A stretch of DNA of 60,153 bases, filler included, from Sphacelaria rigidula (taxonomy: Eukaryota), in NCBI GenBank assembly GCA_964200075.2. It is 9 parts of 9 records of this genome, joined end to end, with 100 filler letters (N's around TTAATTAATTAA, not from the genome) between each part and the next. Parts side by side here need not be neighbours in the genome. Positions count along the whole stretch, not along the records: positions 26,781 to 33,375 come from CAXNAA020019159.1; 8 more parts are not named here. One strand, given 5' to 3'. Shown here one piece after another: positions 1 to 60,153 of this stretch; position 1 is the first letter of the stretch; each line of letters starts with the position of its first letter. The translations under genes were made by a program, and so were the position numbers. The notes beneath the pieces were generated by a model. The model did no database searches and had not been told where the DNA came from. It worked only from the letters and a program-made list of their open reading frames with translations.

Positions 1-459
1 CCCTTGTCCCCTGGTCATCATCCAGGATCCTACACATGCTACATCTACCACGCCTTGGTGTTTTTTGGCTACACGGCCCATTTTCCCTTTTTATGTGGCA
101 CGCTTTTGTTGTTCTCCATTCTAACTTTCAAATCACAATTCTAAAAATTGAGCTAAAACATTGAGACAAGGCCGAAGAGCAATGTTCATTTCTCCTTAAA
201 ACTCCACCAAAAACACGAAAAAACATTCAAAAAGTGGGAAAAAATGAAAAAAAGGTGACAAGCTGTTTCCATTTTGTCCTGTTATGCACTAGCGGTTCAC
301 CACACGAAATTTGATGGAAGACACTTTCTACGATAGCCCCACCCCCAAAAGTGCATGGTTTTGGGAGGCAAAATCTTTGCGTAAATCGAAATGGAAAAAG
401 CCGAGCACAACGAGCAGCTGGGAATTCCCACGCTTGGGTTTGTTCTCGCTTTAATTGCC

Positions 460-545
460 GATACGAGGCGTATATGCATCTTGAACCCAAACATCAGGTG
501 CTGTATGGCCATTTTTGTCGCAACACTTTTGGGCTGTTTTTTTTT
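460..545 (+). repeat. Dispersed repeat shared with the end of contig 7 (46690-46765, minus)
   Basis: ATACGAGGCGTATATGCATCTTGAACCCAAACATCAGG...GTATGGCCATTTTTG matches the reverse complement of 46690-46765. Confidence 0.75.
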
Positions 546-1569
546 GGGGGGGGGGCTGTCGTAAAAAGTGTCGGAACAACTCTCAAGAACTGAGACGCGA
601 TATCCAGTTTTAGGGCACCTGGTGCCTCTGCTCGTAATATATTGATTTTAGTATAGAAAATTATGTGCGCCATATCTCGGGATAGATAACGAATTAGGTG
701 AAGGTGAGGGTATTTATCGTCTCCGCTTACTCCAGAGAATGTCCACACCAAAATTGGTTGTAATTTGCTGAATGCATCGATCGGGGGTTTCATATAGATT
801 TTTGTATCGACGTCATCTCCGTTAGGTATAGGAATTACTAGACACGGGGTTTAGTCAACGAGAAAATATGGGCCCAAACTTCTAAGCAGATGGGCACCTT
901 TGCCTTGGTTAGACGATCAATACGATATGCGGATCACGGCCCAACTCGTCTGTGTCGACGAGATATTGCTTTGCTTTTAGTGCTCAAATCCGTTTTTAGG
1001 CTGGCCCAGCTCGTAGCACATGCGGAAGCACTCGCTATGATTCAAACGGATGTGAGAGATTTCCCCCCCAAACGATGAGGTTTTTTCCGCGAGTACTAGG
1101 TTTTGCACATCGTTTGATTTCAAGATGAGTTTTTCCCGTGGTCATCGCTAGCCCCGAAATTCCGCGGTTTTCTTGTCGTTGGCGTGATATAAGGCTGATG
1201 GCGTCCATCTGTGAGTGGATTTTCCCTGGTATATGATAAGCCGTGACACTCCCTGCTTTGCATTGAACAGCATGCACAAAGCAAAAGAGGGGGTGTTACG
1301 GCGGATATCAGTAGCATATACAGAGGGCGTTCTCGATGTGCGTAATATGTACGATAGGTCGTGTTCCAGCTGTACGTTATTCGTGTTTTATTCCAGTCGA
1401 GTTTTGCAGTACTATATAGTACCACCCGGCCGGTCAGTCGTTTTCAGCTACCTAGCAACACCTAATACCAAAAGCTATCAGCTACCACTTGGAGACATCT
1501 CGCTTGCAAGCAAGTCCAGCACACACCTCTGCACGTAAAAGTGAGTCTATGTTTTGCGTTAGGATGCAG

Positions 1570-2520
1570 TGCTGATTCGGACTCAAGGGTCTATATGCCA
1601 CGAGCTGGAGCACTCGATTGCAGTTATCTTCCACAGCCGGCCGTCTGTTTATTGCAACTCCTGGCATGGCGTGTTCCTGGAGAGTGATGCCCTTATCACG
1701 TCGTGGTCAGACCACGCAACACATGACCGACTGTGTGAAACAAACTCAAAACGTGCCCATCGCTGAACCGGATGCAAGTCTCACACAACCATTTCCGGCG
1801 CAAGTTCAAAGCCTCATATGATCATCTTTGACAGGGCGCGAGAGTTTTGTTTTCACATACTCGTAGCCATCATTGGACCTGTTCGGGAACACAGATACGT
1901 GAGACAGACACATGCGAAGCCGGTCACGTGGAACGCCTTGCAACAACCACTCGTCTACCATACATCGCAAAATCGTTGATGATGAGGATCACTTCTCGCG
2001 GTACAGCGTGAATCGTTCGAGGCCGTGAAGTGCCCGTGCCGTTACTCCCTGAGAGCCGCGATTGAACGACCGCTCGACGAGAGAATGTAGTAAGCAGCTC
2101 ATACCTCCGAGAGGCCATGATCGCCGCTCCCATGATACACGCATTTAACACCGTAGTTCGGGGCGGAACAATTTTATCTGCGCAAATCATCACCCGCGAC
2201 GATGTGCGGCGCTTGACACAACTCGCACATTCTCGACCTGACGCTGGGGGTCGTATCTCATGGGTATGTGCAGACGTGCTGCGAGTTACCACGAAGGCCT
2301 GCCACTATCGTTTGTATTTCATGAGCGCAGACACGAAATCCACTGCGACCCATCCCGGTGTCTCGCAAGAAACGACCACAAGTGCAAAATATCCAAGACA
2401 CGCACATCTTTCGTCACTGTACGAGGCGTCGCCACCATATCAGTCATCCTACGATAGGGGGGGCGGGGACTGGGACCATTTCTTCCACGTACATGCCTCT
2501 TCAAATCGTCGTTGAAAGCA
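1570..2520 (-). pseudogene. Possible highly decayed DNA-transposase remnant (Zisupton/KDZ-like motifs)
   Basis: Minus-strand motifs in the expected order but different frames: VRVLDILHL, KIVPP, GNGCV, ARGI*TLES (cf. LDxFH...IPxP...GCxxDP...RGxxxLExxH). Confidence 0.25.
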
Positions 2521-3169
2521 GCAACGCTTGTTCGAACGCACTTGTTACCGATGAGATAAACTCACTGATATTGCTTGACACCGGTTTCACCCAGAAGAAA
2601 TCCCACTGCGAGTGTGTTAGGTCATCTCACACGCCTATGAGCGTCTCGAGTTTCGTGGAAACAAACCCCACCTCGCCCCCGCCCTCAGAGTAGGATCACC
2701 CAACACTCAAATGCTGTACGCGAAACACTATGAATACGATCTGTGAGCATCGTATCAACGGCGGGGGTCGAACGATAAGACTCGCGAGGCAGATGGCTCG
2801 TGGTGCTGATACCAGATACTACTCAATGTATACAGCACACATTTTCCTTTACTTCACCAATATTTGACGTATAATTTAATGGGTACCCATCACTCAACAC
2901 CATAGTCTCACCGACGACTCTATTCTACTCGACATCGATTACAGTACTGATACCGGGGGTTCGTCAAGATCCCATATCCAAGTTATCTTCCACTCCAATA
3001 TCTACACACAAGGGGTATTCTGCGTCATAACAATCCACCTTGAGCTAACCTACGTCAGCGAGACTACAGTAGTAAGCATGAAGTATAATTGGGTTTCAAC
3101 CAACATGCGAGCACACGGACTGCTTTGCCATTTCTCTTCTCCGTATTCATCGTCACAGTTTCAACTCTT

Positions 3170-3462
3170 CCCCTCCCTCGCGATGAGTCCGTGGTCGCAA
3201 GAGATCGACCCATCTTTCCTCGAGTACATGCTTTACATTTGGGAATCGTGATTAGATCAGCACTCCGGCCCCGCGTCTACTTGATTCGTCCAAGTTCATT
3301 CAGAAACAAACCAATTTTACGATTCAGGTTCCCACGCGTTCAACGACGGAAATCAGACACTTGCGAGGGAAACCTTCAACCTGAACGCATCGGGCTGGGG
3401 TCGAATCCACATTTTCTCCGGCCAGATGATGTCAACGGCACCGTTGGACTTCCAAGGCGCCG
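3170..3462 (-). mobile_element. tRNA-derived SINE family A, diverged copy
   Basis: Similar along its length to 34378-34790. A B-box-like GGATTCGACCCC lies on the minus strand near 3400. Confidence 0.7.
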
Positions 3463-3749
3463 TGACTGTTATGGATGCTGCGATTGAGGCGCGCGTACCA
3501 CCAAATTACCAATGCGTTGCCAACGAGTATGGTATGCTCTATATTAACATATCTTCTCGTCCTGCGATTGGTAGCATTCGTTTTCAAAGAGAATTTGCCA
3601 GTGCACAACCTCGGCTATTTGAGTTTGTTTTTAGTTGCGAGGCGTGATATGTTTAAACTTCATGTTCGCCGGCCCTGAGATGCCGAGGAACTGTTCAGGA
3701 TCGATGATAGGTGGAGCAGTCAACTCCCACTCCACCTCTTGTACCCACC

Positions 3750-5790
3750 TGCATGACCGTACATTGCAGCAGCGAAGAGTGCCAGGCAGAGAATAAAGGT
3801 TGACGGTATTTCAGCAAGCGCTCCAACCACGGTAACTTTATATTGCCAACGCCATTCCCACCATGAACATAAGCTACAACTTAGCTTCTTTTTTCGTGTG
3901 TACCTGGTTCATAGCTGCGTGATGAACGTACCGTTAGTCTTCCGGACGAAACCAAGCTTGACTCCTTGAAAACTGATTATCCAGAAAAAATATAAATTAT
4001 CTCAGACCGATGCCCATATTCCAGACGGAATATTCCAGATGGGTATGACATCCCAGCTTGAAAGCTCGAGATGATACCATGCTCCCATGAACTGTTGCAG
4101 GTGTGATCAACGCTCGTGGGGACCATGTACCTCATTCATCCCAACCGCTGTGGAATTGGTCTGAGAGACGGATAATTATCGCCCGTCTTTTGTGAGTTGC
4201 AATGGACGCGCAAACCTCCATGTCTCCGCTTCTGTTTGAGCGTCGTCACAAAACCAAGTGGTGCGGATCTCCCGACACCCTCGTCGAGGTAAAGTCCAGG
4301 CAGCGGCTAGGGAGCTGTATGAAACTAAATTCGCTTGAGATTCCCATCGAGTCCTTTCTGCTCCCTACAAAAAAAATACACGCCTAGCTGTAGGAGTCAC
4401 CTCGACATCGTGAGGACGGGCTTTACTGCTTTCACATCTAAAGTCACCGACCTCGATGGTGCCAGATACGTCACGCCCGACTACATTGCAGTCGTGCACC
4501 AGGTACCAGCTCCCGTTATGATCACCTCTAGAACAAGCACGACTGCACGAATAACAAATGAAACGCATCTTGCGTACCCCTGGAGGTAAATCGGGGTCGA
4601 CGCTAAATTTGAGAGCCCGAGGCCTTCAGTTCTGCCGGTGACATCGGGGTGTTATTCCTCGATACACGCAGGCGTAACTCCTACTGGAGTTCTGCAGTTA
4701 CCCCCGACACGTCCTTTGTTCAAATCGCCATAGACAAAACGTTTGTCCACGTCTGGCTGGCCGCTGACGCCTGAGACGTCGCGCGTTTCTTGCAAACCCA
4801 TTGTTGCTGCATGTACCCCATGGCGAGGCAAAATTCGAAAGCAAGCGCAATGACGCGCGATCCTCAGAATTTGTTGCGGGGGTACGTTGCCAAACGTGAC
4901 GCTTCACCGGCGTTTTCTCAAGAACGGGGATACACTTTGTGGTGTGCATCATACCTAGCAGTACCAGACCCGCGCCATCAACAGCCCATTATATCGTCTC
5001 AAGGGCCAATGATCGTCGTGAGCGTGGAAGGGGTGTCACATTTTTTCAGCTTCTCCCCGCCCTTGTTCCTGTTGATTAGGGCCAAAAGGGTAGAGGGTGC
5101 GTGAAATATCGCCAAATAGGAGACCAGTATCTCCGTGTCAAATGGGGCGAGCCGTGGCGTTTCTTTCTCATACTCATCAGGTAAAAATGATCGAGTGACT
5201 CGCTTTATATCCGACTAGGGATGAATGCGAGGGGCAGTGGAAACCAGAAACTGGCAAACCCTTGCCTGATCTTATCGTCCACTGGCCATATCCTCGGCTG
5301 GCAACCTTACCGATGTTCCCACTCATTTTCTGCTGTCGCTTAATCCCTTCTCTCCTTATTTCCCCCGTGCCTTTACCTCTAGGGGTGTTGTTGCCACGCC
5401 CTTGAAAAGCTGTGGCAACAGCTCGTGCCTGGATAGTGTGGTTCCCAAAGAGCTTCCACTACAGTTTTCTGGAGCGGGGGATACTGCCGTCTTTACCGGT
5501 GATCATGATGCAGGGGGAGATCATCTCTTGTTTCTCGCGTGTTTTTTTTTCTCAGATCGTCATTTTTTCACACCTTCTATCGGGACCGGTCATTTTTGTT
5601 TTGGCTCTCCTTCTCGTTCATATATTTTTCACATGCTGTCTGCAGTCTCATTTCCGTCAATTTCACTCCATTGCTCCATCCTTCCTTTTTGTCTCCCGTC
5701 ATCCTCGTGTTCTCTTCAGCCAAGATTTCGATTTTTCCCACCCGGCTCTTGACCACGGCTGGATCCCATGAAGATCAGTGCATGTGCGAA
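3750..5790 (+). mobile_element. Decayed non-LTR (RTE-like) LINE: RT remnant plus 3' region; boundaries approximate
   Basis: GIGLRDG*LSPVF (~4153-4190) resembles QGLRQGCVLSP. LAYPWR*IGVDA and ACTPW resemble later RT motifs. The 3' end ACCACGGCTGGATCCCATG...GTGCGA (5752-5790) is shared with the (AATC)n-tailed repeats at 22605 and 22955. Confidence 0.45.
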
Positions 5791-6470
5791 AATACTTCAC
5801 ATCAATCAACCAACTTAAGAACAAAAATGCGACGAATTGCCCCCCAAAACACCTCCCTGTCGTTGTGCGATTTCAAAATCGAATTTCCGCATTGGTGGAA
5901 ACGAACGTCAAATTCGGTGGGGGCGGCGTCAGCAGATCACTGCCCCGGCTGCACAAGTGACCCCCGACACGCGATCATGATAAGCTGATCTAGTCATTCT
6001 TTATCCTTTAAATTGAGTAAAGTGGGCATGAGAAAAGTCCACGTCAATCTGAATTTTTCAGATTCTGCATTAGGTTTCAGCTTCGAAAATTTCTCGCACT
6101 TTTGGCCCAACCTACTCATGACGAATGGTGAAAATATCACGAAATTCGAGAACGCGTCAAGCTTTACTGGGTGTTACTCCCTCAAAATAGGAACACGGTA
6201 TTTCGTCCCTATGAGCCCCGGTGATTCAACTGGCTCGTCTCGAAATTGGTGCGGGCGGAGTAGGGAGCTTCAAATTTATCAGGAAACGCGAGATGAAATC
6301 ATTCCGTTGTCGGAGACGTGAGCATGTGAGTAGCGAAGAAATTTGACGAAAGTCGACGGACGCGCTGCGGGAGGACCAGTCCAATATTCAGCAAATGAAC
6401 GCCACACATGCACCAGGGACAAAAAAAGTGTAGATGCCCTGTGACTGCGAACTAGTCCCAAGGACGCGAC

Positions 6471-6595
6471 GGGGGGGGTAGGGGGGGAGGGGGGTACTCA
6501 TGATCATGCATGCCATAGTCATCAGACCATTGACCTCGCATACTACAAAGCCGGGACGGAGCACGACGGGTTTTCGCCGGACCAGACTCGCACTC
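6471..6595 (+). repeat. High-copy G-run-headed repeat (also 6696-6812 minus, 13391-13460 minus, 33277-33375, ~56695-56815)
   Basis: Poly-G then GTACTCATGATCATGCATGCCATAGTCATCAGACCATTGACCTCGCA...GCCGGGACGGAGCAC. Five copies, four of them cut by contig ends. Confidence 0.9.
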
Positions 6596-6695
6596 NNNNN
6601 NNNNNNNNNNNNNNNNNNNNNNNNNNNNNNNNNNNNNNNTTAATTAATTAANNNNNNNNNNNNNNNNNNNNNNNNNNNNNNNNNNNNNNNNNNNN
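6596..6695. other. Artificial contig-joining spacer (also 13291-13390, 19986-20085, 26681-26780, 33376-33475, 40071-40170, 46766-46865, 53460-53559)
   Basis: Identical N44-TTAATTAATTAA-N44 (stops in all six frames) occurs 8 times. The pieces between are 6595 bp (x7), then 6594 bp (x2). Confidence 0.98.
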
Positions 6696-7356
6696 CCCCC
6701 CGGTTCCTGCGAAACCCCGCCGTGCTCCGCCCCGGTTTTGTAGGGATGCGAGGTCAATGGTCTGATGACTATGGCATGCATGATCATGAGTACCCCCCCC
6801 CCCCTCCCGGAGGGCAGTTTTTCGAAAGCGTCATGTTTCTCTTTTCGCTGGTATTGTTGAAGGGAATCGATCAACAAAGACTGCGATAACCGAAAAGTCT
6901 GGCGGGCTCTGCGAGGTTCATATATCTGCTCCTGCTCCGTGCCCGCCCTATCCCGATGATCTCGGATGCCGGCAACGCTCACACACACTTATGTACAATA
7001 CACGAGCGCACGGTAGTGGTAGCCTATAGCGAAAGTAGCAACATTATCTCACGCCTTGCAAAATTTACCTGGACTAGTGGTGAGTAGTCGAGGCACAGGA
7101 CACGGAACATGATCACATCAATGTAATGATCATGTTAGGTGATGAGCTTTGAGGGGCCGTGTGTCCGTCATCTCAGCGGTCCCCACGCCAAGGATCTCTG
7201 TACACGACAGCTGACCGCATCCGCCAACGCCTCGGCAAAACATTAGGGGACAGCAGGCTGGATGTGCGCCCCCCCGCCCATCACCTCCCTCCCCCTCAAA
7301 AACTCGAATCTTCGATCTTGGGGCCTATCTGTCCCGAAATATTTCTTCGACAGACC

Positions 7357-7610
7357 TGCAGCCAAATGATACCAAGCCGCAAGGTTGCAGTATAATCGCG
7401 TGCATCATTGGAGCAGTGGCCGGGGACAGGAGATCCTGGATTGATGGCACTTTTCTGTGTGACCCCTTGCTGTCTGGCTTGTGATCCGTTGAGGATCACT
7501 CCGTGATAATAACAGGCTAGAAGAAAGGACTTGTCAAACACGAGGCCACTGATACTGGAGGAGTCTCTCGCTGAAAGTCCTCTTGTCCAGATCGTCCGGC
7601 AGAGGCTAAA
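7357..7610 (+). repeat. 5' LTR
   Basis: TGCAGCC...GCTAAA. Ungapped match to 12652-12905 with about 28/254 mismatches by hand count. Confidence 0.93.
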
Positions 7611-7682
7611 ATATCCAGATATTATTCTCGGCACTCTGTTAGAGGAGTTTGGCTGTGAAAAAGGGGCGCAGCTGAAAGAAGT

Positions 7683-8930
7683 TTGGCAAGCAGCCGGAAA
7701 GAGACTAACTTGAAGCACACAGCGGTGGAGGACGCTCCGTGGACTGGAAGACCACAAGCCAGGCAAGAGTCTCTCCGTGAGGTGTGTAATCCTAGACGAC
7801 ATGGATCAAGCGGCGGCAGCACTGCTGGTTTGGGTGAGCCGCTAAACCCGCCAAAGTACGGCGAGGTGTGGACCGAGGAAGCATCACGCGGTTTTTACGC
7901 CGCTTATCTCGATAACGAAGAGCGTTTGTGCCTTGCAAATGCACAAGGAGTGGTAGGGCATGCAAGAGTGAGCATTGGACAACTCATCCTTACATAAATA
8001 CATCGGTGCTTTGAATGCATGTACAAGGACCGTCGTGTTTTGATCCCCAAGGAATTGCCAGATGCTGTGAAGCAGCATGCCGGGTACACCACAATCGGCG
8101 GCAAACATGATACTGCGCGGGCTGCAGCAGAACTGCGTAGAGTGCTTTCAATGCAGCAAAGCGGTGGAACATCCATCAAGGGTAGAGCGATGATGGTTAA
8201 CTCATCGATGGAAAGGTTCTTCGCTGAGAATTTCACGGTGCAAGCCATGTACCTTGCGGAGGATAGGAGCTGGCTGCCAGGCCCTGTCGAGTCGGTTTCC
8301 ACAGCTTTGGTAGCCGGAATTTCGCCTCCGGAATTCAAGGCGTACGTCAGAAGCCTCCTCACGTATGTAGACGGCTGGAAAAAGAACCCGACCGTGGTGT
8401 TCAACAAGATGTTTGATGCCGCTGACCACTGGAAGTTCGTTGAGGCGCATGGCCGGCCCGACTCTGCGGCAAGTGCAGGTGTTGCGCGCCGCAAACAACG
8501 ACATCAACAGAAACAGCAGCCGTCTTCGCGAGCGCCGTCCACTCGCGCATGTTACAACTGCGGCGACAACGGACACCTGATGAAGGATCGTCACAAGCCT
8601 CGCGCTCAAGGCGCTGCTCAAGGAAATGCGCGAGATTCATCAGGATCTCGCGGGGGTCGCCACGATGGACGGGGCGTTGCCAACCATGGACGCGGGCGTG
8701 GCGGCCGCGGTAGAAAGCAATCGGCGGCGGATGGTGGTTCCTCCGCAGCTGTTTCTTCGACTACGTTATCAGGTGGTGACTCTGGATCTTCTGTTTCGTC
8801 CGTATCAGGGCGGGCAGTGTACGTGGGAGGTGCAAATACTTCGGTGGGAAGTGCTGGAGCGGATAGTTCGCAACCCCTCGGCCAGGTAGGATTCGTGTCT
8901 GGGCATCTCCTACTGCTGCAACGGCTGTAG
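7683..8930 (+). pseudogene. gag: Gypsy gag (frameshift near 7990; degenerate zinc knuckle)
   Basis: ORFs 7683-7997 and 8019-8930; CYNCGDNGHLMKDR (CCHC with the last C lost); homologous to the gag at 46866-47844. Confidence 0.85.
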
Positions 8931-8953
8931 GAGCACCGTCTGCATATTCGACG

Positions 8954-11900
8954 ATGTGGTTTGGGTGGTCCACCGATTCTCAATTTTCGACGCCAAGTGC
9001 TGGAGCGCAACCCTGGCGTCAGGTGACTCTTGGTACCGACCAGGGTTATTCGGCAGGTGTGGTGCCTATCGATCGCAGCGCAGAGTGTATACGCGCGGCT
9101 CTTTCCTTGCCTGGTTCCGTAGGTTCGTTCATGGCCCGCGTTATTCTGGATTCTAGGTCCGCGCTCACGTTGATGGGTGTGGGGTTGCTGGAACAAATGT
9201 CTTCGCAGTTTGGCGGCGCTCAACTACAGCTTCCGTTCGAAACTGCACCGCAAATGGCGCAGATCGCCACGGGTACTCCCGTGACCGTTACTCATAAAAT
9301 GGTGTCGATCGCTGTTAGCGTGCGTACGCCGTGGGGGGCTGTGGAGTTGCAGCCCATTACTTTCGCTGTCATGCCCGGCAGGCATAACGTGGTTCTGTTT
9401 GGAATGGCGACGATGAAGGAGCTCGGGATCGATTTGTATCCGCTGGCGTTGGATAAGATACGCCCGCGTGCTGTGTCGATGCAAAACGGCGTGGAAAACC
9501 TCAGCTATCTTGCTGCGAGGCGTGTGATCGTATCCATACGGTCGTTCCAGAGAGCCAATGAGGAGGAGGCTCCGGCGGATGCAGCGGTGGAGCGCTTGGT
9601 CGATCGGGGACCCGAAATGTTCATGGGCTCTAGGGAGGAGAGAGGTGCCAGAGAATGTGCGCTGGAGGATAGCGTGCAGCAGGCCGAGCAGAAGGGTCTG
9701 AGCGCCGATGGTGCATATCGTCTGCGTGATATTTTGGCTCGTCGCGTGGATACTTTTTTCGTCGTGCGCTGCATGGTGACCCGCCAGAGCGCGTGGAGCC
9801 AATGAGGGTGCAACTCAAGCCACAGGCGAAGGCTGTGAAGGCAAAGCCTCGTCGTTACGATGCGGAGAAGACCGGGTGGCTTGCTTCATGCATCGCAGCT
9901 TTGGTGTTTGGTTTGTTGGTTAGAAACGTTCAGGCTGTGTGGGCGAGTCCGGCGATGACGATGCTGAAGCGGGACACATTCCGTTTGGTCAGCGACCACC
10001 AGGCGGTGAACGCGCAAATGGAATAGTCTCCGGGGGTGATGCCAAGCCAAGAAGACATGCGGGAGTTGCTGGGAGCCCAATGCTTCGGCAAGTTGGAACT
10101 GCTCCAGGGGTATTGGCAGATGCCTCTGGCGCCGGAGGCTCAGGAGATCTTCACGATCGTCACACCTGACGGTTTCTGTACGCATTCTCGTGCCCCGCGG
10201 GGCGTGTTGAACGCCACGGCGTATTTTCAAGGTGTGCTGACTGACATCTTGGGAGGTCTAAACTATGAAGTGTGGGTGAATGACGTTTTCTATTTTGATG
10301 AAACCGAAGAAGCATTGCTAGCTTTCCTTGACGAAATTATTGGCCGCCTGGAGAGTGTTGGTCTGTTCGTCGCTGCGCAAAAGTGCACTCTTTTTACCCG
10401 CGAAGTGATTTGGTGTGGTGAGGTGTAATCCAAGCGCACTGTTTCGCATGATCCAGTCCGCATCGAAGATTTGAGCAACATGTGACGTCCTCAAATCGCT
10501 AGTGAGCTGATGCAGTATCTGCAGGGGGTAAATTGGTTACGGATTTCGCTCCCGCGCATGGCGGAAGTAGTGGCGCCGCTTCGTGTGTTTTCGGAACAAC
10601 TTATGATAGGAGCTTCGCGTCGAACCAAGTGGATAGCGCGTAATCCTATCATCCTGGAGGGCGCTTGGACGGAGGATCGTGTGCGGGCATGGCGTGCTGC
10701 GCAAGATACGGTGGCACAAGCGGTGCAGCTTTATCATCCTCATCCAGGGTGCGCTGTTCTGATGTTTCCAGATGCTCCGGATTTCCACGATTTCCACCGG
10801 GGTAGTTTTTGAGCGCAAGTGCCTGTCGCCGAGTTTAGTAGTGGCATTGCGCTCGAAAAAATGTCACACGAACCGTTGGCTTTTCTGGGTGGTAGCTTCA
10901 AGGGTTCACAGTTGCGATGGGCCACAGTGGACAAAGAAGGCTTCGCGATAGTCAATACATTTTGAAGGCTAGAGTACTTGCTTCGGGGTGGTGTTCGCAT
11001 TTTCACCGATCATCGCAATCTGAAACACATTTTTCACCCCGAAGAGTGTATCACAACGGTGACGAAGGCCATGGTGCAACGGCTTAAAAATTGGAAAGGA
11101 GTGCTCGGCCAATATCGGTATGCCATTGAACACATTCCTGGAGGTAATTGTTGAGGAGATTCGTTGCCTCGCTAGGTTAAGGTTCCTACCGTCCCTCTTC
11201 GTTCTGTTGCCATGTACAGCTCGTGTGATGCCAATGATTCGCTGCCCTCGTTAGGTGTCATTCGTACCGCGCAGCGCAAAACAGTCGGCGACGGTGTTCA
11301 TTCTTCCCCTCCGACTTTCCGTCAAGCTGCCTTGGCTGACGATGGTTTATTTCGCGTGCGTGTTCGCAGTAGTAATGTTTTGTGGATTGCGTAGGATGAT
11401 AAGACTTTACAAACTCGCTTGATGGTGTGCGGTCACATGCGGTCGGCTGGTCACCGTGGTGTGTCGCCGACTCTGTTTCGTTCGAAAGAATACTGTGTGT
11501 GGCCTCACATGGATTCCCACGTTCGCGAGTATGTTCGCCAGTGTTTGCGTTGTGTAGACACTGGTGCTGGTGCGATCGTACCTCGTCCGTATGGCGATAC
11601 TGTGCATGGTACTGCGCCAGGTGAAGTTGTTCACTTTGATTTTTTGTACGTCGGAAGTAGTGGACCTGAAGGTGCTAATGGTTTGCCCGATGAGGATGGT
11701 TTTCGGTACGTTTTGGTTATCATGGGTGATTTGTCTGACTTCGTTTGCTTGGAGCCGACCGAGGCTTGCACCGCCGAGGTTACGGCGAAGCACTTGATGC
11801 ATTGGTACAAGACTTTGGGGGTGCCGCGTGTGTGGATTAGTGATATCGCCACGCACTTCAAGTATCGAGTCATCGCGCAGCTGAGCGACGCGCTCAAGGT

Positions 11901-12573
11901 GCAACACAAATTTGCTGTTGCGCATACCCCTCGGTCGAATGGTACTTGTGAACGCATGATGAAAGAGGTTGTTCGTGCGTTGCGGTCTATTTTGCCAGTA
12001 CAAAGACGGTCGGTGTCTGAATGGGCTGATGTTCTGCCAGCCGTTCAGTGAGCGTTGAATACTTCTTTTCGTGAAGGTTACCGTAACACTCCGTACTGTG
12101 TGATGTTTGGTCGTGCGCCGCGTACAGCGTTTTCCGCGCGGGCTTCTGTCACTGGCGGCGAGTTGATGTCCACATGGACAGGTCCGAGGCGAGTGGTCAG
12201 AACCGATCACCCTCACGTGTATTCGGTGCAGAACATTGTTTCGGGCATCGTACACTCGGCCCATGTCGCTCGTACGCGTTTCTATGCTGACTCGCAGTTG
12301 TACATCACTGCGGAACTCAAACATGTATCTCAGCATTCGTATGCTCAAGGTGAATGTCGGATGAATGCTTTGGTGCATGTCGCTGAGGATGAGAATGGTG
12401 GTGCCGTTGTTTTCGTCGATTGGGATGGGTTCGGTGCTGAAGAACGTACGTTGGAGTCTCTTCGCAAGATTCATGTTTCTGTGCCTGAATTTATTTTGAA
12501 GGAACAGCGTAAAATGAGATTGACTCAAGCGCTGACAAGTACAGTAGCGTCGGATCATGGCATTTCTTTGTGA
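8954..12573 (+). pseudogene. pol: Gypsy pol: protease, RT, RNase H, integrase, chromodomain (disrupted)
   Basis: ILDSRS (protease), LELLQGYWQ and VWVNDV (RT), MFPDA and EPLAFLGGSFKGSQLRWATVDKEGFAIV (RNase H), GHMRSAGHRG...CLRC / VHFDF / SNGTCERMMKE (integrase), VFVDWDGFGAEERTLESL (chromodomain). Confidence 0.92.
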
Positions 12574-12651
12574 TCTGGCGCATGCGATCTCGCCTTAGTC
12601 CTTGTCCGTTGTCAAGATCGTTCGTTTGTCTTGAACTCGCTTTGAGGGTGC

Positions 12652-12905
12652 TGTAGCCAAATGATACCAAGCCGTAAGGTTTCAGTATTACCGCATGCAT
12701 GATCGGAGCAGTGGCCGGGGACAGGGGATCCTGGGTTGATGGCCCTTTTCTGTGTGTCCTCTTGCTGTCTGACTCGTGATCTGTTGAGGATCACTCCGTG
12801 ATAATAACAAGCTAGAAGGAAGGACTTGTCGAGCACGAGGCCAGTGATACTGGAAGATTCTCTCGCTGAAAGTGCTCTTGTCCAGATCGTCTGGAAGACG
12901 CTATA
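12652..12905 (+). repeat. 3' LTR
   Basis: TGTAGCC...GCTATA, direct repeat of 7357-7610. Confidence 0.93.
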
Positions 12906-13224
12906 GATCCTTGGTATATCGATGATATTTTCACAAGCACCATGCCATCATGAAACAAGCTTACGGTATATCTTCGAAAAGAGGCGGTGCTCTAGCACAC
13001 GGGGTCGCACACGCAAATAAAAGAGATACATGTTTACGTTAGCTGTCTGATGTCGTATGTGTACAGTGCTTGGTCGTTTCGCAATTGCATCTATCTCTCA
13101 ACAATTTTCGTCGCGGTACCAACTGTATTCTACCGCAAGATGCGCCAACCCCGGCCAGGCGGTGGGCATCGAATGAGCACTGCGTCTGTACGGCACCGAT
13201 CAACACGAGTCTATTCCTCATGTA

Positions 13225-13290
13225 CTTCCTCTGTCCCATAAGTAAAGTCCGTTATGGGCTTTTAATCGTTTGTGCATTCAAACTCTTCCG
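13225..13290 (+). mobile_element. End of a mariner/Stowaway-like element cut by the contig end
   Basis: TA|CTTCCTCTGTCCCATAAGTAAA, identical to the TIR at 57381. Confidence 0.85.
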
Positions 13291-13479
13291 NNNNNNNNNN
13301 NNNNNNNNNNNNNNNNNNNNNNNNNNNNNNNNNNTTAATTAATTAANNNNNNNNNNNNNNNNNNNNNNNNNNNNNNNNNNNNNNNNNNNNGTAGGGATGC
13401 GAGGTCAATGGTCTTATGACTATGGCATGCGTGATCATGAGTACATCCCCTCCCCTCCTACGGCCCCAGAATGAGGTTT

Positions 13480-13775
13480 GGGCGACGTGGGGAGTGGTGG
13501 TGCCGTCATTACCCGATATGGGGCCCCTCGGACCAGCGTGCACCTGCTTGACGCTTGACGTTGTCTCTTGTCCGCCCGAGAAACGGCAGTTTACAACTTA
13601 TAGTCTATGGCATACGGGGAAGCAAGTCCTGTACGTGTACTTGAAAACAGGGATGGTAGTGGCTGGGACTAGTGCGGGATGACCTACCTAGGGAATTTGC
13701 CGGGAAACGGCTCGCGTCTCAGTGCCGACCTGCTGCGGGCCCTTGCGAATGTAGGACTACGGCGATAACACAAAC
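13480..13775 (+). pseudogene. Frameshifted USP/C19-like protease C-terminal remnant, homologous to 48650-49140
   Basis: LWHTGKQVLYVYLKTGMVVAG then (other frame) LGNLPGNGSRLSADLLRALANV aligns with HWHSGRHVLYVYVKTDLQVVAR...SGNLPSDDSGLSSAFLRTLAHV. The homology is clear; the family call is tentative. Confidence 0.55.
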
Positions 13776-13860
13776 ACGGTGTACGATTCAATACATCTTG
13801 ACGCTTCCGTGCAACGACACATCACCATACCCCGGGTGCCTACGACAGACCTTCACTTAA

Positions 13861-13958
13861 CCCTTAGACCGCGAAGTTAGTCTTCTGTTGAATCGGCATC
13901 AATTTCAAGTGAAAAAAATCATGCATGATCCAGAAAGACTACTCTCGCGGTCTAAGGG
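13861..13958. mobile_element. 98-bp piggyBac-type MITE
   Basis: Perfect 14-bp TIR CCCTTAGACCGCGA; flanks TTAA / TTGA; second copy at 27002-27107. Confidence 0.85.
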
Positions 13959-13974
13959 TTGAGAGCCACTTCTA

Positions 13975-14085
13975 AGAAGGGCCCAGCCGAGACCGCTCCG
14001 TTTTCACCGCCGCAATCCAAGACCGCAATGTCACAAACACCGGAAAAAAATGAAATTGGAAGCGCCCTGGGCACAGGGGAATCTA
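13975..14085 (+). mobile_element. 3' terminus of the Helentron/Helitron2-like family
   Basis: About 110 bp similar to 32233-32343: TGAAATTGGAA subTIR, GCCCTG-GGCA-CAGGGG hairpin, AATCTA|T. Confidence 0.8.
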
Positions 14086-16104
14086 TTTATATCAGGCGAA
14101 AATATGCGCCGAGAGCAGGCATGCAAATTGGAAAGCGAGGGCAACACCGACGGAGTCAACGCCATGCGTCTATTGCGTACTTCATGACCAAGTTGTACCG
14201 GAGTCTTTGAACCACCCAACAGTTCTGTGAGACTTGAGCCGTCGTCATGATGCACTCCGCACCTGTGCTACTACTCATTTGACGTTTCCCAACGAACGGT
14301 AACACACTATTCACCTTATATTTAGGTACGCCCTGCACAGAATGCCCAGTTAGACACATGAAAACGAACTCTGGGAAAGTGTGATAATACAAGAGTCAAC
14401 AAACACCTCCTATCCCTGGGTGTTCCTGACGATGACTCCCCAACAGGCACGGTCATTGGGTACACTTCGTAGCTCTTGGCAAGACAAGGAAACGTCATAG
14501 TAAGGACTACAAGCACTCTACAACGATGTGCCTTCACAGCTGGGGGCCACGTTTACCAAACCAGGGCAGACGCAACCCCGACTGGAAGGTCGGGGTCACT
14601 TCAAAACGTTCCAAACACACATCGCACATATTTGGCTCCGGTTATATCTCGGTGGTTGAAGAGCAAGCAACGGCACTTTGGTTATGGCTCCGAGATTTCA
14701 GGATGTCACTGCTACTACAAAAATTGAATAGGGAATAACAAGTACTGCAGTCGGGTGTCTTTCAGGTTCCCTGAAGAAGTTCAGATAGTTGCGGGCAAAT
14801 GCGCCTGAAAGTATAAGACAACAGAGAATAATCAGGTGCACGCTTTACAATTCTGACCGAGTCCGACGCTCATGCTTCATGATGTGCATTATACTTACAT
14901 CTCCGTAACACGTAGGTCGGACATAGGACATGTTTCCTCAACCTACCTGTAATATGCTCTAAATCAGGGAAACTTGGAACCCGGGAGAGGAGCCAAGCAC
15001 AAAATACGTGCAAACCAGTAGACAAGGGGCAAAACAAGGACGACAGCAACGACAACGGAAACAGTAACAACAAAAAACAAATTTCAAAAAAGAGAAGTGA
15101 ACCGTTGCAGTAAAAGAGCAAAATGCTCGAGACGATGAACTAAATTGGAGAGGTTGTTCGTTCGCATCACCCCGGACGCCACCTCGAATGCCTACATAAT
15201 CATCATCCACAGAAAAGCCAAGATGACATCTCCAGGCTCGGTTGACTCTCATCGGGTGTATTTTATTTCAAGACGGGAATCTAAATGTCATGGACCACTG
15301 GACGTTTCCCTTCTACAAAAGCGATAACTCGCGCAATAAGAACTCATTACCTTCACCGCCAGGAAGTGCGCGTTTGGTCTCACTACCGGATCAGATCAGG
15401 ACCAAACAGAATGGAACGCAAGCACACGCTCGACACAAAGGCACACCACTCGTGTACGCCACTTTTGCGTGCTTCCATTCCCGCCGGCACCCGCACCTCG
15501 ACTCTCCTCTTCCCCACCAGCACCCTTCTATCTTGCTGGCTCCCCCTTACGTTACCACCTCTCTCTCCCATGGCATCGAATGATCGAGGACTCGAAAACA
15601 CACGCATTTTGCTATCAAAATATTTCACACGGTTCGTGCCCGTCACATCGCACGCTCGACGCCCGCCTAGACTGGTGAAGGTCGATAAAAACACAACACC
15701 TACAACGAAGGCAAGTAACCACTAGAAGAATACACGGCGCACATGTCTACGTGTGCAATCTATCATGAAAGATTCGAAAAGAGAAGTTGAAAGAATCTCC
15801 GTGGCAGCATATTTCCGCTAAAAATGAAGAAAAAAGTGCGCCCAGTATAAATTAAAGGTTAACATCAACAGCATAAACACCAATTTACCACCAACCAAAA
15901 ACGCACTGACGGACTTGAGAAACACAAGAAAACAAGGGGGAAATGCATATTCGGGGGGGGAATATACAGACATGCATACACACCGAGAGTTCGTGAGTGG
16001 ACAAAATGCATATAGCGAAACTTCGTCCGCAAACTTCTTACACTCAGGCACATTGTCATCTTCTCAATCGTGCTCCTCCTTCTCGCTCTACTTCCGGCGA
16101 AATA

Positions 16105-17835
16105 TTAATCCTCTGAGAATGAGCTCCCTGGTCGCATGTGCAAGAACAGCCCCCCCCTGCGAGAGCAAATGCACACGAACGCGTGTATTTTTCGCATGCA
16201 CGCGCGAGGTCAAATACCTCCGCCGTTAGACCCGCGATGAGGGGGGCAAACTTGGAATATATACATGCGTGATGGAATACGACAAGAAAGAACACAAGAT
16301 AGGCGAAGACCACTGCAACCTAGACCACTGCAACCTAGACCACTGCAACCTAGACCACTTCAACCTCAGTACAGACTGCAAAAACGGTCAACAGTCGAGC
16401 CGTGAAAACTAAACAAGAAAATAATGACAAACCAAACAGGACGAATAGAACACACACGCACACACACACGCTATCCTTCTCTTCCCCCAGAAACACCGCA
16501 CCTATCGCCCCTCGTGATGCGGATGTCCTCGTCCTGGTACTTGAAATCTAGATACCCCACCCGTCCCTTGAAGGGCAGCCTTACGGGGATCGGTCCAAAG
16601 TTAACCCGTGCTCGTTCAATGGTAGCCTCCAGCCTTTTCGTTCGCGAATAAACGGGAAATATCACGCACGGATGACACTATCAAATCAAAAATAGAAGAG
16701 CAAGCATACTCTAGCTTGCATAGTCAAAGAAACATGAGGGCATGGAGAGAACAGAGAACGTATCACCAAACACAACGTCACTAAATATACAACAGACCAA
16801 CACGTCCAACCAGAAGGAAACATGCAGAAAGGAATAACAGGCGGAAAGGCTCGTTGAAGAAAAAGGAAGAAGGAAAAAAAAAAAAAACTATGGAAGAAAA
16901 TAACGGATTAAACAGCGAAACCCGAGCAAAAGCAACAAAGCAATAGCAAGCACAATAGGGAAAGGAAAATAATATTCAGAATAAGCTAAGGATACAAAAA
17001 GGCAGCATGTGTCAAAGACAAAGGAAGCAGAAAAAAAAAAAAGGAAAATCGGGCCGTAAAATACGACGCAAAACCTCCGCAAAAGCAACAAGACAAGCAA
17101 TAACAAGCACAAAAAGGAGACTAAAGAACGATAAAAGAAGCCGAGAAAATACATGATGAAAACAAAACGAAACAACAGCGGAGGGGCCAATCATGTTTGC
17201 ATGAATCATCAGGCAACGTCTGTACGGGAGCAGTGTAAGAAAAATAGTACCGGGACACCAAGTATTCCAGGGTATCTCGAGTACTCGACAACAGAAATAT
17301 CCGAGTACTCCAGAGCACCTGGGGCATCGACTGCCTAAAATACTGAGTACTCCAGAGTATTTGGAGGACCGACTGCTCCAAGTGCGCTCAGTACATCAGA
17401 GTACAGTACCTAGGGTACTCGACTACCGAAAGAGTACTCGACAACAGAAATCACGTAGTACTCCAGAGTACCTACCTTAGTCGATTGCCGACAGTTCCAA
17501 GTATTCCACAATTCTTGGGGCACTCGACTTGGAGTACTTGACTTCCAAAAATACCGAGTATTCAGAGCATCGACTGCCGGAAATACCCGTACACGGACAC
17601 CATCCTACCGAAAGCACCTTCGGTAACATGGGGGTACTTCATGTATATGGACAATGCCACGATGAACGCTGCGGGTGGGTCATCACCGTAAACCTCACCG
17701 GTCAGGATTGCTCGGCTTCACGTTGTAGGAAAGATCTGCCGATACCTTAACCTTGCCACCCCACAGCCTCACGAGGTTCAGAAATCTCTTCCGTTTCACG
17801 TCGAAGTTCTGGAACCCCCTGTCTCCGGGCATCGC
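16105..17835 (-). CDS. PAP/fibrillin (plastid-lipid-associated) family protein, last three exons: 17699-17835, 16502-16633, 16105-16156
   Basis: GT-AG junctions are phase-compatible and give AMPGDRGFQNFDVKRKRFLNLVRLWGGKVKVSADLSYNVKPSNPDR-LEATIERARVNFGPIPVRLPFKGRVGYLDFKYQDEDIRITRGDR-GGLFLHMRPGSSFSED*. GxLxxxYxDxxIRITRGxRGGLF is the fibrillin C-terminal signature. 5' exons were not found. Confidence 0.88.
16307..16366. repeat. 15-bp intronic tandem repeat (AGACCACTGCAACCT x4)
   Basis: Directly visible. Confidence 0.9.
17240..17592. repeat. Degenerate intronic array built from palindromic GAGTACTC motifs
   Basis: Repeated GAGTACTCGAC / GAGTACTCCAGAG / AAGTATTCC / CATCGACTGCC units. Confidence 0.75.
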
Positions 17836-17886
17836 CTGCATACCATCATACACGGTCAACGGGGTCAGAAAATACCATCATAACAC

Positions 17887-17887
<1 letters not shown>

Positions 17888-17928
<41 letters not shown>
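17888..17928. repeat. (CAA)n microsatellite
   Basis: Directly visible. Confidence 0.95.
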
Positions 17929-19944
17929 TAGATGTTTTTTTTCTCCACGATCCAGCGTTCTAGTCTTATAGTACCATTTTCGTTCCGCTATAACCGTGCA
18001 GCACGTTTCTTCAAGCACGCAAAACTGGAAGGGAAAAACAAAAACATTCACACACCCATGTGTATATCAAACTTCTACACCCGGCCCCGTGTCCTGATTT
18101 TTACCGTGCCAACATCACGTTACGTCTTGTTTGTCACAGAGGTGCGCACGTTCCAAGTTCACTTGTCCATGTACATATGTTCATATCATATACACTCAGA
18201 TACTGCAACACCCGCGCCATGCTCGCCCGCACACTACAGTCCAGCGCAGCGCAGTATAGGAAAGTAATGAAGATTTCCCGAAGTTCCTGCGTCCCAGACG
18301 TCTCCCAGGCACACGCTAGCACGCACTACCCCGTCCCGGAAATTACCATCGAAGACCGACTTGCACATCTTCCCTCCCGCCAAGTACGACAGACGTCTCC
18401 CAGCGATTCGCTGATTAAAAGGCTGCTCGACCCTCTCAAGTAAGTTTCGAGTGAAAGCCTACACGATTTGATTTCGTCACCCTCATCGCAAAAACATGGT
18501 AGCGGGCCCTGCCCTGCTACGGTCAAGACTCTGGACCTCGGTCAGGTCCTCGCTACTGCAGGTATGCGCAACAACATCATGTACAAGAGATACTTTAGAT
18601 GGGCGATGCTTGGGAAAATGAAAATTCACAGTCAACTTTTCAGAGTGAGAGGTCGGCTTGGAGCTCTACTCTGAAACCGATGTGCCTCTTCAAACTTCAC
18701 AACGGAACGAAAAGGAACTACCTCGACCCTCGCCACCATGGTCACAGGCACTTCACAGTCAATAAACCTTAACAAGCAAAGTGGGAGATCCATCAAGACT
18801 GTCGTGGTCATCACAATGGACCATTCACCAAGTAGCAACGCTTGGCATCGCAATCAGAGGACCTCCCTGGCGCCGCCATGGTATCAGCATTCGCTTTGTT
18901 TTGTTGCGTGAAAATTTCAATGTTCGGCGGGTACAAGACGTACCTTGGGTGCAGGTCCTCACTCTCGCCAGCCTCAGTTGTAAGAAGACGGTGTGAATGA
19001 TACGTAGTCTACAGCGCACAAGCAGTGCTACACCTGGCTGCATTGTCATTCCGTTAGCGGTCATGACGTCTTGCACCACGGTTATGGGTGGCATGTTGGA
19101 AAACCATTGCAATGCGGCTTTGTCTGTTCTTTCGAAGTGCTGCGGTGCTGTACTTTTGTCTGCAAAGTACCGCTGTACTTGACCGTACGGCAATGTTCTG
19201 CTGTAGGGTTCTGCATTGCACTGTATGTACTCTATTCTGCGCAGCACTACAGCACTACAGTGCTCCGTAGTGCACCCTAGTGCAGTGAACTAGGGCAAGT
19301 GCGGTGAAGCGTAGTATACGGTACGGTACGGTGCCGCGGGGTATGGTACAACACAGACTCGCTACTGTTACTGTACAGTCAGTGCTGTGCTGACCTATGC
19401 ATTCGAACTGGACACTGGCCGATCGCACATTTTGCGGGGGAACCTGCGGCCAATCACTGCGACAAAAAAAAAAACGTCAAACCACGTCACATCAGCTTCC
19501 GCTATGAACTTTTCAGCGTCCACTGTGAACTTTCTAAATCTTCCACTCTGAAGTTCTTCCACTCTGACCCTATGACGAAAAAAACATAAACCGAAACTCT
19601 CTAGTGTTTTCCATTGTCCAGGATGTGATCGACTGCCGAAACTAGCGACAGTCCCGTGGTACTCAAGCGTACCGACAGAGAAACTAACCATGAACCCATG
19701 AGTGTCTTGTACCCTGCCCTACCGTTAGTACCGATGATACTTTGAACCATGCAATAGAGATCCATGCTGCAACTATACCTTTTGAAGGGATGGTGACCCC
19801 TCCCCGTTTCTAGTGAAGCAAAGCACCCACTCCCCATCCACTTGGTCTTCGTTAAACCTGAGGAATGAAACATATATATGTATACATATATCACGGCGCA
19901 AGACGTTAGGAATTGATGTGTCCTCTTTTTTATCCACAGGTTAA

Positions 19945-19985
19945 CCCTTTTGGGACTGGGCCTCCAGAACGACCAACGAGGCAGA
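19945..19985. mobile_element. End of a piggyBac-type element cut by the contig end
   Basis: TTAA|CCCTTTTGGGACTGGGCCTCCAGAACG matches the reverse complement of 37943-37973. Confidence 0.75.
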
Positions 19986-20479
19986 NNNNNNNNNNNNNNN
20001 NNNNNNNNNNNNNNNNNNNNNNNNNNNNNTTAATTAATTAANNNNNNNNNNNNNNNNNNNNNNNNNNNNNNNNNNNNNNNNNNNNTTCTCTTCCCGTCTG
20101 ACGGGGGCGTCTTCATGTGTGTAGGATTCGCCTCAGCCCAGAGGGGGGGGGGGGGACGTCATGAATCACCCGTTCAAAAACAGTGTGAATCCTCACGTAT
20201 CCGACCGTTGGCTCCGGTCTGGAGATTGCGCTGAGCGCAGTCGCACTAGCCTCCACAAGAACCTAAGCCGACGCGCGGATACAACATGCCTCCCCTACGC
20301 CCTTTCCCGCCACACCGATGCAATCCATTCCGTAGGGGCAAGACACTTCCGTGCACATGTGACCGACAGCTTAGTCTCGGCTCCAATTTCGGCATCCAAT
20401 CCTCTTCGTTGACACATGACTGTACTCTTCACGTATTCATTCATTCACCGTATGTTTCTGTATCCCTTTCATCGCCACT

Positions 20480-21150
20480 ATTTTGACGTAGCATCCATCA
20501 TGTAACTCGGCGTCATTAGCCGCCTTTCCCCGATGAGGTCTCTACTCACTCCTCTATTCCGTGCCCTGACCAGGCTGCGGATCCCACTTCCACGCCAATC
20601 AGCGAAAGCTTCTGACACCAAACCGCAAATAGTATTTACTCGTACCTTCTTTTGCAACATCCGTAAGGTCATTCCTGCTGCGGACGAGTGTGTCGTGCCA
20701 CCGATGCGAATCTCTGCAGGCGTTAGGCCAGCCAACGCCACCACCTGCCGCAACGTAGTCACCGCATCATACCGACGTCATATAAAAATTCCCCCGTTGT
20801 TCCAGATACCGTACGTCATCAGCGGGGCATCGACCGGGAACGCTTCATCAACTGACAGGAGCTTCAGTACTAGCGCGACCGTTCCGCCCCCGTCTCGAAA
20901 TGCCAACGGAAATCCCAAGCGAACACGCGTCACGACCGAATGGGAACTGACCCCTACGGGTTCCCGGAGACGCACGTCCGCCCGATTTGCCGTACCCCAA
21001 TCACGTCGGCGCAACTGCGTCTTTTCCTCATAAAATACCGTATCACCTCTACGTACAAGTTTACTGGGTGATAAGAACGAGACAAGATGAGTATATATCC
21101 TGTGTGATCTCATCAAAAGGAAAAGGAGGCACAGATACCCAACCACAACA
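20480..21150 (-). pseudogene. Tyrosine recombinase (YR) remnant
   Basis: LCLLFLLMRS, VRRGDTVFY...WGTANRADVRLR, APLMTY, LRQVVALAGLTPAEIRIGGTTH (cf. HSLRIGGAT). Confidence 0.85.
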
Positions 21151-22604
21151 CGTGAACACAGCGCGGTTTCGCTTCAATCCCATCAACGCATTCTTAATAA
21201 ACGAATATCCCTAGTACGCTCTCGCAGACGACCGCGCAATGGCATTTTGGACGAGCCCGAGTCCGAAAGCCTAAACACAGATGCCTCCCCTCTGTCCTGA
21301 TGTCCTGCAAATGCCATTGAATATCGGGACAGTGGGACGAGAGGTTAGCGGAAACACAATCCATGGGCCACCACAAATTGCTTTGGCCACATCATTGAAC
21401 ATTCCTAGAACATGCTTCGTCTCTACACCAAGCCTGAGTCAATTTCCAGCACACCAAGCATGCGCACCACGGCACCCGAACGCGGCTCCTTACCGCTCTG
21501 CGCTTATTCATACCCACATTACGGCGTACGGGTTGTCTTCGTACAACCGCACGCAACCAGCTCAAAACCTTGGATGTCTCCTGCAGAGAAGAGCTATTAT
21601 CGGTGCCGACACTACCATACCCAATCGTTCTAGTACATATATCGAATATCTACATCCGAGTGCACAGTAGGACCTCCAAAATGGGGTTGTTCCTCAGCGG
21701 TAGACTCATACCGCCACCACATGCCCGACGGCAAACAATCGCCCCTGATAGCCGCGTCCGACGCATCCAAAGGCACGGACGACGTGGGCGGGTGCAAAAC
21801 TAACCGTTATACCGGGGATTTTTTTGCTGTTCCACGCCGCGACAATCCATAGTCAACGACGCAACGCCACACGCTAGATCATCGTGACACTCCGGGCTCA
21901 ATACCACCACCCGCGCCATCATCGCCGCCCTCTTTTTTTTTTTTCAAAGGCATCCCCCGTCACAACTCGGGACGAGGATATATATATATATATATATACC
22001 GGCGGTTACGTCCGCTCAGCGACAATCTATCGCCAACCAGCCGACGCCGCACGCCTAAATCATCATGAAGTTCCGGGCTCAATACCATCACCCCGCCGTC
22101 TTTGAAAACATTCCCTGTCACTACACGGGATGGGGAGGGGCGGCGCACCCCAGTCGATACGGGCCCAATACCACCACCCGCGACATCGTCGCCGCCCCCC
22201 TTGAAAATCATCCCCCGTCACAACACTGGGCGGGAAGAGGTGGCGCACCCCAGCCAACGCGAGCATGCGGTAAACGAAGGGCTTTCCCGGACGTGAAATA
22301 AACGAGACGCGCAGCAGAAGAACAGTCAACGACGAAATCTCTCTCTCTGATGCACACTTGCGTTCTCGAGGCCACTGTAACCACGCCTTAGCAATTCGTT
22401 GCTGTTTGCCTCTGAATGCGAAATAGCGAGGGAGTCAGCATCAATCACCAAACCCAGTACTTCCAATCGTGTATTGTACCCCAGGCCGACATTTTGTTTT
22501 TTGCATCAAGCAACGCTCGCCCAGAAAACGAACATGGCCATAAAATAAGGGCCTCGCCCCAAACATCGCTCGCCATCTTGGGAAAATAATATGAACTTCC
22601 ACGA

Positions 22605-22705
22605 GTGCTTCAGTTTTGCTTTTCTCGGGTACGTCCATCATGCGACCACGGCTGGACCCATGGGTGGTCATTTAAAGTGCGACAATCAATCAATCAATCA
22701 ATCAA
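22605..22705 (+). mobile_element. Short non-LTR 3'-end insertion with (AATC)n tail
   Basis: CTCGGGTACGTCCATCATGCGACCACGGCTGG...GTGCGACAATCAATC; it interrupts the RT just after VDDSILV. Related copy at ~35905-36030 (minus). Confidence 0.8.
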
Positions 22706-22954
22706 CCAGTATACTGTCATCAACATGGGTGCGCATGAAAGACGGATGGCCATTCCTGCCGCCACCCCCTCAGAACTGCCTTACCGTCCACGCACAGAGT
22801 GGCAATGCGCCCCTGTCGGCGTCGTGCTATCTTGATAGACTGAGCTGCACAGCGACCGATGTCTGTCACCGCATGCGTGGACAAAAAAGGGGGATGTTGG
22901 TGAACGAATATTCCAAAGCAGCCGCCATCAAGCCGTGAAGTCCGGGGCTGCTGC

Positions 22955-23125
22955 CGGTTGATTTGATTTGATTTGATTTGATTGCCGCACTTGAACCGAC
23001 CCCCCAAGGATCCAACGGCGGTTACATGATGAATGTACCCGAGACAAAACAAAACTGAAACATTTTGCTGAAGAGAAAATGAGGAACAGAAAAGGTAGGA
23101 CAGAACAACAGAGGAGACTGAAACA
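22955..23125 (-). mobile_element. Short non-LTR 3'-end insertion with (AAATC)n tail
   Basis: Same family as 22605-22705; GCTGC duplicated at 22950-22954 and 23126-23130; it splits GWRS|SPG. Confidence 0.8.
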
Positions 23126-25704
23126 GCTGCGCCACCCGAATTCCAAACACAGGTAGCTACAGCCATATCCCCGAACGCATAGCACCTGGCGAAAATGCCT
23201 CTTTGACACCGAGTATACTAATCACAGTGCGCGCTAAGGGGCCAAATTTCCACCGTAAGGACACAATACGCAGCAGGAATTGATACAATACCCCCCTATC
23301 TCACAACGTAGTGCCTGGAGAAATTCTGTGTCCGCATCAACACTCGTGTGCCGCGATGAACCAGGGGAAAATGTGAGATCATGAATGATACGAAATTGAT
23401 GGTGCGCTACAACCCCCAATGCGGAGACACGGAAATTTGTAATATCGAAGACCCGTCTCACGTTAAACACCAGCGCGTAACCATTCAAGAAATTCAAGCG
23501 CAGTTGTTCATCAAAATTATACGGTATGAGTGATCGCACACACCACCATCATATGATCTACACAGCCTAATGCACTGGCCAAATTCTCACGTGCTAGGAC
23601 ATCGACGTGTACCCCCCCTTCTGACACGCACAATAACAGGCAAAGTCGAGGAAAACTCTTCGAGTCGCCGAACTATGGACAAGTGCTTTGCACATCCACC
23701 TGAGACCCAAATAATTTCTTGCCTATATAGGTGACAACCATCCCAACATGACCGTCACACATACGCAACAAGGCAACCGGGTGAGATGCGCGACCGCCGG
23801 TATTCCACAGTCAGGCTACGCAATTGTATGCCCATACCTTTTGAACACCCCCGGCAACGCCGAAATCGCCATCGCCGAAATTACCATCGCCGAAATCATC
23901 ATCGACACGTACATCCAACATACCAGAATAAAGGCGAGCCATGGAACCAGGCATCAGCAGCTCACTGTGGCGGTCGCCTTTGCTGCCGCCCCAGCGCGCC
24001 CCGCGCCACCTCCGGCGGGAATGAGCGGCACGACCGGCGAACCGGACTTGCAGCATCCACTATCACCCCAACTCGCGCCTGCAAATTCGCCATGTCGTCC
24101 TCGACCTGCAAATTCGTCGTGCTACATTAGCGCCCCGCTAGCGCGCTAGGGTACTCTAATCGTGCAGTCGGCCTGCGCGACGGCACCACGGCCGGACGGC
24201 GTAGCTACGCCGGTTCCACATCATCAGATACATGCGACCTGCTCGAGCAGCTGGTGTAATAGAGCCAGCACCGGGAGGCCAGCCGGTTCAACACTCCTCG
24301 GTTCAACATTTCCTTCACCAGACGAACCGCCGCGTTGTTCGCGAGCTGCATCACTGCATCGCCAAGCTTTTTTACATCTGCATTGCTATCGTTTAGTTTA
24401 GTCTCTGTCCGATCGACGCGGGTGCCCACATTGTCCAAAGGTCGCTCAATTCATCAACCTGATTATCCAACGCGATTGTCCGAGATATCAAAGACCCACA
24501 GCTCTAATCTCGGTTGAACTCGGCACGATCCGCCTCGCTGGCAAAGAACTGTCAACGCCTGGAACCGACGCAGAACCATCCCCGTGTATCAACTCCATGG
24601 ACGTAGATGTGGGATCCCTATGGGAGGGTAGACTTGGGGGATGTGGTGACTCCCTCCCACTAACCTTGTGCTTGCCCTGTCCGTCCGCCCCGGCGGCCTG
24701 ATTTCGTGATTCAGTGATGCCGTTCTGATTTGGTGACTTGGTGACGTCGCTTGTACCTCGTGGGGGAAAAACTCAGACAACATCGACTCGCGATGCTGTC
24801 ACCAACTGATAGTCGCACCACACCCGTCTCCCGGATCTTGTGAACCTCGACTTCGACCTGGACACCATTTTTGTCACTTCACCGTGGATGCACTTGCCCT
24901 TGTATATTACTGCTTCTCCCACACTGAACTGCCTCACCTAACTCCTCACACAGGCAATCATGCAGATCAATGTGTTCCGAAATGGCTTCTAGATACTGCA
25001 ACCACTATGAACAACTGGGAAAATTCTTCCCGCTTCTGCACAAAACATCAATTTTGCCGAACACAGAATCGAGCCTATTATTAGGAAGACGGGGTATCAA
25101 TCTGAACACGGGCCCGCGCATGCACAGAATCATTGTCTAGTTTCGATGACATGTCGACCCGGCAACAACCGGTTGATGCTGCCGACTTATTCACACTGCC
25201 TAGATCAGTCACATCGATCGTGGACACCATCCGGTACGCCGGTGGCAATAGCACACAGGGTACATGAGTGGTCCGGACCGGCAAGTTGTCGGTAAATGAG
25301 GTGACGCTCAAGGACGGTAGAGACGAACAAAGTGTATCTTGCCATTTTCTCCCCCATCTTGGAAGTATCTCACACTCGGCTCCCGGTATCTTGGTTTATT
25401 CGCTGGCTCTGAGTTGTGTAGTATTTTTTAATATGAAAGTGATCGCGATTCATAGGAGGACCTGACCTGGCGGTGAAGGGGTTTCATCATCTGATGAATC
25501 GCCATCACTTTCACTTGAAAAAATAGAACAAAACAAACGAGGATACCGGGAGCCGAGTTTGAGATACCTCTCTTACGTCATAGGGCAGCTTTTGCTAGGT
25601 CCCCCGAAACTTTGGTGCTGTGTGCTAAGCACCACCTGCGATATTGGCTCGGGATCTTGTTGGGCGTTTCTTCTTTCTTTTGTCGTTACACTTGTGACCC
25701 AACT

Positions 25705-25825
25705 TCTTCCTCGGGGCGAGTCCGTCGTGTCAGGGGATCAACCCATCTCTCCCCCAATACCTCCGTGGCACTTTGTTATCGAGCATCGGGCTAACACTGC
25801 CGGACCCCGTCCACTCTCGTCGAGA
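25705..25825 (-). mobile_element. SINE family A, partial (3' part)
   Basis: CCTCGGGGCGAGTCCGTCGTGTCAGGGGATCAACCCATCTCTCCCCC matches the reverse complement of 34705-34755. Confidence 0.75.
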
Positions 25826-26807
25826 GTTTATTTCTAGTGGCACCATCACGCTTCCAGTGACATGAACTAGGCTGTGTTGAGAAGTACCCGTGTCTATCGG
25901 GATTCGGACCCGCAACGCTCCGCCGTATCTAGCTATGGGTGAGCCAGGTGGACCAAGGGGGCGCGGCGGCAGTACACGTGCAAAAAACGAAGCAACACTG
26001 CGTGTTCTCACCAAGAGCAACCGAAGAGAAGCAGATTAATGTATATCGTTATTTTGCGAGTTACGCACGCACTCCTCTCTACCGTAAAGTGGCAAAAAAT
26101 CACGAGGTATTATGTTTCTTGGGCGCTGCCCAAACGCTATTTCAGAGGGCCCTCAGAGAGCCAATGCGTTTTGTGTATCACACTTTATCGTCCTACTTTC
26201 GAACCCTTTCGGAGCAACTACCTGTTGGGATACTTTCCAGACTATGTTGACAGTTTCCGGGGGGGGGGGGGGGGGGGGGGAGGCGGAAGGGGCTGTGTGA
26301 GCCATCTTGTCGCTTTCGCTCTCTAGGATAATCTGAGCGGCCTGCTGCCCCAGGGACACTCTTGCGTCTCACCTCAGCAAGCCGAACACCAGACGGATTG
26401 ATCTACCTTTCCCCCGAGAAACCTGTTTAATCGTGCTGAGCTCCGGTACCATGGTTCGTGTCCGCCCCCTGTCGCATTTCAGCACATACAATGGTAACGA
26501 ACATACAGGCAGAGTAACTGATCCTCGAGGGATCCACCCAGCCATGACTGGTCATTATCCACAAGATGGACGTACTCAACGGAAATGCTGGCTGAAGAAA
26601 ATCCGACAAAGGGAGAAGGAGATGGAAAGAAAAGAGGGGAGGGCGTACTCATTTGTTGCTTGCCTTAGTCGTGTGACCATNNNNNNNNNNNNNNNNNNNN
26701 NNNNNNNNNNNNNNNNNNNNNNNNTTAATTAATTAANNNNNNNNNNNNNNNNNNNNNNNNNNNNNNNNNNNNNNNNNNNNATTCACCTGCAGAAAAAAAC
26801 AACAGCT

Positions 26808-26953
<146 letters not shown>

Positions 26954-27001
26954 ACACATGTGTGCAGCAGCATACGTGAAAAAAAAACGAAAGGTTGTTA
27001 A

Positions 27002-27107
27002 ATCCTTAGACCGCGAGGGTACTTCGTCCATTTGGATCATGCATACTTTTTTTCGAGTGAAAATTGATGCCGATTCAACAGATGACCTACTCTCGCCGTC
27101 AAAGGGG
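27002..27107. mobile_element. piggyBac-type MITE, inverted copy of 13861-13958
   Basis: TTAA on both sides; internal TGGATCATGCAT...AAATTGATGCCGATTCAACAGA shared. Confidence 0.8.
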
Positions 27108-27290
27108 TTAACAAAAACGTCAGCTTCATAGAAACACAAACGCGATCATCATCTCGCATCAAAAGCCGTTTCAAGTTACAATACGTATATCCCTAGCACG
27201 AGCGACCACCGATACTGTAGTAGGTACTGGTGCTTCACTTGGGGATGTGTACCTACGCGTGCTGTCGTAAATTTCCGCTGTTCCGTGGTC

Positions 27291-27560
27291 GATCCGGTGG
27301 CTCAGTGGGTAACCTCGAAAACTTCTGACGGTTGGGTCGTGGGTTCGAATATCGGTGAAGTGAAGTCACAAGATCAGGATATTTTTTGTCTTACACAAAT
27401 GCCCAACATTGGAGAGCGACGACAGACAGTATGTCGTGGGTACACAGAATTCGATGTCACGGTCGACGAGGGCAACGGACTTGCTGAAAACTTCTCGCGA
27501 TAAAAAAATAAAAGGCAAGCACCGCTGAAGGAAGGTGTAGCACTGAAAACAAAAACAAAT
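27291..27560 (+). mobile_element. tRNA-derived SINE family B (3' end approximate)
   Basis: A-box TGGCTCAGTGG (27298) and B-box-like GGTTCGAAT (27342) at tRNA spacing, with no closing acceptor stem; followed by a body and A-rich sequence. Confidence 0.7.
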
Positions 27561-27672
27561 ATAACTCCTGTGTTGGCCTTTCTCCTGTGTGACACCGGCT
27601 GATGCGCCCACACACACCGAAAGTAGTAGGCTCGTGTCCAGACTAGATGGGATGACAACACACACACCGTAC

Positions 27673-27731
27673 CTGTGTGGGCCCTTCGAAGTCCAGGCAT
27701 CGAGGCAAATGCTACATCGCTCACCATCCTC
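27673..27731 (-). CDS. RFWD3: Internal exon of an RFWD3-like RING E3 ubiquitin ligase
   Basis: 59-bp exon TGCAG|...|GTACGG encoding EDGERCSICLDAWTSKGPHR, matching the RFWD3 RING start CxICLxxWTxxGxHR. Other exons were not found. Confidence 0.68.
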
Positions 27732-28359
27732 CTGCAGCAGATCAAAGAGCACAGCGACAGACACATGTTTACGAGTTAGGTCATGATCTGCACTTTTTGT
27801 TTTTTTGCAGCGTTCTACTTTCGTGTGCTGGGGTCACAATCGGTTACCTCTGGACAGAACGATAAACAACACAATCCCTTACCGGGGAAGATATCATCGG
27901 GGACTCAGTCGACCCGACGCAACGACATTTTCCGGGTAAAAATAAATAGAACGCTATGTATTGTCGCATGCGTCACGCAACAACACTTTCAGGTTAGGGG
28001 TGTTACAAACGAAGCAACTAAAAAAAAATCCCCTCAATATTTAATTTTTCTTATCCCCGACTTGCCCCAAAACACAGATAGTTGAAAGGAATTTTCTCTG
28101 CTAAATTTCAGGAGAAATATACAGTTAGTCTTCAATTTTGATCTAGGGCCTGATCTGGTTGATAAATCTGCTCACATTATTCGCAACACATATTTGTTCT
28201 TTTCTTCCGAATAATTCGGAGATTTCGGGCGAAAAAATACACTCGTTAGTAACATCCCGTAGCTGTCAGTGATCGTGATCTAAAATCATATTTTGATCGC
28301 AATTCTGTTCAATTGTTATTTTTTTTCGTTTTTTTTTTGTCGCCTGCCTCACTTTTGAC

Positions 28360-28675
28360 TCCTCTCTCTCTTTTCTCGTAACGAGTCCGTAGTCTCGAGG
28401 GATCAATCAACTCATCTATCTCTACCTCCCCCCCGGGAAGTACTGTACACGCCTCTACATTATGCTGTCGCGGATTGGATTAGCACTCACCCCGCACCGC
28501 GTAGACTGCCGTCCGAACAAACTCAATTAAGAAAAGAAAAAAAAAAACAGGCACATCGTTTCTGCTACTCACGTCCTTGCGTTTTCAATGACGGTAAACA
28601 GATACTGCTGAGGAGGAAAAGGCCCAGATAGATACGCGCATCCGACGAGAATCGAACCCGCGTTTTTTGTCCTAA
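28360..28675 (-). mobile_element. SINE family A copy whose head runs into the 21-bp minisatellite
   Basis: Body matches 34378-34790; B-box GGGTTCGATTC on the minus strand at ~28649-28659. Confidence 0.75.
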
Positions 28676-28800
28676 CTCATCGTATCAGTTGTACAACTCA
28701 TGGTGTCAGTTGTATAGTAGTTGTACAACTCATGGTATCAGTTGTACAACTCATGGTATCAGTTGTACTACTCATGGTATCAGTTGTACCACTCATGATA
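28674..28800. repeat. 21-bp minisatellite, left part (~6 units CTCATGGTATCAGTTGTACAA)
   Basis: Head-to-tail units with no spacers. Confidence 0.95.
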
Positions 28801-31800
28801 TTCCAATTTCACAAAGTGAAGTTGGTGTCTGCTGCGGGTAAAAATTCGACCAAGAGATTTTTTGCGACTCCGTTCTTGCGTCGTGATTCTTGCCTCGTGA
28901 TTCTTGCGATCGGATCTTTGAGATAGTTTTTTTGCTAGATTTTTCCAGTCTAAACCCTTACCGATTTCGGTTTTTTGGGGATAACTTCGTCAAGCGGACA
29001 CCAAACGCATCCTGCTCCAAGGGGCACCTGGACACACAGCAGTTGCCGCTGTCTACCTTGTATGATCCTCCAATCGAAGTCTTGAGTGAGAACCCCCAGC
29101 GTTTGGTGCTCATGTACAAGGAAGGGTGATCTTCATCTATCTAGTATCATGCTCCAAAACCTACCTGACAGGGGGGCAACACCCCCAAACAGACAGCAGT
29201 AATGCTAGCGAATCCCACGTCTTGAGAGTCTGTGACAGTCTGGCAGCCGGCAAGGTGGTTATGGTAGTGTCCTTCTCGCAATGTCAACTTACAGAGCACT
29301 GGAGCAGAGTTTGCTGGTGGATTCATTTGGTCTAGTATAGGAAATCTGTAGCACTGGAGATCGCTCGGTTCTCGACACAGGAAGCAAAACGGTCCACGGC
29401 ACTTGACAGCCCCCCGCATACACACAACATCTAGGGGACCTAGTTTGATATTTTGCTGGCGTCGCGTCAGCGTCCCGAAAATCCCTCCCCAGAGCGGAAA
29501 ACACCTTGTTTTAGTACATTTGGGTTATTTGCGAGTCAGCATCGCGCTCAAACGCGAAAACCAAACTAGACGACGTAGCTTGGGTGTGTGGGAAGCGCAC
29601 GCAAGAAACCGCAGTCCAGTCCTCTGCTTCAGTGTCGAGTTGTAAGCGTTGCGCGATCGGCACTTTTGGGTTGAGGATCAGTAGCGTCTTTCGAGGTCGA
29701 AGATGGCAAATTCAAAAAAATCGGTGCGCACACTTCTCTTCCTGCGGCAAGCAAGTTGTGACAACATGCACTTTGGTTGAGGCGCTGCTTTGTTCTTTGC
29801 GGCTGTGCACAAAAGACAAATTCACCTTTCAACGGCGAGTATCCTCTGAAGTGTCGTATTTACAGAGGGATAGTTGACAAAAGTAGGACAAAGCTGGCGG
29901 CTGCTTCATGTCAGGGCTCCAGTGCAGAAGCCAAGGCGTCGAGAGCGATTTTAGTACGATTATGTGCGTTACATCTGCTGGCGACCGCGGTCATGTATTT
30001 AGAAACTGTCTGTATATACTACCAATAGTATCAGAATCAGAATGAGATGCAAACTATGCGATGTTCGACAAGCTTCGTTTTGAGCTACGTGTTTTTTTTC
30101 TTGCGGCGAGCAGTGTGTGACGGATGGCATTTCACTTTGTGGCTTGTCACCAGGTGCTGCTTCGTTCTGTACGGCTGTGCACAAAGGGCAAATCCGTCTT
30201 TCAACAGCGAGTACCCTTCATGTATCGAGTTGCAAAGAGCGAGGTCACACATAAACTTCGGCTGTTTTGTCTGAGGGTTCCAGCGGAGAAGCCAAGGCGC
30301 CAAGAGCCATTTTGATTTCAGACTGCGCGCCATGTACGCCTAGGTCGGCAGAGCCATGATGTTTCAAGTGACGGCCTGTACATGCTGAAAATGCTGATCT
30401 GGACAGGGAGAACCAGACCGTGCCCAAGCGACTGACATGATGGGATTCCTTCCACTGATGCCATGGCTCTGACCCCATGGGACCCACGAGAAGTTCACTC
30501 TCCAATCCCGCAGTCATAGCCGTGTGTAGGACATGCAGCGCGTAGCCAATCGGCACAGCGTGAAACTCTTGATAATGAACAACATCAGCATCGTTCTCAG
30601 TAGTTTTTGGATGCGCGACGCTGCTGCTCATGATCTCCATATGTCCGTACTTTCTCGTTTTAGCACCATGTCAGGCACGCCTCTCACGGCAGTTACGTTG
30701 TTGTGTAGCGGCCACAGCAGCTGCTGTTCGTGCTCTTGTCTTGTTATCTTCACAATGACGGTAAACGTGGGGTGGCAGCTCGGGGACGTGTGCTTCCTGA
30801 CTGGTACAGACAGATGCAGGATACTCGCTTGTGCAACAAGATTGTCCATGTACTGATGTGGGGCGAGCTTTCCGGAGGAACAAAATCACCTCAACACCGA
30901 CCGCTCCCAGGCTTGAATAAATGTACTAGAGATATAGTTCATTTCTTATCAGCCAAATCGTCATTTGTAGTTGACGCGTGTACTTTCCATTGATATGATT
31001 CGTTGGATTACGGGCCACTGCTGACGCATGTAGCGTTCAGCTTGCACTTTCCATGAATATAGTGACTAAAATCGGCCCCCAGTACTACCCATAACTGTAG
31101 CGCGTGGGTAATTTCCCGCCTACATGTTTGCCGTAGATACAAGCGGCTGCGTTCATGATGTGTTGAACTGCATATGACAACGCGAAATCAATGCAGGACA
31201 GGAATGGGATAAGGGTGTCACGTCCTGCGGTGTGCTTTGTCACCCTGCACCCTACCGCTGTGCAGAGAGCAGGTAGTACCGCCGAATGCCTCACGATGCG
31301 GTTGGTACACAATAGTAGTATCGGCTCCACACCCGTAGGGTAACCTCTGCATTGAATTGAATAAAACGCATTGAATTAAATTACACGCGCGGAGAGCGTT
31401 ATGTTCAAGCAGCACGCGCGCTAGCGTTTTCCGTGTTGTCAACATCGTGCCAGCGCGCTTGAGCCTAAAGCGCTGTACTCCCCTGTGGCAGCCCGTCACG
31501 GTAGTGCTCCTCATGTTTCATCACGCTTTATTCGAAAACACGCAGAAGAGATGCCAGCGAGTCCATCGTTGTTGCACATGGATTCTGGTGAACCAGTTGT
31601 TCTTCTATAGAACCCCAGCATGCTGTGTGTTGTACCAAATACTGTAGTATACCGTACCGGTTCAAAAACGGATACTGTATGCATTATATATAGGCCATCG
31701 ACATGCTCTGGTTATCATGAACTCTGTACGAGGCGCGGGGAGCGTAGTTTTTGTCATGGAATGCTAGGACGCAACCATACTGCAGTACAGGCAGTATGAA

Positions 31801-32343
31801 ACACGTGATTCGAACGAGACACAAGACGAAATATGTACATTACGCTACATACGTGGGCGTTTTGGTACTGAAACGAGTCCACCAGTCCCTCCACTGCCTA
31901 TCGTACGAAGATAGCAAGGGACGAATCAATGATTCGACCGGAAATTATTCGGTTTTTAGTGTAATTGATTCATACCGTATGAATCGACCATTAGGCTTTG
32001 TTTTCAGCTTTACAACCCAGGTACGCGTAGCCCAGGCACGTGGAATGGCGCAAAAGTTGCGTGGAGACCTGTTTGACCAGCGGTCGACTTTTTTTCTCTC
32101 TTTCCAGCAATCAGGCTTAAGAAATCGTGGATTTGGTGATTCGAATCGACGATGATTCGTCCGAACCATGGAATATAGATACCACGTGTAAATGACAAAA
32201 TACGCTACGGGCAGACGTTTTCACTTTAGAGTAGAAGGGCCCAGCCGAGACCACTCCGATTTCACCGCCGAAATCCGAGACGGCAATGTCATGAACACCG
32301 AAATAAATTGAAATTGGAAGCGCCCTGGACACAGGGCAATCTA
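28801..32343 (+). mobile_element. Non-autonomous Helentron/Helitron2-like rolling-circle element
   Basis: 5' TTCCAATTTCA is the reverse complement of subterminal TGAAATTGGAA (32309-32319). 5' hairpin CCAATTTCAC-AAA-GTGAAGTTGG; 3' hairpin GCCCTG-GACA-CAGGGC then AATCTA. Inserted at A|T with no TSD. Related sequence at 13975-14085 and 53560-53705. Confidence 0.75.
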
Positions 32344-32750
32344 TGAATTGTACAACACAAGGTGTCAGTTATACCACCCATGGTATCAGTTGTACAACTC
32401 AGGGTGTTAGTTGTACCACTGATGGTGTCAGTTGTACAACTCAGGATATCAGTTGTACAACTAATGGTATCAGTCGTACAACTCATTGTATCAGTTGTAC
32501 CACTCATGGTATCAGTTGTGCAATTCATGATATCAGTTGTACAATTCATTGTGTCAGTTGTACCACTCATGGTGTCAGTTGTAGTTGTGCAACTCATGGT
32601 ATCGGTTGTACAACTCATGGCGTCAGTTGTACAACTCAAGGTGTCAGTTGCACAACTTATGATACCAGTTGTACAACGCATGGTACCAGTTGCACGACTC
32701 ATGGTACCAGTCGTACAACTTAGGGTGTCAGTTGTACAACTCATGGTGTC
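32344..32750. repeat. 21-bp minisatellite, right part (~19 units)
   Basis: Same unit and orientation as 28674-28800; it resumes in register after the insertion. Confidence 0.95.
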
Positions 32751-33475
32751 CACCCTCGGGTGGGCATGTCTGACGGGTGGAGCGACTCGAAGCGCTGCAC
32801 GAAACTAGGAATAGCGAAGTGCATGGATGAAAGATTCCTTCCTGTCCTCTAGGGACAGAAAAAAAAAACATCGGAGCTTTGTATAACACCCCCGGTGATA
32901 ATATCCTCGACCATCGTGGGGACGATGCCAGTATTTTTACCGAAAACGGTATCATGGGTAACTTGACTGCTACCTATGTGCACGTTGTGAATACCTCGCT
33001 GACGACGGTACCCTAGAGTGGCTAAAAAAGACGAAGTTGTACACCTGTACTCTTCTCTGTCATTGCCCCCCTGTTTATATGTACCATAGTATGTCATGTT
33101 CCACTCACCCCAGGTGTTGGTCGTGCCCACGCCAATATTTTCCCGTTTTCGTCTCCGGTGTACACTCTGGACTCTCCAGCTACAGAAACCACCGCCAAGG
33201 CATTTATACGACTGGGAACACGCAAGAAAGAAGAAAAAATACAGGCGGATCAATGTGGGCAAAGGATTCAAAAAAAGGGGGGAAGGGGGGGGGGGGGGGG
33301 GGGACCCATGATCATGGATGCCCCAGTCATCAGGCCATTGACCCCGCCTCCCTCCGAAGCCGGGACGGGACCCGCNNNNNNNNNNNNNNNNNNNNNNNNN
33401 NNNNNNNNNNNNNNNNNNNTTAATTAATTAANNNNNNNNNNNNNNNNNNNNNNNNNNNNNNNNNNNNNNNNNNNN

Positions 33476-33697
33476 CGCCTTTCATTTTGGTCTCGCGGAT
33501 TGGGTCAGCACTCATGCACCGCGTCAACTCATGTCACACAAACGTAGTCGACTACTTCGTTCGCACACGTTCTCACGCTTCCCACCGTGGAAATAATACT
33601 TTACGCAGAAAAAAAAACAATGCATCGGAAATCAACCCCCCGTTCTCTCCACCCTAATGGCGACAGTCGGACCATTACACCACCGGGGCGCGGCGGC
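33476..33697 (-). mobile_element. SINE family A, head and body (cut by contig start)
   Basis: Minus strand reads GCCCCGGTGGTGTAATGGTCCGACTGTCGCCATTAGGGTGGAGAGAACG (A-box TGGTGTAATGG). Confidence 0.85.
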
Positions 33698-33727
33698 CAT
33701 ATCCTACAGCAGCCAAAACCCGCAAGG

Positions 33728-33905
33728 CACACTGAAGCATGACACATCGGGACATGATACTCTCAGGAATGACACGTGAGAATAACATGCTGGATCATGA
33801 TGCACAATGGAGCACGATACACGCTGGAGCATGACACACGCTGGAGCATGACATATGTTGCAGCACGACATAAACTGGAGCGTGACTTATACTGGAGCAT
33901 GACAC
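33728..33905. repeat. Degenerate ~18-22-bp tandem repeat (CTGGAGCATGACAC core)
   Basis: About 8-9 imperfect units. Confidence 0.8.
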
Positions 33906-34377
33906 TCCTATCTGTAGCGTATACACAACCAACAAAAACGGTGGAAGCGCCATAAGCAGAAACAGATAACACTATAACGGAGCTTTTTTTTTACCTCCGG
34001 CGTGTACTGGAAGCTGAGCGACCTGAAACGGCAACTATGCAGAAGAAGGGGCCCATCGGGAGCCATGTCGTAGTGCGGCTTGGCAGGACACCTGCAAAAC
34101 GTGAAACATCGCAACACGTGGGCACGATCTTTTATGAATCGCGAGACAAAACGTATCCCAATGCCCGGCGTGGGCGAACTGAGATTTCCAGAGAGGACTA
34201 CACCAATCGAGGGGGAATGTTCAGGGAATTCGAAATATTTGGGTGCTCTTGTCGTAACTTCGATCCCTCCCCTCCCTCGGGACTAGTCCGTAATGTTCAA
34301 GGATCCACCCGTCTCTCCTGTTGGTGCTACCTGTGCATTTGCACTATATTATCGAGAATTGAGTGAGTGATACTGCT

Positions 34378-34790
34378 GCCGCAGCCCCGTTGTGTAATGG
34401 TCCGACTGTCGCCATTAGGGTGGAGAGAACGAGGGTTCGGTTCCGTATGCGTTGGTTTTTTTCATGGTAATATCTGATTTCCACCGTGGAAATCAGATCG
34501 TAGGGTTTTTTCTTCGTAATTTATTGTTTCCACCGTGGAAACTAGATCGTCAGCTTTTTTCTTCGTAATATCTTCTTTCCGCCGTGGAAAGCGTGAGAAC
34601 GTGAGTAAACAGAGTAGTCGACTGAATTTGTTTGACGTGAGTGGACGCGGTGCGGAAGTGCTAGTCATGATCCAATCCGCGAGACCAAAATGCAAGGCGT
34701 GTACCGGGGGAGAGATGGGATGATCCCTTGAGACCACCGACTCGCCCCGAGGAAGGGGAGGGGTTCAAAGTGCGATAAATAAATAAAAAA
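34378..34790 (+). mobile_element. tRNA-derived SINE family A, near full length
   Basis: A-box TTGTGTAATGG (34390-34400), B-box GGTTCGGTTCC (34434-34444), shared body, A-rich tail. Further partial copies at 43625-43780, 53715-53820 and 57205-57340. Confidence 0.85.
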
Positions 34791-36967
34791 TCACCCAATC
34801 GCACTCGCACGGGTCCTCAATGTTCTGGACTCGAAGTTTAATTTCCGGCACCGCGTTGCGGCGCGCGACCCCCGCTGCGGCGGTACAACGCTCCCTTGCC
34901 ATTGTGACGATCTCTAGCGTGGACCCCGCTGTGCCCGTGAGGGCATGGTCCACATTCCGCTGGGGATGGGATCAGGGTTGGGTTTGGGTTTGGGGCTGAG
35001 ATTCGGGGCAGGGTGAGACGGGTTGGTGGACAGGGGGTGGCACAAAGGGACCAATTTGTAGACGAGCGGGGACACTTCGGTCAAACAAACTTGTGGATCC
35101 GTGCGGATGATGTGTGTTAGTGAGAGATTCCGTTGGATCAGCACTCCCGCCACAGTCCGTCCACTCGGTACTTTTCCTCGGTTTTGGCCTTTGTCTTCAA
35201 AGTATTACTTCTTCGATAGGAAAAAAATGCAGTGAAAAGCAAAAAATTTGGTCTGATGAAATTGTCATTTCAACGTGAATTATGCGTGGACATGAAATGA
35301 CCACCCTGTCGTGACCTCATCACATCAGAATAATTGTTTTCCGCCGCACTTTTTCGATCGAAAAATATTGTTTTTAGACACATCCTCACTTTTTTTTGTT
35401 ATTTTGGGACACAGAACAAACCGCATGGTATGTGACGTGCGAGTGTGGAAGCCATCTCGTCTTGCACAAGGGCGTCGGGGATTAATATCACAAACATAGT
35501 CCACAAGATCAAGAGACACCTGAGATCTAGGTCGCACGGCGAATATTGCTCCATCGTAATACATCGGGGCTACCGAACACAAGACGGTCTGCTATCTCTC
35601 AACCGCATCCTCTTGGATCTTGGGACCCCAGACGAATTCCGTGCGTCACCCTTAGGAAGCTTGACATGACGAGATCTGGTATAGAACAGTCGTGAGAATG
35701 TGGACCAGTTTATGAAAGTATCCAAACATGGGACAACTGAATTCCTGATTTTCTTCATTCTTATCTTTTGCGCGAATCATACGCGCGATTCATACAAAAT
35801 TTGTGATTCATACATACGCCGGATGTCGTCATCGAAATCGGAAAACACTATTTCGATACGCGCTTTAGGCAGGCCACGGAGGCGCAGCGGTTATCGATCG
35901 ATTGAGTCATTAATTGATTGTCGCACTTCAACTGACCCCCCAGGAGTCATGATCCAACCGTGGTCACATGATAGACGTACCCGAAACAAAAACAAGGCTG
36001 AAACATTCGCTGGAAAAAAAAAAAAAAGAGAATAACAGAATAGACTAAGTGGAAAAAACAACAAAGTACATGATTTTCCTCATATGCATGCAAAAAGCCG
36101 AATCGAAGCCATCAGTCATCCACAGACGTTTCAAGTGCCCCGAACCCACACAGCTCTCGTTCGCATTCCTCCCATACTGAGTTGTAAATGGCTCGCAAGT
36201 GCAACGCTTCTGGACGAACGGGTATATCCCCCCCCCGATCCGGTCGCGCCCGGACAAGCTTCGACTCTCGACCCGATGCAACCGCATCCATCTCTGCGGT
36301 CCAGAACATAGGAATACGGCTCATTCACGATCCGCAAAACCTCAGACCAAGCTACACTCGGCACTCCCAGTCTACGCCAATTCGTCGTCGACGCAGCCCG
36401 AGATTGATACACTCCGGAACCGCTACGCCATAATTCCCAGGCCAAACCCTAACCTTAGGTCCAGCCCCAGAAAAGCCGAAAGCATTCGGACAATCGGGTG
36501 AGCGTGGTGGGCACGCTAGCGAGCGCTCGGGACTGTCAGTCTTCGAAATATCCGCCCATCGGACAGATCATGATCTGTCTGGAACAACCAATCCAAGAAA
36601 GACTCTCGAATCTGTTGGTCCAATAAACACAAAATATGTGACCGCGGAATCAGGAAAGCCAAAGCGCAACTTGTGCGCTACTCGGTGTGCTCGGCTGTCG
36701 GCGCTGTTGTGAGCAAACATGGGAACAGGGGCCAAAAGATCCGGATCATGATCCGAATCAGCTTACTGACAAGAATTGATTTTCAGACGGATCTTGATTT
36801 GTCTGACGTGTGGAAATATCCAACATTCCAGCGTCCCCACTCACTCCTCGATGTTGGGAATTACAGGGTCGTCGCGCTCCGGTGGTGTACCCGAGTACGA
36901 ACCCGGGTAAAAAGCATTACCCTCGGTGAAGATGGAGAAGAGAGTTGCGATCCCAGCCCAGCGTTAA

Positions 36968-37969
36968 CCCTTTCGCGACCAACTCCCCAACGAACATGGG
37001 GCTAACCATGCGTTAGTGACATAAAACAAATGTCAGGGAGCGACCTGACCAATCCCGGCGAGGCGAACTTTATCATCCAGACCCGAACGAGCAGTACGGG
37101 AATTGTTACAGAATTTGATGACACCGCCAAAATCGTGTGGGAGCCCTGTCCCTGGCCCAGATAAAACGCCTTCCCAGGTATTCAAAGCCCGGATGGTCGT
37201 GAAACGATTTTCGTTTTACTTACATTCAGTATAGCGCTCCCGTGATTTCCCGGATGTTTTTTGGGCCGCCGGTCTATACTCAAACGTAATAATTGCACCA
37301 ACACATGACTGGAGGGGGGGAAGTCGGGGAAAACCGTACATACCACATTGTGGTCATTTTCATGAAGGCACTGAATCCAGCTGGGCCATGGAACGAGAGA
37401 AGGGGCGATAGTCATGAGGTTCGCCTATCTCTCTGCCGATGCCTCGCAGTGTGCAGTAAACATATATGTAGTGGGCGGGGAGAAACAAGCTGTGGACAGG
37501 CAGCTGATTTCCGTAGCTGAGAACTGCCCAGAACGTGTGAGGGGGTATGCAGCGGCAGCTGCTGCTGCAGTCGGAGAGGCATACTGCACTGTATGGCCGC
37601 TTGCAGCAAAGAGCAAAATCGCGGCCTACCCCAACCATCAATGGCTTTGTGGCAAGGTGATTGGGACAATAGTATCACCCAACGCCACAAGTGGCGGGCG
37701 GCCCGCCGGTCGCCACATCCTCTTGAAAGCTCTCTACGGCGACCCATACTGCTTGTTACATCTGTACAGTACCTAGTGCACACCCCGCCCGATTTACAGA
37801 TTGTACCTGCACCTGAAAATAGATTGGACGAAACTCTCAGTCTTCCTCCTTACCCTGCGACTACATACGTAGATTCTCAGCAACATGAAGCCGCTATTTC
37901 GTGCAGACGCCAGACAAGTTATTCCTAACCAGCCTCATTAATCGTTCAGGAGGCCCGGTCCCAAAAGGG
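36968..37969. mobile_element. ~1-kb non-autonomous piggyBac-type element
   Basis: TTAA|CCCTTTCGCGACC...GGTCCCAAAAGGG|TTAA (TIR 11/13). The right end recurs at 19945. Confidence 0.7.
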
Positions 37970-37976
37970 TTAATTT

Positions 37977-38902
37977 TAGAGTTGTGAGCTGGTTTGGCAA
38001 ACCGTTTAACTGTCTGCCAAGAATTACAACCAGTTACAGCTATCAGTTAAAACTGGATAACTGGCGGCGAAGCCGCCATTCGACTCCGCCAGCGTTGCCT
38101 GGCAAGGCAACGCGGCGGAGTCGCGTTAACGCCCCCTCACTCCCCCCCGCTAGTGAGGGGGGCCCGCCGGAGGCACCGCCGGAGGCAAGAAAATTACGCC
38201 ATTTGGCTTCATATCTCTTCAAAATCGCGGTGGATTCTAGCCTCCTAGCGCCAGCAATTCGAGCACGTGATCGGTGCATGAAAATATTCATGTAAGGGGG
38301 AAAAGGAAATATCACTAAACTTTGCGACGTGAATTAAAAAAACGAAGCGGTGAGACAGTATGGCAGCGTACATAGCGTTACGCGTGTGCCACCCAAGCGC
38401 CAAGAGCTACTAGTAGCACGACAACTTGGTAACGTTATTGAGTGTGACTTGATCAGCCAAGAAAAGTTACAAGAAATTTCGACTCTTCCTCATGCTTCGG
38501 TATTACATTGACCAGGCACCACTGAGCGCTTATCGCTTGATGCCGACATAGTAACGCAAAGCACACACAACAACGCTACGAAACGCAGTCTTGATTCACA
38601 TTTCAGATCCGCTCAATCAACAACTGTCCGTGCCTATTCTAGTCTTTTTTTATACTAGAGTATGTTGTCTGCGATATTCGTGTCTACGTCTAGGTGTGTG
38701 TGCTGTGCGGTCATGTACTCGCCTCCGTAACAGCGTCCCCACGGTCATTGTAGTACGACGATACTTCACAAAGGTCGATCTGAGTATGACACATATGCCG
38801 GGTGAAATAAGTGGTTCAATTGGTAACAAAACCGATCAGTGAACCAGTTGTACCAATTAAGTGTAACTGGTCAGTTAAACTGGCAGCCAGTTTACAACTC
38901 TA
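37977..38902. mobile_element. Non-autonomous hAT-type element
   Basis: TIR TAGAGTTGTGAGCTGG / CCAGTTTACAACTCTA; 8-bp TSD GTTAATTT / GTTAATAT; subterminal CAGTT/AACTG repeats at both ends. Confidence 0.8.
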
Positions 38903-39636
38903 GTTAATATCCTATGCTTTTTTCTTCTTCATTGTTTGGAATTATCTGTTTTTTTGGTCGTTAAAAACGTGAGAACGGGAGTTTTTCCAGAAAAAAAACA
39001 ACGAGGAAAGATGATGGGGTGAGTGCGTGCTTCCGCTCATGATCCACTAGTTGGCAACAGATTGTCAGGAAGGTGCCGGGCGCGAGATGAGCTGATCCTC
39101 TGAGACGAGGAATTTGTCCGGAGTAAGCTGAATAGGTTCAAGGTGTATTGGTAAGAATATAAATATATTGACAGGGAAATAAAAATGTAGAAACAATAAA
39201 AGAACAAAAAAATGCGTATATTCGTAGTGCATTCATACAAAAAATCATCAAAAAGCGTACACATGTGCACAAAAACTTGCCTTCCCTCGATATGGTCTCA
39301 ACTATATACTGTTGTATTACGTTCCCTCTGTTCCATGAATTGGCATGGCTAGGAACTGGTTCCCTAACCGTGTCCGATTTGATTTTTTTTTATTCTTGTT
39401 TTCCTTTGTGGTTTTTTAGTCAAAACCATTTTTTTTCACAGTTGGTGCTTGACCCATACGGCCGAATGGTCGCTACAAAGCCCATCGGCCCGGAATTGGT
39501 CGTATTTCGCCCTTCTTAGGAGACAAAACCCCCCGATGAAACTGTTGATATAAATTAAAAAAAAAAACTCTTCTTTCGGCTTGCTTATTGTACAAAGGCT
39601 GTCCACGTCTCGTCCTAGTCCACTTTCGTCACGCTA

Positions 39637-39883
39637 TCTCTTCTGTCCAAGCAATAGAGTGGCAGATATCGGTCGGATATGGCTCACACCGGATTCGAAG
39701 TGGCCGAAATCGGGTCAATTCTTACCCGAAAGTGTAAAAACAGTACGTGTCATCCTACTTTTCCTTGTCATTTGAGCATCATTTCATCGCTTCTCCGATC
39801 CAAATTTTAGGGTCGTAAGCGCCTCCGTTCGGGAGATAGCAACCGTACAAGCATCACCACCCAGACGTATGGGACAGAGGAAG
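39637..39883. mobile_element. Stowaway-like MITE of the mariner family
   Basis: Right end TATGGGACAGAGGAAG|TA equals the mariner TIR; left end is degenerate TA|TCTCTTCTGTCCAA. Confidence 0.6.
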
Positions 39884-42800
39884 TATACCTTATTTGACGC
39901 GAGTCGATTATTGGGCTTACGCGACATTATTTTTCCTATGCAGTACCACTATGAAAATCATTTTATCTTTGACACTGTTCCGGGGGGGGGGGGGGGGGGG
40001 GGGGGGGGGTTGTTTAGTAGTTCATACCATAGTAACTAAACTATTGCCCCCCCTCCCCCACCCAGCCGCGNNNNNNNNNNNNNNNNNNNNNNNNNNNNNN
40101 NNNNNNNNNNNNNNTTAATTAATTAANNNNNNNNNNNNNNNNNNNNNNNNNNNNNNNNNNNNNNNNNNNNGAAAGGGTGACCGATGTTCAAAGATACGCG
40201 TAATAATGGGTAAAACAACTCGGGCAAGCAAAAAGTAGCTACACCCCCCCCCCTCCCCCCCCTACCATAGCATGACTCAGACACCAATACATTACAACTA
40301 AATTTCATTGCCACAACGTGACCAACCGTCAACCAGAAGTGGCGTGCAAAAGCCGCCCAGTCGTGTGAGCTGTTCCTGGTTCCTGGACAAGGTGTACCGC
40401 CTACACAGCCAGTGAAACTTCGACAGCCAACCACACAGCAGTAGGAAGGCACTGTCTCGCTCATTGAAACGCATGTAATTACTTTTCAACCTTTCAGGCT
40501 TGATGTGACGCGGGAAAGGAGAATAGATAATACATAGCGTTGCGGGTGTGCTTAACTAGAGAAAGGGAGGGGAAGGATCACGGGTAATTCAAATACTACC
40601 CGAATTTGGGCCGATCTCACCTGCAAAGCAACCTGTCCTCCACTAAAGAAAATGTACAGGGCGAGTCTGATGATCCTGCTTCAATATCCTCAACCTCACT
40701 CCGTGCGCACTCCATACCGTCCTTCGTGACAACCGACGCCTTCCTACGCGTTCCGCCCGATGATTCGGCTCCCTCCTTCTGCGAGCGAACATGCCAATCT
40801 ACACCCCCCAACATCTTGCTCGGAAGCAGCTGCGGCCAGATGACACCCCCGCGGGATTCGATCAGCCGCTCCACAGCTTGTTCAGAGTTTCCCCTGGGAT
40901 GATTAACTTTCCCTGCTTCCTACGCACGAGGAAAGACAGTCGTCCGAGCTTTCGTGTTGGAAGTCTGTACCTTCAGAGACGAGTATGTATACATTAGACA
41001 TCATCAACCCGCGATAACTTTGATGAAGCCTCGTGTTGCATCCGCATGGCTTCTCGCGAGGATCACTCTGACAGAATATCGAAGGCGCAACTTTCCCATG
41101 CTGCCACATCCTTGCACCTACGCATGGGTTCACCAAAACCAACTTGCACTGTGTCTCATCGCCCGTGCGAACGGAGAAACTCCATGCCTTGGATACGATA
41201 CAACCTTCTCGGCTATGCTCATACAGTGGCGCGGTCAAACGAAACATGTGCAGAGACCTACTGCTCTTTATAAGTATCATCATGCAAGAGCTTGAATTCA
41301 CACGATGATGTCCAAATCGCCAAATCTACGTGTATGGCCCTGGCATTAGTGCCTGTAGCCCGTAGATCTGTGGACAGCAAAATACATTATAAATGCTAGC
41401 CAAGCGGTACGACGGAATAATCGCCGGAGTTGTCAACAAAGACTACGATCGTTCAACCAACCCGGGAGCCTAAATATCATCAAAACACTCGACGTGCGCA
41501 GGTGAATAGGGTGATATCCAGGGAGTGTGTACGCGCCAAATTTGACGTCGTCAAGGAACCCAACCCGGACACTAACGCAGCTGGGATGTAGCGCAGTATC
41601 ACAAATCACGAATCCATGTACACTCTCACCTTTAGGTCATGCCCGATTGTTTCGCTCGGCACTAGGCCGGGAATACACATCAATGGAAGAGCGGCATCCC
41701 ACAGCACCTGCGGAAAGGAAAAGAAAAACACATTGGAGCCGAACGCGGGCAACGCAGGTCTTCATGCACAGTCAATCAGGCTCACACACTCCGATAATGT
41801 CACAATGGTGTGGATAGTATCGCTTGTGCAGTTCGCCTTACTTCTGCACAACTGTTTCAAGATTGCGCACAAATCCCTACGGCTACGTGCAAGGTCATCT
41901 ATGTTTGCCAAATCTGACGACGCGGGCAGTCCCTGCGCGAAATGTGACGACCTCTAGACGTAGAGCGATGCATTGAAAGTTATTTTTTACCCAAGAGAAA
42001 GGCACTACAAGAACATTGCCGCTTGTGATACGTCCATACGATGTTTTTCCACAATTGTTAAATCAAAATAACGCTGACCAGTGTTATATTCACAAAAAAA
42101 CACGGAAGGAAATGGTCGATAAGACACTGACCGAAGACGGCATTCGCTTTGCACGCGTCCGTCGCCCGGTTTCGCCTCCTTCCTCTGGATCCGATGCCAG
42201 ATTATTCAGCATTCCAAGCGCCTTGTTCCCTTCTTCACGGCATGTCGGAAATGCCTACCTCAACAACGGTGCCGGGAAGGGGGCGAAAGGGCGAGAAAGG
42301 TTGAAATTGTATAACGCTCGAGCAACGGTGTCTCCAGCACAGAAGGAACGAATATTTGTACCTCTCAAATTACAACACTGAATGAAAGCGGACAATTGGC
42401 CAAGCATCGATCGAAGACACGGCATGACAACTAGCACGTTCAGGGGACGACGAAAAACGGCCCAATGCTACAAATATTGTACTGTAACTATTTGTCAGAT
42501 ATTTGTTTCGCAGTTTCTTGGGATTTACTCAACCCAATATTCAATTCAGATTTCAACGCAAAATCCCGCATATTGTTGACTTCGTGCTGCAAGTAAGTAG
42601 AAGGACTGAAAACACTAGCTATAACGAGGGTAACGAGCGTAGTCAGGTGAAGTAAGGAAACACTGCATGCTCAGCGAAGAAAGCAACATCCCATCGACAG
42701 CAACATGACCAGAGACACTAGCTGGATGCCAGAACCAGGACACACGCCCATCACCCGAGCAAACGGTTTCCGCGCAAAGCAAGAGCTACAAACCACGGCC

Positions 42801-44299
42801 GACGGGCTCCTTGTCATACTCGGCCTTCGGCCAGTTTCGCAGACTGTGTTTCTTACGATCATGTGCCGCCGTTTATTTTGAGATATTGAATGTAAACGGA
42901 AACGATGTCATTTCCACCATCTATCCGCACCCTCGAGGAAAACGTTTCAGAACGATGGCAACGGGCTGAGTGAATCCTTATTCCGCCACAGCTTCCCCTC
43001 CCCCTCCCCCTGCGCCGTCCCTGTCTCCCCCCCCAAACAACCACAATTTTGAGTCAAAGACGCATACTTCATCCAGTGGCCGAAATCACTACAAAATTAC
43101 ACCGTTTTAGGTCAGCCGAACCGCAGGGATAGCTCGATAAATGCAAAATACATACTTGTCAGGCGACCGGATTCTTTGTGCTCTGGGCGTTGGGGTGGCA
43201 TCCTGCCAACTTAAAAACTCAGCTGACTGCTCCTCTTTCTCATGACCAAATAGTTCGCGTTCCTCTTACGTGCGGTTATCCCCTCGCCATCGGTCGAAAG
43301 TGCGCATCCTGACTCTGAGTCCACTCACAGAATCACTACCTGAATCGACCGCGGTTTGGCGGCCTCATGGCGTATGGAGACTAGGCGACCTGAAGTTCGA
43401 GTACGCCCCCCCCGCCCCGTCCCGCCCCCCTCCCCCCCTTCCTATTTCGGGCCAAAATGAAACCTCGGGGTAAGGCGGTAACTTATAAACGCATACAGTA
43501 CCAGACCCCCGCGGTGTGATCGGTACCTACGAAAGCCGATTAGGGCTGAGTAGGGGATTCCATCCCTGGCAGGTACAACTCGAGACGGGCTGTTTCTCAG
43601 GGATCACCTGATGTTGGTTGTTGAAAACGTCAGTACGTGAGAAGCAGAAAGAATTTTACGACCACCGACGCGGTGCGGGAGTGCTGACCTTGTCCGCGAC
43701 CCCAAAATGTCGGCCACGTACCGGGGGAGAGATGGGTTGATCCCTTGACACTGAGGACTCGCTGCGAGGAACGGGAGGGGCTGAAAGTACGACGGATAAA
43801 AGTGCATCTCGACACCGTTGCGTTGTTCGGGAGTTCTGAGCTTCTGAAAAAAATCGCGTCTCCACCAAACACCGCGGCGAGCTTGATCTGCATCGCAATG
43901 TAGCTTGCCCCCACAAGATTACGGTCGTATCAACACTTCGCGACAGAGTCACTGATACCAATAACCATTGAACGCGGTAAAGCGACATTACATCGTATCC
44001 AACATATACGCCATGGTATTATACTTCATCAACAATATCAGCGTGATATCTCCAAAAGAGCACTCAAGCACATGACGCCACGCGAGGATGAAAAATGGAC
44101 ACAACATTGGGCTTTTGCGCGTTCAGCCGAATCACAGGTTTGAGAAAATGTTTCATACCGAGGTGTCTTGAAAACAAAATTCAATGGGGTTCCAGCGTAC
44201 GTGACTATCCGGCATCGGCAAACACCGACGTGAGAAAAAGTGCATCCGCGCGCATCAGCTGTGAAAAAGCTGGAGTTGCCGCCACGAAAGCGACAAACA

Positions 44300-46200
44300 A
44301 GTTTCACCTGTGCGATCTGGTTGTGAAGTGGAGTGACATATTGTGCTCGTCGCGTGAACAGTCACCATGGCTACAGCTGCAGGGAAAGCATACGGATACA
44401 ATGTAGCGATGATGCCAGGCCGTGTTCGGCTATCGGCGTTCCTTACACTATACTGCACGAATACCCAGTGCGTGCACTGCGGTACACCCAACGCGCGTGG
44501 TGAATCCACGGATGTCACATCACCCTCAAGTGGCCGTGTCTGCTCAATCTGGGGCAAATGCTTCTCCTAGGAACTCCCATGAAAGAGCAGGACCTTTCTT
44601 CGACCCCCTTTCGTACGAAATATTTAGATCCTCGATTTGTGTTTGGAAGGGAGCGGGGGTACATCTGAAATCTGATTATCACTGGCCCCCCATCCAGGCA
44701 GCGCCTTATCTAAACTCGTACCTTTGCTGCAAGAACGCCCGTCTGCACCAATAGCTGGAAGTGCATAGAAAGTTGATCCAGCACCTTCTCCCGTAGCCCT
44801 GGAGGAACGGCAGAAGAGCCGAGCTGCAGGTGACACGCACGACACGGGATCCACACGTCACGTGATAAGTTCGGTAAGAACACTATTGAGTGATGGCGGG
44901 TAGCGCCGCCATCATGCCATACACAAAGTGCCATGGACTACTGAACCGGAACTTGCGCTCAGTAGAGGAAAGATGCACTGCCGCCCTGACACGGCATGTG
45001 AGGCGACTCGTGGTATACGGAATGTTTAGTTGGTTGCGATGTTCGTATCCACGCGATGCTTCCTTAGGTACGACAGAACGGCATTGGTTCCGCGTGCACT
45101 GGAACTGCGCTCTGAAGCGCGGGGCTCTCTACATTAATAAAACATATATCAACGTTTCGCGGGGTTCTTTGCAAATGGATAATCGACGCTTGAGAAATGT
45201 GTCCTAATCTAAGCAGATATTCTCCAACGATTGTTGGGGAACTCGTCCCAAACCCCAGGAATTGATGACGCTGTTTTCGTTTTGGCACCTCATTCGAAAA
45301 CGACTCAACGCCTGGCAATAGAGTGCAGGAAAGAGGGTATTTCCCAAATCAGCTCCTGAAGTATGCCCCAAACTTGATTCAGGATGCGAGACCCTGATCA
45401 TTTTTACGCATGTGCGAAAATAAGGTTTGATGAATAGCTTTGCAGTACAGTCCGTCTGAAGGCCTTTATTATCGACACTGTTTTTTCGGAGATCTCAGAA
45501 ACTTCCTGAATTTTCGGACTCTGCGTTCACACTTCTCCGAGAACGAAGCAGCTTGCTTCCCCCCCCCGAAGCTTTACTTTGGAATAAGTGCAAAAAATTC
45601 GGACTGCACCGCAGCACTCGAGGAAGCTACCCTGTGTGTACGCCGTGGCGCTCGCAAGCGTTCGAGAATCATCAGGGACCTTGAAGTTCCCCGAAATTTT
45701 GGAGATCTCCCAAAAAGAGTGCTGATGATTATGGGCCCACGTGTTTTCGCTCTTTGGTGGGCTTCGAGCACGAAAATGACTGACTGCTGGCACCGTAGCA
45801 AACATCTCAGATATGCAGCTATGCCAGAAATTCAAAGTATGCACCAGGTGACAATGTGTCTCAATCAACACTTCATGAGATCAGCTGTAAACCCAGCAGC
45901 AGGAAGCTCATGCGTGATAGAGTATGTCTGGGTTGTAGTAGAAGCGCACGCTGCGCCGCACAGAGCTCTTGTTCGCGTTGATGAAAGCCAACAGCAGGCA
46001 TCAGTCAAAAAAGGGTTCGGGGTCGAAGAAAAGCAATGCGTCGCGTAATTACACGTTTCTCGACAAGCAGAACAACACCGCCAACAAGAACACATGGGGA
46101 AACAGCTGGGTGTACCGAGAGGCAGAAAGAGAGTGCAGCAAGCAAGACTTTCGACATAAAGACCTGGAACCCGGTGTACAAGTAGCAACAAGGCGACAAT
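44300..46200 (+). pseudogene. Possible very decayed Mutator-like transposase
   Basis: Loose motifs in MULE order: Cys-rich N-terminal region, STFRGVLCKWIIDA, KRVFPKSAPEVCPKL, WVYREAERECSKQDFRHKDL (SWIM-like). Many stops. Confidence 0.25.
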
Positions 46201-46408
46201 GTGTCACTCAGGACGCCTACAGTCGCAGTATGGGTTTGTGTGTCAAGATCTCGGGTTTTGCAATGCTTGCAAGGGTATGAAATACCGACCACACACACAC
46301 ACACACACATACCACAAGCGGGTTTTCCCTCTCTGAACCCCCTCTTCCCTCCACTCCGAGTGGCCGGCAAAATACTGTTCCGAAGTTTTACCGACCCTGA
46401 TACTAAAC

Positions 46409-46625
46409 GGCCCATTCGCCGGCCAACATTTAGAGCTGAACCCTGAAATTTGGTATGGACCATGAATAGGGCACATGAAAAAAAAACGACGCATGGACCC
46501 AAGTATTGTTAACTCATGAGAAGAAAAAATATTTGGGTCCACGCGTAATTGTTTTTATCTTGCCCTATTCATTGTCGATACCAAGTTTCAGGGTCCAACT
46601 CCAAATACTGGGCGACGAAGGGGCC
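46409..46625. repeat. Long imperfect inverted repeat (foldback)
   Basis: Arms of ~97 bp (CCCTGAAATTTGGTAT...ATGAATAGGGCA...GGACCCAAGTATT versus AATATTTGGGTCC...TGCCCTATTCAT...ATACCAAGTTTCAGGG) around a ~21-bp loop. Confidence 0.85.
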
Positions 46626-46865
46626 TGCAAATTACAAACCCGCCCATAGGCTGGGGCGACACTTTCTACGATAACCTCCCCCCAAAACCAGCTCAAAAGT
46701 GTCACGAAAAAAATGGCCATACAATGCCTGATGTTTGGATTCAGGCTGCATGAATCGCCTCATATNNNNNNNNNNNNNNNNNNNNNNNNNNNNNNNNNNN
46801 NNNNNNNNNTTAATTAATTAANNNNNNNNNNNNNNNNNNNNNNNNNNNNNNNNNNNNNNNNNNNN

Positions 46866-47844
46866 GGTGCACTGTCGACTTCCCAGACTGCTGCTGCTGC
46901 TGCTGCTGCTGGGAAGTCGACAGTGCACCTCCACCGCTGGAGGATCCGCCGCCGCCGCCACCACGACTACCTCGTCTTTTTCCCTTGTGAGGGCGCGCGG
47001 CACTCGTCTGCCCAGACTCCCCTTCAGAAGGCGGTGGGCCCTTCCGTGCAATGTGACCGACCTGGCCACACTGAAAGCAAGTAAAATTGGATGCGGCCCT
47101 GTCTGCAGATTTTGATCCGCGGTCACGCGAGCTCGAAGACTGCGGCTACGAAGTGGACGATTTTCCGAATACTTCGACGCGCCGCCATGCCTGAGCCTCA
47201 GCCACCAGGGTATACATGACTAAATACGGGTCCGACTTCCAATTGGTTTCGTGCTGTAACTGTACAAGCACGGCCTACCTAAATTCCGCCGGTCCCAGAC
47301 CCTTCACCATTGCTTTGGTGACCACCGCAGCGGGCCCTGGGCGAAATTTCCCATCGGACGAACGATAAATCATCTCTATGTTGCGATTTTCCGCAAAATA
47401 CGTTTCCAACTTACCCATTCTGGGCTCCACCCTCTCACGCATGGTCCTCCCCTTGTGGTTCATTGCGATAGCCTTTGCCACGGCAGCGGGCGCCTGAGTA
47501 AGCTCTACCTCCGCGCCTGCCGCATGCCCTGCGTGCTTCTTCGTTGCTGCGGCCAACTGCAGCGGCGTTATGGTATGCTTTTCATGGAACCGTCTCGCGA
47601 AGACGCGTTGCAAGGGTGTTGGTACTAATTGCGCCATCGACCCCACCTGATGATGCCTCACCGCACCCCGTGCATTCGCATGCTCCACCCTCCTTTTGTA
47701 TTCCATGTATCTCGTGTAAAACGATCGAGAGGCACCCTCAGAATATAAACTCCCGTAGCTGGACGGCCGCAACTCTTCCCTTAAAACGATTGGGGTTACA
47801 GTCGTTTCTGCTGGCTCTATTGTCGGTACCTCGGTAGTCGACAT
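46866..47844 (-). pseudogene. gag: Gypsy gag of a related family (disrupted, cut by contig start)
   Basis: LRPSSYGSLYSEGASRSFYTRY...ANARG aligns with LNPPKYGEVWTEEASRGFYAAY...ANAQG of contig 2; knuckle CFQCGQVGHIARKG near 47040-47085. Confidence 0.85.
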
Positions 47845-47989
47845 TCTTGAGCCTGAATCGAAGATTTCTCAAACCTTCTGGAACTTCAGTTCACACCTGC
47901 TTGCTTCGCCGCTCCAACACAGCCCTGGGGTCGTATAAACACCCGCTGTACGCAGCTCCAGCGAGTGGTCCAGTCCGGATAATGCGTTG

Positions 47990-48444
47990 TCGAAGAAGGC
48001 TGCATCGTGGACGGAGGGTAGGCTGCAGGCGTGGGCGGCAGCGAAGGACCTGGTGGCTGATGCAGTGACGCCGCTCCATCCTTGTCCAGATTGTCAGGTG
48101 TCAATGTTTCCGGATGCATTTGAGTGCCATTGTGGTTTTTTGTAGCGCAGATGCCCGATGCAGGAATGCAACAACGGTTGCCGGTTGAAGACATGACGCA
48201 TGAACCGCTGGCTTTTGTGAGTGGTAATTTCAAGGGTTCACAGATGCGTTGGGCAAGAATTGACAAAAATGGTTTTGCTATCGTGAGCACTTTTCGTCGT
48301 CTTGAGCATTTATTGTGGAATGGCGTACACATTTACGCGGATCACCGAAATCTAGCGTACATTTTCAACCCGGAGGCAAACGGGACGTCTGTATCGAAGG
48401 CGTTGGCACAGCGATTGGAGGGGTGGAAAGGTGTATTAGGATAG
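47990..48444 (+). pseudogene. pol: Gypsy RT-connection/RNase H fragment
   Basis: WTEGRLQAW...MFPDA...HEPLAFVSGNFKGSQMRWARIDKNGFAIV...DHRNLAYIF...QRLEGWKGVLG, homologous to 10665-11110. Confidence 0.9.
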
Positions 48445-48649
48445 ATCGCTCTGCTTCGCATCACACTTCCAATTTTCCTATCCTTTCTCGCATTGGAATG
48501 GAATGGAAAAGGGACAGAAGAGACAGACGCCCTCAATAAAAAAAAGCAAGAACGGCATACAAGCAGAAGAAGGGACGGAAAGAAAGTAAGGGCCATAGAT
48601 TGACGATGTCAATTCTTTCGCGCATCGCACCACGGAAATTCCAGACATT

Positions 48650-49140
48650 ATCGTTCAAGTCCGAGTGACGTCCTTCCACGTGCGCAAGGGTGCGCAGGAA
48701 GGCGGAGCTGAGACCGGAGTCGTCGCTCGGCAAGTTCCCGCTAGGTTCTCTCAATCTATCCCTGGCCACTACTTGTAGATCTGTCTTGACGTACACGTAC
48801 AACACGTGCCTCCCGGAATGCCAGTGGGCATCGAACGAGGCAAACGCGCTAGTGCCACCCCCAGTAGTGCAATCGTACTTGAGCCATTTCCACTGCAAAC
48901 GGAACTGCGTGGCGTAGTGAGCGCCCACTCAGATGAGTTACACGACACAGATCAAAGAATACTCTACGCCTAAAGAGAGAGTCTCGGACGCGTCGGGGAG
49001 AACGCCAACGACTTCGTCGACGGCAGCAGCACTCGACGAAATAAATGGGCGATCGGGGGCGTTGATAGCCGAAAAAGGCAGGAAATTCCAAAAACACATG
49101 TCCGATGGGATGATCCCGCATAAAGGACAAACTCCCGCCC
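48650..49140 (-). pseudogene. USP/C19-like cysteine protease remnant (His-box region)
   Basis: A single frame with two stops: CPLC...GVEYSLICVV*LI*VGAHYATQFRLQWKWLKYDCTTGG...HVLYVY, resembling YxLxxVV...GHY...W..YD...LFY. Confidence 0.55.
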
Positions 49141-49185
49141 TGGGGTAAGAAAAGTCAAGACAAGTACCTCCCAAAAATGAAGCAA

Positions 49186-49298
49186 TCACGGCGGCCTGCA
49201 GAGTTCTACTTTTTCCGTGACGAACTATGAAGATAGCTAAATCAACCACGGCGGCTTGCAGAGTTCTACTATTTCCGTGAGGAACCATGAAGATAGCT
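49186..49298. repeat. 60-bp tandem duplication
   Basis: CACGGCGGCYTGCAGAGTTCTACTWTTCCGTGASGAACYATGAAGATAGCT occurs twice. Confidence 0.9.
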
Positions 49299-50457
49299 GG
49301 GTCACGCAACGCCGCAGATTGCTCGGGCGTTATCGTCCGCAGGCTGTGGTCGTCTACGGAGCAAGTAACGTGGCGCCTTCACGAGATCCCTACAGATTCT
49401 TGCGTAAGCAAAACCAGTTGGAGATTGCTGGCGCGTGTCCGGCCAGTTCGCTGGCACGTCAGGCTTGCGTCTTTGGCAAATGGCTTCGAACGCGCTCGCC
49501 GTGTCGCCTATTTGATCACCGCTTCCGGGTAAACCGCCGTCTGACACGACGAAGTGGCGCGCTTCCGCCAGCTTCACCTGGTCAAGGTTAGTTCGCATTT
49601 GGGAGAGTTAGACGATGAAAGAGAGCTACGTAGCCGAATCAGTCCCAGGGCGGTTGGATTCAGGAAGTGCGATTTAGTGAAAAAAAATCCCGGCCAGTCA
49701 GAAACGAAGGATTCGTCCGGTCGGTCAGAATAGAATCGCAGAATTGCAGAAGGCCATCTGCAGAAGGCCTTTGATCCATCGACTCGTTGGGGCTCGGAGG
49801 GCGTGTCTCAGCAAAACAAAAATCGACCGAAATATTGCGGTCGATTGTTTTTGCCGATCTCATAGGCCCACCGTATTTACGTTCCTTGAAGGCTTCAACT
49901 CAAAATGATAACTAGCGGCGCGCGGAGAAGAATGCAACGAGGTATAAAAAAATCGTTTGAGGTTGAAATCATGCGGTCGAAAGGCACGAAGCGGCACTTG
50001 ACTCCTATCTTACAAATAGGGTTCCACTTGTGATGCCAGGAAGGTTTTTTTTTTATGCTCGTAATAGAGAGTTTCAGAAAACGCTTTTTTTTTCATTTCA
50101 GAGTGCAACTATCTCAGGACCAGAGTGCAGAATCATAGGAAAAACAACTCATTGAAAAGAAGTCAAGGGGATACCACATTTAACGGAGGGGGAAAGAGTT
50201 TTTCGGTACACTCTGATCCTGAGATATTTGCACGCTGAAATGACAAAAAAGGGTTTTCCGAAAATCTCCAATATCACCAAAAATGATGCTCGTAAAGTGT
50301 AATTCATGCTCGATTTATGCTCACATGTTCAAACAAATTATGCCCGGTTTATGCTCGCAACATGGAATTTATGCTCGATTATGCTCGTAATATCCAACAA
50401 GGATGGCATTCTCGACCGGATACAGACCCAACGATCACTATATGCATGTTATATATA

Positions 50458-51131
50458 CAGTGGGGGGCTCTCAGTAGTGGCGGTATGTGGCCACCACGGA
50501 CACCGGCACTACTCTAAAAAGTGCCAAAAGGTGCAATTGAGGGCTCTGAATACCTCAGTAGTGCCGGTTGTGGCACTGCTGACGACTGTCCGTTCGTACA
50601 GTGCTACGCTTGCCCTTCGTGGGACCAACGGAAGCACAAAATGGACGAGGACCTTTGTTTCAAGGGGGTTCGATAGGATCGTCACGTAAGGTTTCGGGGT
50701 AGCAGGACTAAACCCAATGTTTTTGTTTTTCACATTCAGCTTGATTGATCCTGTTCATAGGTTGATCATTTCCTTCCCTACTAGCACAACAGCAGCAGTA
50801 CGGCTACAAAAGTTGCTCATGCCGAAAGACCTTCCCGACAAGAAAAATAAAGACACATCTGCACCCCACGCAACTAAAAAGGTGGGGCATCTGGTGTGGA
50901 AAAAAACTCACGAAAGAGTACACCGCCCACCAAAAGGAGTGAGCGAGAAAGAATGAACCACAACCCTTTTCAATTCCTACCGGCTACCGAGATAAGGAAA
51001 GCAACAGGCAACAGACGACAGCAGTACACAAGTACTACTGTACAGGGCCTATAGTGCTCTGAACAGTTGACAAGTGATGCGATACAGGGCCACTCCCGCT
51101 ACTCGTACTGCCACTTGGATAGCCTGCACAG
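50458..51131. mobile_element. Possible old TA-flanked Tc1/pogo-type MITE
   Basis: TA|CAGTGGGGGGCTCTCAGTAGTGGCGGTA versus degenerate TACTGCCACTTGGATAGCCTGCACAG|TA. Confidence 0.35.
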
Positions 51132-51680
51132 TACACAGACACAGTGTACGGAGAGCGTGATATCTTGTACAACAGCAGTGCAACAACGACAGTATGATAT
51201 GGCGGTATGCTCGATAGCGAGCAGTTGATGCATACTGCATACAGTCCGTGTTGTCAGAGCATCCATACAATCAAGCATGCGCGGTGCTTGGCTGACCAAG
51301 AACACAAGACGATTGTTTGCTCGTCAATATCGAGCAAAGAGTTTATCGCCGCCGGCTTGCGGTCTTCTACCCTACGACAAGATGCTTTCTTTACTGCCCT
51401 GCTGTGGATTGCTGTGAAGTGCGCCTGGCCGCTGTTTCGTGTGCAGCATTTCGATTCGAAATTGGCTTTGTCGTGGGTTGGTTTTGGACACTCATTCGAA
51501 GGGCATATAATGTGATATATCTCCCGTGGGTGTTATATTACTTATATATTTTCCTCTATCTACAGGCAGTCAGCCATGGCTCATTTGTCAAAGCCGTGTC
51601 CACGTTGTCCACGCTGTGTCAGTGTTATTCCTTTTCGATAATATGGAGGGATTAGGGTGCGAGATGTGTAACTTCCAGTA

Positions 51681-52623
51681 CCGTATGTTGCTCTGTGATC
51701 GCACAGGGCGTGAATTTCGCTCAGGGGTCGTGAGAACACACCCCTGTGCGATCAAAAACACGGTTTGAAACGATTTAATTGTTTTTTCGCAATGGGGGCG
51801 TTGTTTTCGCACAGGGGTGTGATCTCAAGGATTAAATGCGTCTCAGCCACCTTCCGGGCGTGAGAACGCGTGCGCGCGGATGGGTCCTAGGGGCGGACAG
51901 CCCGAGTTCCCACGATTCTTGTCTTCATTCCGCTGGTCATTATGGGACTTGTCTGGACTACGCACTGGGGTGTGGCAGTGCAGACACAAAAAACATACGG
52001 AGTGTTTTTTTTTTCAATTTATTCTACTCAAGTTCTCGTCGTGCATCTTGGATGAAACCACCAAAGCCGAAACCTTTCACCAAACGCCACCACCGACGGA
52101 AAGAACGAAGCCCGAAAGCAAACGCGTACTGGCACCGAACGATATTTCTTGCAATCAATCTCGGCTCTCTCTTCGACATTTCGTGTAACGGTATACCGGT
52201 TCCACGACAGCTACCGTAGGCTCGTGCGGTGTGCTTGATGTTGTCGTGCTGTGGCTGTGTGCCCGTGTGTAGTTGCTATGTTCCAGGCATCTTCAGATCT
52301 TGTTCCTACGGCAGTACTGTCGCAGATTGTTCCTTTACACCGGCGAAGATTTACTCAGTATCGCACATGGCGGGGTTATCGCACAGGGTGTGCGTTCAAA
52401 GACCCTTGTGTCAACGAAATTATTTACTCGATATCGCACATGTCGTTGAGATGGCACAGGGGTGTGGGATGGAAAAGTAGTACCAAATGATTTAATTTGA
52501 TTTTTGCACAGGGGGCGTGGTGTTCGCACAGGGGTCGTGAGAACGCACCCCTATGCGGAAAAAAAAGTTCGAAAACATTTAAAAATCGATCGCACCCCTG
52601 TGCGATCACAAAGCAACTTACGG
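51681..52623. mobile_element. Tc1/mariner-pogo-type MITE
   Basis: TA|CCGTATGTTGCTCTGTGATCGCACAGGG...CCCTGTGCGATCACAAAGCAACTTACGG|TA (28-bp TIR, 2 mismatches); many internal GCACAGGG copies. Confidence 0.88.
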
Positions 52624-53559
52624 TAGTTAATGTCATATTCCGAAGGCTTCAATTGTCTAAGACCAAGGCTGGAGATCATCACGGGAAGAGGGGCGAGTAC
52701 TTCCACCATCAACAGCTCGCCTCACGGGCGGTGTGCGGACGTGAAGAAAGCTGCATCGCTTGCGAGTTATGTAACAGCATAGATTGCAAGCGATTTCTAC
52801 TGAAAAAACGTGCCGGATCGGTAGTGCACGACGAAGTTCGTGAAGGATTATGTGCATGCGGGCCCCACCCCGTCTGCACTGGTCTGAACATAAGTGATAC
52901 AGTACAGCACATCATATACTTACTGTGCTTAGAGACTGCGCACCACCCGCATCAGTGACGCCTATAGCTGCACAACGTGCTCGATGCACAGCAGCAACGT
53001 GCAAGGTGATACAGCACACCGCAGAACGTAACATCCTTCGTATATCTCTGCCCTGCAGTGATTTCCACCTGTCTTCCGCAGTTTACCACAACATGTACCC
53101 AACCGCTTCTGCTGCCATTCATGTCTACGGGTAATACCACCTGTCGCAGGTCCAGATTTTTGTAACCCGACCGTCTTGCAGCTGTACTCGACAACAGATT
53201 TCAGTACTGTACGCAGTACACTTTTTTTTAATCTGAACAGAAGTATCTTGTCCATCTTGGTACATTTTCACATATAAAGTTGGGAGTGGGACCGTGGCGT
53301 TGTCGTCAAAATATGGCCGAAGTGGAAGTGAGGAAATCACCGAAATATTCACGACAAACGGCCAAGATCACCCTTTGCGACACAACAGGCACAGAGCTAC
53401 CGGTGTTGATGCGTGGTGTTGGCCGCAGTGCGCCTCGCACGCAAGATCAACACATCGCCNNNNNNNNNNNNNNNNNNNNNNNNNNNNNNNNNNNNNNNNN
53501 NNNTTAATTAATTAANNNNNNNNNNNNNNNNNNNNNNNNNNNNNNNNNNNNNNNNNNNN

Positions 53560-53705
53560 CAGACACGTGGAATGGCGCAAAAGTTGCGTGGTAAATACCC
53601 CTTGGACCAGCGGTCAACTTTTTTCTCCCTTTTGGGCAATCAGGCCGAAGAAATCGTGGATTAGGTGATTCGAACTCGTGATGATTCGTCCTAACCGTGA
53701 AACGT
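53560..53705 (+). mobile_element. Subterminal segment of the Helentron-like family
   Basis: Matches 32036-32172 (CACGTGGAATGGCGCAAAAGTTGCGTGG...GGTGATTCGAA...ATGATTCGTCC). Confidence 0.85.
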
Positions 53706-56700
53706 TTCAACCAAAACTCGACGCGGTGCGAAAGCGTTGGTCCCGTCCGCGATACGATAGTGGAGAGCGTGTAACTTTCCGGGGGAGGTCAAAACTCATT
53801 CCGGGGAAGGGAGAGGTTGGAAGTGTGACGAGAAAAATAAATCCATCTTGTCAAGGTCAATTTACTGTGCCGACAAGTACCACGGTCCGGCGCAAATCAC
53901 GGCGGGTATATGTCGTTCCTAACTTGAGATTTTGGAAATCTATTCTCGCCATTTTGCTCCCAACGATTGGGCGTTGTCAACATGTAGTATCTTGTCATAT
54001 TCTGTGGCTGTAATGGCCGTGTAGGACATTTTCTGGGTTCGAGTTTTGCGCTGTGAAAACCCGAGGACAACCCTGCGTCAAATGGTGTGTCCCCCTACAG
54101 TGCGGTCAAAATCGCTGGTCACACGCAAGTCCGGTGTACCGTCCTATTTTGAGTTAGTTGCACCAATGATTGCCGCCGCGCACTGGTGATGTAACCGGTA
54201 CACCGATGGCTAGTTAGGACAGAAGGTGACGGGCTCGGATCCCGAGCTGTACGGCCTTTGTGAACAGAAAATCTAGTTTCCATCCATTTACACGTGAAGG
54301 CGTGAGCTGCAAAGAAAAATCAACGGGAGTGGACGGGGTGTCGGAGTGTTCATCCGGCCCTCAATAGCAAAATGGCGGGCAGGCACGGCAGGAGAGATGC
54401 AGCGGTTGTGTGAGATAACGACTCGCTCCGAGAAAGGAGAGTGGTTAAACGCATGATTTATAAAGACAAGCAGAGGAAAACCAATGAGCGTGCGCTATCT
54501 CTTCTTCATGCGCTGCTGTACCGTATTGGACTGTCTGTTCAGGAAGCGAACAGTTTCCCCATTGTCCACACGTCAAACTCATTCCCTCCACAATCGATCA
54601 TGCCGGGACTCGAATCGCATATCTTTTGTTCAGGAGGCGAACAGTTTGCCCATTGAGCAAGTGAGCGCTCACTTGTTCAATGGGTAAACTTTTCGCTTCC
54701 TGAACTCTGTCTCCTTGTAGCGCTCGACGAGAATGCCTACCGTGACTATCCTATACTTTTGTGGTTATATCAGTAAACACGTGTCTCTGTTCCCTCCTTC
54801 ACTAATTGCTTTCCCTCTGTTACTTTGGAACAAACTACAAGGTACGGGTGGCTACAAGCACTTGTAAGTTGAGCATGCGTGCTACCATTGCAATCAACAA
54901 GACGACACTTGCTGCCTGCCTGGCAATTCTGTAACTTGAGGTTTAGACAGTAACCGAACTCTGTTGTCTTTATTTTCTGGAATGTCGAGCATAGTGGATC
55001 CAGGTCATAGAATCCGTCATGACAAGTGAATTCCCGAGCAGCTCCCACAGAGCTTTTTTATCACCAACGTTTACTGTGGCACACTACCGGTATTACCGTG
55101 TTTCTCCTACAAAGAGATTACTCGGGCGTATACCTAAACCGACCAATTATGTACACCAGGTGAGCGAAGATCGACATGATGTTCACAGATCGTGGAATAT
55201 ACTAATGGAACCTGACCTAAAAAACGAAAATTCATTATATAATGTCACTGTTTTCGGTTGTTCAGAACTGACTGGTACGCATGCAGCGGCTGCGGCGGCG
55301 GAAGCGTCGCGGAAATTTGCGGCAAAGATGGCCGAGCTCGCGGCCGTAGCTCCGGAACTTTCTGGATTGCTGGAAGAACTAACTGAGGTGAGGCGGCCAC
55401 CCCGTTGCAGAACAAGCCACGACGATGTTGCAGTATGTGCATGACCCTTTCTGCAGGTGCACCCAGATGTATCCTGTGGCCAGCTATCAGGTACAATCCT
55501 TTCCATGCTGATAACGGGTACGTATTGCGAGCTGAAATATATGGCTAGCTACAACACGTGACGTGGAGCCATCTGTGATGCACTGCCAGTTACCGGGTTT
55601 TGCCGTACTGACAGTTACTATGCACAGCACGCCAGGGCATACTCTACGCTAGGACAAGGGAAGCTGTCGAGGAAGGATTTTTTCAGCTTCTCCTGCTGAT
55701 GGCCGCTGTAGTTGCCATGGTGCCCAGGGGTAGACATGGCGTGATCCACTTCCTCGTGTTATGCAGGGGCAAGAATGGGCCAGACTTGACATCACAAGCC
55801 CGTGTACCCGGCCTCGTAAGATCGTGGTCTTTACGGGTAACACAGGCTGTTGTCTGGGGTTCTTAGATCCAACGAAAATGCACAAGGCGGATGCTTTTGG
55901 GAGGGTCCGTTCCTCGTCACTGTCGGAGTGGTCGTTGCCGTGATCCAGGGGTCTTACGGTCACCCGCGCATGTTGTGACATGGGTTTCTGGTACAGTTGC
56001 TTCGGGTACGCCAGTTCCATGGTAACATCAGCCCTGCTCAGCTGGGAGAGGACTCCTCCCTAACCGATGATCCATGGCGAGCCGCCTCTACCAGACTTAG
56101 CTCCCTGGGATGGTTGACGAGCATAAGCTCCTCTGTCATGCTTTCAGGCGTTCTCATCTTGCCCACACACACATACACAAATGTGGTATTCACACTAACC
56201 TCCATGTTATCGCCAGCTATACCTTGTTGTCAAAGAATTTCCAGCTACCCCGTATTGCCAGCCATACCACATTTCCAACGATCGCGTGTTGTCAGCGCTG
56301 CACCATATCGCCAGCTATACTAATATTGCCCGCTATTGTGGAGGCTACCCTCTGAAAAGAGTAAGCTGCCATAAGTGGCTATCGAGGGCTCATGGAAATG
56401 ATGCATTGGTGACTCCAAGAGGTAACTCTGACTGCTTGACGGCCGTGAAATACCTGGTTCAAATCCTGGCGCGCTCACCGCGAATCACGCGTAGTCGCAA
56501 ACGTTTTGAGGGATGAGCAAGAAGAGTTTAAAAAACGACGAATATCCTGCAGAGATTGTTGGTGGGGGCACTCAATACACGCAAGAGATATTGTATATGA
56601 AACAAAGCCGGAAAATATCCTTGCTGTCAGCCTGCGAAAAAGTCACCTCGTCCAAGCCCTTCTCGGAACAAAAAGATACCTCGAGGCTCGTGAGAGAGGG

Positions 56701-57380
56701 AGTGGGGAGGTGGACGTACTCAGGATCTTGCATTCCGTAGTTTCATGACCGTTGACCTTGCATCCCTACGAAGCCGGGACGGAGCATGCGGGGTTTTCGC
56801 TGGATCAGGTTCGCAATCAATCGCCGAGCGCGAAGCGCCGTGATGTAGTCGACGAGTCGCATGAAGGGTGAGCTGCATCCGCTATGATTGTTCGGCCCGA
56901 AGCGTACTAATTGTCTTGTATATGGATGATAGCCTCCAACGAGTTGCTTCATTTTCTGGTGTCGCCACTTCCAGAGACGGCCACGGCTTCCACACAGCCT
57001 TATGGGTCCGCACAAAATGATCTAGCTCGAACACCGCAAAAAAAAACGCAAGCGAAAAAAAATACGATAACCTGGTTGCCTAACTGACGCAGTGAGTGGC
57101 ATTTCTTTACAGCGTCGTTGCCAACCGACGCCAACCCCCAGAAGGTGTGTGGGAGGGTGATACAGAATCGTCTCTTCTATTGCTTTCTTCCACGTACCTC
57201 AAACTAGCCCTCTTCCTCTGGTCGAGTCCTTAGCCTCAACACACATCCCTGTCTCCCCCGGTACATACCTGATAGTTTGGAACTATGAATTAGATCAACA
57301 CTCCCGCCCCGCGCCGACCGTCGTCAGAACAACATTTCACACGTGGGACAGCTCTTGAGCTACCTGAACGTTACTTAATA

Positions 57381-59256
57381 CTTCCTCTGTCCCATAAGTA
57401 AAAGTACCTAAATTTGCACGGGCACTTAACGATGTCCGATCGTTTTTATTTTTTATTTTGATGGACTCCACGGTGCGTTTGGGGCTAAGAAAATGTGTCT
57501 AAAATGTGCAGCTCGTGCTTGAACCATGCCGCCGAACGGCTGCAAAAAGAGTAGTCGGCCCAAAAATGGCCGTTTTTTGCCCCTTTCCGAGGGAAAAAAA
57601 AGTATCGTTTTTTATTTATTTATTGTTATTTAATCGCCCCCGCCTTCACTGGGGCTTGCTGCCAGGAAGCCCTACGCCTTCGCAAAGGCCTCCTGATAAT
57701 ATTTTACCACCCTATCCAATGTCCCCGCCCTCTGGCGCGCCCTAACCCCGGTGTGCTCCACACTAAAGTCGTTAAAATGTCGCCCATCTTACGGAGTGTT
57801 GGGTTGAAAACCTCGAAAAGGCTTTGCCACACCCTTTCTAACGTGTCACCTTCGTACTCCTCGTACCGCTGGAAGATAGTCCCTACCAACTCGTCTACTG
57901 TACTCGCATTCATCCCCCACATCCTTGACTTGAGGGATGCAAAGAAGCCCAAATCATTAATATTAAGATCAGGCGACTGGGAAGGCCGGGTCACAAGCTC
58001 TACCAACCACCCCCGCCCCATCCCTGCCGAAATAAGAATCTCGGGATTGTTTTTCCCAGTGTGCGGGCTCGCGCCGTCCTGCTGCACTACCACGCGCTTC
58101 GAACGCTGCCACGGCATCTTCTTGATCGCAGGCAGAAGTTGGTCGATGTACCACTCCTTGTACCCCTCCGCGTCGATGGTGCAGTCGAACTCGTACTGTT
58201 CCCACCTCTTCCTCCTCTTGGAGGATCGCTCAGCGGTTTTCATGACACAAATGCGCCAGATGCCGATCTTACCGTCGAAGTCGAGGGTCGGGTCCGGCCT
58301 GGAGTTTGCCACTATGACCATGATCTTTGGTAGGTGACTCTTGTGTTGAACGCGGGAAGACCCGGGGATTTCCTCGCCGGGGAAGATTCTGATCTTCTCC
58401 TTGTTCCTCAGAAGAAAATACCAGCTTTCGTCCAAGTGGACGACGTTTTCCTGGTCCAGGTATTCCCCGCTCGTCTCGTCCACCTGATCACAGATGAAGT
58501 CGATTCGGTGCTTCTTCTGGGCTGGGGAAAGGGAAGGTTTGATGCGGCGAGCCACCTTTGCCGCCCTTCTTTCAAAAACCACCGCCTCACGATTTCTGTA
58601 CCGTAATCCAGCCCGATGTCCTTCTACTGATCGGACACCTGCCTGAGGGTAAATGACCGATTCTGCGTGTTGACCTTCCTCAGCCCCGCAACCTTTGTTG
58701 GAGTGAGAAGCGAGGGCCGCCCAGCCCTGTTGATGTTCGAAAGGTCGAGCTCCTGGGTTTCGTCGATCTGGTCTTCGACCCTTTTCCACAGTTTAGATGG
58801 GTACTTCCTTCCAACACCGTAGCGTTCGCAGATCGGATCGAGCACGCTCTTGGGAATTCTTGTCAATTCTGGCTGAACACCCATAGCAATCTCTATGGCC
58901 ATTGTGTCGCGGCGACCCAAGGATAGTTCGGGGCCCTTTCGGCGAATTGGGGGTGTGCAGGGGGGCGAGTCCCTGTCGAGGGTAGGTGGTGGACCTGGTA
59001 GGGTACTAAACTGGGACGTTTTGAGACAAAAATGTCGAATTCTCAAAAACATTCTCGTACTACTTCCAGAATATGGCCAAAATGGGGGTATATTGTGACC
59101 CATTTTAGAATAGAAATATAGCTTCGTTTTTGTTTTTCGACTAGCTTCGTCTGCGCTTTGCCTTTCTAACGAACCCAACCACAACATCGTCGCCAGCACT
59201 GGCATACCTAAACAATGTATCGCCGTTAGGTATCTTTACTTATGGGACAGAAGAAG
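57381..59256 (-). mobile_element. Full-length mariner-like transposon (plant-mariner/DD39D-related)
   Basis: 30-bp TIR CTTCCTCTGTCCCATAAGTAAA..TACCTA (about 3 mismatches), TA TSD, internal transposase. Confidence 0.95.
57704..58955 (-). pseudogene. Mariner transposase (stop/frameshift near 58570-58625)
   Basis: N-terminal HTH region with AGRPSLLT; VHLDESW, VQHKSHLPKIM, FDGKIGIW, QQDGASPH, SPDLNINDLGFF; 40 residues between the 2nd and 3rd Asp. Confidence 0.92.
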
Positions 59257-60153
59257 TATTAGTATGCTGATCCGGATCATGAGCTAGCTCGCTTGGCCCC
59301 CTTTTCCGTATTTGCTCGATATAGCGCTGGGTGCCGAGCACGCGAAGTAGCACAAAGGTAGGGCTTTGGCTTGTCGGATCCCGCTGTCACGCATTTAATG
59401 TTCTTGGTCATCGGTTCCAAGCGTCCTCTTCGACTAGTTAGTTCGGTAGCTCATGAGATGTCCGACGTGTGCAAGTTTTCTACTCACGTCGTCACGTTTG
59501 TCGACGACGGAAGGGCGACTCTTCTCGCCAAAGATGCTCATCTGTCGGGATTCGGACCTTCAACTTCCATGCCCTAACCGGGTTCAGATGTAACCGTCAG
59601 ACCACCCGGGCGCCTGCAAAAGGGGTAAGTTGCCGCAAGTGTCGGTTGAGGGCTGATAACCTTCCCACACCAAGACGTATAGCCAGCTAGAGGGTATTTT
59701 CGGCAAGAGAGCCTTGCCAACTATACAGAATTGCTGGGTAGAAGGTACCGGCACAGCGATCCGGGCGTCCGTAAGCTGTGGATCCACGTTTCCGACGCGT
59801 TCCGTTGTGTGAAAGTCAAGTCTACGATGGGATTACGATAGTCCGTGATGCAACATTAAGGTCCCATTTTTCCTGACGTTGAAGGTTCATCGGCAACCGC
59901 CCCGCTCCGGTGGTGAAACTGCTACGTCAAAGGTTGGTTTTACGTGGATATGATGGAGTTTGAATCCCAGCGGTAAATTGCGTGTTTTCATTGGTGTTCG
60001 TTATTTTGAAAACTTGAGGAGCGGGTACGCGAAATAGGTAAGGCGCACGCTCACAGACAGCGGCAACACCCTGATCTAACACTCCGTAATGTATTATCAG
60101 GCAAACTACCGCTGGGGTAGGGGGGGGGGGGGGGGGGGGGGCGTGGTGTTGTG

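What the first reader, a model, noticed from the sequence alone, without database searches (positions are those of the whole stretch)
28801..32343. Helentron/Helitron2-like rolling-circle element with both termini intact
Seen: the first 11 nt (TTCCAATTTCA) are the exact reverse complement of an 11-mer 24 nt inside the other end. A partial inverted copy next to the 5' repeat forms a hairpin. The 3' end has a perfect 6-bp stem-loop then AATCTA. The flanking minisatellite resumes in register at A|T with no duplication, and the 3' region recurs on two other contigs. Known: asymmetric TIRs, a 5' partial inverted repeat, a 3' hairpin and no TSD characterise Helitron2/Helentron/DINE-1 elements. Inference: a non-autonomous family with an unusual AATCTA end (not CTRR), which canonical TC...CTRR Helitron searches would miss. 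No Rep/helicase is visible here.
Basis: partly seen in the sequence, partly recalled or inferred. Interest (0 to 1): 0.8.

Follow-up and report, generated by a model that had tools for sequence, protein, structure and literature searches.

The report
Gene-less Helitron2-type transposon in an alga
A 3.5-kb non-coding jumping element that interrupts a short tandem repeat has the end structures of the Helitron2 group of rolling-circle transposons and occurs in hundreds of copies in what is probably a brown alga, so it is a credible but fairly ordinary new family of a known kind.

Summary
Window 28801-32343 is a 3543-bp block that splits a 21-bp minisatellite exactly in register. Its first 11 nt are the exact reverse complement of 32309-32319, 24 nt from the other end. 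A 10-bp hairpin overlaps the 5' repeat, and a perfect 6-bp hairpin followed by AATCTA closes the 3' end. This layout matches, point for point, the published definition of Helitron2 (HLE2) termini.

Contigs of four public runs show that the whole block is a high-copy repeat. The 3' boundary at 32343/32344 is sharp: 117-126 contigs per run continue into unrelated AT-rich flanks. There are also a few head-to-tail junctions. A second, diverged 3' end lies at 13970-14085 and stops at the same base.

Three caveats apply. TAT occurs at both junctions, so a target duplication of 0-3 nt cannot be excluded. No Rep/helicase partner could be sought, because no genome is held.

The interior carries a decayed ~100-aa fragment of a brown-algal, probably hAT-like, transposase on the opposite strand.

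Verdict: a non-autonomous Helitron2-type element (about 0.6), a new member of a known kind.

The parts
28674..28800 (.). Left part of the interrupted 21-bp minisatellite (unit AACTCATGGTATCAGTTGTAC, containing the 10-nt palindrome GTTGTACAAC)
   Evidence: register test
28801..32343 (+). The inserted element, 3543 bp. The boundaries may shift by -2 to +1 nt because TAT is present at both junctions.
   Evidence: high-copy family in four runs
28801..28811 (+). 5' asymmetric terminal inverted repeat (ATIR), TTCCAATTTCA, 0 nt from the 5' end
   Evidence: I6
28803..28825 (+). 5' hairpin: 10-bp stem (one T.G position) and 3-nt loop, overlapping the 5' ATIR
   Evidence: dG -6.2 kcal/mol, z -2.8
28801..28850 (+). 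Conserved 5' module. In other copies the sequence after 28850 is skipped by 79-149 nt.
   Evidence: table 5 (joints from 28850 to 28930/28970/28971 in all four runs; to 29000 in 3 of 4 runs)
28873..28908 (+). 14-bp tandem repeat (2.6 copies) inside the variable stretch behind the 5' module
29780..30313 (+). Internal diverged direct duplication (29780-29952 matches 30152-30313 at 72-83%)
   Evidence: (D5, D6)
30278..30691 (-). Decayed ~100-aa fragment of a brown-algal protein family, probably a hAT-like transposase. Only this piece of the protein is present in the window.
   Evidence: fold lead
31914..32180 (+). Nested insertion of a much more abundant small repeat (inverted ends GACGAATCA...TGATTCGTC, about 31921-32161). 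It is absent from some other copies of the family. Relatives lie at 36552-36803 (-) and 53559-53711 (+).
   Evidence: (depth about 10x its neighbours; joints 31905/31914 to 32220; loose ends behind 32167 in 236-274 contigs per run)
32220..32343 (+). Conserved 3' module, shared with the second copy at 13970-14085
32309..32319 (+). 3' ATIR, TGAAATTGGAA, 24 nt from the 3' end and 2 nt upstream of the hairpin
32322..32337 (+). 3' hairpin: perfect 6-bp stem GCCCTG/CAGGGC, loop GACA, followed by AATCTA (32338-32343)
   Evidence: dG -7.0 kcal/mol, z -3.2
32344..32750 (.). Right part of the interrupted minisatellite, resuming in register
13970..14085 (+). Second, diverged copy of the 3' module on another piece of the window. 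It has the same ATIR (14051-14061), a 5-bp hairpin, and ends at the same AATCTA followed by T. Upstream lies an unrelated palindromic small repeat (13857-13960).

Best explanation
Window 28801-32343 is one copy of a non-autonomous (gene-less) Helitron-like element of the Helitron2 / HLE2 type. It belongs to a family of a few hundred to about a thousand copies in what is probably a brown alga.

Shown:
- The block is an insertion into a pre-existing minisatellite.
- It carries the two asymmetric terminal inverted repeats and both hairpins at the positions that define Helitron2 termini.
- The family has a base-sharp 3' end followed by unrelated AT-rich flanks.
- The family has a conserved ~50-nt 5' module, a conserved ~125-nt 3' module and a variable interior.
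- A few head-to-tail junctions exist.

Inferred (from published models, not tested here):
- A Rep/helicase (HUH-Y2 nuclease plus Pif1-like helicase) encoded by an autonomous relative elsewhere in the genome nicks the + strand at the 5' end.
- It peels the strand off 5' to 3' and stops at the 3' hairpin. Bao & Jurka propose that pairing of the 5' and 3' ATIRs marks this end point.
- The strand is circularised and pasted into an AT-rich site next to a T, with little or no target duplication.

The interior is passenger material: a decayed fragment of a probably hAT-like transposase gene, an internal duplication, and a later nested insertion of an abundant small repeat.
For: Ends and hairpins. They match the definition read in PMC3627910: ATIRs of 8-15 bp (here 11); 5'-ATIR 0-2 bp from the end (here 0-2 under three of the four possible boundary readings; the fourth, starting at 28802, cuts off its first base); a 5' hairpin that uses the ATIR (here 28803-28825); 3'-ATIR 20-30 bp from the end and just upstream of the hairpin (here 22-25 nt); 5' T.

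Positional chance: 1 natural pair of 340 exact 11-mer inverted pairs has both hairpins.

Insertion: register is restored only by removing 3543 nt.

Family: 17,237-21,063 contigs per run lie on the stretch. Between 117 and 126 contigs per run carry loose ends behind 32344, with consensus agreement of only 0.36, meaning many different flanks. Contigs joining 32344 back to 28800 number 2, 2, 1 and 0 in the four runs. Joints start at 28850 in all four runs. 118-123 contigs per run cover 28827.

Second copy: it ends at the same base, with an identical ATIR while neighbouring bases differ.

No coding capacity: the 38 ORFs of 50-109 aa and the four longer ones inside the element give no Pfam family beyond one weak sub-threshold hit.

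Helitrons with non-canonical ends in AT-rich sites are already curated in a brown alga (PMC12477816, supplementary file 1). Helitron2-like elements of Fusarium insert at T|A, with the same one-base boundary ambiguity (PMC5148889).
Against: No Rep/helicase was found. None is in the 60-kb window, and the genome is not held, so the defining enzyme link is untested.

A 0-3 nt duplication (TA or TAT) cannot be excluded at the one full-length insertion.

The focal target is A|T, T|A or T|G, depending on the parse. It is not the T|T reported as usual for HLE2 (PMC11417382).

No loose-end row for the 5' boundary appears among the rows shown (5587 rows were not shown). The 5' end in other copies therefore rests on five junction contigs and the joints at 28850. 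These were obtained at 80% likeness, a level at which the tool itself warns about repeats.

Depth along the element varies about tenfold even outside the nested repeat. Parts of the interior are therefore shared with other families, or the block is a mosaic.

The 3' bins are about 2-3 times deeper than the 5' bins. That also fits 5'-truncating retroelements.

A DDE-type (probably hAT-like) transposase fragment lies inside the element.
Confidence: 0.6

Rival explanations
1. It is a non-autonomous retroposon: a LINE-dependent element sharing a ~125-nt 3' tail with a stem-loop that a LINE reverse transcriptase recognises. It would be copied by target-primed reverse transcription into AT-rich DNA, often with 5' truncation.
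For: The 3' bins are about 2-3 times deeper than the 5' bins. The 3' end is sharp and carries a hairpin. The consensus of the 3' flanks is A-rich. The second copy in the window is only a ~117-nt 3' piece. RTE-type LINEs and their dependants are abundant in Ectocarpus (PMC12477816, main-text Table 1).
Against: The full-length copy has at most 3 nt of duplication. Neither window copy has a poly(A) or short-repeat tail. The loose-end consensus agrees at only 0.36 over 30 nt. By my arithmetic, that caps A at about 50% in the first nine positions, so there is no regular A tail. A defined 5' end that is complementary to the 3' subterminal 11-mer and folds into its own hairpin is not a retroposon feature. 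Head-to-tail junctions exist. 5' truncation with 3' overabundance is also published for Helitron2 elements of Chlamydomonas (PMC3627910).
Confidence: 0.12
2. It is a cut-and-paste or otherwise unclassified DNA transposon that duplicates TA or TAT at its target. The hairpins and the 11-mer would be binding sites for an unknown enzyme, so it is not a Helitron.
For: TAT stands at both junctions. In most copies the alignment runs through ...AATCTAT before it breaks, which could be a fixed target. The head-to-tail string ...AATC-TA-TA-TTCC... equals two elements each flanked by TA. Many Ectocarpus families remain 'DNA/Unknown' or 'Unknown'.
Against: The extreme ends are not inverted repeats of each other: TTCCAATTTC... 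at one end against ...GGGCAATC at the other. The only inverted repeat is asymmetric, 22-25 nt inside the 3' end. No matching transposase is in the window.
Confidence: 0.13
3. It is a deletion derivative of the transposon that encodes the brown-algal, probably hAT-like, protein whose fragment lies at 30278-30691 (-). That enzyme would then move elements with these unusual ends.
For: A ~100-aa remnant of the family lies inside the element. The family has many diverged, mostly short copies in brown-algal data: 73 proteins at E <= 0.001. This is as expected of a transposon protein. The best structural match of a longer member is the Hermes hAT transposase (Z 8.3, rmsd 3.7, 154 residues aligned; the next row has Z 6.6).
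Against: Only one small piece of the protein is present, and it is degenerate: the conserved C is replaced and FFMGP reads LLVGP. The element has no 8-bp duplication and no terminal inverted repeats, which I recall as defining for hAT. The fragment sits in one of the least deep parts of the element, so it is not the core of the family.
Confidence: 0.05
4. It is not one element. The block would be an assembly chimera or a pile of unrelated nested repeats, and the end features would be coincidence.
For: Depth varies about tenfold along the block, and more than 50-fold with the nested repeat. Pieces of the interior recur alone elsewhere: 31108-31313 at 52935-53138 (-) and 32032-32182 at 53559-53711. 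The assembly is fragmented into ~6.6-kb contigs.
Against: The minisatellite resumes exactly in register. The 11-mer pair with both hairpins is unique in the control. The 3' boundary is shared by more than 100 contigs per run. The joints from 32344 back to 28800 tie the two ends together in other loci.
Confidence: 0.05

Closest known systems
Non-autonomous Helitron2 elements (e.g. Helitron-1N1_CRe, Helitron-1N2_CRe and CRe-1/2/3 of Chlamydomonas; Bao & Jurka 2013, PMC3627910, passages read)
   Same: Short asymmetric terminal inverted repeats. The 5' one sits at the very end and folds into a hairpin; the 3' one lies 20-30 nt inside, just before a hairpin. The element starts with T and has no coding capacity. 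3' ends are more abundant than 5' ends. Targets are AT-rich or T-rich.
   Different: No sequence similarity was tested, because no library was available. The target here is next to TA|T in A-rich flanks, not TTTT|T/C. The element is 3.5 kb long, against ~0.66 kb for the N1/N2 families. The RepHel partner is unknown.
DINE-1 / HINE elements, non-autonomous Helentrons (Thomas et al. 2014, PMC4067079, passages read)
   Same: Subterminal inverted repeats of 12-15 bp, an inverted repeat next to the 5' one, a short 3' stem-loop, internal tandem repeats, no coding capacity, high copy number, and no target modification.
   Different: In HINEs the 3' subTIR lies 38-60 bp from the end (here 24 nt). They insert in TT and carry T runs at their borders, which are not seen at this insertion.
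FoHeli1/FoHeli2 of Fusarium oxysporum, Helitron2-like (Chellapan et al. 2016, PMC5148889, passages read)
   Same: Asymmetric terminal inverted repeats. The insertion site is not T|T (TNAT|A there). There is the same one-base ambiguity over whether the element starts TC or TTC. Tandem or adjacent copies are seen.
   Different: Those elements are autonomous and carry RepHel; here no protein is present. The host is a fungus, not an alga.
Curated Ectocarpus Helitron families: Helitron-3_Ec32 ('possible Helitron2?', AACA-CTTGT, T|A) and Helitron-N2/N5_Ec32 (CTAG-T right end, AT-rich sites, non-canonical left end A-TA/A-TG) (PMC12477816, supplementary file 1)
   Same: The host is a brown alga. The elements are non-autonomous and about 0.6-3.8 kb long. 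Their ends are non-canonical. They lie in AT-rich insertion sites with a T after the right end. TSD is 0.
   Different: The end letters differ (here A|TTCC...TCTA|T). The library sequences could not be read (the .fa supplements are not held), so homology was not tested. The curators' notes do not mention ATIRs or hairpins.

Membership tests
Helitron2 / HLE2 (terminal definition of Bao & Jurka 2013) | [quoted passage not shown] | tested here: met
   An exact 11-bp pair at 28801-28811 and 32309-32319. It lies 0-2 nt from the end under three of the four possible boundary readings; the fourth (start at 28802) clips its first base.
Helitron2 / HLE2 | 3' ATIR about 20-30 bp from the 3' end, immediately upstream of a hairpin | tested here: met
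   It lies 24 nt from the end (22-25 depending on the parse). The hairpin 32322-32337 starts 2 nt after it.
Helitron2 / HLE2 | 5' hairpin that involves part or all of the 5' ATIR | tested here: met
   28803-28825, 10-bp stem, dG -6.2 kcal/mol; 3 of 200 shuffles fold as well.
Helitron2 / HLE2 | No target site duplication | tested here: inconclusive
   The register allows 0-3 nt because TAT stands at both junctions. There is only one full-length insertion, and no empty site was available.
Helitron2 / HLE2 | Insertion between T and T (stated as usual for HLE2 in PMC11417382) | tested here: not met
   The focal site reads ...ATGA-TAT-GAATTG, which contains no TT. Published Helitron2-like families also deviate: TNAT|A in Fusarium and TTTT|T/C in Chlamydomonas. 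This feature is therefore a tendency, not a definition.
Helitron2 / HLE2 | Both termini conserved and linked across copies | tested here: inconclusive
   The 3' end is met: 117-126 contigs per run break at 32344, and the second window copy ends at the same base. The 5' end has only indirect support: joints from 32344 to 28800 in 5 contigs over 3 of 4 runs, and joints starting at 28850.
Helitron2 / HLE2 | Autonomous partner with an HLE2-clade Rep/helicase sharing the termini | not testable with these tools
   No genome is held. No RepHel is in the window. Pattern scans of the prokaryote and viral collections gave 0 hits. The metagenome scan gave 5 chance 20-mer hits.
Canonical Helitron (HLE1) | 5' TC and 3' CTRR ends | tested here: not met
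   The 3' end reads ...AATCTA (or ...TCTAT...ATCT or ...AATC). None of the four parses ends in CTRR. A 5' TC is possible only under the parse that starts at 28802.
hAT superfamily transposon | 8-bp target duplication and terminal inverted repeats (recalled definition) | tested here: not met
   The flanks ACTCATGATA and TGAATTGTAC share no 8-mer, and the extreme ends are not inverted repeats. The probably hAT-like protein fragment inside is partial and decayed.
Non-LTR retroposon (LINE/SINE-like) | Variable target duplications of several bp, an A-rich or short-repeat tail, and ragged 5' ends (recalled definition) | tested here: inconclusive
   The focal copy has at most 3 nt of duplication and no tail, and the second copy has no tail. 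The distribution of 5' ends over copies could not be read.

The most novel reading that the evidence does not exclude
The family may represent a brown-algal lineage of rolling-circle elements that combines Helitron2-type termini (ATIRs and two hairpins) with a TA|T-type target in A-rich DNA and a ...TCTA end. It may have been active recently: 1378-1738 of the laid contig pieces per run are at least 99% alike. It may form head-to-tail dimers with a fixed junction.

A bolder reading is that its driver is not a classical RepHel. The driver could be the uncharacterised, probably hAT-like brown-algal protein whose relic it carries. That would be a new pairing of enzyme and end structure.
Probability: 0.08. 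Interest if true: 0.65.

Novelty: new member of a known kind. Interest (0 to 1): 0.3.

Why it matters
Brown-algal transposons are poorly classified: the Ectocarpus curation still lists 94 'Unknown' and 51 'DNA/Unknown' families. Its Helitron notes call several non-autonomous families 'highly tentative' because their left ends could not be fixed.

This copy sits in a minisatellite, which acts as a ruler. It therefore fixes both ends to within 3 nt and shows the full Helitron2 terminal layout. That gives a search template (an 11-nt ATIR at the 5' end, and an ATIR plus hairpin within 25 nt of the 3' end) for classifying such families and finding their autonomous partner.

Beyond annotation, the finding is ordinary. 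Helitron-like elements, including Helitron2 types with non-canonical ends, are already known from algae, fungi, plants and animals.

Tried and rejected
- Whole-genome search: no genome is held for this window.
- Metagenome scan with a 20-mer of the 3' end: 5 loci, all matching over only 20-32 nt, so chance.
- 30-nt pattern of the 3' end in prokaryote genomes and in viral contigs: 0 hits each.
- Earlier findings of this scan: nothing for this genome or sequence. The eight findings listed under 'Helitron hairpin' (five hold both words) concern other genomes and were not used.
- Recovering other 5' ends as spurious ORFs spanning the terminus in the 5.8-billion protein set: no candidate.
- Longer relatives of the internal protein family: none among proteins of 761-2170 aa. 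The tool itself calls this weak evidence.
- Profile of the family against PDB sequences: 0 hits at E <= 10.
- Pfam on family members: nothing at or below E 0.01; only two chance-level rows at E about 0.1.
- First structure model (12 sequences): pLDDT 47.6, unusable. Foldseek on the second model: nothing at E <= 0.001, with Hermes only at rank 21.
- Extension of the second copy upstream of 13970: the alignment score equals that of shuffles (33 against a mean of 32.7), so it was rejected.
- RNA: no listed holder among the sequencing runs is on record as RNA. No Rfam family and no tRNA were found in the window.
- The .fa libraries of the Ectocarpus paper cannot be read here, so homology to curated families is untested.
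- Copy numbers derived from summed contig depth are rough. The tool warns that this depth is not a copy number.
Full report
**What the window is.** The 60,153-nt window is not one locus. It is nine pieces of about 6,595 nt joined by 100-nt linkers of the form N44-TTAATTAATTAA-N44. The finding lies on the fifth piece (26781-33375). No whole genome is held.

The organism is coded in the run table, and one run is labelled 'algae metagenome'. Proteins related to an internal ORF come from brown algae: Sphacelaria, Ectocarpus, Pylaiella and Hapterophycus. The host is therefore probably a brown alga.

**The observation.** All sequence statements hold.
- TTCCAATTTCA at 28801-28811 is the exact reverse complement of 32309-32319. 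From there 24 nt remain to 32343.
- The 5' 11-mer pairs with the sequence just downstream into a hairpin at 28803-28825: 10-bp stem, 3-nt loop, DNA dG -6.2 kcal/mol, and 3 of 200 shuffles fold as well.
- At the 3' end, GCCCTG-GACA-CAGGGC (32322-32337) forms a perfect 6-bp hairpin (dG -7.0; 0 of 200 shuffles fold as well). AATCTA follows.
- The block interrupts a 21-bp minisatellite (28674-28800 and 32344-32750). Among excision lengths 3530-3556, only 3543 restores the 21-nt period (14/21 and 33/42 lag matches, against at most 8/21 and 17/42).

An exact 11-nt inverted pair somewhere in 3.5 kb is not rare; the element has three. The position is what is rare. Of 340 exact 11-mer inverted pairs in the window outside the minisatellite, 15 have a hairpin on the 5' arm and another just after the 3' arm. 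Fourteen of those are the artificial linkers, and the fifteenth is this pair.

**Two corrections to the observation.** First, 'no duplication' is not established. TAT stands at 28799-28801 and again at 32342-32344, while the bases outside it differ. The same empty site...ATGA-TAT-GAATTG..., therefore follows from a duplication of 0, 1, 2 or 3 nt, and the element may start at any of 28799-28802. Published Helitron2-like elements of Fusarium show the same kind of one-base ambiguity (PMC5148889, passages).

Second, only one of the two recurrences elsewhere is the 3' terminus. 13970-14086 matches 32225-32344 at 89% identity, carries the identical 11-mer (14051-14061) and a 5-bp version of the hairpin, and ends at the same AATCTA followed by T. 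Upstream of 13970 the similarity is no better than for shuffled sequence. The other recurrence, 53559-53711, matches 32032-32182, which is a different repeat.

**The family in public reads.** Logan contigs of four runs (at most three samples and two studies; possibly including the source of the assembly) were laid on 28741-32403 at 80% likeness or better.
- Between 17,237 and 21,063 contigs per run lie on the stretch. In X1, 1738 are at least 99% alike, 4461 are 95-99%, 8020 are 90-95% and 6844 are below 90%.
- Individual diverged contigs have a depth near 70 in X1. The summed depth per bin runs from about 18,000 to 190,000. As a rough guide only (the tool warns that this is not a copy number), that means a few hundred to a few thousand copies of each segment.
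- The bin 31939-32061 reaches about 990,000.
- The 3' boundary is sharp. Between 117 and 126 contigs per run have loose ends behind 32344, with a median loose length at the cap and consensus agreement of only 0.36. That means many different AT-rich, A-biased flanks.
- An agreement of 0.36 over 30 positions leaves room for at most about 50% A in the first nine positions (my arithmetic). There is therefore no regular poly(A) tail.
- No loose-end row for the 5' boundary is among those shown (5587 were not shown). Three observations still bear on it. First, 118-123 contigs per run cover 28827. Second, joints start at 28850 and skip 79-149 nt in 3-4 of the four runs, so a conserved 50-nt 5' module is followed by variable sequence. 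Third, 2, 2, 1 and 0 contigs join 32344 back to 28800. That is a head-to-tail junction reading ...AATCTAT|ATTCCAA..., with at least 44 nt on the shorter side and, in X1, about single-copy depth per contig.
- Joints from 31905/31914 to 32220 show copies that lack 31914-32180.

Together this gives a family with a ~50-nt 5' module, a ~125-nt 3' module and a variable interior. The 3' ends are about 2-3 times deeper than the 5' ends.

**The interior.**
- No ORF of 50-109 aa (38 tested) and none of the four ORFs of 110 aa or more inside the element has a Pfam family. The one exception is a weak, sub-threshold C5HCH row.
- There is a 14-bp tandem repeat at 28873-28908.
- There is a diverged internal duplication, 29780-29952 against 30152-30313.
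- 31914-32180 is a nested insertion of a far more abundant small repeat with inverted ends GACGAATCA...TGATTCGTC. Relatives lie at 36552-36803 (-) and 53559-53711.
- 31108-31313 recurs alone at 52935-53138 (-).

Unexpectedly, the 141-aa minus-strand ORF at 30245-30670 has 38 relatives at E <= 0.001 among 1.84 billion representatives. The best is 65% identical and comes from Sphacelaria rigidula. The family is conserved (RIGC.LH.LH...GPLG.G.WHEW...). Longer members of 270-494 aa continue with KFIRPAETRWMV, NPLMRVHAKF, WAYNW.RGEGG.F and PIHQQLVE..FS. A profile search found 73 members, the named ones all from brown algae and none with a Pfam domain.

Only the ~100-aa piece 30278-30691 (-) is present in the window, and it is degenerate.

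What the family is remains only moderately supported:
- ESM-Atlas leads at 0.84-0.85 point to hAT dimerisation and FAM200/GTF2IRD2 clusters.
- An AlphaFold model of a 477-aa member has mean pLDDT 68.7.
- Foldseek finds nothing significant with that model.
- An unbiased scan of 48,161 chains puts the Hermes hAT transposase first: 8edg_A, Z 8.3, rmsd 3.7, 154 residues aligned, model 3-247 on chain 278-433. The next row has Z 6.6. The tool cautions that helical models often reach such Z values.
- The motif resemblance to hAT (C..H.L, TRW, E..FS) is my recollection, not a test.

I read the fragment as passenger or nested material. The element has neither an 8-bp duplication nor terminal inverted repeats.

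**What it is.** Bao & Jurka (PMC3627910; passages read) define Helitron2 termini as follows. The ATIRs are 8-15 bp long. The 5' one lies 0-2 bp from the end and pairs with downstream bases into a hairpin. The 3' one lies about 20-30 bp from the end, upstream of the 3' hairpin. The element prefers a 5' T.

Every one of these features is met here. They also report 5' truncation and 3' overabundance for the Chlamydomonas CRe families. They propose that pairing of the two ATIRs marks the end point of rolling-circle replication.

DINE-1/HINE elements have the same plan with slightly different distances (PMC4067079).

The usual T|T target of HLE2 (PMC11417382) is not met at this site. However, Fusarium Helitron2-like elements use TNAT|A and Chlamydomonas ones use TTTT|T/C.

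In Ectocarpus, 13 Helitron families are curated. They include a 'possible Helitron2?' and several non-autonomous families with a T after the right end, AT-rich sites and uncertain non-canonical left ends (PMC12477816, main-text Table 1 and supplementary file 1).

I therefore read the block as a non-autonomous Helitron2/HLE2-type element (confidence 0.6). The mechanism (nicking by a trans-acting Rep/helicase, strand displacement, termination at the 3' hairpin, circle formation, insertion next to a T) is inferred from the literature and was not tested here.

**Rivals.**
- A LINE-dependent retroposon (0.12) would explain the excess of 3' ends and the A-rich flanks. It would not explain the defined, self-complementary 5' end, the lack of a tail, the duplication of 3 nt or less, or the head-to-tail joints.
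- A TA- or TAT-duplicating DNA transposon of unknown class (0.13) cannot be excluded from one insertion, but the extreme ends are not inverted repeats.
- A derivative of the hAT-like transposon (0.05) and an assembly or mosaic artefact (0.05) are unlikely, for the reasons given under each rival.

**Novelty and score.** Helitron-like elements with Helitron2 termini and non-CTRR ends are known from green algae, fungi, animals and plants. Helitrons are already curated in a brown alga. This is a new member of a known kind.

Its practical value is that the minisatellite fixes both ends to within 3 nt. That gives a template for classifying tentative brown-algal families and for finding the autonomous partner. 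Interest: 0.3.

The supplementary .fa libraries of PMC12477816 could not be read. They might show that this family, or a relative, is already curated.

Noticed in passing
window 6596-6695, 13291-13390, 19986-20085, 26681-26780, 33376-33475, 40071-40170, 46766-46865, 53460-53559: Regular 100-nt linkers (N44 + TTAATTAATTAA + N44) split the window into nine pieces of about 6595 nt. Features on different pieces are therefore not neighbours in the genome. The linkers also produce false inverted-repeat and hairpin hits.
   Followed up: yes
window 7356-12903: A decayed LTR retrotransposon. Its 253-bp LTRs (7356-7608 and 12651-12903) are 89% identical. It carries gag zinc-knuckle (7998-8930), reverse transcriptase (10027-10428) and integrase (11395-12051) remnants on the + strand.
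   Followed up: partly
window 31914-32180; 36552-36803 (-); 53559-53711 (+): A very abundant small repeat with inverted ends GACGAATCA...TGATTCGTC. Its summed contig depth is about 10 times that of the surrounding element, and 236-274 contigs per run break behind 32167. One copy is nested in the element. Its class and target duplication were not resolved.
   Followed up: partly
window 13857-13960 and 27001-27111 (-): A ~105-nt palindromic MITE-like repeat (ends AACCCTTAGACCGCG...CGCGGTCTAAGGGTT), with 80% identity between the two copies. One copy abuts the second 3' module of the Helitron-like family.
   Followed up: no
window 30278-30691 (-); proteins P0001-P0104: An uncharacterised protein family of brown algae: 73 members at E <= 0.001, no Pfam domain, and some members annotated 'expressed unknown protein' in Ectocarpus. 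It is probably a divergent hAT-superfamily transposase. The top structural match is Hermes at Z 8.3, with a C-terminal motif PIHQQLVE..FS.
   Followed up: partly
window 6483-6595, 6696-6808 (inverted), 13391-13467, 33287-33375, 56704-56818: Several pieces begin or end in the same ~70-115-nt repeat (80-92% identity). This suggests that the assembly breaks at a common dispersed repeat.
   Followed up: no
window 28674-28800 and 32344-32750: The host minisatellite has a 21-nt unit containing the perfect 10-nt palindrome GTTGTACAAC. The insertion lies in the non-palindromic half of a unit. Just left of the array (28640-28665), the sequence resembles the T-arm of a tRNA on the minus strand, but ARAGORN finds no tRNA.
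   Followed up: partly
window 29629-29859 (-) and 30085-30339 (-): The two copies of the internal duplication translate on the minus strand into similar Cys/His-rich stretches (YS.LK..F..CAQP.RTKQ.L). A + strand ORF here (30084-30254) gives a weak C5HCH Pfam row (E 0.0056, below the cut-off). This may be another captured gene fragment.
   Followed up: no
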